Shown here: positions 1 through 28,104 of the stretch, piece after piece
Layout of the letters: every line of letters starts with the position of its first letter
Position numbering within the stretch: the first letter of the stretch is position 1
Virus record (IMG/VR): IMGVR_UViG_3300032219_001957
Span: 1-28,104 of that record
Source: a virus
Lineage: Duplodnaviria; Caudoviricetes
Length of the DNA: 28,104 bases
Strand: one strand, 5' to 3'
Notes under the pieces: model-generated
Seen by the model: only the letters and a program-made list of their open reading frames with translations
Database searches by the model: none
Told to the model about the DNA's origin: nothing
Position numbers and translations under genes: made by a program

Positions 1-84
1 ACTGACCTGTGTTCGCGGTATTCTGAGCCTGGTGCACCAGGGTCCGCTACTAGGGACTCAATCTTACTGTCTATCCCAAAATTT

Positions 85-159
85 TGGCGACCCTGAGGGG
101 AATCGAACCCCTATATTCCGCTAGACAGGCGGATATAATAACCACTATATGACAGGGCC
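85..159 (-). tRNA. tRNA-Asp(GTC)
   Basis: Cloverleaf GGCCCTG/CAGGGTC, anticodon arm TCCGC-CT GTC TA-GCGGA, T-loop TTCGATT, encoded CCA. Confidence 0.93.
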
Positions 160-164
160 AATAT

Positions 165-240
165 TGGCGCCGGGCGTGGTATTGAACCACATTCTCTTAA
201 GAATGATCAATTTCCTCAGACACACCATGTGAGACCCAGC
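165..240 (-). tRNA. aberrant tRNA-like gene (anticodon undetermined, possibly GAT)
   Basis: Acceptor GCTGGGT/GCCCGGC-G-CCA and T-arm GTGG-TTCAATA-CCAC present; minimal D-arm CACA-TGG-TGTG; irregular 8-9 nt anticodon loop ATTGATCA. Confidence 0.55.
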
Positions 241-247
241 ATTAATT

Positions 248-322
248 TGGTGGACCGTGAGAGGATCGAACTCTCACCTAGGACGTGCAAAGCCCCCGTG
301 CTCCCATTATCACTAACGGCCC
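248..322 (-). tRNA. tRNA-Ala(TGC)
   Basis: Cloverleaf with G3:U70 pair, loop TT TGC AC, encoded CCA. Confidence 0.95.
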
Positions 323-420
323 ATATATTTGAGACAGGTGTTTTACGAGACTCTACCTGCCAAGCTCGACGGTACGGTTGCATCCTTACCTGCAGGACGC
401 GAATGCAACTATCTAGCGTT

Positions 421-533
421 TGGTGGAGACAGCCTACACACAAGGATCCCTAATGTGCCGTACACTTTATCCGCTTATCTTAGCTACCTTCCAATACAGG
501 GAGGATTCATGCTAAAGATAAGTTTCAGTCTCC
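421..533 (-). ncRNA. CCA-terminated structured RNA, not a cloverleaf
   Basis: Terminal stem GGAGAC/GTCTCC followed by ACCA; internal hairpins CTTATCTTTAGC/GCTAAGATAAG and TACGGCACA/TGTGTGTA. Confidence 0.55.
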
Positions 534-743
534 AAAACTTGGTGGGTGGTGATACTAACGCTCCACGAGGCAACTTCCCAACTTAACAAAGCATAAATAG
601 ATGTGGTTAGGATATTGTACCACCAATATCTAACTCGAATCTTTATGACCCTTTCTACATTACCCATCCGTTGAATTGTGATCTTATACCTCACACTGAA
701 AACAACAAGAAGAAACACCGTTCTTCTATATCATATCAACAAT

Positions 744-873
744 TGGTGAGTGTAGTAAATGAATATGAAAAGTTGAGCAGGTCAGATTCGAACTGACACC
801 GGTTCCTAAGTAATGGGGTTACAGCCCACCGCGACACTAACCATATTCGCCTCTGCTCAACTTTTCATACTCC
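744..873 (-). tRNA. tRNA-Tyr(GTA)-like gene with 20-bp extended acceptor stem (core 774..859)
   Basis: Anticodon loop CT GTA AC, T-arm GTCAG-TTCGAAT-CTGAC; GAGTATGAAAAGTTGAGCAG pairs with CTGCTCAACTTTTCATATTC; CCA only 14 nt further 3'. Confidence 0.7.
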
Positions 874-879
874 ATATTT

Positions 880-956
880 TGGTACTCCCGGGTGGATTCG
901 AACCACCGACACGCGGCTTTGGAGACCGCTGTTCTACCAGGCTGAACTAAGGAGCC
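880..956 (-). tRNA. tRNA-Trp(CCA)
   Basis: Loop CT CCA AA, canonical D and T arms, CCA; acceptor stem imperfect. Confidence 0.85.
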
Positions 957-964
957 ATTTTAAA

Positions 965-1050
965 TGGCGAGATCACTAGCACCCCTCACACCGCATTCAA
1001 TATGATGAGGGCTAAGGCCGAATCACACGGCGAGCATGGTTGTGTATCTC
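965..1050 (-). ncRNA. CCA-terminated three-way-junction RNA
   Basis: GAGAT..CAC/GTG-ATCTC-G-CCA terminal stem; hairpins GCCG-TGTGATT-CGGC and CCCTCA/TGAGGG. Confidence 0.5.
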
Positions 1051-1059
1051 TAAAATTTG

Positions 1060-1243
1060 TGGTATGTTTTAGAATGATGACTGATAAAGCCTAGGCAGGG
1101 ATTGAGCCTACTCCTTCTGCCGTTTTCGGCAGACATGCATCCTTTACACTTCGAGGACCTAACTTAGCACCGCAGCAACGGGGGTCGTTAGTTCAGTCAA
1201 CAACCTACTGCTAAGTTGCTGCTTATCAGTCTAAAAAATACCA
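1060..1243 (-). ncRNA. ~180-nt structured RNA with embedded tRNA-like core and ACCA end
   Basis: Long terminal stem GGTAT-TTTTTAGA-CTGATAA / TTATCAG..TCTAAAA-C-ATACC-A; inside are D-like GTGT-AAAGGAT-GCAT, TCTGCCG-AAAA-CGGCAGA and T-like GTAGG-CTCAATC-CCTGC. Confidence 0.55.
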
Positions 1244-1350
1244 TATTGAAACACACTAATAAGAATCGCACTCCCTTAGTTCTTACACTAAGTTACGACA
1301 AGGAGTCACAGACTGGATCGGCAGTCCTGCTAGTTAATGTATTTCAATAT
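1243..1350 (-). ncRNA. structured RNA with 17-bp terminal stem
   Basis: ATATTGAAATACATTAA/TTAGTGTGTTTCAATAT with G-U pairs favouring the minus strand; inner hairpins GACTG/CAGTC and CTTAGT/ACTAAG. Confidence 0.5.
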
Positions 1351-1372
1351 AGTGTCTTTTTAAGACACTAAA

Positions 1373-1476
1373 AGCTAGGATTTTTCTGTCTCACAAGAGA
1401 GACTCCATCCTCTAGCCCGACCGTTTGTCCATGTTTTAAGTGCGGACTAGGACCTCGTTTCCCATACACACTTACT
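1373..1476 (-). promoter_or_regulatory. structured leader motif, copy 1 (boxA-like loop)
   Basis: Shares two identical 17-mers at identical spacing with 10880..10923; covarying stems; directly downstream of promoter 1499..1527. Confidence 0.65.
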
Positions 1477-1498
1477 GCTCACTACTTACTACACCAAC

Positions 1499-1527
1499 AT
1501 TATCTCATACTACTGATTTAATGTCAA
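1499..1527 (-). promoter_or_regulatory. sigma70-like promoter
   Basis: TTGACA-N17-GATAAT. Confidence 0.7.
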
Positions 1528-1724
1528 TCTCAGTTTTACGATACTGAGAAACGTCATGCCTGTCAGCTATCAGGCTGCTTTGCTACTTGCTATGAAAAAC
1601 TCTGTATCATTTCCCACCGTTTTTCGCTATCGCTACTCGGGCAGTTGATTTCTTCGTTTTTCACAGCATACAAGCATTATACAATCACCATTTATTGTCA
1701 AACTTCGACCTAAGATTTTTATTC

Positions 1725-1744
1725 TGGCGCGTCCGGAAGGATTC
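1725..1744 (-). pseudogene. 3'-terminal tRNA fragment (Arg-like)
   Basis: GAATCCTTCCGGACGCGCCA = half T-arm, 3' acceptor strand and CCA, fused to the stop codon of the endonuclease ORF. Confidence 0.7.
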
Positions 1745-2612
1745 ATCCTTTGCGCTTGAAACATTGATTTTCAAAAAATTCAGGGTGATAAGTTTTCATC
1801 CACCCGTTTATTTTTTGCGAAGAGATTCCCAATACTACTGCAACTTTTGACACCCAACCATATACTGAAAAATCCATATTGTGGTAAAAAATTTCATTTT
1901 TTCTAGATTCCCATTTTATCCGTGTTTGTTCTTTTATTTTCTGCCCTCTAGGTAGAGTGAAATTTTTTTTCTTGTTGTCTCTTATTTGTTTTGCTTCAAA
2001 GTATGATTCAACTATTCCTGAATTATCAAATGGTATATCGAAATTAAGAAATTGGGCAATTGCATCTTGCGAGAAACACTGTGAATAATGAACCTCAATG
2101 AGGCGCCATCCGGCTTGTTCAATCAAATTATGACGATTTTGATAGTATGTTTTTAACTTGCCAGCTCTATCGTAATGCTGATTTCCGTTTATTTCAATAC
2201 CCAATTTTATGTGGGGAAATGCAATATCGATTGAAAATGCACGATTTTCTAATGGAGTCAGTTCTTCAACAAATTGAATTCCTCGTTGTGTTAAATATTC
2301 TTTAACATTGTTGCAAGGAACTGAACTAAATTTATCCTTTCTTTTCCACGGATGTTTATTTGGATTTTCTTTTAGAAATTGTTTTCGTTTGTCAGAAAGA
2401 ATTTGTTTAGTGTCAATAGACACAGTATGAGCACACTTATTACTGCATGTTTTTCTTCTTCTACCTACAAACTCAGCTTCACATACTTGACATTTTTGAA
2501 TAAAATTCACTTTTTGTCGTTGTCTGTTTGGATTTTCATTACACCATCGACTATGTGCGCCTGCATTATTGGAATTTTCTATTTCAATCCCGCAGTATTT
2601 ACATTTAAACAT
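1743..2612 (-). CDS. Vsr/DUF559-like (very-short-patch-repair fold) homing endonuclease with N-terminal Zn-binding motifs
   Basis: CxxC motifs; FSIDIAFPHIKLGIEINGNQHY...RHNLIEQAGWRLIEV motif. Confidence 0.8.
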   Translation of the reverse strand: MFKCKYCGIEIENSNNAGAHSRWCNENPNRQRQKVNFIQKCQVCEAEFVGRRRKTCSNKCAHTVSIDTKQILSDKRKQFLKENPNKHPWKRKDKFSSVPCNNVKEYLTQRGIQFVEELTPLENRAFSIDIAFPHIKLGIEINGNQHYDRAGKLKTYYQNRHNLIEQAGWRLIEVHYSQCFSQDAIAQFLNFDIPFDNSGIVESYFEAKQIRDNKKKNFTLPRGQKIKEQTRIKWESRKNEIFYHNMDFSVYGWVSKVAVVLGISSQKINGWMKTYHPEFFENQCFKRKG

Positions 2613-2678
2613 TTCGAACTTCCTTTATTCAAACTAGGTGATCGTATTTATGCAATCAGTTCGAATTTTTAAAAATTA

Positions 2679-2754
2679 TGGTCAGCCCACCTGGACTCGA
2701 ACCAGGACTATAAATTTAGAAGAATTATGTGATATCCGCTTTCACTATGGGCTG
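2679..2754 (-). tRNA. tRNA-Arg(TCT)
   Basis: CAGCCCA/TGGGCTG, loop CT TCT AA, D-loop GGATA, CCA. Confidence 0.92.
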
Positions 2755-2771
2755 TGTATCGCAATGTAAAG

Positions 2772-2800
2772 AGTATACTCTATGTTGGATTTATTGTTAA
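2772..2800 (-). promoter_or_regulatory. sigma70-like promoter
   Basis: TTAACA-N17-TATACT upstream of tRNA-Arg(TCT). Confidence 0.6.
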
Positions 2801-2856
2801 AAACTTGGTATCATTCTCGTAAAGAATGTCTACCTTTAATGATAGCAGTATTTAAA

Positions 2857-3140
2857 TGGTTCCGGATGTCGGATTTGAACTGACGACCTACCGCTTACCT
2901 TACCACTTCGACTTTCGGCGCCGACTTTCGTCGTTCGTGGTCTGGACTTTGCCTTCACCGTTGCTTGCGCTTTAGGTGCCTGCCGTCAAGTCTCTACACC
3001 TTCAACAGTATTTCTACTGAAGCTTGGCTCGGCGTTATCATTTTACAGACTTCGCCGACTTTGACAGGTTCTACTCCCACCGTTTCCAATGGGGCACTCG
3101 TATATTCAAGGCGGTTGCTCTACCCCTGAGCTAATCCGGA
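2857..3140 (-). tRNA. tRNA-Thr(TGT), intron-containing (exons 3140..3108 and 2898..2857)
   Basis: Joined exons give TCCGGAT/ATCCGGA acceptor, ACCGC-CT TGT AA-GCGGT anticodon arm and CCA. Confidence 0.9.
2899..3107 (-). ncRNA. group I intron, 209 nt, compact IC3 (Azoarcus tRNA-Ile-like) type, no ORF
   Basis: Core motifs GGTGTAGAGACT.GACGGCA, CACCTAA, GGTGAAGGCA.AGTCCAG; P1 CTT|G-AATATA-CGAG with U.G at splice site; terminal G. Confidence 0.92.
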
Positions 3141-3164
3141 ATTGATACTAAAACAACTAAACTT

Positions 3165-3240
3165 TGGCTGGCTTACTTGGGTTCGAACCAAGGACAACCT
3201 GGTTAACAGCCAGGTGCTCTACCAACTGAGCTATAAGCCA
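3165..3240 (-). tRNA. tRNA-Asn(GTT)
   Basis: Canonical cloverleaf, loop CT GTT AA, CCA. Confidence 0.95.
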
Positions 3241-3274
3241 TCATAAAACTTTTTACAAAACTATTTATTAAATA

Positions 3275-3303
3275 AGTATAACTCAAAAACATTTCATTGT
3301 CAA
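3275..3303 (-). promoter_or_regulatory. sigma70-like promoter
   Basis: TTGACA-N17-TATACT upstream of tRNA-Asn. Confidence 0.75.
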
Positions 3304-3875
3304 TCTGTTTCCAACAACTCGCCTACCCGATCCATTACCATATCCCAATGATCCATGAATCTATGCCCACCTGTTTCAACCACACTAGTCATCGCAGTAT
3401 GCTTAAAATATTCTAGGGGAATCTCGTAAGGGATAACTTCATCATCTTTTGCTACAAACAGATTGATTAGGTTGCCATTGTACTCCCTCTCCGCATGTTC
3501 CCGCATACTTTTCATTGAATCTAAATGCGCTAACTCTACCATGAATTCTTCATTCGTGGCGTAGTTTTTATTCATGCCCAGCTTACTGCGAAGAGTTTCG
3601 CTGGGCTTACAGCTGGGGTTAACTAAGATTGCGGGCGTGTCGTGAATCATAGCATAATAGTTGGCATAGAAACCACCTAAACTAGTACCCACGAAAACTA
3701 ATTTCTTGAACCCGCTATAGTTTTCATGTATCAGCTTATACACTACATCGTCTACTTCTTCCGGGTCAAACGGCAGATCAGGGGCAAAAACATTTTCTGC
3801 GCCAAACTTTTCGCATAGCGCATCTACTTTACTACTATTGCCTGAACTACCAAAACTATGTAGATAGATTATCAT
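3300..3875 (-). CDS. YqiA/YcfP (UPF0227) family alpha/beta hydrolase (esterase)
   Basis: IIYLHSFGSS N-terminus, GTSLGG nucleophile elbow, DDEVI and GGHRF triad motifs. Confidence 0.88.
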   Translation of the reverse strand: MIIYLHSFGSSGNSSKVDALCEKFGAENVFAPDLPFDPEEVDDVVYKLIHENYSGFKKLVFVGTSLGGFYANYYAMIHDTPAILVNPSCKPSETLRSKLGMNKNYATNEEFMVELAHLDSMKSMREHAEREYNGNLINLFVAKDDEVIPYEIPLEYFKHTAMTSVVETGGHRFMDHWDMVMDRVGELLETD

Positions 3876-3906
3876 TTTGACCCCAGGAAATTCTTATTTA
3901 AGCTAT

Positions 3907-3935
3907 ATCTTATTACAAGGGGTATTTATTGTCAA
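3907..3935 (-). promoter_or_regulatory. sigma70-like promoter
   Basis: TTGACA-N17-TAAGAT. Confidence 0.55.
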
Positions 3936-3944
3936 ATATTAGGA

Positions 3945-4565
3945 TCATATATCACCCAGGACTTCTTTTGGATCTAGCCCCATACTTCTAAGTTGGGTTA
4001 TTCCTTCGGGCGATAAATTAACGAATCCCAGGATTAACTTTTCATGGGGTTCGCCCTGTATCAATCTAGTATAGTGAAACCCATCTGGGTTTAAATCTAA
4101 TACTTTTTTGCCTGTTAAAAACTCAGCAAATTTATTGGGTACTGGTTTGGCTCCCATCCTTAACATTAACTTTTCTGCCGGGCCACTTATTTCTACCCAA
4201 GCTCTGCTAAACGTTATGTCTTCGTGTTTGACCATCATGAGGTCTTTTTTGCCCTGTCTAGTTGCTACATATATATTCTTTTCGGGGTCTAACTCTGTTT
4301 CTGTTGCACTTGCAATCCCCTTCAAATTTTTAGTTTTTGCCACTAGCTTATATATGCCTAGCGCAGTTATTTTATCACCACGCTGCACCAGTTTCCAAAG
4401 TCCGGGGGTATCTATCAGTTCTTCGACGGCGGCTGCACTTTTGAACCCACCAACTTTTTGATAGGATTTGTTAAACATATCCCAAACTATGTCAGCATAC
4501 TCAGCCTTTTGTTCAGGAGTCCACAAATTGATTACCCGCTCTGCTAAAAATTCCAATGATTTCAT
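3945..4565 (-). CDS. hypothetical phage protein (ORF track starts at 4598; ATG 4565 preferred)
   Basis: Long ORF; ATG 4565 lies 5 nt after a TAAATA motif. Confidence 0.75.
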   Translation of the reverse strand: MKSLEFLAERVINLWTPEQKAEYADIVWDMFNKSYQKVGGFKSAAAVEELIDTPGLWKLVQRGDKITALGIYKLVAKTKNLKGIASATETELDPEKNIYVATRQGKKDLMMVKHEDITFSRAWVEISGPAEKLMLRMGAKPVPNKFAEFLTGKKVLDLNPDGFHYTRLIQGEPHEKLILGFVNLSPEGITQLRSMGLDPKEVLGDI

Positions 4566-4598
4566 AGTGGTATTTATCTTGGCATTGCGGATAATCAT

Positions 4599-5159
4599 TT
4601 AGGACAACAAAATTCTACTGTGTTTGGGAACGCCCGCTAACAAATATTCCATTTGATCCGCAAGAATGTTTCTGCTTTGTAGGATCATATTTTCAAAATG
4701 TGATGGCGCATAAGGGACGTATAACAGTTCCATACGGGCTTCTTTTAGCGTTTTGCTTCCTTTATTGGAGTTACAGGTTTTGCATGCAGTGATACAGTTA
4801 AGCCAAGTGTTTTGGCCGCCCCTACTTTTGGGGACAATATGGTCCCTACTCAGGTTATTAACATTGGGGAAATGTCCACCGCAGTACGCACAAACATTCC
4901 TATCTCTACCGAACAGTGTTCGGTTGGATAATGCCACAGTTGCATGTTTGTGTGGGTTGAAACCCTGGCCCTTGATCGCAATTATACTAGGAGTTTCGAT
5001 GTAACTCATTGTACCATCTTGCTGAATGCCGCCCCGATATTTAGCCACAATTTCACCCATGCTCCAAGCTACAGATTTTGTGGCGTGGTATGCGATTGCA
5101 TCATCATATCCTATCCATTGTCTAGGTGTTCCTGAAATATCCAATGCTAATACGGGCAC
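4599..5159 (-). CDS. HNH endonuclease (McrA-like, HNH_5 type)
   Basis: LFGRDRNVCAYCG...SRDHIVPKSRGG...WLNCITACKTCNSNKG; GTG start with AGGAG RBS. Confidence 0.92.
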   Translation of the reverse strand: MPVLALDISGTPRQWIGYDDAIAYHATKSVAWSMGEIVAKYRGGIQQDGTMSYIETPSIIAIKGQGFNPHKHATVALSNRTLFGRDRNVCAYCGGHFPNVNNLSRDHIVPKSRGGQNTWLNCITACKTCNSNKGSKTLKEARMELLYVPYAPSHFENMILQSRNILADQMEYLLAGVPKHSRILLS

Positions 5160-5206
5160 GATAAACTCCTTTTTAATTGGTACTTGTACCTCTATTTACT
5201 ACAAAT

Positions 5207-5246
5207 TGGCGGGTCATGAGAGATTCGAACTCCCGACTACTGGTTT
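5207..5246 (-). pseudogene. orphan 3' half of a tRNA
   Basis: AAACCAG-TAGTC-GGGAG-TTCGAAT-CTCTC-ATGACCC-G-CCA; the 5' half is replaced by the upstream region of the endonuclease gene. Confidence 0.8.
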
Positions 5247-5259
5247 GATAAATAAACAT

Positions 5260-5949
5260 ATGAATACTTGTAAACATTGTAAAAATATCATCCCACCAGT
5301 TAAATATAAAAAACTATTTTGCACGAAAAGTTGTGCGGCAAAATTTAATAATTTAAATCGATCTCCTCGAACCTATGAATCAAAACAAAAAACATCTGCT
5401 ACTTTAAAAAATTTAATCGTCACAGGAGCGATACCAACACCTATTCCCCCAAAAAGATATCCATATCCTTATACTAAATTATACGGGCAATATATCTGTC
5501 ATTCTTGTGATAAGAATTTTTGGCAAATCTCTGCTGGGCAAAAATGCTGCTCAATTTCTTGTCGAGACAACATTCGTTCGCAAAATAAATGTAAGAAAAC
5601 GCAAATTGCGTACTACAATAAAAATGACAACTGTATTGTAAATTTACAGTCTACATGGGAAGTCAAAATTGCAATTTGGTTAGACGATAATAATATTGTA
5701 TGGTCTCGTCCATCTAAACGTATTAAATGGTACGATACTACTCTACAAAAATACAGAACATATCTTCCTGACTTTTATCTCCCAAATTATGATTATTATT
5801 TAGATGTTAAAAATCCAGTTAAAATGGAAGAGGATAAGGATAAACTTACTCAATTAATTTCTCTTATGCCTTTGTGTGTAGGTAACATACCAGAAATTAA
5901 AAAATATGTGGAGGGCCTGACAGGGGTCGAACCTGCATGTATCCATTAG
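5260..5949 (+). CDS. PD-(D/E)XK-type homing endonuclease with Zn-binding motifs (ORF track start 5026 is too early)
   Basis: QSTWEVKIAIWLD...YLPDFYLPNYDYYLDVK; CxxC repeats; ATG 5260 follows TAAATA; 3' end overlaps a tRNA antisense. Confidence 0.82.
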   Translation: MNTCKHCKNIIPPVKYKKLFCTKSCAAKFNNLNRSPRTYESKQKTSATLKNLIVTGAIPTPIPPKRYPYPYTKLYGQYICHSCDKNFWQISAGQKCCSISCRDNIRSQNKCKKTQIAYYNKNDNCIVNLQSTWEVKIAIWLDDNNIVWSRPSKRIKWYDTTLQKYRTYLPDFYLPNYDYYLDVKNPVKMEEDKDKLTQLISLMPLCVGNIPEIKKYVEGLTGVEPACIH

Positions 5950-5986
5950 CTTTCTCTTGGTTCGAAGCCAAGCGGCATACAGACCC
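5909..5986 (-). tRNA. non-canonical tRNA-Arg(TCG), D-loop displaced 3' of the anticodon arm
   Basis: GGGTCTG/CAGGCCC-T-CCA; CTTGG-CT TCG AA-CCAAG 7 nt after acceptor; AGCTAATGGATA before T-arm. Confidence 0.75.
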
Positions 5987-5992
5987 AATATT

Positions 5993-6089
5993 TGGTAGTA
6001 GACCAGGGATTCGAACCCTGCCGTTCCAGCCCATCTGACCAGTCTCCGGGAATTATAAAGCCCCGCCGCACAACCAAGTGCTGTCTACC
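5993..6089 (-). tRNA. tRNA-Ile(TAT)-like gene with long variable arm
   Basis: GGTAGAC/GTCTACT-A-CCA; CGGGG-C-TT TAT AA-T-TCCCG; ~25-nt variable region. Confidence 0.7.
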
Positions 6090-6092
6090 ATT

Positions 6093-6175
6093 TGGCGGAT
6101 AGTATAGGATTCGAACCCATGTTCTCTTTCGAGCCGCCTTATCAAGACGGTGCCTAACCATTCGGCCAAAGCGGC
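6093..6175 (-). pseudogene. chimeric tRNA: Ile(GAT) body with non-matching Ser-like 3' acceptor strand
   Basis: 5' GCCGCTT cannot pair with 3' ACTATCC-G-CCA; D, anticodon (TT GAT AA), variable (CTC-GAAA-GAG) and T arms intact. Confidence 0.7.
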
Positions 6176-6226
6176 AAATAAATCCTTTATGTTTTTACAG
6201 GCATACGCTGGAATGACCACACTAGC

Positions 6227-6769
6227 TCACCCTCCTTTTTCTTTCCAACGATGCTTTTGCTTCATTATTTCTGAATGTCTTTTTTTGTACTCATCCGAAA
6301 AAGGTTTTCTTTCTCTAGATTTTGCCTTTTCTGAAATTTTAGCGCGAGTTTCATCAGAAATTGAATGACCTTTCTGACCTTTCATTTTACAAGAAATTTT
6401 TTGTTTTTGCTCCTCAGACATTGGTTTGCCTTTAGTAGCTTCACTTCTAATAATGCTATATTCTTTTTTAATCGTTTCGTATAAACGAGCATTTATATAA
6501 CGATATTGTTTTGATGTAGAACCTTTCATAAGCATTAAAGCATGGAGCATTTTAACATAATTTGGTTTATTATTTTTATTGATTTTAACTAATAAAACAT
6601 GACATACGAAATGTTCTTTCGCTGTCAATAAAACCAAATTATCTTTTTTATTACTTCCTCCCAATGATTTAGGAATAACATGATGGTTTTCAAAATAGCC
6701 TAGTTTTCTGTCTCTATTTTTAGAACGCGCATTTTGTATAATGTCATGGTATATTTTTTCGTAGTTCAT
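6227..6769 (-). CDS. HNH homing endonuclease with NUMOD3 repeats
   Basis: ENHHVIPKSLGGSN..NLVLLTAKEHFVCH; KGKPMSEEQKQKIS and HSISDETRAKIS. Confidence 0.92.
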   Translation of the reverse strand: MNYEKIYHDIIQNARSKNRDRKLGYFENHHVIPKSLGGSNKKDNLVLLTAKEHFVCHVLLVKINKNNKPNYVKMLHALMLMKGSTSKQYRYINARLYETIKKEYSIIRSEATKGKPMSEEQKQKISCKMKGQKGHSISDETRAKISEKAKSRERKPFSDEYKKRHSEIMKQKHRWKEKGG

Positions 6770-6812
6770 AAAAATCCCTTAACATTATTTATTCCTTTAA
6801 CACTAGGTAAGC

Positions 6813-6989
6813 TTATTTTGTTACTACTTTTTTAAGCGCATCTTTTCGCATAAGCATAACTCTGACGTTGCCCATGCGAGTCACTCTAATATATTCTACA
6901 CCTTCAATAATTTCTGGATTCTTGAGGTCAATATCTGAGCATTCAACTTTTTCTTTATTCCAGATATTTTCAAATGTCAATGTTTTCAT
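6813..6989 (-). CDS. small hypothetical protein, 58 aa (not in ORF track)
   Basis: MKTLTFENIWNKEKVECSDIDLKNPEIIEGVEYIRVTRMGNVRVMLMRKDALKKVVTK; GGAG RBS upstream. Confidence 0.7.
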   Translation of the reverse strand: MKTLTFENIWNKEKVECSDIDLKNPEIIEGVEYIRVTRMGNVRVMLMRKDALKKVVTK

Positions 6990-7057
6990 CACGCAACTCC
7001 ATTAAATTTTGGGGTGACAAATATTTATCGAACTCTAAACAAATAATAAATAATAAT

Positions 7058-7918
7058 ATGTATAAACTAATAAACTGCGCTATTTGCCATCGTGACTTTA
7101 ATGGTCAAATATCAGGCAGTCATCTAAAAACTCACGGCACAAATATTCGTGACTACGAACTAAAATACGGCCCAACACGCGACCCTCAACTTATAATCGA
7201 TACCAAGCTTGGTGGCAAGAAAGGAGGAGGCGGAAATCAAAAATCCATTGATGCCAGCAAAATCAAGAGCCAAAAACAACAAGAAAAATATCTATTAAAT
7301 CCAAAAATTTGTTTTACTTGTTCTGAATTGATCCCGTATAATAATCGGTATAATAAGTTTTGTTCTCATTCTTGTTCTGCTATATCTAATAATAGACAAC
7401 GAATTGAATCTGGCTGGACTTTGTCGCAAGAAAGTAGGGATAGCATTCGACACAAACTTTCGAAGCCATCGATCTTTTTTGGACCGTATAGCAGGATATC
7501 TACTAAAACTTGTAAATTTTGCAGAACCCAATTCATTACACCGACTACTAATCAACCTCAAGTATGTAAGAATTGCCAACATCTAAAATGGAATAATAAT
7601 AAAGATCAGTACTCATTTAGATTTAATATATTTAATTATCCTGATTTGTTCGATTTAGATAATTTAACCAAAATAGGATGGGTAGCATTTGGCGGGAAGC
7701 GAGGAGGAAAGAAAAATGTTAATGGGTTATCCCGTGATCATCGCGTCTCGGTAAATGAAGCAAAAAAATTCAATTATGATCCTCACTATATATCACATCC
7801 ACTAAATTGTGAACTAATGCCGCACCATCAAAATAATAAAAAGAAAACAAAATCATCACTATCTTACGAAGAACTAGTTAAATTAGTTGACGAATATGAT
7901 AATAGGGGTGACCACTGA
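7058..7918 (+). CDS. HNH-type homing endonuclease with Zn-binding motifs (ORF track start 6974)
   Basis: SRDHRVSV...ISHPLNCELMPHHQNNKK; CxxC motifs; ATG 7058 lies 5 nt after TAAATA. Confidence 0.8.
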   Translation: MYKLINCAICHRDFNGQISGSHLKTHGTNIRDYELKYGPTRDPQLIIDTKLGGKKGGGGNQKSIDASKIKSQKQQEKYLLNPKICFTCSELIPYNNRYNKFCSHSCSAISNNRQRIESGWTLSQESRDSIRHKLSKPSIFFGPYSRISTKTCKFCRTQFITPTTNQPQVCKNCQHLKWNNNKDQYSFRFNIFNYPDLFDLDNLTKIGWVAFGGKRGGKKNVNGLSRDHRVSVNEAKKFNYDPHYISHPLNCELMPHHQNNKKKTKSSLSYEELVKLVDEYDNRGDH

Positions 7919-7979
7919 GAAGTTTCACTCAGACTATAACTTTCACAGAGTTAGGTGCCTATTTTACACTATGATCACC
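7904..7979 (-). tRNA. tRNA-His(GTG)
   Basis: G-1 GTGATCA/TGGTCAC-C, loop CT GTG AA; atypical T-loop TGAAACTT; ends CCT rather than CCA. Confidence 0.85.
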
Positions 7980-8000
7980 CCTATTATCACATTGATCCAC

Positions 8001-8122
8001 GGGATACATTTTTTAGACGAATGCTCTACCCCTGAGCTACTATACAATATGTTTCCATATCATACAGGGTGGATTTGAACCACCGACCAACCGTTTTCAA
8101 AATATTTTGCTGTTAGTATCCC
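8001..8122 (-). ncRNA. YrlA/Y-RNA-like circularly permuted tRNA mimic
   Basis: Terminal stem GGGATAC/GTATCCC; order T-arm, acceptor stem closed by a GAAA loop, D-arm. Confidence 0.75.
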
Positions 8123-8128
8123 AAATTT

Positions 8129-8204
8129 TGGTCTGGGTAGCAGGATTTGAACCTAGACCTCTTGACTCCAGATCAAGAACGCTACCAAGTTACGCTATAG
8201 AGAG
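8129..8204 (-). tRNA. tRNA-Pro(TGG) with defective 5' acceptor strand
   Basis: D-arm GCGT-AACTTGGT-AGCG, loop TC TGG AG, 3' TACCCAG-A-CCA; 5' strand CTCTCTA is the end of the HNH ORF. Confidence 0.65.
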
Positions 8205-8656
8205 TTATTCTTTTTCCAAGATTCTATATATGAAAGAACCTTATCTTCAATTAATGATCGGTACTTACTATGCCAATATTGATGATGCGTTGGGCATAGC
8301 GGTATTAAATTTAATGAGTGATTATTTTTCTTGTTATGATCCATATGGTGGACTGCGACTATTTTATCTTCACCGCATACAACACATTTTCTTTCATGAT
8401 GTTCAAAGCAGGTTGTTTGGTATCTTTCTGGCTTCCAATTGCCGTGGTTTTCCCCTGTTCTGAACAATTTATTAGCGCAAGCGTGGGAACATGATCCTTT
8501 CGACTCTCGCCAATTAAAAATTGGATTATCGCATATTTTGCACAATCTAATATTATCAGGATGCAAATGGCAGACGGCATCATGTCTTGAAACACTGTGT
8601 GGGAAAATTAATTTCTCACAATGCTTGCATTTAATTTTTGATGATTGCAGTAACAT
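8195..8656 (-). CDS. HNH homing endonuclease
   Basis: CVVCG...VAVHHMDHNKKNNHSLNLIPLCPTHHQYWH; AGGAG RBS. Confidence 0.92.
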   Translation of the reverse strand: MLLQSSKIKCKHCEKLIFPHSVSRHDAVCHLHPDNIRLCKICDNPIFNWRESKGSCSHACANKLFRTGENHGNWKPERYQTTCFEHHERKCVVCGEDKIVAVHHMDHNKKNNHSLNLIPLCPTHHQYWHSKYRSLIEDKVLSYIESWKKNNSL

Positions 8657-8708
8657 AAATTATCTCCTGATTGTATTTATCACAAACGGAGAGATTTGAA
8701 CATCAATT

Positions 8709-8745
8709 CAAGCTGTGCCGTCTACCAAGTTGACAATATACCCAG
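8709..8745 (-). pseudogene. 5' half of a tRNA-Pro
   Basis: CTGGGTA-TAT-TGTC-AACTTGGTA-GACG-G-CACAG-CTTG then breaks; T-loop remnant GTTCAAATCTCTCC follows. Confidence 0.7.
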
Positions 8746-8846
8746 TTAATTCTTGACTGCCCGCCCCCAACCACGCTAGCAGCCTTGCTCAGCCTTGAAG
8801 TAGCTGTGCCCCTATAACTTTTGACGCCTTAGTGCGTCGATAGTTC

Positions 8847-9245
8847 TTACAAATCTAATGCTGTTAAAAGCTTTTTCATTACTAGAGTATTAGGATCACG
8901 AAACTTTTCAGTATCTTGAAACCCCAAAAGAACACCTGCTTGTGTTACTGCACCACTACGGTATATACCAGCCATGCAGTGTACTACAACATTCATTCTA
9001 TTGTCAAGTGCATGTACCAACAATCTAGCAATTTTTTCTGCTTGCTCATCATTGATTGGTGTAGCCCAAGACAATTGTTCTTCTACATCATCAAATTTAA
9101 ATCTATGTACTTCACGAAAATTACGCTTAGACCTAGGAAAATCAACTATAGGATCTACAATCTGTATAAGCATAGCGTTAGGTCCAGGCTCAAAATGATG
9201 ACCTGCTTGAATATCTTCAAACGAAACATTTTCAATCCAAGGCAT
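8847..9245 (-). CDS. protein-tyrosine/dual-specificity phosphatase family protein
   Basis: VVVHCMAGIYRSGAV = HCxxGxxRS P-loop; FDD acid loop. Confidence 0.88.
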   Translation of the reverse strand: MPWIENVSFEDIQAGHHFEPGPNAMLIQIVDPIVDFPRSKRNFREVHRFKFDDVEEQLSWATPINDEQAEKIARLLVHALDNRMNVVVHCMAGIYRSGAVTQAGVLLGFQDTEKFRDPNTLVMKKLLTALDL

Positions 9246-9264
9246 GATTTTGTCCTTAAAAATT

Positions 9265-9341
9265 TGGTAGAGACAGCCGGGATCGAACCGGCGACCTCGG
9301 GCTTATGAGACCCGCGTTACTTCCAACTGAACTATGTCTCC
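9265..9341 (-). tRNA. tRNA with CAT anticodon (elongator Met or Ile2)
   Basis: Cloverleaf, loop CT CAT AA, CCA; no C1:A72 initiator mismatch. Confidence 0.9.
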
Positions 9342-9375
9342 ATATTATACAACAGATAAAATGATTATTTGTCAA

Positions 9376-9452
9376 TGGTACCCTAGGGGAGATTTGAACT
9401 CCCAATTCCTACGTGCTCAACGTAGTGACTCTACCAATTCGTCCACTAGGGC
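9376..9452 (-). tRNA. tRNA-Leu(GAG) lacking the long variable arm
   Basis: CTACG-TT GAG CA-CGTAG, 5-nt variable loop, A73, CCA. Confidence 0.85.
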
Positions 9453-9459
9453 ATTAATT

Positions 9460-9550
9460 TGGCAGTGAGTGAGGGATTCGAACCCTCGCGCCGTATAATA
9501 CGACCATCATCTTTCCAGGATGCTCCCTTAAGCCTCTCGGGCAACTCACT
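9460..9550 (-). tRNA. tRNA-Ser(GGA)
   Basis: Type II cloverleaf, loop CT GGA AA, G73, CCA. Confidence 0.93.
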
Positions 9551-9551
9551 A

Positions 9552-9626
9552 TGGTGTTCAGTACTGGAATTGAACCAGTGACCTCTATCGTGTCAAGATA
9601 GCGTTCTTCCGCTGAACTAACCGAAC
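9552..9626 (-). tRNA. tRNA-Val(GAC)
   Basis: Cloverleaf, loop TT GAC AC, CCA. Confidence 0.93.
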
Positions 9627-9632
9627 AATCTA

Positions 9633-9706
9633 TGGTGCTCCCAGCTGGTAACGCTCCAGCTTCTCGGCTATACCAAAGCCGTGTAATTCTTTTATACTAT
9701 GAGAGC
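9633..9706 (-). tRNA. tRNA-Thr(GGT)
   Basis: Loop TT GGT AT; atypical T-loop AGCGTTA; CCA. Confidence 0.85.
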
Positions 9707-9712
9707 CAATAG

Positions 9713-9821
9713 TGGAGCAGCTAACTATCTACCTGAGTAGACCTTATTAGCGGGTCACAAATAAAGAAGTATGTAGGGGCTCAACTTTATCGTCTAGCTC
9801 AAAAATTTGCTGTTAGCATCC
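9713..9821 (-). ncRNA. putative ncRNA sharing the GGAT(A/G)CTAACAGCAAA 5' motif with 8001..8122
   Basis: 5' GGATGCTAACAGCAAA; 3' GTTAGCTGCTCCA can pair with it; no tRNA-like domain. Confidence 0.45.
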
Positions 9822-9827
9822 TTAAAC

Positions 9828-9907
9828 TGGCACGCCCGGAAGGCTTCGAACCTTCATGTATCCAGTTAACCTTTCAACTGGTTCGTAGCCAGAGGGTATA
9901 CAGACGC
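9828..9907 (-). tRNA. non-canonical tRNA-Arg(ACG), D-loop displaced 3' of the anticodon arm
   Basis: GCGTCTG/CGGGCGT-G-CCA; CTGG-CT ACG AA-CCAG; GGTTAACTGGATA before T-arm; same layout as 5909..5986. Confidence 0.75.
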
Positions 9908-10568
9908 TTTTAATTTTTTCATATATCTATAATGTACGCCACTATCATTTAGCCCTAGGTGAAATAAAGCGGGTCTAATTTTACCATCGAACAGTCTTAA
10001 CGCACTTATCTTTTCTTCGTCGGAGAAATACATTTTCTGTTTTTTCTGTCTAATAGGTCCAGCAGGTTTACAATTAGTACACCATTTCGCTTTATGTGAT
10101 TTAGTGTCGTCACTGCAAACTATACATTGGGTGGTTTTTTAGTTTCACTTATTTTTTTTACATATCTTCCCTTAACCCAGCCGGTAGGTATATCACAATC
10201 AGTGAATTTACCATTTTCAAGAGTTATTGGGTTAGTATACCATTTTTTACCAAAACTTCCGTTTTTTGCGCCCAGTCGTTGTTTAGCGACAAGACTGTTT
10301 CTTCGTCTCAACCAACCGTAAAGTTTGTTTGATTTTCTTCCGGCGCACATCATAATGGCAGCATAGACCAACCCTTTATGGTTTGGGTGTATTTTAACTA
10401 ACAACTGATGGCGATGTAATGTTCTTCTAATGTCAGTTTGACAATATTTTTTGGATCATTATCACCTCCCATACATCTTGGGATAATATGATGATTTTCA
10501 AATTCATCAATAGTTATTCTCTGCTGCGCCCTGTATATCAATTTATCATATATGGTTTTGTAGTTCAT
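9866..10568 (-). pseudogene. HNH homing endonuclease with two frameshifts (~10413 and ~10135)
   Basis: Frame 1 MNYKTIYDKLI...ENHHIIPRCMGGDNDPKNIVKLTLEEHYIA; frame 2 HQLLVKIHP...WYTNP...GWVKGR; frame 3 CIVC...KASVYPLATNQLKG ends inside the tRNA. Confidence 0.82.
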
Positions 10569-10602
10569 TAAGTATTTAACTTTTGCGAACTAGATATATA
10601 AA

Positions 10603-10641
10603 TTCGTAGCCAAGTACTCTGGTCCACTGAGTTACGGGCGT
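10603..10641 (-). pseudogene. 5' half of a canonical tRNA-Arg(ACG)
   Basis: ACGCCCG-TA-ACTC-AGTGGACCA-GAGT-A-CTTGG-CT ACG AA then breaks. Confidence 0.85.
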
Positions 10642-10647
10642 ATTATT

Positions 10648-10721
10648 TGGCAGGGGTATCAGGATTTGAACCTAAACTACTTCAGTCAAAGTGAAGGGTG
10701 CTGCCGTTACACTATACCCCA
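10648..10721 (-). tRNA. tRNA-Gln(TTG)
   Basis: Cloverleaf, loop CT TTG AC, CCA. Confidence 0.93.
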
Positions 10722-10814
10722 ATTGACACACTCTTACGAATGTGTGTAGTAAAGCATACCAAGTCTTAAAGTCCAACGATGATTTTACGACCAGCCTGAT
10801 ATGCTTTACTACTC

Positions 10815-10928
10815 TACCATTTTACCATCTATGTTAACGCCATAGACTTCTCATCCGGTAGGCCGCCCTCATTATAGCCCCATGTTTTAAGTGCGGGGCA
10901 GGATCGCGTTTCCCATACACACTCACTA
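10815..10928 (-). promoter_or_regulatory. structured leader motif, copy 2 (boxA-like loop)
   Basis: AGTGTGTATGGGAAACG and CCGCACTTAAAACATGG identical to copy 1; stem GCCCC/GGGGC versus GTCC/GGAC. Confidence 0.65.
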
Positions 10929-10931
10929 CAT

Positions 10932-10967
10932 AACAAAAAACCCTGAGACCTTTCGATTCTCAGGGTT
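10932..10967 (-). terminator. intrinsic terminator (attenuator) ahead of the tRNA array
   Basis: AACCCTGAGA-ATCGAAAGG-TCTCAGGGTT running into TTTTTTGTT. Confidence 0.85.
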
Positions 10968-11007
10968 AAGATAAAAGTGTATTTTTACATTTTACCTGTT
11001 CCCTGAG
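10960..11007 (-). promoter_or_regulatory. antiterminator hairpin mutually exclusive with the terminator
   Basis: CTCAGGG-AAC-AGGTAAAA-TGTA-AAAA-TACA-C-TTTTATCT-TAA-CCCTGAG, 19 pairs; sequesters the terminator 5' arm. Confidence 0.75.
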
Positions 11008-11123
11008 TGTCCTCTTTGGACATTATAACCTCGGATACTTGTGGGCATTACCTTCGCAAAGGATTGCCCGGCCGATAATGACCAAAGTTCCATATGCTGG
11101 GTAATAGTTGAAAAGTTATTCAT
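10992..11123 (-). CDS. putative attenuator leader peptide, 43 aa (not in ORF track)
   Basis: MNNFSTITQHMELWSLSAGQSFAKVMPTSIRGYNVQRGHSGNR; ATG 7 nt after TAAATA; stop codon inside the antiterminator 5' arm. Confidence 0.7.
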   Translation of the reverse strand: MNNFSTITQHMELWSLSAGQSFAKVMPTSIRGYNVQRGHSGNR

Positions 11124-11190
11124 AGTAAGTTATTTAGTCTAAAGTTAAAAAAATGATTAATTACTGCTGTTTTTTAATGATTTGAAGTGG

Positions 11191-11219
11191 ATTATACACG
11201 GGGATGATTATTTTGTCAA
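11191..11219 (-). promoter_or_regulatory. consensus sigma70 promoter upstream of the leader ORF
   Basis: TTGACA-N17-TATAAT. Confidence 0.85.
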
Positions 11220-11228
11220 ATATCAATT

Positions 11229-11807
11229 TTACCAATTCCTAGTTCCATCACCTGCTTTTACTAACCAACCTATTTTTAGTAAATCTTTTTTAATTTCATC
11301 GGTAACTATTCCTTCAGCAACCGAAGCCAATTTTTCTTTGTATGCTTGTTTTTGGTCCTCACGCAAGTCATCAAAAACAAACCCCTCATTTTCAGCACAA
11401 TCTACAATGCCCGAACAGTACCAATCCATATAGTCACCCTCTGATCTAATAGCAGCAACTATGCCTCCTGCACTACGCCATGTACATGACCAAATAATTT
11501 CTTGTAGTATTGGCCAAGGCTCATTTTTGATGAAATCATTGTTACAAAGTGCGGCATATAAATGTTGCGAGTATAGTTTATCTTTACATTTGTCTACTAT
11601 ATAAGCAGACATCCTCAAATCATATTCTAGATTATCAATGCCCCATTTAGAATTTTCGGAAGAGTATTCAACTGCCTTTTTATCATAATACTCGACCATG
11701 GCCTTAACATCATCACTGTTTTCAATGGTATTACCAAGAGCAGCCTGTCTAGCAAGATATTGCTCTTTTTCAGAATCAACCCTTTGGATACCTGATTTAA
11801 ATATCAT
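11229..11807 (-). CDS. hypothetical phage protein (ATG 11807 preferred over 11867)
   Basis: TAATG overlap with upstream stop; contains WSCTWRSAGGIVA..EGDYMDWYCSG. Confidence 0.8.
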   Translation of the reverse strand: MIFKSGIQRVDSEKEQYLARQAALGNTIENSDDVKAMVEYYDKKAVEYSSENSKWGIDNLEYDLRMSAYIVDKCKDKLYSQHLYAALCNNDFIKNEPWPILQEIIWSCTWRSAGGIVAAIRSEGDYMDWYCSGIVDCAENEGFVFDDLREDQKQAYKEKLASVAEGIVTDEIKKDLLKIGWLVKAGDGTRNW

Positions 11808-12412
11808 TACTTGCCCTTGGCGTAAAATACATGATTGCCAATTACTGCTACGCGCCGGTAACCCCAATTTGGAGCTACATTTACACTATGAAAGAATAAT
11901 GTATTTTTGGGTAGAATTTCTGCATGAGCGTCATATAATAAAACCTCTTGTGCTATTTTCAATGCTCTTTGGTAAACTTGGCTATTTTTATTTACCGCAG
12001 ATTTATTTTCGCACATGTAACTAAATTGACAAACTTTTACTTTAACTGTTTCGCCATCTGTATTGGTAATATTAACTATATTCGCTTGATTAACAACCGC
12101 ACACGGGGTATTACCAAATGAATGGTGCTTTACTCGATTCATGATAACTCTGGCGACTGCAATTTGGCCATGAATAATTTCTCCCCTGGCTTCATAATAG
12201 ATACCCTTAGCCAAACATTCTAGTTGTAGAGGATCTAATGTGGGCACGATGCTAGTTACCCGCAATTTAGGTTTAGCTAAAGGCGTAATTTGGATCGCTT
12301 GTGGGGTCCAAGTACTTTCTGGTTGATAAAAGTGGTTATTTCCACCAAACATGGCGATAACTGCTACTACAAAAATAGCAATCCATTTAGCATTAAATGC
12401 GTGTTTTTTCAT
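11807..12412 (-). CDS. SleB/CwlJ-like cell wall hydrolase (Hydrolase_2) with N-terminal signal/anchor
   Basis: CLAKGIYYEARGE..GQIAVARVIMNRV...CQFSY...IGNHVFY. Confidence 0.92.
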   Translation of the reverse strand: MKKHAFNAKWIAIFVVAVIAMFGGNNHFYQPESTWTPQAIQITPLAKPKLRVTSIVPTLDPLQLECLAKGIYYEARGEIIHGQIAVARVIMNRVKHHSFGNTPCAVVNQANIVNITNTDGETVKVKVCQFSYMCENKSAVNKNSQVYQRALKIAQEVLLYDAHAEILPKNTLFFHSVNVAPNWGYRRVAVIGNHVFYAKGK

Positions 12413-12435
12413 AATAGTCTCCTCTACAGTACAAT

Positions 12436-12464
12436 ATTATACTGTATATAATCATTTAAGTGAA
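12436..12464 (-). promoter_or_regulatory. sigma70-like promoter
   Basis: TTCACT-N17-TATAAT upstream of the hydrolase RBS AGGAG. Confidence 0.5.
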
Positions 12465-12473
12465 ATTAATTGG

Positions 12474-15035
12474 TTATTCTAACCAACAATCACAATTGCA
12501 CCTAGTAACCTCATCCGTTGCTTCGTCTGTGCTATATGAGGCTGGGCTTAATATTCCTGATGTATACGCAAGATTTAAATTATCTGGTATGGTATCTTTG
12601 AATTGGGATCCTGCTAGACTGCCAGGCTCTTCTACATTACCTGTATCTACGGGGTTGCCCATACCAGTAGATATTTTCGCGCCCACTAGTATGGGTTGAA
12701 TGGTATTATTACCATCTGGACCGGTACCATCACAATAAGGTCCCAAGACATTTCCACTAGTATTAGTTGTTACTAGCGATTGTATAGATCCCAGTATTGT
12801 TAGTTCTCCCAATACAGTAGTTCCTCCCTGACCACCTATATTTTGATTGGTGATATAATACTGCTCATCATTTGGATTAAAATACCCAAAAGGCTGCGGT
12901 ATAATTGTTTCATTATTATTTCGGACTTGCAAAGATCCTGGCAGGGTGAAAATAGTATTAGCATCTATATTACATCCTATACCTGGTAATACAATTCCCT
13001 TCTTTGCAGTGGGGGATGTACCATTTGACAACAGTATTTGTTGTTGTTTGGGATTTAAGTTATCGTCAATATTACTGGCAGGAGTCCCCATTTGTGCTAA
13101 TCGGTCTTTGTTGCGTTGTTCCCGCATCATTCCAATCAAGCTTTGACCACCAATGCTATTCCAATCTGCGATAGCCTCCAAAGTTTGGGCGTGCATATGC
13201 GGTAATGTGTTTTTAGACCACTCGGGTATACTATCTACAAACCCTATTTGGGCATCAGGTGAAACACCCAGATCTGGTTCTTGAGGTGAGGGGACTGGTT
13301 GTAATGCGATGGCTCTTGCTGTTTGTTCTACTGTAAGTTGAACACCGGTATTATTCCAAAGGGTGTTTAAAATCTTTGTTTTTTCTAAGTTTTTAGTAGA
13401 AATTATTGCTATTTCTGCGTTTGCTGCGGCTATCAATGCGTCTAATGCAGGCACTGGATTTAGAACTTCGACACTTATCTGATCGTAAATTGTTTTTAGG
13501 GTTTCAGTTTGTAATTCTTGAATCAACCGCTGGATATCACGCCAGGCATATGGTATTCCGGACATGCATCCAAAAAAATCGGACATAGTATAAGCCCCGT
13601 TTGGCCCCGTGCCATTGGCTACAGTTGATGCGGCTAGACTAGCCAATCCAGAATCTACTGGCTGAGATATACCTTGGAGTAAATTCAACCCCACAACAGT
13701 CTCTAAATTGGCTACTACTTGAGCAAATTTTTCAATAGGTATTTCAGTAATATTCTTAATTTGTCGCATTGAGAAACCAAAGGCACCTGCAGCGATGGCT
13801 TGATCGGTGGGTAAAATATTACCTAAATAAGAATCAAATCCTGGACGCAATTCTTGTATTATCCCCAATGCTTTTCCCAATTGAATTGGGGGAGGACCGG
13901 ATGGGGTTAGAATGCCGACTTGCTGCGCTATACTAGGACCCGACAATCTTGAACTAACACTATCGCCATCATAAATTAAATAATAAGTTTTGCTATTCGA
14001 AGGGACATCTAATATATTATATAAGGGCACTGTTAATGTTTTATACGAATTTGGAAACAATTTTTTAACATTAAGAAGGTCTGCCAGTGATTCGAGATTG
14101 GCAGTTTTACAATTTAGCGTGATACAAACATTCTTTAAATCTTCGCCAGTAATTATTAAAAACGCCCCATAGATTTTTTGTTCTTGCTCTATCGTGGGCG
14201 TACCAGAAAATATTGTTTGAATATCTAAGGTTGATAATCCGCTAGCTATAAGTGCCAATGATAATGATTGACTGACCCCGTTATATTTGTTGACTGTTTT
14301 TAAAAGTGAGGATGGTAATCCAAAAGATGAAATAGTTGATAAATCTATGCTTTTACCTGTGGCGATTAAATCTTGCCCAAATTGAACTGTTGCCAAACTA
14401 ACACCCGTTACATCGCCTGTAATCATGTCGTTCATATTACTAAAACTGCCCTCAGCGAAAGTAGTGCTATTAGCAATTGCATTTATGCTAGAATTTGTTG
14501 CTTGTGTGAATCCCGTTACCTGTGAGAAGACCGTGCAAAAATTTTTGTATTCTGCGTTAGAAGTCTGTAATCCATTCCAATTAAACTCATTCCATGCTTG
14601 TAACGCAAACATCCTAATCCAACCCCATTGCGTAAACGAACCAGTGGGTGCAGATGGATCTCCTTGCCAAGGTAACCATGAGGCAGTGATACCCTGTGGG
14701 CTTCCTGTATTAGTATTACCATTGAAGGTATATGTAGATGGGGGTGTATTGCCCAATGCAGGAATACTATTTGCCCCAATGCTTAGTAGTTTATTATAAG
14801 TGATAGCATCAATTAACACATTATTATAGGCGGCATTTATTGCGTCAGTTAATTTATCTAGCACAGTGGCAGCTATCACACTGCCCTTTGTGTAGATAGA
14901 GTAATCTTTGCTGATACCGACGAATGATTGTGCCACAGAATTTATTTGTATGGGCGACCTTGGATCGGTTGAGGGTAGCATCAGCGATCCCAATAAATTT
15001 ATTCCCAATGCGCTTTGTTTGCCGGTATCACTCAT
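12474..15035 (-). CDS. large hypothetical protein, probably virion/baseplate structural (ATG 15035 preferred)
   Basis: ~850 aa, S/T/G/N-rich; ATGA overlap with the PAAR gene stop. Confidence 0.7.
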   Translation of the reverse strand: MSDTGKQSALGINLLGSLMLPSTDPRSPIQINSVAQSFVGISKDYSIYTKGSVIAATVLDKLTDAINAAYNNVLIDAITYNKLLSIGANSIPALGNTPPSTYTFNGNTNTGSPQGITASWLPWQGDPSAPTGSFTQWGWIRMFALQAWNEFNWNGLQTSNAEYKNFCTVFSQVTGFTQATNSSINAIANSTTFAEGSFSNMNDMITGDVTGVSLATVQFGQDLIATGKSIDLSTISSFGLPSSLLKTVNKYNGVSQSLSLALIASGLSTLDIQTIFSGTPTIEQEQKIYGAFLIITGEDLKNVCITLNCKTANLESLADLLNVKKLFPNSYKTLTVPLYNILDVPSNSKTYYLIYDGDSVSSRLSGPSIAQQVGILTPSGPPPIQLGKALGIIQELRPGFDSYLGNILPTDQAIAAGAFGFSMRQIKNITEIPIEKFAQVVANLETVVGLNLLQGISQPVDSGLASLAASTVANGTGPNGAYTMSDFFGCMSGIPYAWRDIQRLIQELQTETLKTIYDQISVEVLNPVPALDALIAAANAEIAIISTKNLEKTKILNTLWNNTGVQLTVEQTARAIALQPVPSPQEPDLGVSPDAQIGFVDSIPEWSKNTLPHMHAQTLEAIADWNSIGGQSLIGMMREQRNKDRLAQMGTPASNIDDNLNPKQQQILLSNGTSPTAKKGIVLPGIGCNIDANTIFTLPGSLQVRNNNETIIPQPFGYFNPNDEQYYITNQNIGGQGGTTVLGELTILGSIQSLVTTNTSGNVLGPYCDGTGPDGNNTIQPILVGAKISTGMGNPVDTGNVEEPGSLAGSQFKDTIPDNLNLAYTSGILSPASYSTDEATDEVTRCNCDCWLE

Positions 15036-15319
15036 TTCACGAAAATATCCGGGCTGCCTGTAGTGATAGGGTGCCCACAACTTACACCTGATCCCACGTA
15101 TAACACAGGGCTACCATCAGCAAACACAGTGCTACTACCTTTAGTAGTTTTAGCGTCTTTGTGTGGTTGGTGTCTTTTGCTAGGTTTCCATGGATGATGA
15201 GGGGTTATTTCGCTCACATGTAACCCCACTGGCTTACCGTTGGCAAACACTGTGGGGGCACCTTTTTTAATTTTGCCCCCAGCTGAATTGGTATCTCCTT
15301 TACGGGATAGTGCTGGCAT
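15032..15319 (-). CDS. PAAR-repeat spike tip protein (T4 gp5.4-like)
   Basis: MPALSRKGD...GAPTVFANGKPV...GSSTVFADGSPV...CGHPITTGSPDIFV. Confidence 0.92.
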   Translation of the reverse strand: MPALSRKGDTNSAGGKIKKGAPTVFANGKPVGLHVSEITPHHPWKPSKRHQPHKDAKTTKGSSTVFADGSPVLYVGSGVSCGHPITTGSPDIFVK

Positions 15320-15321
15320 AT

Positions 15322-15627
15322 TTAACCTAAAATCAATTTCTTTTCGGGTACAGTCAACCCAGTCGTGGCTTCTAAATATTTTAGCTTTACTGGGTCATCT
15401 GTTTCTGCGATAAAGTTTATGTTATTAGTATTTAGTCTAACTTTTTTGCCTGGCTCAGCGGTAAACAATGCTGGCACTAAACCAATACCTTTGGGCCCCT
15501 GTCCAATAGCAACTGGTTCTTCTATAACTAGAAAGTCGCCCTCTTGCGCTATTATTTTTGCGATAATTTCCTCACCCGAAGACATTTTGAGAGTGAGTAC
15601 TTGATTTGCTGTGAATGTAATTTCCAT
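15322..15627 (-). CDS. conserved phage protein, possible Sm-like fold
   Basis: LTLKMSSGEEIIAKI N-terminal motif and KYLEATTGLTVP C-terminus, as I recall from T4-like phage small proteins. Confidence 0.65.
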   Translation of the reverse strand: MEITFTANQVLTLKMSSGEEIIAKIIAQEGDFLVIEEPVAIGQGPKGIGLVPALFTAEPGKKVRLNTNNINFIAETDDPVKLKYLEATTGLTVPEKKLILG

Positions 15628-15628
15628 A

Positions 15629-15862
15629 TTATTTCCTATTGGGTAGCAGTGTATTTAATAGCTCCATATAACCCCCAATATATTTTCCATCAAGGAATAT
15701 TTGGGGTACTGTTCTTGCTGTAGGCACGTCCTCCAGCAATTGTTCTTTGGTCCAAAGTTCCCCAATTTGCCTTTCTTCATATTGAATATCATTGCTTTCT
15801 AATAATGCTTTAGCCTTGACGCAATATACACAATTTTCTTTACTCCAAACTACTGTATTCAT
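15629..15862 (-). CDS. glutaredoxin
   Basis: CVYC active site, TVPQIFLDGKYIGGY. Confidence 0.95.
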   Translation of the reverse strand: MNTVVWSKENCVYCVKAKALLESNDIQYEERQIGELWTKEQLLEDVPTARTVPQIFLDGKYIGGYMELLNTLLPNRK

Positions 15863-16022
15863 ATATTCTCCTAAATTTTGTTAATCAGAATCGTTTTCAA
15901 ACATCTTTTCTAGTTTTTTGATTTCTTCGGTCCAAGCATCAAACGAAGTAGCTAATCCTTTACGGCGCATTTCACATGGGTATTATGGCTCATCGTTAAT
16001 CTTACTTGCACACGCACAAAAA

Positions 16023-17126
16023 TTAAATGTTGGGTAATTCATTATAATTTAACTCAGCCGACATTGCACCAATAACATAGCTCGTGGATTCCGTCTCTTG
16101 GAGCGCGGCCTGCTTATTGGAACTATTCAAATGCTTATTGAACCAAGGTATAGGGGTTGTTTTTGGTGCTGGTTGATTATATCTTACACCTATAGCTTTA
16201 AGTGCTGCATTGGCAGTATAATCTACAAAATCTCTAAGAATGCTCGCGTTTAATCCAATAACAGGGCCCTTTTTAAATAAGTAATCTGCCCATTGTTTTT
16301 CTTCATTAATAACATCCATGTATAGTTGATATACTTCTTGATCACATTCTTGTTTAGCTTTAATAAACCTAGGATCTTCTTTGACTACTTGGTTAATCAA
16401 GAATCCAGTCCATTCTTTATGGAGAATTTCATCCTGTAGAATTAAGCTTATAATATTACCATTACCAATAAATATTTTGTTCTCGACCATTGCTAGACTA
16501 GTAGCAAAGCTTACCATAAAGCGGAACGCTTCTAGCGCATAACTAGCATTGAGTGCTAGCCAAATAGCTTTTATATGCTCATGTTCACTTACTAATAGTT
16601 CTCCAATTTCTTTTTGGCAATTTAGTTTGTGTAAATAATCATAGTATTTTCCCACTGAACTTGCCATTTCTACAATTTCAGTTGTATCGTGAATAGTATT
16701 GAATACTTCTTTGGGTACATTATAGATATTACGAATAATGTGACTATAGCTACGGCTGTGAATATTCGTTTCAAAAAAAGTCCAGTTGTATACTAGTGCT
16801 TCTAGTTCCGGAAGACTAATAACTGGTGTAAAAATTTGGCTGGGCCCTCGACCTTGCAAACTATCTAATGCAGTTTGTCTAAGTAGATTACTAGTAAATA
16901 TGTGTTTTACTGCATCACTAGCATCTTTAAAGTCGGATGAATCTTTAGTCAGGCCGATTTCTTCCGGAATCCAAAAGAACCCCCTGGCTGTTTGCTCAAA
17001 GTCGGCAATTCTGGGGTATCGAACCTCTTCGAACCGTTGGATTGTGACCGGCCCGGCTGGATCTAAGAACATCTTACGACTTAAATAGTCAGTCTTTGTT
17101 GCTAAGTTATACTGTTGTTTTGACAT
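16023..17126 (-). CDS. nrdB: class Ia ribonucleotide reductase beta subunit
   Basis: FFWIPEEI, QTALDSLQGR, ETNIHSRSY (radical Tyr), LEAFRFMVSF, DEILH, QETESTSY. Confidence 0.97.
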   Translation of the reverse strand: MSKQQYNLATKTDYLSRKMFLDPAGPVTIQRFEEVRYPRIADFEQTARGFFWIPEEIGLTKDSSDFKDASDAVKHIFTSNLLRQTALDSLQGRGPSQIFTPVISLPELEALVYNWTFFETNIHSRSYSHIIRNIYNVPKEVFNTIHDTTEIVEMASSVGKYYDYLHKLNCQKEIGELLVSEHEHIKAIWLALNASYALEAFRFMVSFATSLAMVENKIFIGNGNIISLILQDEILHKEWTGFLINQVVKEDPRFIKAKQECDQEVYQLYMDVINEEKQWADYLFKKGPVIGLNASILRDFVDYTANAALKAIGVRYNQPAPKTTPIPWFNKHLNSSNKQAALQETESTSYVIGAMSAELNYNELPNI

Positions 17127-17187
17127 TTTGATTCCTCATTAATTTATATCTTGCTGGGAAATTCCCACACGACTAAGATCGCGCGGT

Positions 17188-17814
17188 TCATAGTAATCCC
17201 GGTATTAGTTCCCTCATCCGGCGTGTATTAAAATAGCTTCTAGTTTCAGCTAACATTTCTCCCGATTCAGACAACACATATTGGTATCTTTTAAAATCCG
17301 TATTGTCTAATTCAAAATAGCTATCCATTTCTTCTTTTGTTTTAAAAGTCTTAAAAGATTTTCCAGCGGATTCACGGTCGTATACTGATACATTTAGTCC
17401 CATAGAAAATAATCTATCCCAAATTTGTTTTCCTTCGTCACTCAAAGATTCATCACTCAATAATCGTATACTTTTTGTTTTATTATCTCGTAAAATAAAT
17501 TGGTACAATTCGCTAGCATAAGGAGACTTTCCTCTGTATCTTGGATTCTTTCCTGTTAACCTAACAATAAGCCCCTGGGGTTTTTTATCTAGCTCTACTC
17601 CCAATAATATAGTACCATTTTTATCTTCATGCCAATAAGTCAGGGTTTGCGATAAATCAATTTTTTTAATACCGTTTCCTAAATCTGCGGGCACTGCCCC
17701 ATTATTAACTAAATCTTTGATGTTGTATTCTAGCATGTCATAGGTATCGAATGATCCCAATCCCGTTGGCATTTCTGTTAACCAAGTTTCATTGAAATCT
17801 ATTCTTGACGTCAT
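17188..17814 (-). CDS. hypothetical phage protein
   Basis: 208-aa ORF abutting the upstream gene; LLSDESLSDEGKQIW motif. Confidence 0.75.
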   Translation of the reverse strand: MTSRIDFNETWLTEMPTGLGSFDTYDMLEYNIKDLVNNGAVPADLGNGIKKIDLSQTLTYWHEDKNGTILLGVELDKKPQGLIVRLTGKNPRYRGKSPYASELYQFILRDNKTKSIRLLSDESLSDEGKQIWDRLFSMGLNVSVYDRESAGKSFKTFKTKEEMDSYFELDNTDFKRYQYVLSESGEMLAETRSYFNTRRMRELIPGLL

Positions 17815-18465
17815 TTAATATTTTCCTGATGCTAAAACTATACGACAAACATGTTCAAGCCGTTCTAGGTGTTCATAAGCACGCCATGGACTAGTATCTA
17901 TAGAAACAACGCCGTGGCCCTTGATACCTACGATATCATATAGCATATTTCCATCTGAGTCAAGTCCCAAATGTTCATGGCATTTGGTACCCAATTCTTC
18001 AGATATTGGTGCTACTACACCCACACTGGGTGCTACTCGGGTATACCGACTTAGTTCTGGAAAGTCATTGACCAATTCATCTAGTTTTATTCCCGCGTGC
18101 ATAGCAGCAACAATATATGTTGGATGAAGGTGAACTACAACCCGTATATCATTGCTTCCCATTTCTTTTTGTAATCCAAAGTGTAGGGGCAATTCACCAC
18201 TGGGCTTTAAGTTTTTGCTGATATCAGTATACGGCATTTCATTACAAGTATAATTGAAATTTGCAGTGCCCATTCCGCTTCGTATAGTCCGGCTAATCCC
18301 AATTTTTTTAAATTGGTCGGGTTGTAGGGTTTGCTTTCTAACACCACTGGGGGTTATATAGAAATAATCATGGGCTCGGTCGCGCATGCTGATATTACCA
18401 TCACGGCTAGTAATCCAATTTCTATTGTAAGCGTCGGTTAATATTTCGCAAATCGTTTCTAGCAT
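17815..18465 (-). CDS. class II aldolase/adducin family protein (intact copy)
   Basis: SRDGNIS, ITPSG, PSGELPLH, VVHLHP, GHGVV...LERLEH. Confidence 0.92.
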   Translation of the reverse strand: MLETICEILTDAYNRNWITSRDGNISMRDRAHDYFYITPSGVRKQTLQPDQFKKIGISRTIRSGMGTANFNYTCNEMPYTDISKNLKPSGELPLHFGLQKEMGSNDIRVVVHLHPTYIVAAMHAGIKLDELVNDFPELSRYTRVAPSVGVVAPISEELGTKCHEHLGLDSDGNMLYDIVGIKGHGVVSIDTSPWRAYEHLERLEHVCRIVLASGKY

Positions 18466-18861
18466 TATGTAGTCCTCAAGATAGTTATCATACGTTTAGC
18501 AAGCTCTTGGAACCATTGAGCATCATGTCCCCTAGTAGTTTCGGCAGCTACTCCAATACGCACGCCGGATGTTTCTACAAAACTCCTAGTCTCACCTGGA
18601 ACTCCATTCTTGTTAACTGTAATACCGTGTGTTTCAAGTAAATCCGCATATTGTCGACCACTTAGGTGTTCTTTACGAAGGTCTAACGTAAACATATGCG
18701 ATTTAGTTCCACCACTTACCACATCAACCCCTGTATCCAAAAAAGTCTGTGCCATTGCTTGCGCGTTAATCTTAATTTGTTTTGCGTATAATTTGAAATC
18801 AGGTTGTAGTGCTTCATAAAAGCACTGTGCTTTGGCTGCAATTACATTCATCAATGGCCAC
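18465..18861 (-). pseudogene. glyA: serine hydroxymethyltransferase C-terminal fragment
   Basis: PLMNVIAAKAQCFYEA...VVSGGTKSHMFTLDLR...ITVNKNGVP..TSGVRIG; N-terminal PLP-binding domain absent. Confidence 0.88.
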
Positions 18862-19419
18862 AACCCCATGTCCCTTGATACCTACAATATCAAATTTGAT
18901 ATTGCCTGCTGAGTCTAATTCCAAATTGCAATGACATGCATCAGCAAGTTCTTGACTGATGGGTGCTACATCTCCTACATTGGGTGCTACCCTTGTGTAA
19001 CGATTGAGTTCTGGAAAACTATCACTGATTGTACTCAAATCAATACCAGCATGCATGGCTGCAATACAATAGGTCGGATGAACATGCACAACTACTCGTA
19101 CATCATCCTTGTGTTGCCCCATTTCTTTTTGCAGTCCAAAGTGTAGTGGAAGTTCTCCCCTAGGCTTTAGATTTTTGCTAATATCAGTATACACTAATTC
19201 TTTGCTTACATGATATGATCGAGGAGGTTGGTCATAGTAACCTTTCTCAATGCCAATCTTTTTGAATTGATCCGGTTGCATTGTCTGCTTACGCACGCCC
19301 GACGGTGTGATATAGAAGTGATCACGGTCGTGATGACGAATAGAGATGTTGCCATCTCTACTGGTTATCCAATTGCGTTTGTACGCATCGACTAATATAT
19401 CACAACAGGTTTCTAACAT
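18814..19419 (-). pseudogene. class II aldolase/adducin family protein, C-terminally truncated paralog
   Basis: Aligns with 17815..18465 up to GHGVVAID, then runs out of frame into the glyA sequence. Confidence 0.82.
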
Positions 19420-19617
19420 TTAATTGTTCCAGTGTCTAATTGTGTTGGCTATAATGAAGCCGCAGGTTATAACATGTATTATAACCCAAAATGTTTTGAA
19501 AAACAAGGCTATTCGGGCTTCTCGCAAAGTGAGGATTGGCACATCTGGGCGGTCATGATCGGACTCACCCATCAAGTGCCCAGTGGCCCGGGCCCAGCTC
19601 TTTTCTACGCTGTTCAT
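19420..19617 (-). CDS. small hypothetical membrane protein
   Basis: 65 aa, hydrophobic C-terminal helix, ATGA coupling to upstream HNH. Confidence 0.75.
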   Translation of the reverse strand: MNSVEKSWARATGHLMGESDHDRPDVPILTLREARIALFFKTFWVIIHVITCGFIIANTIRHWNN

Positions 19618-20345
19618 TTGTTTCCTTTAAATTCTTTACATCTATCAAAATGGAATCGTTTCATTGCCGGACCTCTTCCTTCTTTATCACAATGCGGGCA
19701 AGTTAATTTGTACTTTTTAACCCCATCTAATCGACTTTTCCTTGGTGGTATAGATTCTACAAAATCATACCGAATTTGTTTACCTTTGCAATGTGTAAAT
19801 TTTTTCTCAGCAGTGTATTTCACATTAGATGCACTAGTTTGTAAATCTGTTGCACAATCTGTTAGCGTTGCATACTCTTTATAAAAACTACCATCTAAAT
19901 GGTAAGCATAAACTTTTACACCAACTAATTCAATCATTGCTTTTTTACAAGACACTGACCTTTGTGCATTAGATTCTATTGTATGTTTTTTACCTGCCAT
20001 TCCCCTTGGGTGCCCATGTATTCTTTGATATTCTTTCATTTGAGTTGACATGGCTAATACACATTGTTTTCTCAACCAACCAAATAACTTATTGTTAATT
20101 CTTACGTTAGTGTGATGCGTCGTCATTAATTGAGTAGCATAAATCAAATCTCTATTCCCTGGATACATTTTAATCAACAGTTGATGTGCTAAAAAATGTT
20201 CTTCTGGAGTAAGAATAGCAATATTACTTGTATCATCTGCACCTCCAAGACATCTTGGAACAATATGATGCTTTTCAACATATCCATCTAACATTCTATT
20301 GCGACTGCGGTCAACTAATTTGTCATAGTGCTTTTTATAATTCAT
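19614..20345 (-). CDS. HNH homing endonuclease (ATG 20345 preferred)
   Basis: EKHHIVPRCLGGADD..NIAILTPEEHFLAH; NUMOD1-like VYAYHLDGSFYKEY; C-terminal CPHC. Confidence 0.92.
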   Translation of the reverse strand: MNYKKHYDKLVDRSRNRMLDGYVEKHHIVPRCLGGADDTSNIAILTPEEHFLAHQLLIKMYPGNRDLIYATQLMTTHHTNVRINNKLFGWLRKQCVLAMSTQMKEYQRIHGHPRGMAGKKHTIESNAQRSVSCKKAMIELVGVKVYAYHLDGSFYKEYATLTDCATDLQTSASNVKYTAEKKFTHCKGKQIRYDFVESIPPRKSRLDGVKKYKLTCPHCDKEGRGPAMKRFHFDRCKEFKGNK

Positions 20346-20387
20346 ACTATTATTTATCATAAAACAATAATATTTACTATTTGCTTA

Positions 20388-21476
20388 TTAAAGTTTGCAC
20401 GACTCGCAGCCATCTTCCTCGTCAAAATTAATAGGCTCTAGTGTTTCAGATGGGTAATCTTCTTTAAGTGATTTACTTCCTTGTTTATTCACCAAACTGT
20501 AATAGAAGGTCTTGATTCCGAGACGATGTGCTTCCATTAGGTTTTTAGCGATTAGGGTAGTTGGTATTTTACGGTCCGGAAAATGTGCTGGATTATAAAA
20601 AGTATTCACCGAAATACTTTGATCAACATAGGCCGCTAACACAGCCGCTGTTTTCAAATAATCAGCACAGTCCTTTTGGTCCCACATTAATTGATACTTT
20701 GATTTCAATTTATGATACTCAGGAACTACTTGTACAAATGATCCTGCTTTGCTTTCTTTTACTGAAATCAAAGACATCGGCATTTCTATACCGTTAGTCG
20801 AGTTAATAACTACTGAGGAACTTTCCACGGGCGCGATAGCGGAATTTGTAGCATTACGTACCCCTGATATTATCATGCGGGCCCGCAGAGGCTCCCAATC
20901 TAATTCCGGAGTAAAATCGGCTAAGTCATTGACCCCGTTGGCGCGTAGTTCCCAGGGAAAAATACCCTTACCATATCTAGTTTGGTCACTATTCAAACAT
21001 TTTCCCCGTTCTTCGGCAAGTTCAACAGACATTTCAGTCAAATAAAAGGTTTGATGTTCCATCCAAGATTTTACTTCTTGAAGTGAGTCTTGATTCCCAT
21101 ATTTTAGGCCCCGCTTGGCATGCCAATACGCCAAATTAGTAACTCCAATGCCCAATGGACGAATCTCATCATTGCTTAATTTAGACTGGATAGATAAGAA
21201 ATCTTGATAATCAAGTATGTTATTGAGGCTACGGTGTAAGATTCTACAGGCTCGGCGCATATCTTCTGGGTGTCTAAAACTCCCCCAATTAATGCTTCCC
21301 AATGTACATAGGGATATTCGGCCGGTATCATCATCTAATCTTTTAAAACTTTTTGTGGGCAAAAGTATCTCGCAATTATGGACAAGAATGTTGTCGGCAA
21401 AGAAACACTTTGTTTCAGGGACTGATATGTCAAATACATCAGTTGGCTCTACTGCAATCTTTCTAATTTTAATCAT
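20388..21476 (-). CDS. nrdA: NrdA part 3: IntC2 (21476..21375, 34 aa) + C-terminal extein
   Basis: VFDISV..FFADNILVHN|CEILLP; LGIGVTNLA, APVESSS, KTFYY, terminal CESCKL. Confidence 0.95.
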   Translation of the reverse strand: MIKIRKIAVEPTDVFDISVPETKCFFADNILVHNCEILLPTKSFKRLDDDTGRISLCTLGSINWGSFRHPEDMRRACRILHRSLNNILDYQDFLSIQSKLSNDEIRPLGIGVTNLAYWHAKRGLKYGNQDSLQEVKSWMEHQTFYLTEMSVELAEERGKCLNSDQTRYGKGIFPWELRANGVNDLADFTPELDWEPLRARMIISGVRNATNSAIAPVESSSVVINSTNGIEMPMSLISVKESKAGSFVQVVPEYHKLKSKYQLMWDQKDCADYLKTAAVLAAYVDQSISVNTFYNPAHFPDRKIPTTLIAKNLMEAHRLGIKTFYYSLVNKQGSKSLKEDYPSETLEPINFDEEDGCESCKL

Positions 21477-21610
21477 ACGCTAATTCTTCCTAATTTGTAT
21501 TCTGAATTGTTTTTACAAAATTCTTCTTCGTTAGTAACCCTAACATTTTTTTCGCCGTTGTTATACCAACGATGTTTTGATGAGTGTTCGGCTGCAATTT
21601 TTCTTTGTTC
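21473..21610 (-). pseudogene. C-terminal remnant of a homing endonuclease
   Basis: Startless frame EQRKIAAEHSSKHRWYNNGEKNVRV...YKLGRISV; its TGA overlaps the nrdA part 3 ATG. Confidence 0.7.
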
Positions 21611-21611
21611 A

Positions 21612-22781
21612 TTATTTTTCAATACATAACTCGTCAGTTTCTACTAATTCATCAGCCCTAACATATCCTCTGTTCTTAGTGAAGACCCGATGATCGCCTG
21701 TGCAGCGTAAAACATTCCCAGTTTCGTCTTCAATCTCGTATAGTTCAGTAACTGACTTTGTTTTGATTGCCGCAGACACATTTTCCCAGGAAACTTCGCC
21801 GTTCTTAAAACTTTTAATTTTTGAGTTAGTCAGGGCTCCTAGCTCAAATCTCTCAACGGCACTAGACATAGACATTTGTTCAATGTCTCCATTCTCGTGC
21901 TGGAAAGTAATTTGTGTATCACCGGTTACACAACAAAGATTACTTTGGTATATAGGATCAACCTTCGTATCAAATGGGCCCTGTCGCTGAACATTGTCGA
22001 TATATGTTAAATATATTCTACCTGTGTCAGTTCTTTCTTTTAGTATTCCGCCCTTGAATACTTCCTCAGCACTCATTGTTTTCTTTCGAATATCAGTGCG
22101 TTTTTCGTATGTTACATATAGGGTCTCAAATAAATCAATGTCGCTATAAAATGCCTCATACAGGTCAGGAACTTCATTGGGATCAAAGAATGTAATATTA
22201 CCTTGCTCTTTGAACCTGCGCCAAAAGAATGCTGATAATACTACATTATAGTCCATGTGCCTAACACGAGTTTCCTCAGTACCTTGATTATTCTTTAATA
22301 CAATCAAATCATCAAACTGGTAATGCCAGATGGGATAGGTAATTGTTGCGCTAGCATTACGAATACCACCTTGGGAGTTGTGAGTTAACACCATAGGGCC
22401 TTCGGCGCTTGCCGAGGCAAAGAAAGTATGAGTATCTTCTACTGTGATATCAATATATCCCAGATCGTTTTGTTGATTGGTATGAGCAACCAATAATTTA
22501 GTGAATCCAATTTCTGTGAGCACCCGATCTTCTACTGTAAGTTCCTGTGGTTTCTTTTGTACGAAGGAACCTGAATCTGACCAAACCATTATAGGATGAT
22601 TAATCGAACAGTTCAGTATTACTCCGTTTTGAAATTCCAATCGAACTTGATCATCATGTTTGACGATAGTGTCCCATTTGTTAGTGACTTCTTTAAAGAC
22701 AACAAACCCCTTCTCAGTCATAGTTTTAATCTTCATGCCCACTACTAGGTCTTTAATTTGAATCTTTTTAGTTTTTGCCAT
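21612..22781 (-). CDS. nrdA: NrdA part 2: IntC1 (22781..22377, 135 aa) + middle extein + IntN2 (21932..21612, 106 aa)
   Basis: YIDITVEDTHTFF..VLTHN|SQGGIRN...YQSNLC|CVTGDT...CTGDHRVFTKNRGYV. Confidence 0.95.
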   Translation of the reverse strand: MAKTKKIQIKDLVVGMKIKTMTEKGFVVFKEVTNKWDTIVKHDDQVRLEFQNGVILNCSINHPIMVWSDSGSFVQKKPQELTVEDRVLTEIGFTKLLVAHTNQQNDLGYIDITVEDTHTFFASASAEGPMVLTHNSQGGIRNASATITYPIWHYQFDDLIVLKNNQGTEETRVRHMDYNVVLSAFFWRRFKEQGNITFFDPNEVPDLYEAFYSDIDLFETLYVTYEKRTDIRKKTMSAEEVFKGGILKERTDTGRIYLTYIDNVQRQGPFDTKVDPIYQSNLCCVTGDTQITFQHENGDIEQMSMSSAVERFELGALTNSKIKSFKNGEVSWENVSAAIKTKSVTELYEIEDETGNVLRCTGDHRVFTKNRGYVRADELVETDELCIEK

Positions 22782-25535
22782 TTAATTACTCCACGTAAAT
22801 ACTTTATTACCGCAATCCCAATACCGAGTATACCCGTTATTTTTCATGTTTTCCCATTCACTTAGACTATCATCATATAGAGACAATAACTTTCTAAGTT
22901 TGTGTTTTTGATATTTTGTCCTATGCGCCAGCCGCCCATTTTCAATATACCAATAATTGGGCGTAGTTGTATGACTTAATGTCATGCCTATCTTGGCGTA
23001 TACATCACCTGTATTCCATCTTAGGTCTGCATAACTGATAACTGATTTAGGGAGCACAGTTGATGTAAAGTGCGAAAATAATCTTGATGCCCCACCCACT
23101 ACTGAATGTTGAGTTGCATACCGAATTAATTCCCATTCATAATTTCTATTATATCTAGCCCTAGAAAATGACATTACTGCGACTAATTCATTTTCATATT
23201 TTAATCCAATTCTCACTGAAGCTGGAGCAGAACCTTGAATGTGATGCTGCACCATGAATGATTCGTAATCTACTGATTTAACTGGTACGATAACGCATTT
23301 CCTAGCAAAAACCTTGCGTTGTTTTCCCAATTTTGCCAAAATCCTATTTTTTACAATTTCAAATTGGTTAGATAGTTCATAGTCTGTTATATGAATCAGT
23401 TGAATACCCTTTTCTAATGCCAGGTTACTTTTTTTTGCATGATAGTACTTATCTTTGATATAATGTTCACTGTGCCAATATAACCCATCAATCTCTAATC
23501 CTATTTTAAATTCCGGAAGATATATATCTATCTCTTTCCCATCAAGTACAGTTCGATCACTGCTAATATGATGGAGATTGTGTTCTTTTAAAAAATCAAT
23601 TAACTTTAGTTCGAAGCTAGATATTGTAATATGTGGGCGGGTTATATTATGTTTTTTATAATATTTGAGCACAGTTGACCAAGCAATACCCAAACTTTCT
23701 GCTAGAACTGGCGAAGGTACATTTTTGTTTTCTTCTAACCACTGAGCATCATCAAGTTTATCATAAATGTTTATGTCTTTCCTAGCAGAAAGGGCACTAA
23801 TTCTATTGTTGGGTAAAAGTAATGCTGTACTTACCCCATATTTTTCTATGTTAGTAGATACTATTTTAGAATATACTTCTTTGTTTGATGCTGGGTTTAC
23901 TGTTCCATATCTCTCTAGGTTAGTCGTAATTCGTTTTTTATTGGCTTCTTCTGTGTTCGCTGGATTAGCAATACCATATTCCTTTAAAAACTTTTGCCTT
24001 TGGGCATTTACATATTCAGTGTTTTGTCGCGGATGCTGTACACCATAATTAATTATAGAGGTGTTTTTCTTTTTAGTTTGAATCTCGGCCGATTTAAACC
24101 CATCTTCCCCATAATTTCTGATTAATGTTGATGTCTTTTTACCCATTACATCTTTATTGTTAGACACGCATGATTTTGAGCAAAAGGTCGTGTACCCCTT
24201 TTTAAAAGAAATAAAGGTAGTTGGTGCTTGGCATTCTTGGCACAGTCGTGGGCCTAATAAATCATGATAACATTGGTATGCCTGTTCTTTTGTTACACTA
24301 TGTTTTTCCAGAGCCCTGGCATTTAAATTACCATTGGATGCCAACAAGAAATCTTGAACGAATTTTCTATTAACTGTTTGTTTATTAATCCAATCATTTT
24401 CCCACATTACAACTAAGTTGTATCCCATATCCTTAATATAGTTTTCTTTTTTTAATGTTTTTTCATACAATTCTTTGGCAGTTAGGTTTGAAAATGGGTT
24501 TGGTTGATCTGTTTCTCTAAACACTGCTAGATTACCGTGCCAAATATCGCCGTGGAATTCATATATGGTATTGGTGGCCGCGCAATACCCATCCGCTCTA
24601 TACCTAGTATTTGGAATAACATATTCACCCCCATTTAATGCATGTTGGATATCAATCCCATGGGTATTGGTTATAGATTCTATCCACTGGATGCACCGAT
24701 GTGAATAACCAAAATTATATTTTATACCAATTTCATGTTTTCTTAAATAATTTAATACAGTGGTCGCAGAAATACCCAGTTCATCAACTAACTGCTGTGT
24801 TGATTTATTGTGCGTAATATACTGCTCGTACAACCAGTCTGGATTCTCAATCAAAGGAAGAACATTGGAGATTTTAATTTGGCTGGTATGCCCCACCCCA
24901 TAGCTATGCAGGCGATCTTGTTGATCAGCCAGATATCGAATTTTTGCAAATTCTTTGGCAGTTTCAGACTGGGAATAATGATCAACACCATATCGTAAAC
25001 GGTAAGTATTGCGGCTCTTTGTTTTATACTCATCAGTTTGGGTGTAGTATTCGACACCATAGTTTTTGAGATTGTGTTCCTTATTTCTAATCTTACTTTC
25101 AGGTGTTGCGAAATAATTATTGACCCCAAACTTATTGTAAACGCCCTCCTGACGCAATTGTTTTATTTTCTCTTTGCTGTACCTAGTAGCAATAGTTTCT
25201 TGTATTTTTTCCACGGCACCAGACGCAAGGCGCTTTTCATTCCGGCATTCTAGTGTCACTGGATTTTTTCTTGAGCAAGAACTACTACAAAATATATGGT
25301 ACTTTCCTGAATTTAAATGAAACTTCGTATGGTTCCCACAGTAACACATGGGCCTAGTTTGTTGTTTATTCCTTAACGCCCACACCTTTTCGTCAATTGT
25401 GGAAAAATTTGATAATTCAGGTGAATTATTCATCACACTGATAAACTCCAAATGCAGGCGCTTCAAAAATCTATGTGAGTTTGATTGAATGCGTCTGTGG
25501 AATTCATCGACTAATTCATCGAACGTCATCTTCAC
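22782..25535 (-). CDS. large free-standing homing endonuclease with two Vsr/DUF559-like nuclease domains
   Basis: ADGY..IYEFHGDIWHG and IDIYLP..GLEIDGLYWHS; many (K/R/N)YGV repeats; C-terminal WELIRYA..GGASRLF..SYADLRW domain. Confidence 0.85.
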   Translation of the reverse strand: MKMTFDELVDEFHRRIQSNSHRFLKRLHLEFISVMNNSPELSNFSTIDEKVWALRNKQQTRPMCYCGNHTKFHLNSGKYHIFCSSSCSRKNPVTLECRNEKRLASGAVEKIQETIATRYSKEKIKQLRQEGVYNKFGVNNYFATPESKIRNKEHNLKNYGVEYYTQTDEYKTKSRNTYRLRYGVDHYSQSETAKEFAKIRYLADQQDRLHSYGVGHTSQIKISNVLPLIENPDWLYEQYITHNKSTQQLVDELGISATTVLNYLRKHEIGIKYNFGYSHRCIQWIESITNTHGIDIQHALNGGEYVIPNTRYRADGYCAATNTIYEFHGDIWHGNLAVFRETDQPNPFSNLTAKELYEKTLKKENYIKDMGYNLVVMWENDWINKQTVNRKFVQDFLLASNGNLNARALEKHSVTKEQAYQCYHDLLGPRLCQECQAPTTFISFKKGYTTFCSKSCVSNNKDVMGKKTSTLIRNYGEDGFKSAEIQTKKKNTSIINYGVQHPRQNTEYVNAQRQKFLKEYGIANPANTEEANKKRITTNLERYGTVNPASNKEVYSKIVSTNIEKYGVSTALLLPNNRISALSARKDINIYDKLDDAQWLEENKNVPSPVLAESLGIAWSTVLKYYKKHNITRPHITISSFELKLIDFLKEHNLHHISSDRTVLDGKEIDIYLPEFKIGLEIDGLYWHSEHYIKDKYYHAKKSNLALEKGIQLIHITDYELSNQFEIVKNRILAKLGKQRKVFARKCVIVPVKSVDYESFMVQHHIQGSAPASVRIGLKYENELVAVMSFSRARYNRNYEWELIRYATQHSVVGGASRLFSHFTSTVLPKSVISYADLRWNTGDVYAKIGMTLSHTTTPNYWYIENGRLAHRTKYQKHKLRKLLSLYDDSLSEWENMKNNGYTRYWDCGNKVFTWSN

Positions 25536-26469
25536 TGTTCTCGTCTAGTACCTCTACCCAGGTATCTGGAGTAACACAGCAAGACCTTAAATCCCCAAAC
25601 CATTTTTTTAAGAATGGCACCATCCCTGTATGCATAATTTCCCCGCCCCGAATAGCAGAGCCCAATGGGCGCAATCTACCAATTTCTAACCCAATGCCAG
25701 CACGCTTGCTAGCATATTTGGCCATCATTTCGCCTGAAGCAAAGATGCTGTCGAGATTATCATCACTACGAATAAGAACACAAGATGAAAATTGCTTAGT
25801 GGGTGTACCTAACCCAGCAAGGACAGGAGTAGCCAATGTAAAAAGACCATCACTGGCAGCGGTGTAATATTCTTTAATATATCGCATACGAGCATTATTT
25901 GGTTCTTCTTTGTGAAACACTGTGGCGGCGGCTACAATGTACCGGATTTGCGGGGTTTCATAGATTTTCTTTGTGCTACGATTTTTTACTAGATATTTTT
26001 CGATTAATTGCTCAATTGCGGCATAACTATACTGCTCATCCTTTTCATGGTCTAACATAGCATCCATGCGATCCCAATCTGCCTCAGTATACCATTCTAA
26101 CAATTCTTGGGTGTATAACCCCGTAGCTACATTTGCCTTTATAACTTCATATAGTTTTGGTACAGCATACCGTCCATATACATCTTTTCTCAGCATAGAT
26201 AATCTGTGTTTTCCCGCTACATATTGGTAGTTGGTATGGCCTACATCTGGATTAGTTTCAACGTCGATCAAATCTACAATTGCGCGAAGAGTGATTCCAT
26301 CGATTTCTTCGGTAGTAATACCATCATAAAAGTTTGGGTGCGCTTTGACTTCTACCATCGATGGGCTAACATCAGATATACCTTGGCAAATTTTAGCCAC
26401 ATGATTTTGCCATTTTTCTAATGCAAGGGGCTCTTTTGTACCATTCCGTTTGGTGACCATAATTTTCAT
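25516..26469 (-). CDS. nrdA: NrdA part 1: ATP-cone/N-terminal extein + 20-aa IntN1 (25578..25516)
   Basis: VTKRNG ATP cone, ATPVLAG, QFSSCVL, AGIG, DLRSC|CVTPDTWVEVLDENSEDDVR-stop. Confidence 0.95.
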   Translation of the reverse strand: MKIMVTKRNGTKEPLALEKWQNHVAKICQGISDVSPSMVEVKAHPNFYDGITTEEIDGITLRAIVDLIDVETNPDVGHTNYQYVAGKHRLSMLRKDVYGRYAVPKLYEVIKANVATGLYTQELLEWYTEADWDRMDAMLDHEKDEQYSYAAIEQLIEKYLVKNRSTKKIYETPQIRYIVAAATVFHKEEPNNARMRYIKEYYTAASDGLFTLATPVLAGLGTPTKQFSSCVLIRSDDNLDSIFASGEMMAKYASKRAGIGLEIGRLRPLGSAIRGGEIMHTGMVPFLKKWFGDLRSCCVTPDTWVEVLDENSEDDVR

Positions 26470-26473
26470 ATTG

Positions 26474-26917
26474 TTAACCTAATAATTTATTTTTTATCTG
26501 TGCTATATCTATAGAAATACTGAATTTAAAATCTAGTAGAGAAGTACTTATTACTGAATCTGGCCAGTAATTAAGTGTGTATTTTGCGTTATCAACGATG
26601 ACTATAGCCACATCCTCGCCCATATCATTTTTACCCAAATTATATTCTATATTATCTATGCCCAATAATAATAGAGTATAACATATTCCTAGACCTCTAG
26701 CAATAGTACAATAAGAATTTTCTACCAATAATTCCCAAGGATTAGGCCAAACAGACACATCTACTGGGTGTAGATAATGGTTAACTAGTGGAGCATACTG
26801 CCACCAACTATCTGTTTGAACACATACATCTTTAATATTTTGGTTTTTTAGAGCAAGTCTAAGATCATACCAAGATTTAAGTCTAGACTCATAATCGTGT
26901 TGAAAAATATTGTTCAT
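26474..26917 (-). CDS. hypothetical phage protein
   Basis: 147-aa ORF, ATG 4 nt after TAAATA; WPNPWELL..YCTIARGLG motif. Confidence 0.78.
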   Translation of the reverse strand: MNNIFQHDYESRLKSWYDLRLALKNQNIKDVCVQTDSWWQYAPLVNHYLHPVDVSVWPNPWELLVENSYCTIARGLGICYTLLLLGIDNIEYNLGKNDMGEDVAIVIVDNAKYTLNYWPDSVISTSLLDFKFSISIDIAQIKNKLLG

Positions 26918-27013
26918 GTGTTATTTAGCGCTATAATAGGGGGTGGTATTAATTTAGGTAGAGGCGTAAACTAGTTGTAGAACTTTCAACTCATTCTACA
27001 ACCAGACTACTCA

Positions 27014-28104
27014 TTAATCGTGTGATTTGATTAATACAAACCCTGCGGTCACCCCTACCCCTGCGACAGATACTCGGGCTCTCAGTAGCTGCCAATTTTG
27101 ACCCGAAACGTTTACTGATACTGTAGAAGATGCGATTGCAGTTAATGGTGAACCAATAGATGTCCAAGTAAGACCATTGTCCTCTGAACCCTCAAGTTGT
27201 AATTGTGGGGCAGTAGTCGTAATTGCACCTACGTTAACTACCAACTTTACTTGATTGCCAAATTGTGATGCCAATAACGAAGGTGTGACCGAGTTGAGCG
27301 TTGTCAGAATAATACTACGGTCAATAAGTTGTCTTAGCATTGGCGCTGGATAGGAACTTTGCAGCCTATTAATTGCGCGGGTAAATGAAGGCGTTGTTCC
27401 GCCCACTGTTTGAACATAACGAACACGATTACCTGTAAGTTGAATTGTTGGGCTACGATATATACCAGTTGCAGTTATTCTTGGGAAATCATAAACTTTA
27501 TACCAGTTTGTGCCAGAATCATCACTTTCCTCAATGGAAACGTCTAGTGTTGGGTTAGTTCCAGTTACTGTAGTAACTGGAATGTTTACTTCATATGAAA
27601 TACCAAATGTGGGCGTAATAGCCGCGACCGTGGCAGTAGATGTGAGTGCGGCGGAAGCTACGTCGGCAATAGTACCTGGTATACCTAGGTTAGCTGAGGT
27701 AATCGCTGCCACAGTTGTTACACCAGTAACAGTAGTAACTGTTGTTACTGTGGTTACACCAGTTAGTGTGCCTGTTACAGCAGTTGAACCACCTTGTAAT
27801 ACAACTGGGAAGGCGCTTGCTTGATCTGATGCCGGCCTCGGTAATGATTCTACGCGCAATCTAGATATTTCGAACAATCTGACATAACTAATACGAAGAT
27901 CAGTTCGTTTGATTACACCCCCACCTGTGTTGGTTGTTGTAATATTAGCACCTGTTGGTGTAGTTCCGATTGGCTCAAGTTCAAGAGAAGTTGTGGCAAA
28001 ACTGCGGACACGATATGCTCCATCAACACCCAATGTATCTCCAGTTACTATATCACGGACCCCCACGATATTTACATAGTCTCCTATTACCAAACCTGCC
28101 CAAG
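27014..28104 (-). CDS. partial virion structural / tail-fibre-like protein (5' end outside window)
   Basis: Thr/Val/Gly-rich, TGVTTVTTVTTVTGVTTV repeat, two similar S(D/E)DxGxxW beta domains. Confidence 0.65.
   Translation of the reverse strand, partial: WAGLVIGDYVNIVGVRDIVTGDTLGVDGAYRVRSFATTSLELEPIGTTPTGANITTTNTGGGVIKRTDLRISYVRLFEISRLRVESLPRPASDQASAFPVVLQGGSTAVTGTLTGVTTVTTVTTVTGVTTVAAITSANLGIPGTIADVASAALTSTATVAAITPTFGISYEVNIPVTTVTGTNPTLDVSIEESDDSGTNWYKVYDFPRITATGIYRSPTIQLTGNRVRYVQTVGGTTPSFTRAINRLQSSYPAPMLRQLIDRSIILTTLNSVTPSLLASQFGNQVKLVVNVGAITTTAPQLQLEGSEDNGLTWTSIGSPLTAIASSTVSVNVSGQNWQLLRARVSVAGVGVTAGFVLIKSHD

Follow-up and report, generated by a model that had tools for sequence, protein, structure and literature searches.

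Only a few RNAs, namely put, EAR and RARE, are described as rendering RNA polymerase termination-resistant through the way they themselves fold, and boxA is described as a short linear motif bound by NusB/NusE (available text of PMC8632103). The put element of phage HK022, which is 73 nt long and has two stems arranged as a V together with a triplex, serves as model for the mechanism proposed below; the word "pseudoknot" is absent from the text available for it (PMC9378689). In phage T7, boxA is a described antitermination element (accessible part of PMC3709561). Regarding the structured RNAs of phage tRNA regions, the HDV-like theta ribozymes have a catalytic C in J4/2 and are proposed to process 3' trailers (accessible part of PMC10879173), and rnaC and rnaD of T4 are non-tRNA structured RNAs of 120-140 nt in the tRNA cluster. 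From IMG/VR, 8,495 automatic RNA candidates have been reported (Fremin et al., 2023; available text of PMC10690425).

The RNA motif presented here compares with each of these systems in some respects. Like putL and putR of HK022, it is a promoter-proximal, two-domain nascent RNA, comparable in size, whose second stem has an internal loop, put being defined by factor-independent binding to the beta' zinc-binding domain together with cis read-through. Like rrn/lambda nut boxA and the early boxA of T7, it heads a long host-polymerase transcript, untranslated in its case, before RNase III-type stems; unlike boxA, it is a folded RNA of 70-100 nt without boxA sequence, in which the look-alike bases are paired and dispensable. 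Like the theta ribozymes, it is phage-encoded, tRNA-associated, doubly pseudoknotted and small, but its helices are ordered differently, and the first tRNA follows about 180 nt downstream.

The repeat and its surroundings in the window

The window, i.e., the whole stretch of 28,104 nt analysed from a Caudoviricetes record of IMG/VR, contains on its minus strand, where all the features below are located, an RNA motif of about 100 nt twice, at 1374-1473 (copy 1) and 10814-10924 (copy 2). The repeat reported by the first-pass annotation, with shared 17-mers at equal spacing, was confirmed: both 17-mers occur exactly twice, at 1472/10923 and 1445/10896, 27 nt apart within either copy and with a copy-to-copy offset of 9451 nt, and the two copies make up one repeat family (D10; 88% over 48 nt). 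Any repeated 17-mer, single repeats being counted, was met in 8 of 100 Markov-resampled 28-kb windows, and a co-spaced pair would by chance be far rarer than a single one. A covariance model, the training alignment of which included both copies, scored them at 93.9 and 70.6 bits and found no third copy in the window.

In copy 1, the element comprises the stem P1 (1473-1468/1443-1438), the hairpin P2 (1464-1460/1452-1448, loop AACGAGG 1459-1453), the stem P3 (1447-1444/1430-1427), a joining strand pairing with the P2 loop (1425-1417), the stem P4 (1416-1412/1378-1374) and the hairpin P5 (1403-1399/1392-1388, loop TCTTGT). Copy 2 exhibits the P2 loop AACGCGA (10910-10904), P4 at 10861-10857/10818-10814 and a 7-nt P5 loop, GCGTTAA; its loop/joining pair A10904-T10871 is G1453-C1423 in copy 1. 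The stems annotated earlier, i.e., GTCC/GGAC versus GCCCC/GGGGC and GCTAG/CTAGC versus CTACC/GGTAG, are present in the two copies; CGCACTT, taken for a free loop, pairs instead with the upstream AGTGTG. The two copies hint at an additional ATG/CAT stem, which was rejected as not conserved in the family.

As had been noted, copy 1 stands behind a sigma70-type promoter, about 20 nt after it (1499..1527; 11/12, extended -10), and copy 2 right after a terminator, about 10 nt past the U-run of the terminator at 10965-10940. The copy 2 unit has a sigma70-type promoter of its own (11191..11219; 12/12), both promoters being consensus matches only, and a leader peptide of 43 codons (10992..11123) carrying the invariant Trp of the family, the 3' end of which, CTCAGGG (11007-11001), is complementary to the 5' arm of the intrinsic terminator (hairpin and U-run, 10932..10965). 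Leader and terminator are predicted to constitute an attenuator. This terminator was the sole intrinsic one found by the terminator scan on the minus strand from 1 to 11300, and none was found inside the tRNA arrays of the window, Rho sites being unreadable from sequence.

Between copy 2 and tRNA-Gln lie two long stems, P6 and P7 (10726..10812), the former apparently resembling T7 RNase III substrates. The array 3' of copy 2 (5199..10721) comprises Gln, Thr, Val, Ser, Leu, Met and further weaker tRNAs and is interrupted by HNH-like and small ORFs; that 3' of copy 1 (85..955) comprises Trp, Tyr, Ala, Ile-like and Asp tRNAs and runs off the contig end. The claim that the motif heads both tRNA units thus needs qualification: both copies do head such units, but at least one further promoter-headed unit lacks the motif, i.e., tRNA-Asn behind an 11/12 promoter at 3303-3275.

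Fold and genomic position across the family

Pattern and HMM searches yielded 147 distinct members, with 107 representatives, in which covariation supports a double-pseudoknot 5' domain and an internal-loop hairpin. The AACGNGR loop of P2 pairs with a downstream AAYGGKCGG strand, the P1/P3 pseudoknot is an optional part of the motif, and the P4/P5 hairpin carries a GAUGRA/AAAAA internal loop. The pairs of the model were paired in 81.6% of cells, against 66.2% in shuffled and 30-47% in slid alignments. The loop-7/J-3 pair is G-C in 91 and A-U in 15 of 107 representatives; on rough trees, its two positions changed together about 12-14 times, against 1-6 times for control columns. The loop AACG.G did not vary in any of the 32 members retrieved by a scan that left the loop free. 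P1 is paired in the MFE folds of both copies and in about 100 of the 107 representatives, its register being fitted and its covariation weaker than that of P3/P4.

The link with tRNA arrays, which the first-pass annotation had proposed to check elsewhere, extends to the family: 77 of 83 representatives have a same-strand tRNA no more than 1 kb downstream (median 179 nt), against 0 of 15 pattern-matching non-members used as control, and no opposite-strand tRNA lies beside the motif among the representatives checked. Upstream, a tRNA within 500 nt is found in 4 of 88 and a terminator in 83 of 88, at distances clustering at about 7-37 or 160-260 nt; roughly 60% of the loci have the attenuator some 200 nt upstream of the motif, which there directly follows a small ORF and is not at the promoter. 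Most members have long perfect stems 3' of P4, as judged from a loose pattern (81/102) and from folds. A riboswitch with its own terminator was rejected, the downstream stems having no U-run.

Neither in the window nor at five further loci did any Rfam 15 family match over the motif, whether by gathering score or with E allowed up to 10. For this reason, and because their covarying pairs differ, likenesses to the cores of glmS, SAH, c-di-GMP-II and cobalamin were set aside. In the HK022 region 27000-36000, which we take to hold the put RNA (unannotated in that record), neither HMM nor covariance model matched. By blastn against cultured phages, family members gave nothing or short chance matches in coding regions, and GTDB genomes gave 6 pattern matches and 0 members by HMM, with a pattern recovering 53 of the 147 members. 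The sequencing runs listed included no RNA holder. No published description of the motif was found in the literature covered, most subscription papers lying outside it. The motif may be among the candidates of Fremin et al., unnamed, since their alignments and positions lie outside the comparison.

The short form in T7-like phages and the proposed function

A short form without the P1/P3 domain is present in the T7-like phages IME15, Ebrios (host E. coli C), KFSA9 and Rambo, 13-20 nt past the last host promoter and before an R0.3-like stem, i.e., in the position of T7's boxA. In a comparison covering 13 of 552 records with a T7-leader match, boxA is missing from the leaders of all four carriers (best match with 3-4 mismatches), whereas the nine other leaders all have boxA (0-1 mismatch) and no motif. 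The E-values, 4e-4 to 8e-4 with the covariance model and 1.8e-4 with nhmmer, are modest, chance loci selected by pattern having reached 2e-3 with the model. Of the 9 differences between IME15 and Rambo, 8 are accounted for by four compensatory pairs, among them the loop/J pair. The four carriers represent two lineages at most and may go back to one block swap or single event. Of 21 matches from a scan for further short forms, one was IME15, one a full-length member, and the other 19 apparently arose by chance; the IME15 form had no match in E. coli genomes.

Given the position at array heads across the family, the presence of an exact boxA near family members at just 1 of 69 loci and the replacement of boxA by the short form, we judge the odds to be slightly in favour of the motif being a candidate nascent-RNA cis antitermination element which would do the job of boxA by another route. 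The RNA would fold on leaving the polymerase, its invariant core would bind polymerase or an elongation factor, perhaps directly in the manner of put or perhaps by factor recruitment, and the bound element would protect the untranslated tRNA precursor, kilobases long, against Rho or pausing. The leader would then be cut off by way of the RNase III-like stems downstream. The earlier functional suggestion, that long untranslated tRNA transcripts undergo antitermination or processing, finds support in the family position and in the boxA-replacing short form; its original reason, a NusB/NusE-bound boxA loop, does not.

Several observations count against cis antitermination: the third tRNA unit of the window does without the motif; the arrays of the window show no intrinsic terminator to override; the frequent location past the attenuator is not at the promoter; an exact boxA lies 366 nt downstream of one member (L299); nothing similar occurs in the HK022 region expected to hold put; and the T7-like support amounts to those two lineages at most, with modest scores. 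More tentatively, and with some doubt, the motif could represent a third class of RNA-only processive antiterminator, i.e., a modular double-pseudoknot RNA polymerase aptamer standing before attenuator-gated tRNA operons of lake jumbo phages and moved into T7-like phages, where its displacement of Nus-dependent boxA would confer independence from NusB/NusE. Such a class, if true, would reveal how kilobase-long tRNA arrays can be transcribed by phages in the absence of ribosomes. Its minimal form of 70 nt occurs in a cultured E. coli phage, and the natural exchange of boxA for this RNA would be open to dissection; it would also provide a compact cis part for expressing long non-coding transcripts. 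Whatever the function, the motif stands as a structured RNA that is well supported, has an invariant core and is missing from the RNA-family catalogues searched.

Alternative readings

The long stems 3' of P4, which resemble T7 RNase III sites and could release an RNA, would also suit a small stable RNA freed from the transcript head and acting in trans, e.g., as decoy or aptamer for a host defence protein, its first place ensuring early and high expression. The short form adjoins the anti-restriction gene 0.3, and stable RNAs are known from phage tRNA regions (T4 rnaC/rnaD). We nonetheless regard this as unlikely: such an RNA has no need to come first, yet tRNAs rarely precede the motif; two copies per genome each head a unit; the loss of boxA in carriers is left without explanation; and rnaC/rnaD, which are 3'-terminal in the T4 cluster, gave no match to the model.

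A double-pseudoknot architecture with an A-rich internal loop is seen in small ribozymes, and the motif combines one with about 20 near-invariant bases, unpaired or short-paired. HDV itself has a nested helix order, unlike that of the covarying helices of the motif, and an HDV-like or theta identity was rejected on the scarcity of upstream tRNAs and the absence from the family of a conserved C after P4. A self-cleaving ribozyme, or a 5' processing or protection fold parting the tRNA precursor from the translated leader, was considered: the 5' edge of the motif abuts a stop codon at 55 of 88 loci, and the theta ribozymes are a case of phages employing ribozymes at tRNAs (accessible part of PMC10879173). 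It appears decidedly unlikely, as no Rfam ribozyme matched, the bases 5' of P1 lack conservation, the 13-20 nt between the start site and copy 1 or the T7-like form contain nothing to separate, and a downstream cut would detach the fold from the RNA to be protected.

The small ORF adjoining the motif in 55 of 88 representatives encodes a 55-aa protein of a stand-alone family (329 clusters, invariant K and R), an orphan with no convincing Pfam or PHROG family, predicted as two helices (pLDDT 88.7) with no PDB fold match. That the motif is its binding site, as an N/nut-like antitermination or autoregulatory pair, is improbable: the ORF is absent there in 33 of 88, none is annotated next to the T7-like short form, no homologue was found in the 28-kb contig (an incomplete genome), and the protein, unlike N, is not arginine-rich.

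That the CGCACTTAAAA stretch is a NusB/NusE-bound boxA variant, perhaps exposed when P1 unfolds, is very improbable, even though 8 of 107 representatives are one mismatch from the shorter boxA string of the first-pass annotation and the AAA after CAC is nearly invariant. The closest of the 107 representatives has 3 mismatches to the rrn boxA string, none being within 2, and the look-alike bases lie in stem P1, in the domain missing from the T7-like form, and vary with compensatory changes. The fourth boxA position is A, not U, in 107 of 107; the bases after it vary freely, the first of them covarying with the 5' strand (A-U 80, U-A 9, C-G 5, G-U 3; n=101).

The leader RNA and its fold

The 28.1-kb contig is the entire record. 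Ribonucleotide reductase genes and HNH-like ORFs accompany tRNA arrays on the minus strand, and the NrdB shares at most 60% identity with that of any cultured phage; the contig appears to be a fragment of a large uncultured phage. Judging from its promoters, this phage would be transcribed by a sigma70-type host polymerase. A pseudoknotted leader RNA of about 100 nt occurs twice on the minus strand, i.e., at 1374-1473 (copy 1) and 10814-10924 (copy 2), with no third copy in the window. As the first-pass annotation described, two shared 17-mers each occur twice, 27 nt apart in either copy, with the copies 9451 nt apart, and the stems it named are present in both. Its statement that the motif heads both tRNA units holds for two units, but the contig has at least three, and the one behind an 11/12 promoter (3303-3275) has no copy.

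The motif is absent from Rfam 15, the check proposed at first pass returning no match at gathering score or at E ≤10, and no description was found in the literature searched; it may be an unnamed candidate in the alignments of PMC10690425. Pattern scanning of IMG/VR and metagenomes gave at least 492 loci, among which nhmmer found at least 262 matches, at least 147 of them distinct, reduced to 107 representatives at <85% identity. Scanning GTDB gave six matches, none a member, with a pattern recovering 53 of the 147 known members.

The fold was derived from anchored column counts, and stem scores were compared with those of a control in which the halves were swapped between sequences. The stem P1, whose register was fitted, pairs the 5' GUG with the CAC of the stretch previously called boxA-like; its score only slightly exceeds the swapped control (5.00 against 4.71 ± 0.06), so P1 is largely conserved and covaries at its edge (A-U 80, U-A 9, C-G 5, G-U 3 of 101). 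P3 and P4 covary strongly (4.46 and 5.36 against 2.68 and 3.90 with swapped halves), and since P1 and P3 cross, they form an H-type pseudoknot whose linker is A-rich. In P2, capped by an AACGNGR loop, three inner pairs form in 107/107 and the closing pair is A-U, C-G, U-A or G-C. The seventh loop base pairs with the third base of a downstream joining strand, AAYGGKCGG (G-C 91, A-U 15, one mismatch, n=107); on rough trees built from 70-130 nt without those columns, the two bases change jointly about 12-14 times, compared with 1-6 times in control columns. The invariant CG of the loop probably pairs with the invariant CG of this strand, neither side ever varying. Between P4 and P5 lies an internal loop, GAUGRA/AAAAA, and P5 ends in a UYUUGU-type or GCGNNAA loop, one type in each window copy. 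Counted independently on 55 members aligned with MAFFT, paired cells made up 81.6%, compared with 66.2% after shuffling and 30-47% in slid registers, and G-U pairs on the tRNA-sense strand fix the strand of the motif. Core invariance is not an artefact of the search patterns, because AACG.G and CGG were kept in 83/83 members from a scan with loop and strand positions freed and in 32/32 with the whole 5' half freed.

Position before tRNA arrays

The proposed link to tRNA arrays extends beyond this contig: of the 83 representatives for which 500 nt or more of downstream sequence is available, 68 have a same-strand tRNA less than 500 nt away and 77 less than 1 kb away (median distance 179 nt; tRNA-Tyr 26, tRNA-Gln 10). 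No opposite-strand tRNA lies near the motif among the representatives, a tRNA lies within 500 nt upstream in 4/88, and pattern-matching non-members had a tRNA in 0/15. The module begins with a promoter, a leader peptide and an attenuator; an optional small gene comes next, then the motif, the long stems and the tRNAs. The module of copy 2 lacks the small gene; copy 1 sits behind a bare promoter. Terminator-like hairpins occur within 400 nt upstream in 83/88, in two tight distance groups (a count without shuffled control), and a leader peptide of Trp-invariant type in 75/88, its profile made from 43 of these. In the window, this leader-peptide attenuator lies at 10932-11219 (-). The peptides (35-55 aa) share only the invariant Trp, have no NCBIfam match and frequently finish with DR-x-P or IRG, an ending that we take to be reminiscent of ribosome-arrest peptides.

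Stems 3' of P4, of the AAAGCAU...GUGCUUUA type, are similar to T7 RNase III substrates, a resemblance rather than a test, using site positions as we presume them. Long perfect stems occupy the motif-to-first-tRNA interval in the window (10726-10812 and 1245-1345, minus strand) and at the related loci L070, L053 and L065; they carry variable multibranch inserts, often GCATAGC mini-hairpins, and their arms are similar to T7 RNase III sites, the 3' arm of L070 being one mismatch from boxA.

A short form in T7-like phages

Downstream of its early promoters, T7 has a boxA that PMC3709561, citing Savalia et al. 2010, describes as an antitermination element. Ten T7-like leaders were examined first, namely T7 and nine chosen across 552 records; nine have boxA at 0-1 mismatch, and that of IME15 lacks it and matches the family HMM (E 1.8e-4). 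With the IME15 stretch, blastn gave matches in IME15, PZL-Ah1, Ebrios, avDM11-UST, KFSA9 and Rambo; among these, the three further leaders examined, from Ebrios, KFSA9 and Rambo, have no boxA (best 3-4 mismatches). This short form begins 13-20 nt past the last host promoter, is followed by an R0.3-like stem, and retains the P2 hairpin with its AACG loop, the CGG strand and P4/P5, with a 5-nt linker replacing the whole P1/P3 domain and five consecutive loop-strand pairs. IME15 and Rambo show nine differences across it, and eight of these make four compensatory pairs, including the loop-7 pair. The covariance model scores the short form at E 4e-4 to 8e-4 in 88 kb, and pattern-preselected chance loci reach 2e-3, so the identification rests on score together with unmodelled 5' features and position. 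These phages represent one or two lineages and may go back to a single leader-block exchange. Phages of the IME15 group and Rambo have, 3' of the short motif, a further small structure that covaries (GCG AAGG CAC ... ACCC AA CGC; L502:737-790, L504:581-612).

Function and neighbouring features

Family, fold and position are matters of observation, as is the mutual exclusion of motif and boxA in 13 T7-like leaders; an exact boxA lies near the motif in 1/69 family loci. Untranslated rRNA operons face Rho and pausing, as established for rrn (PMC8632103), and long untranslated tRNA arrays would be similarly exposed. The motif apparently needs first place, sits in T7-like leaders that RNase III cuts off immediately 3' of it and is present where boxA was lost, which most simply argues for action during transcription; we thus lean, if slightly, towards a cis antitermination element, which would work like known RNA-based antitermination. 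Against this count the absence of any intrinsic terminator found inside the window's arrays, the window tRNA unit without motif, a search of sequencing runs in which no RNA run carrying the sequence was listed, and the lack of likeness to the HK022 region examined (put RNA described in PMC9378689); by the features tested, the motif belongs to neither the boxA nor the theta family, nor probably to put. That it is released to act in trans is unlikely, and a ribozyme or processing fold somewhat less likely again. It is improbable that the motif is a site for the 55-aa protein encoded between attenuator and motif (e.g. L307:821-985, plus strand): the ORF, its stop adjoining the motif, is present in 55/88 related loci and is not encoded in the window contig. 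This orphan protein, predicted to form two helices, stands alone as a family comprising 329 clusters, with no Pfam, PHROG or PDB assignment. That the stretch is a true boxA, which NusB/NusE bind as a linear motif (PMC8632103), is very improbable: the look-alike bases are paired in P1, position 4 is A in 107/107, bases after CAC vary freely, and 0/107 representatives come within two mismatches of the rrn string (8/107 at one mismatch of a shorter string); the suggested boxA-like loop is a likeness to the A-rich pseudoknot linker.

Several odd tRNA-like or hairpin elements lie between copy 1 and tRNA-Trp (955-1345, minus strand), including a weak tRNA-Arg prediction at 1251-1341. ARAGORN, with introns and relaxed score, predicts a tRNA-Thr(UGU) at 2857-3140 (-) whose anticodon is followed by a structured insertion of 209 nt; this insertion has no Rfam match but resembles a small group I-type intron. 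Judging from translations, the gene for the large subunit of ribonucleotide reductase is split into three ORFs (20388-26469, minus strand), amid which lies a 917-aa nuclease-like ORF; intein-like segments occur. At 17815-19419 (-), a fragment presumably resembling serine hydroxymethyltransferase lies between two copies of a gene that we take to be class II aldolase-like; the copies have diverged (71% over 168 nt).

Follow-up and report, generated by a model that had tools for sequence, protein, structure and literature searches.

Two rewired phage tRNA-Arg genes and their proposed segment-swapped class

Canonical and non-canonical tRNA architectures

Canonical tRNA-Arg of bacteria and phages has an acceptor stem of 7 bp and an anticodon stem of 5 bp topped by a 7-nt loop (U33, A37), along with a GGTTCGA T-arm and CCA. 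These elements recur in the phage genes described here, together with a D-loop string in which GG is followed by A, as in the canonical Arg tRNAs of the same phages. In contrast to the canonical molecule, in the rewired genes the anticodon arm precedes the D-stem 5' strand and the D-loop, the D-stem encloses this arm and closes no hairpin of its own, and the ordinary 4-5-nt variable loop is missing. In the circularly permuted tRNA genes of the red alga Cyanidioschyzon merolae the 3' half comes first, and a normal tRNA is regained by processing. Their segment order also differs from cloverleaf order, but the rewired class has normal ends with two internal segments exchanged, an order that the mature RNA is expected to keep. 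A permuted gene with its 3' half first was ruled out for the two loci studied, whose acceptor strands are both in the normal 5'/3' order.

D-armless animal mitochondrial tRNAs like mt-tRNA-Ser(AGY) likewise have no D hairpin between acceptor and anticodon arms, and covariance models delete their D-arm; the review PMC7609411 describes them as short and flexible, with the D-loop and the contact between GG and the T-loop lost. The phage genes differ from them in keeping the D-loop nucleotides at a new place within a length of 75-77 nt. Loss of G18/G19 of the mitochondrial type was not found at the two loci: GG and its flanking string are kept, and the mitochondrial modes of ARAGORN return nothing there. 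Mukai et al. (PMC5389517) present (8/4) and (9/3) allo-tRNAs and phage (8/4) tRNA-Ser/His as natural non-standard shapes from bacteria and phage tRNA clusters. Like the rewired class they are phage-cluster-borne and overlooked by standard tools, but they alter the lengths of the acceptor and T stems and leave the four-arm cloverleaf order intact. Our literature search found no published description of the rewired phage tRNA class.

Anatomy and context of the two loci

The window, a stretch of 28,104 nucleotides from a Caudoviricetes virus (IMG/VR record IMGVR_UViG_3300032219_001957), carries two genes of this conserved class, w1 and w2, on the minus strand of a phage tRNA array. An initial annotation had proposed both as tRNA-Arg genes with a displaced D-loop, and both were recovered at the positions and on the strand below.

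Gene w1 (minus strand; features from the sequence, its Rfam alignment and the family alignment)
5909..5986: rewired tRNA-Arg gene, anticodon TCG (5965..5963); Rfam tRNA score 34.7 bits, above the gathering score of 29; 82.6 bits with R1, the model built here for the segment-swapped class, which has this gene among its seed sequences
5986..5912: body of 75 nt, ending in discriminator T (5912), followed by encoded CCA (5911..5909)
5980..5986: acceptor 5' strand, pairing with 5913..5919 (7 bp, one G.U)
5974..5979: T8, A9, T, then GCC in the role of the D-stem 3' side (places 22-25; alignment columns 8-13); its GC pairs with GC at 5949..5950, two Watson-Crick pairs only
5956..5972: anticodon arm, 5-bp stem and 7-nt loop CTTCGAA
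5951..5955: linker A plus GAAA, from the anticodon stem to the returning D-stem strand
5937..5950: returning D-stem strand GC, D-loop-like TAATGGATA (places 13-21, including G18, G19 and A20), then CAT (places 46-48)
5920..5936: T-arm, GCAGG / TTCGACC / CCTGT

Gene w2 (minus strand; same sources)
9828..9907: rewired tRNA-Arg gene, anticodon ACG (9886..9884); Rfam tRNA score 20.3 bits, below the gathering score; 95.4 bits with R1, again as a seed sequence
9907..9831: body of 77 nt, ending in discriminator G (9831), followed by encoded CCA (9830..9828)
9901..9907: acceptor 5' strand, pairing with 9832..9838 (7 pairs, three G.U including 1-72)
9894..9900: T8, A9, T, then ACC, pairing with GGT at 9869..9871, then C at the place of 26
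9877..9893: anticodon arm, T.T then CTGG/CCAG, loop CTACGAA
9856..9876: linker T plus GAAA, returning GGT, D-loop-like TAACTGGATA, then CAT
9839..9855: T-arm, GAAGG / TTCGAAG / CCTTC

Both genes thus have a 7-bp acceptor stem, an anticodon arm with a 7-nt loop (U33, purine 37), a T-arm and a 3' CCA. In each, 7 nt separate the acceptor stem from the anticodon hairpin, as had been noticed, and neither the sequences nor their Rfam alignments contain a D hairpin after position 9. The stretch from anticodon arm to T-stem (19 nt in w1, 21 nt in w2) has no self-pairing and pairs back to positions 11-13. It holds the D-loop-like strings, in agreement with the annotation, in the form T-A-R...GG...A, after which C-A-Y abuts the T stem; R/Y is A...T in both copies. 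Columns 14 (G) and 32 (A) of the alignment fall on the places of 26 and 44, and the T.T that opens the anticodon stem of w2 (pair 15-31) is found in 98 of 120 family sequences.

The Rfam tRNA model (RF00005) aligns both genes end to end (model 1-71) by reducing 15 D-arm positions to 4 nt and admitting a variable-region insertion of 16 nt (w1) or 18 nt (w2). ARAGORN reports 12 minus-strand tRNAs and no others in the window, and makes no call at w1 or w2 in default or mitochondrial modes; with a relaxed threshold it offers there only senseless folds with 2-nt or 4-nt anticodons. ARAGORN also misses 58 of 60 rewired genes in one sample and 114 of 117 in another, and public records label such genes tRNA-Phe, tRNA-OTHER or not at all, so that phage tRNA repertoires are undercounted, above all for Arg and Ile.

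Nearest-neighbour folding prefers another structure for both sequences, the proposed fold having -20.1 kcal/mol against a minimum of -24.5 for w1 and -15.6 against -22.9 for w2, with folding z-scores of only -1.25 and -1.38. Among the window's 12 canonical tRNAs, about 4 likewise have a minimum-energy fold other than the cloverleaf.

Rewired genes sit in tRNA arrays, on the strand of the array, with a canonical same-strand tRNA within about 150 nt at 27 of 60 loci. In the window, five canonical tRNA genes (Thr, Val, Ser, Leu, Met) form a run with w2 at its head, and CCA is encoded by both rewired copies and 11 of the 12 canonical tRNAs. Two more odd tRNA-like stretches adjoin w1, one of them without acceptor pairing. 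An HNH ORF (6769..6227, minus strand) lies upstream of three odd tRNA-like genes, w1 among them, and the window also has a YrlA-like element 1.7 kb away.

Spread and covariation of the class

Two search patterns retrieved about 720-850 stretches with the rewired layout from IMG/VR, and the class is also present in Streptomyces, Microbacterium and crAss-like phages. Three sequence sets from other phages, of 17, 120 and 96 distinct sequences, show the same layout with covariation, a recurrence far beyond chance. This bears out the earlier argument that a layout shared by two different copies speaks against decay: these are maintained genes. One gathering pattern fixed GAAA, TAA, GG and ACAT, whereas the one behind the 96-sequence set fixed GTAT, CT and GAAA and left the D-loop-like region free; conservation of the columns so imposed is not evidence. 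The acceptor stem is paired at 7/7 positions in 109 of 121 members; 120/121 have T33 and 121/121 have A37. Anticodons of the class are those of Arg (ACG, UCG, UCU, CCU, GCG) and Ile (GAU, UAU), CAU and one UAC (Val), UAU being the commonest (53 of 121 sampled members). The rewired fold is therefore not special to Arg.

The initial annotation had proposed that the anticodon arm is nested in a D-stem-like helix, GC/GC in w1 and ACC/GGT in w2, and the family alignments agree. In the 17-sequence alignment (A1), the proposed structure is 96.4% paired against 82.3% in shuffles, none of 500 reaching it, a count that overstates independence because the sequences are related; sliding the structure along the alignment leaves 31-45% paired. 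Helix 11-13/37-39 shows double changes at all three of its pairs and is predicted by RNAalifold unprompted. In the 120-sequence alignment (A2), this 3-bp helix is 99.7% paired, again with double changes at each pair: CG 77, AU 24, GC 16 and UA 3 for 11-39; CG 63, UA 29, GC 12, AU 1, UG 1 and 14 gaps for 12-38; CG 105, GC 13, UA 1 and one other for 13-37. The acceptor columns covary as well in A1 and A2. A mutual-information scan over all column pairs returned proposed stem pairs, 11-39 and 12-38 included, as its top 12. A further TAT/ATA helix, also suggested there, can form in both window copies but does not extend to the family (9-48 unpaired in 52/120, 10-47 in 72/120).

The relocated loop resembles the D-loop of the canonical tRNA of the same phage for that amino acid. 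In the 96-sequence set, places 15 and 48 covary (A-U 65, G-C 27, A.C 3, G.U 1; Fisher p 2e-19, uncorrected for relatedness and to that extent overstating independence), and the G-C form occurs inside each of the UAU, GAU and CAU groups. This covariation is what the tertiary contacts of the tRNA core predict. A14, C46 and A47 are present in 96/96 of these sequences, and the GG of the D-loop string in 85/85 parsed sequences in which the pattern did not fix it.

The chain passes through acceptor 1-7, U8, A9 and the D-stem 22-25 strand, and a 26-like base leads into the anticodon arm (27-43). A 44-like base and GAAA follow, then the D-stem 10-12/13 strand and the D-loop (A14, R15, G18, G19, N20, A21). 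CAY stands where 46-48 would be, and the T-arm and the CCA-bearing acceptor 3' strand complete the chain. The D-stem 5' strand comes behind the anticodon arm, and the D-stem therefore encloses it. This order is best read as a segment swap (1-9, 22-43, linker, 10-21, 46-48, T-arm) that would keep the tRNA core. By analogy with standard tRNA architecture, the D-stem would stack on the anticodon stem and U8, 13-22, A21 and 46-48 would be adjacent, so that each new backbone link would span a short distance. Contacts U8-A14-A21, 15-48 and G18/G19 with the T-loop could then still form in three dimensions.

Predicted decoding role and competing explanations

Members with an Arg anticodon have A after GG in 48/48 cases, the others U in 72/73, a behaviour expected if GGA corresponds to G18-G19-A20, as had been postulated. 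The discriminator is A in 73/73 non-Arg members, and the strongest non-helix pair of the mutual-information scan links columns 23 and 47 (0.91 bits). According to PMC9976931, the bacterial Arg identity set is A20, C35, U/G36 and A/G73 and the Ile set includes U20 and A73. The putative identity bases of the rewired members match the Arg (A20, C35) and Ile (U20, A73) sets of that paper, which also agrees with the annotation's naming of A20 with C35 as the main ArgRS identity set. Both window genes have A after GG, C35 and G36, with discriminator G in w2 and T in w1.

Rewired genes fill gaps in phage tRNA sets. The 49-kb tRNA region of Streptomyces phage Mildred21 has 38 tRNAs by ARAGORN, with CCU as the sole canonical Arg anticodon, and ACG, UCG and UCU exist there solely as rewired genes; in Kehishuvirus tikkala, GAU is found solely in rewired form. 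CGN codons are 109 of the 191 Arg codons in the genes of the window. We consider it probable that the RNAs of w1 and w2 adopt the usual L shape, are charged with Arg by the host ArgRS and read CGN codons; they would be processed by RNase P inside the array, charged through A20 and C35 and used by the ribosome. Somewhat less likely than not is the further hypothesis that the class is the first natural one of non-cloverleaf elongator tRNAs on bacterial ribosomes. A phage-borne scaffold, its L-shaped core built from a strand-swapped D-arm, may have radiated to Arg, Ile, CAU and Val anticodons and been kept as protection from tRNA-directed host defences, or from homing nucleases cutting canonical tRNA genes, through its new connectivity or gene sequence. 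If charged and used, these RNAs would be a widespread natural exception showing that the tRNA core can be built from a different secondary structure. They would also provide a natural test of how ArgRS, IleRS, RNase P, EF-Tu, modification enzymes and the ribosome read the D-arm, as well as a ready unusual scaffold for tRNA engineering, and phage annotation would change.

We give hardly any credence to decayed or rearranged pseudogenes or chance resemblance. The failure of ARAGORN at both loci, the score of w2 under the Rfam threshold and the odd stretches beside w1 would suit them. Unrelated phages, however, carry hundreds of copies, and four helices and one tertiary pair show compensatory changes; the acceptor pairing of the family opposes this reading too, and the A1, A2 and 15-48 covariation already contradicts it. 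A permuted gene whose transcript would become an ordinary cloverleaf tRNA through cutting and re-ligation is very improbable. Genes for an RNA ligase and a polynucleotide kinase are present in some carrier phages, but canonical order would take two cuts and two ligations within the body, and the unprocessed chain already explains the helix and the 15-48 covariation. Circularisation of the red-alga type is inapplicable because the acceptor strands, 5' and 3', need no reordering.

Less remote, though still unlikely, is a tRNA look-alike that is made but unused in translation, and that might act as a decoy, its target a host anticodon nuclease or some other defence protein that binds tRNA, or as the partner of a phage protein for RNA handling. 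Carrier phages have tRNA-repair and RNA-binding genes (RNA ligase, polynucleotide kinase and a Ro-like protein in Mildred21), the window has its YrlA-like element, and in Microbacterium phage A3Wally the rewired ACG gene is redundant because a canonical tRNA-Arg(ACG) is found about 400 nt from it. However, an anticodon-nuclease decoy needs neither an encoded CCA nor a discriminator and position-20 base matched to the anticodon, and the class provides anticodons otherwise absent from near-complete phage tRNA sets. We assign a low probability, below that of the look-alike, to rewiring at the DNA level, in which a spare gene in a homing endonuclease cassette was rearranged to escape the nuclease cutting the canonical tRNA gene; this concerns the origin of the fold and is compatible with a working tRNA. 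It finds support in A3Wally, where canonical Arg(ACG) is followed by an HNH gene and this, after a gap of 6 nt, by rewired Arg(ACG), in Mildred21, where the rewired UCG gene follows the end of an HNH gene at a distance of 1 nt, and in the HNH ORF upstream of w1 and its odd neighbours. Against it, in a sample of 117 rewired genes taken with flanks of 1.5 kb, a homing-endonuclease-type domain is found in only 3 of the 102 ORFs that lie within 120 nt, a count that covers neighbours of rewired genes. The three domains are HNH_3, SegE GIY-YIG and DUF559/MTES_1575.

Two tRNA-Arg genes with a relocated D-arm segment

The initial annotation described two tRNA-Arg genes, w1 and w2, carrying a D-loop-like string 3' of the anticodon arm. 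Both loci display this layout and the observation is real. They lie on the minus strand, as do the 12 tRNA genes found by ARAGORN in the window. The window makes up the whole of its virus record, a 28,104-base fragment at 8% completeness. Their organization is as follows.

5986..5909, minus strand: w1, starting with a 7-bp acceptor stem, TAT and GCC + G
w1 anticodon arm, minus strand: 5-bp stem and loop CTTCGAA (anticodon TCG), then A + GAAA
w1 3' part, minus strand: GC, TAATGGATA, CAT, a standard T-arm, the acceptor 3' strand, discriminator T and CCA
9907..9828, minus strand: w2, on a w1-like plan with ACC...GGT, loop CTACGAA (anticodon ACG), TAACTGGATA, discriminator G and CCA

Both genes align over their full length to the Rfam tRNA model with 15 D-arm positions deleted (4 nt left); the variable region takes up an insert of 16 nt in w1 and 18 nt in w2. 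With 34.7 bits w1 passes the gathering score of 29, whereas w2 falls short of it with 20.3 bits. ARAGORN detects neither gene in its default and mitochondrial modes, and with a relaxed threshold it yields senseless folds only. The D-arm deletion together with the results of these three ARAGORN settings leads us to conclude that no standard cloverleaf fits w1 or w2. The acceptor stem of w2 is weak and the D-like helix of w1 has 2 bp. CCA is encoded by both genes, like in neighbouring tRNAs of the window.

Judged from sequence comparison, this rewired layout is a new form of tRNA with a putative role as a working tRNA. A description of the fold was not found in the literature searched, subscription journals being outside its scope, nor in passages of PMC7609411, PMC5389517, PMC5764925, PMC6409571 and PMC9976931, and Rfam 15 lacks a corresponding family.

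The helix around the anticodon arm

The anticodon arm had been proposed to be nested inside a D-stem-like helix (GC/GC in w1, ACC/GGT in w2), and this helix is well supported by covariation in the aligned sequences. Among the first 17 rewired sequences the structure is 96.4% paired vs 82.3% after shuffling of the columns (none of the 500 shuffles attains the observed value, which should not be over-read as a p-value in related sequences), and sliding the partners lowers pairing to 31-45%. Each of the three pairs in the helix of alignment columns 11-13 with 37-39 shows double changes, a compensatory pattern, and RNAalifold recovers this 3-bp helix unprompted, predicting the acceptor stem, the anticodon stem and the T stem as well. 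A MAFFT alignment of 120 distinct sequences, from which a locus filter left out the GAU copy of phage Mildred21, extends this covariation among homologs: pairing in the helix reaches 99.7%, by CG, AU, GC and UA types, conservation not counting as evidence in those columns that the pattern scans fix. Mutual information over all column pairs places exclusively pairs of the proposed stems in its top 12. The additional TAT/ATA helix of the initial annotation did not hold as a family feature. It is only 65.6% paired in the 120 sequences and fails in most Ile-type members, other members reading TCA, AAA or AAC at this place. Since the pairing is not kept, T8 and A9 are taken to be ordinary U8 and A9.

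Folded as single sequences, neither w1 nor w2 prefers the proposed structure; a third of the canonical tRNAs of the window likewise misfold in silico. The CCAGTT/AACTGG hairpin of the w2 minimum free energy structure was discarded because, by eye, it is absent from w1, Mildred21 and GAU members.

In standard tRNA numbering the chain would run 1-9, 22-43, a 44-like base + GAAA, 10-21, 46-48 and 49-76. The D-stem of normal tRNA is stacked on the anticodon stem, and the core brings U8, the 13-22 pair, A21 and residues 46-48 next to each other. With this stacking and core neighbourhood carried over, the three joins that the new order creates (9 to 22, 43 to 10, and 21 to 46) would all be short. 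Such a segment swap predicts a 15-48 pair between the purine after T-A and the pyrimidine that precedes the T stem. The prediction was examined among the matches listed, in the 96 of 103 distinct sequences that passed simple stem checks, with this region left free in the pattern. Places 15-48 are A-U in 65 of these listed matches, G-C in 27, A.C in 3 and G.U in 1, the G-C form being found inside three anticodon groups; A14, C46 and A47 are invariant (96/96) in the same set. Members of UCG type, including w1, have G at the place of 26 and A at the place of 44.

Spread of the family and signs of tRNA function

Blastn gives short, strong matches in phages of Streptomyces, Microbacterium and Rhodococcus as well as in an uncultured phage of 462 kb. 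The majority are unannotated; in Mildred21 one rewired copy is labelled tRNA-Phe(gaa) and another tRNA-OTHER. A pattern impossible for canonical tRNA matches 14 IMG/VR loci. An anticodon-blind pattern gives at least 119 loci (~720 stretches estimated for the collection), and a third one, with the D-loop-like part left free, at least 119 further loci (~850 estimated). R1, a model built from the first 17 sequences, adds copies that carry other anticodons. Mildred21 has GAU and UCU forms, a 198-kb phage the UCU form, and the GAU form also occurs in LR756500 and in the crAss-like Kehishuvirus tikkala, where the gene occupies an unannotated 90-nt slot from tRNA-Trp to tRNA-Met.

Rewired genes are mostly on viral contigs. 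Scanning 185,579 species' genomes (596 Gb) with an 18-base pattern gave 64 matches at 63 loci of cellular genomes. The fold is fitted by 26 of them by script and by one in Mesorhizobium sp. Root552 by eye, so that 27 of the 64 are real; the other 37 lack the fold and look like chance matches, the chance level being our own estimate. All fitting loci except the Mesorhizobium one lie on metagenome-assembled contigs, mostly within dense tRNA arrays, which argues against a cellular origin of the class. The rewired genes of these contigs may belong to mis-binned phages or prophages. A Desulfobacterota contig of this kind (L199, 1469..1625) has a tandem rewired pair, TCG then GCG, the latter an Arg anticodon unseen elsewhere among rewired genes. 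At locus L090 (89..165) the rewired gene has the Val anticodon TAC and adjoins a canonical tRNA-Val(GAC). The 437-kb IMG/VR phage G001 carries a rewired ACG gene and also a canonical tRNA with a 7-nt loop CTCTAAA, i.e. an amber-reading CTA anticodon (L034 1501..1572; G001 137837..137908).

Several features point to a tRNA function. The anticodons of 121 distinct sequences are UAU (53), ACG (23), UCU (16), GAU (14), UCG (7), CAU (5), CCU (2) and UAC (1), with T33 in 120 and A37 in all 121. The base following GG is A in 48/48 members with Arg anticodons and U in 72/73 others, while the discriminator is A in 73/73 non-Arg members; these patterns correspond to bacterial Arg and Ile identity elements (PMC9976931, Table 1 and arginine section). 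The relocated loop is similar to the D-loop found in the canonical tRNA that the same phage has for that amino acid, and the genes sit within tRNA arrays. Among the 38 ARAGORN tRNAs of Mildred21 the sole canonical Arg tRNA is CCU, and ACG, UCG and UCU are present only as rewired genes, as is GAU in Kehishuvirus. All six Arg codons are used by the genes of the window. The canonical ACG tRNA that adjoins the rewired ACG gene in Microbacterium phage A3Wally counts against a function.

The HNH genes neighbouring rewired tRNA genes in A3Wally (L002, 11996..12549, between its canonical and rewired tRNA-Arg(ACG)), Mildred21 (L226, 22932..23443) and the window (6227..6769) suggested that the rewired gene could be a spare copy linked to a homing endonuclease. 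However, by raw count only 3 of 102 ORFs beside 117 rewired genes have such domains. Homing-endonuclease cargo is thus unlikely as general cause of the rewiring and would be at most a local story. Evasion of tRNA-directed nucleases is a further candidate reason.

Other elements of the window

Further unusual elements are found in the window:

5993..6095, minus strand: ~100-nt tRNA-like gene directly upstream of w1
6096..6176, minus strand: tRNA-like stretch with normal D-arm, GAT anticodon loop and T-arm
7995..8114, minus strand: YrlA-like element (Rfam 24.8 bits, gathering score 69)
8132..8204, minus strand: weak tRNA match (29.4 bits), C at 33 of the anticodon loop, without convincing acceptor stem
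2919..3131, minus strand: group I intron-like match (34.7 bits, gathering score 50)
5026..5949, plus strand: 307-aa ORF without Pfam match, sole long ORF over 5160-5910
20388..26469, minus strand: ribonucleotide reductase large subunit, split over several ORFs

The acceptor stem of the ~100-nt gene is 7 bp long, with G.U at 1-72, and its D-like hairpin 3 bp. A loop with TAT, an apparently unpaired region of ~27 nt, a T-arm and a CCA end are also present. The sole Rfam match of this gene is tRNA-Sec (20.7 bits, gathering score 47). The variable region of the stretch 6096..6176 holds an additional CTC-GAAA-GAG hairpin, and the stretch matches only positions 7-64 of the Rfam tRNA model (32.8 bits); acceptor pairing was sought in it and none was found. 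In the YrlA-like element the T-arm and a 3' acceptor-like strand precede the 5' acceptor-like strand and the D-arm. Mildred21, which has rewired tRNAs too, encodes a Ro-like protein; none of the 24 window ORFs tested has a TROVE domain. The intron-like match lies between tRNA-Asn and tRNA-Arg(TCT) with no enclosing gene visible. The last ~40 nt of the 307-aa ORF are antisense to the 3' part of w1. The ribonucleotide reductase ORFs are broken up by intein/Hint domains and a 917-aa ORF (DUF7487, HTH), and a 134-aa SHMT carboxyl-terminal piece lies between two class II aldolase ORFs (17815..19419).

Follow-up and report, generated by a model that had tools for sequence, protein, structure and literature searches.

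The leader locus and its tRNA array

The stretch of DNA analysed here (the window, 28,104 nucleotides in full) is a 28-kb piece of a large phage that carries split ribonucleotide reductase genes, a PAAR protein and many HNH or homing endonucleases. A tRNA array occupies the minus strand from 10721 to the contig end, in which ARAGORN found 12 genes and Rfam more. The nearest cultured matches of the window's NrdB are from Xanthomonas and Stenotrophomonas phages (56–60% identity), and these matches, together with the sigma70-type promoters, loosely indicate a proteobacterial host. The leader region ahead of the array was without variants in one spanning contig of a possible source sequencing run, and the contigs of three other runs miss its ORF. 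The ribonucleotide reductase alpha subunit (26469..20388) is distributed over several ORFs around the gene of a 917-aa homing endonuclease, followed by a second endonuclease. The features at the head of the array and behind it, in the order of transcription, are as follows.

11191..11219, minus strand: sigma70-type (early) promoter, TTGACA-17-TATAAT, 12 of 12 matches
11131..11137, minus strand: CTAAATA, 7 nt ahead of the ATG; likely a late promoter of the T4 type
10992..11123, minus strand: 43-codon leader ORF, a broad codon and amino-acid sampler
11014..11087, minus strand: ORF-body hairpin, CTTTGG/CCAAAG in the window copy, ACTTGT/ACAAGT with inner stems in the family; candidate pause hairpin
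10959..11007, minus strand: antiterminator of 19 pairs, its 5' arm being the last five codons and the stop; −20.3 kcal/mol
10932..10967, minus strand: intrinsic terminator, GAAA-capped stem and U tract; −16.2 kcal/mol
10722..10927, minus strand: conserved structured non-coding block directly after the terminator; its 5' part recurs at 1476..1429
9376..10721, minus strand: first block of the tRNA array, with Gln(UUG), a split Arg(ACG)-like gene with an HNH gene, Thr(GGU), Val(GAC), Ser(GGA) and Leu(GAG); precedes the next consensus promoter
9345..9375, minus strand: internal promoter-like site, TTGACA-19-TATAAT, which could bypass the proposed switch; others at 3935, 3303 and 1701
85..9341, minus strand: remainder of the tRNA array, with HNH genes and introns interspersed, running to the contig end

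The first tRNA of the array, Gln(UUG) (10721..10648), lies 211 nt behind the terminator, and the conserved structured non-coding block fills the space between them. This block is a structured RNA of ~110–200 nt (GGAAACG..CACTnnAAACA..GGGCGG) that precedes tRNA arrays; the window has two copies (10927..10722 and 1476..1365), and relatives lie at L262, L264, L266, L272, L281, L288, L291 and L293. Among 10 sequences, 11 of its 20 predicted pairs are changed on both sides, a pseudoknot is possible by eye, and a comparison with Rfam gave no match.

Several tRNA genes of the array appear to have homing endonucleases in or beside them. At 10640..9828, the 5' half of a tRNA-Arg(ACG) comes before an HNH gene (10568..10120, in two frames), behind which an odd tRNA-like element repeats the anticodon arm; an odd Arg(UCG)-like element similar to the split Arg one lies at 5986..5909. 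A tRNA gene at 3140..2857 holds a group I-like intron of ~210 nt (Rfam 34.7 bits, below the cut-off). The tRNA-like gene with a long variable arm at 6089..5993 is given a stop (TTA) anticodon by ARAGORN at lowered threshold and by eye may be Ile(UAU), and weak YrlA (Y RNA-like) and tmRNA-like Rfam matches (24.8 bits) fall within the array at 8114..7995.

The initial annotation, made from the sequence of the window, had proposed a leader-peptide attenuator in front of this array, consisting of a perfect TTGACA-N17-TATAAT promoter, an unannotated 43-codon ORF, a 19-pair hairpin that overlaps its stop, and an intrinsic terminator excluded by that hairpin. All four are present. The promoter (11219..11191) is the sole perfect one in the window, with a chance expectation of 0.05, and the terminator (10967..10932) is confirmed by folding and by relatives. 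The predicted product of the ORF (11123..10992), MNNFSTITQHMELWSLSAGQSFAKVMPTSIRGYNVQRGHSGNR, is 43 aa long and uses 18 amino acids (no C, no D) and 34 distinct codons. An ATG ORF of such length occurs in 2.8% of 5000 shuffles of the 218-nt leader. The counts of amino acids and codons given by the initial annotation are correct, but they differ in weight. The use of 18 of 20 amino acids is ordinary at 43 codons, being found in 31% of 5692 segments of this length from this phage's genes, and we rejected it as an unusual property of the window copy alone. By contrast, 34 distinct codons in 43 are found in 0.35% of these segments and in 12% under uniform codons; in a separate codon test, P is 0.004–0.09 depending on the null.

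A family of leaders with conserved frame and amino-acid content

The first relatives came from pattern scans. A peptide alignment of eight rows, which carries no information on RNA structure or tRNAs, then recovered 54 viral loci. These reduce to 43 non-identical loci and to 25 representatives at less than 85% amino-acid identity, one of them (L261) carrying the window's leader. As the seed pattern spanned the F..SI stretch, conservation there results partly from the choice of matches. Two pattern scans of metagenome contigs gave 0 matches, and a scan of genome contigs with a four-row alignment gave 41 pattern matches, with 0 confirmed. Rfam has no match over 10932–11219 at E up to 5, and four relatives yield only tRNAs at the gathering score; Pfam and PHROGs returned nothing meaningful for the leader peptide, the one weak match being to a holin (E 0.0085, in one of eight rows).

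The layout is conserved. The ORF is 43–46 codons long and the terminator arm lies 27–36 nt behind the stop in all 43 non-identical loci. tRNAs are found downstream in 47 of the 54 loci, the remaining seven having at most 613 nt of DNA left, and a tRNA is found upstream in only one. The leader is present as one copy in each of the five contigs searched, and in five relatives it stands ahead of all 28–48 tRNA genes in the stretch examined, which cover 19–20 isotypes. When array heads were sampled by their tRNAs first, the leader was found at many and was absent from many others, the available flanks being uneven. The initial annotation had suggested looking ahead of related tRNA arrays for a short ORF, a conserved stop position and an antiterminator with covariation, and this combination is what the family displays.

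Several observations indicate that the ORF, situated between promoter and tRNA genes, is under coding selection. All 43 loci stay in frame despite length changes between the ATG and the Thr-Ser codons, pN/pS is 0.58, and both alternative frames are blocked in all 25 representatives. The leader peptides have a mean identity of 59%, with S-I-R-G nearly invariant. In L293, a one-base insertion in the antiterminator arm shifts the stop three codons downstream.

The family also preserves its composition. All 20 amino acids occur in 20 of 25 representatives and in 34 of 43 loci, compared with 1.2–1.8% of gene segments and with a mean of 8.2 (of 25) after column shuffling, where 0 of 5000 shuffles were as high, although these counts do not equal probabilities since the sequences are related. 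In the same shuffle test, 82 windows from six neighbouring protein families reached a maximum z of 2.3 against 5.5 for the leader; one control window of six sequences equalled the leader's raw excess (0.66 vs. 0.65). In the protein database, all 20 amino acids are present in 43 of 47 full-length matches (12 of 59 matches were excluded as incomplete or extended), and Cys, His and Trp reappear at other positions when they are missing from their usual column. Glu is found in 25 of 25 representatives without a fixed column (P 0.0007) and Val is marginal (P 0.026); no other residue is significant alone. Distinct codons average 35.2 vs. 31.4–33.3 expected for the same peptides. RNA pairing explains some of the amino-acid conservation, namely at Thr-Cys, Thr-Ser and Pro/Arg-Gly. 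The absence of any run of a single amino acid, noted earlier for the window copy, is borne out in the family, whose leaders have 17–20 amino-acid types and 31–38 distinct codons. With the full amino-acid set kept, codon diversity raised and arrays that span 19–20 amino acids, the broad-sensor idea of the initial annotation is better supported than the window alone allowed. The window copy is one of the five exceptions among the 25, as it has neither Cys nor Asp, yet its own array has a tRNA-Asp.

Beyond this family, we collected terminators using a pattern blind to ORFs and tRNAs, which gave 122 loci, or 100 distinct ones after removal of duplicates and short flanks. An ORF of 20–75 codons ending 20–36 nt upstream was found for 30 of the 35 terminators followed by tRNAs vs. 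3 of the 65 others, with the distance window set after viewing the data and the loci not independent; an antiterminator fold was found for 32 of 35 vs. 12 of 65. The leader peptides of these terminators belong to several unrelated families, many with 19–20 amino acids and mostly without TAAATA.

Comparable leaders are also found in cultured phages. Xanthomonas phage X1 (OQ427096.1, 135559–135678, L341) has TAAATA-N5-ATG and an unannotated 39-codon ORF with 19 amino acids, followed by an antiterminator and a terminator, and 38 tRNAs lie behind this unit; its analogue in Xanthomonas phage BUDD keeps the ORF length and stop and has 18 amino acids. Stenotrophomonas phage Mendera (MN098328.1, 80761–80844, L339) has an unannotated 27-codon ORF with 16 amino acids inside the array, ahead of an antiterminator and an annotated terminator. 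Of the 15 amino acids served by the tRNAs behind it, this ORF contains 14, and it is present in 16 records of the Mendera group. Searches of cultured phages by blastn with the leader region and by tblastn with the family peptide gave no match, and the X1 and Mendera leaders are therefore treated as analogues and not as shown homologues. The scan found no leader at the array of Ralstonia phage RSP15 or at the heads of Mendera's two clusters.

Exclusive hairpins and the promoters around them

The antiterminator (11007..10959) captures CCCTGAG, the 5' arm of the terminator, so that the two folds exclude each other. When the upstream 68 nt were shuffled, 0 of 1000 sequences folded as well and 39 paired the 7-nt core, and the whole-leader fold of the window copy has a z of −3.5. 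Across the family, 99% of 200 terminator cells are paired, with three pairs changed on both sides. The 7-pair core of the antiterminator is paired in 171 of 175 cells in a helix-anchored register, and one core pair is U-A in five rows, C-G in 19 and mismatched in one, a pattern that requires three changes on the tree. In the MAFFT alignment the paired cells amount to 83.7%, a value reduced by a one-base register shift in seven rows. A simple terminator scan missed this terminator, probably owing to its loop limit of 8. Sequence and covariation point to the elements expected of an attenuator: a predicted U-tract terminator, and an antiterminator that excludes it and is overlapped by a ribosome near the stop.

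Folds within the ORF body had also been proposed. The CTTTGG/CCAAAG stem is indeed part of the minimum free energy structure of the window copy; however, the relatives have a different conserved hairpin, and CTTTGG/CCAAAG was rejected as the conserved body fold because it is particular to the window copy. The family hairpin has 24 pairs, of which 84% are paired and 11 changed on both sides, the structure having been drawn from the same sequences. The window copy keeps 14 of the 24 family pairs, the lowest number among the 25, having lost the ACTTGT strand through a deletion that also removed the Cys codon. Segment 2 is not part of the conserved body hairpin. It is held instead by a weak and variable helix, the 1:2 protector, in which the IRG codons may pair with the antiterminator arm (mean −8.4 vs. 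−19.9 kcal/mol), and support for a strong protector of the trp type is weak.

Folding predictions suggest that any switch would depend on the order of events. In transcripts cut before the 3' arm of the terminator and free of ribosomes, the antiterminator forms with P of at least 0.93 in 23 of 25 representatives. With a modelled ribosome, for which the A site plus 9 nt were held single-stranded as an assumed footprint, the antiterminator survives as long as the ribosome is no further than about codon −7, and is lost when the ribosome stands anywhere between codon −6 and the stop. The amino-acid content follows nearly the same limit. After trimming the end of the ORF by six codons, 18 of 25 representatives still have all 20 amino acids, which falls to nine after seven codons and to five after eight. 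By about seven codons ahead of the stop the full set has been reached. This position agrees with the boundary predicted by folding (codons −7 to −6), within a one-codon doubt on the assumed footprint and with the last codons helix-constrained anyway. At equilibrium, by contrast, the terminator is the preferred fold of the complete RNA without ribosomes in 23 of 25 representatives, the window copy being near 50:50, and with a modelled upstream ribosome the terminator is still favoured in many, the window copy included. Equilibrium folding of the full transcript was discarded as a switch model, as it gives no clean switch. Since the terminator wins at equilibrium, the switch, if real, must be kinetic, with the antiterminator kinetically trapped.

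Two promoter elements stand before the ORF. A TTGAC..TAnnnT site lies 58–106 nt before the ATG in 41 of the 43 non-identical relatives, and TAAATA-N6-8-ATG is found in all 43, although for two of them this ATG was chosen over an earlier in-frame ATG. The TAAATA element had been listed by the initial annotation, and its presence stands while its role is revised to that of, most likely, a late promoter. The T4 late box TATAAATA occupies −13 to −6 and its version in Aeh1 is CTAAATA, according to the available text of PMC1524935. With the spacing of the T4 box, transcription is predicted to start 2–3 nt before the ATG in the leader family and at the ATG in X1 and Mendera. TAAATA is, by this analogy, probably a T4-type late promoter that gives a near-leaderless mRNA. 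Weak matches to a gp55-like sigma factor were found in G001 (E 2e-5) and G002 (E 4e-6), and gp55-like genes also occur in X1 and Mendera; none was found in G003, a 35%-complete genome. The window copy is without a Shine-Dalgarno sequence, and AGGA is present in 40 of 43 loci. Genome-wide enrichment of TAAATA-N6-8-ATG was considered and found unsupported, with a count of 15 vs. 11 in the control. TAAATA also lies 6 nt before the ATG of real genes without Shine-Dalgarno sequences, at 4576 and 20356 in the window and at L321, L323, L326, L327, L329 and L330 in G001, the terminase gene of G001 being among those behind such a box, and leaderless late mRNAs are possible in these phages.

Further promoter-like sites lie behind the terminator. 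In the window the next promoter is at 9375, so that the non-coding block and about six tRNA genes would rely on the promoters at the head. A second TTGAC promoter-like site lies at most 145 nt behind the terminator in 36 of 43 loci, and the arrays of five relatives contain 6–14 internal promoter-like sites each. The suggestion of the initial annotation that internal promoters may limit the switch to the first part of the array is right, and the effect is larger than it stated. With promoters behind the terminator and inside the arrays, the switch may govern little of the tRNA output. Judged from the sequence, the promoter layout speaks against a strict gate, and the switch would act as a booster.

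Proposed attenuation, its alternatives and known systems

Layout, frame-preserving coding evolution, compensated helices and a high-diversity codon content covering all 20 amino acids emerge from the comparison of relatives. We consider it likely that the conserved leader ORF and its overlapping hairpins act as a ribosome-mediated attenuator, which would raise transcription of the tRNA array in response to a decoding failure at any codon or amino acid. The conserved layout, stop position and covariation lend support to the trp/his-type logic proposed by the initial annotation. On the growing RNA, the antiterminator is predicted to form first unless a ribosome is at the last six codons or the stop. 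During normal decoding, a ribosome would get there in time to block the antiterminator, as predicted by folding, and this would leave the 5' arm of the terminator free and end transcription at 10932. An earlier stall at a missing or cleaved tRNA would leave the antiterminator intact, and RNA polymerase might then read into the tRNA genes. The ORF-body hairpin may pause the polymerase so that the ribosome sets the timing. Late in infection, the TAAATA late promoter could route most transcription of the array through the switch, and internal sigma70 promoters could give an ungated early tRNA supply. Since there are one or two codons per amino acid, a response to severe tRNA loss, such as that caused by a host anticodon nuclease, would be expected more than a response to mild starvation.

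A fuller reading, to which we give about an even chance, is that large phages encode a decoding test. A near-leaderless late mini-gene, holding every amino acid and as many codons as possible upstream of the footprint boundary, would report the loss of any tRNA (e.g., to host anticodon nucleases) and switch up a full set of replacement tRNAs. The design would recur in unrelated families with its content tuned to the array, and would represent an inducible counter-defence and the first attenuator on tRNA genes.

Alternatively, the leader may be a ribosome-controlled attenuator that reads general ribosome availability or speed (through leaderless initiation, coupling, antibiotics or host shut-off), or that depends on arrest by the YPTSIRG peptide, rather than on single tRNAs. 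One codon per amino acid is a weak sensor compared with classical codon runs, the antiterminator is likewise predicted to be the first fold of an untranslated leader in 23 of 25 representatives (P at least 0.93), and a published uORF attenuator monitors ribosome availability, according to the available text of PMC12218461. However, sensing of general speed needs no full amino-acid set, whereas this set is kept by moving residues, in several unrelated families, and ends at the predicted boundary. The near invariance of S-I-R-G would suit peptide arrest, but TS is explained by pairing and the IRG codons can pair weakly with the antiterminator arm. We regard this alternative as unlikely, though it survives best of those considered.

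It is also rather doubtful that, in a family of real attenuators, the window copy is decaying and no longer a broad sensor. Its lack of Cys and Asp, of the ACTTGT strand and of the AGGA motif would agree with decay; on the other hand, its promoter is perfect, its frame is intact, 34 distinct codons are present, its antiterminator is fully paired and another body fold has taken the place of the lost one (whole-leader z −3.5). Slightly less probable again is that the ORF encodes a trans-acting small protein or RNA, with the terminator merely ending the transcript and the tRNAs using their own promoters. Such a role could account for the promoters right behind the terminator in 36 of 43 loci, the 59% mean identity of the peptide and the terminator favoured at equilibrium, but not for a compensated antiterminator that overlaps the stop, a layout shared by unrelated peptides or a composition conserved more than position, and the peptide belongs to no meaningful Pfam or PHROGs family. 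An RNA switch thrown by a protein or an RNA (a phage late factor, or a tRNA that binds the leader when uncharged or cleaved), with translation secondary, is very improbable. The large conserved body hairpin (11 of 24 pairs changed on both sides) is a possible binding site, and control by infection stage would fit the link to a late promoter; against this, selection acts on frame, stop position and composition, and no Rfam family, T-box included, matches the leader.

For the near-complete tRNA sets of large phages, the main answers have been codon adaptation and replacement of host-depleted tRNAs. If attenuation by decoding failure is true, an array turned up in this way would argue for tRNA replacement on demand, the phage would sense tRNA-targeting defences without a protein sensor, and attenuation would be widened from one amino acid to twenty, with tRNA genes as its output. 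The unannotated analogues in cultured phages (X1, BUDD and the Mendera group) make this idea testable, and a 250-nt reporter of all-tRNA stress is a potentially useful tool.

T-boxes bind one uncharged tRNA directly and need no ORF. The proposed phage attenuator would resemble them in tying a terminator/antiterminator switch to tRNA status, but unlike a T-box it has an ORF and no Rfam match. Work on phage tRNAs as counter-defence provides a rationale, as hosts cleave tRNAs at infection and phage tRNAs replace them: the tRNA-Lys of T5 counters PARIS (PMC11464382), and changes in the anticodon loop let phage tRNAs escape host tRNases (PMC10264068). Both papers, as far as their main texts go, treat tRNA function and not transcriptional control, and attenuation and leaders are absent from those texts. 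Among uORF attenuators that sense translation inhibition, such as the S. meliloti DUF1127 leader (PMC12218461) and the vmlR and mef/msr leaders, impaired uORF translation likewise raises downstream expression; unlike the phage leader, they answer antibiotics or ribosome availability and control protein genes, as described in the available text. The DUF1127 leader, the nearest general sensor, acts via C-rich codons at the start of the uORF, and selection for a full amino-acid set is not mentioned in the available text of that paper. In the openly searchable literature, as covered by listings and abstract openings, no description of leader-peptide attenuation of phage tRNA arrays was found.

The leaders trpL, hisL, thrL and leuL, the multivalent leader of ilvGMEDA and pheM of pheST are leader-peptide attenuators. 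Unlike the amino-acid operon attenuators, the phage element has phage tRNA genes downstream and no biosynthetic or synthetase genes, and its leader has no codon runs and devotes one or two codons to each amino acid, up to 20 of them; the E. coli pheL leader has a run of seven Phe codons (PMC3082878, available text). With pheL-type attenuators, as far as the same text describes them, the phage leader shares the short leader ORF and the mutually exclusive 2:3 antiterminator and 3:4 U-tract terminator, a ribosome at the stop is predicted to favour termination here as well and an upstream stall read-through, and the upstream hairpin could be a pause structure. It differs from the pheL class in its weak 1:2 protector, its probably near-leaderless late transcript and the internal promoters that bypass it. 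It differs also in that the ORF itself supplies the 5' arm of the antiterminator and the stop, so that nearly the whole ORF is the predicted sensing zone. The element is probably a variant of ribosome-mediated attenuation not previously described.
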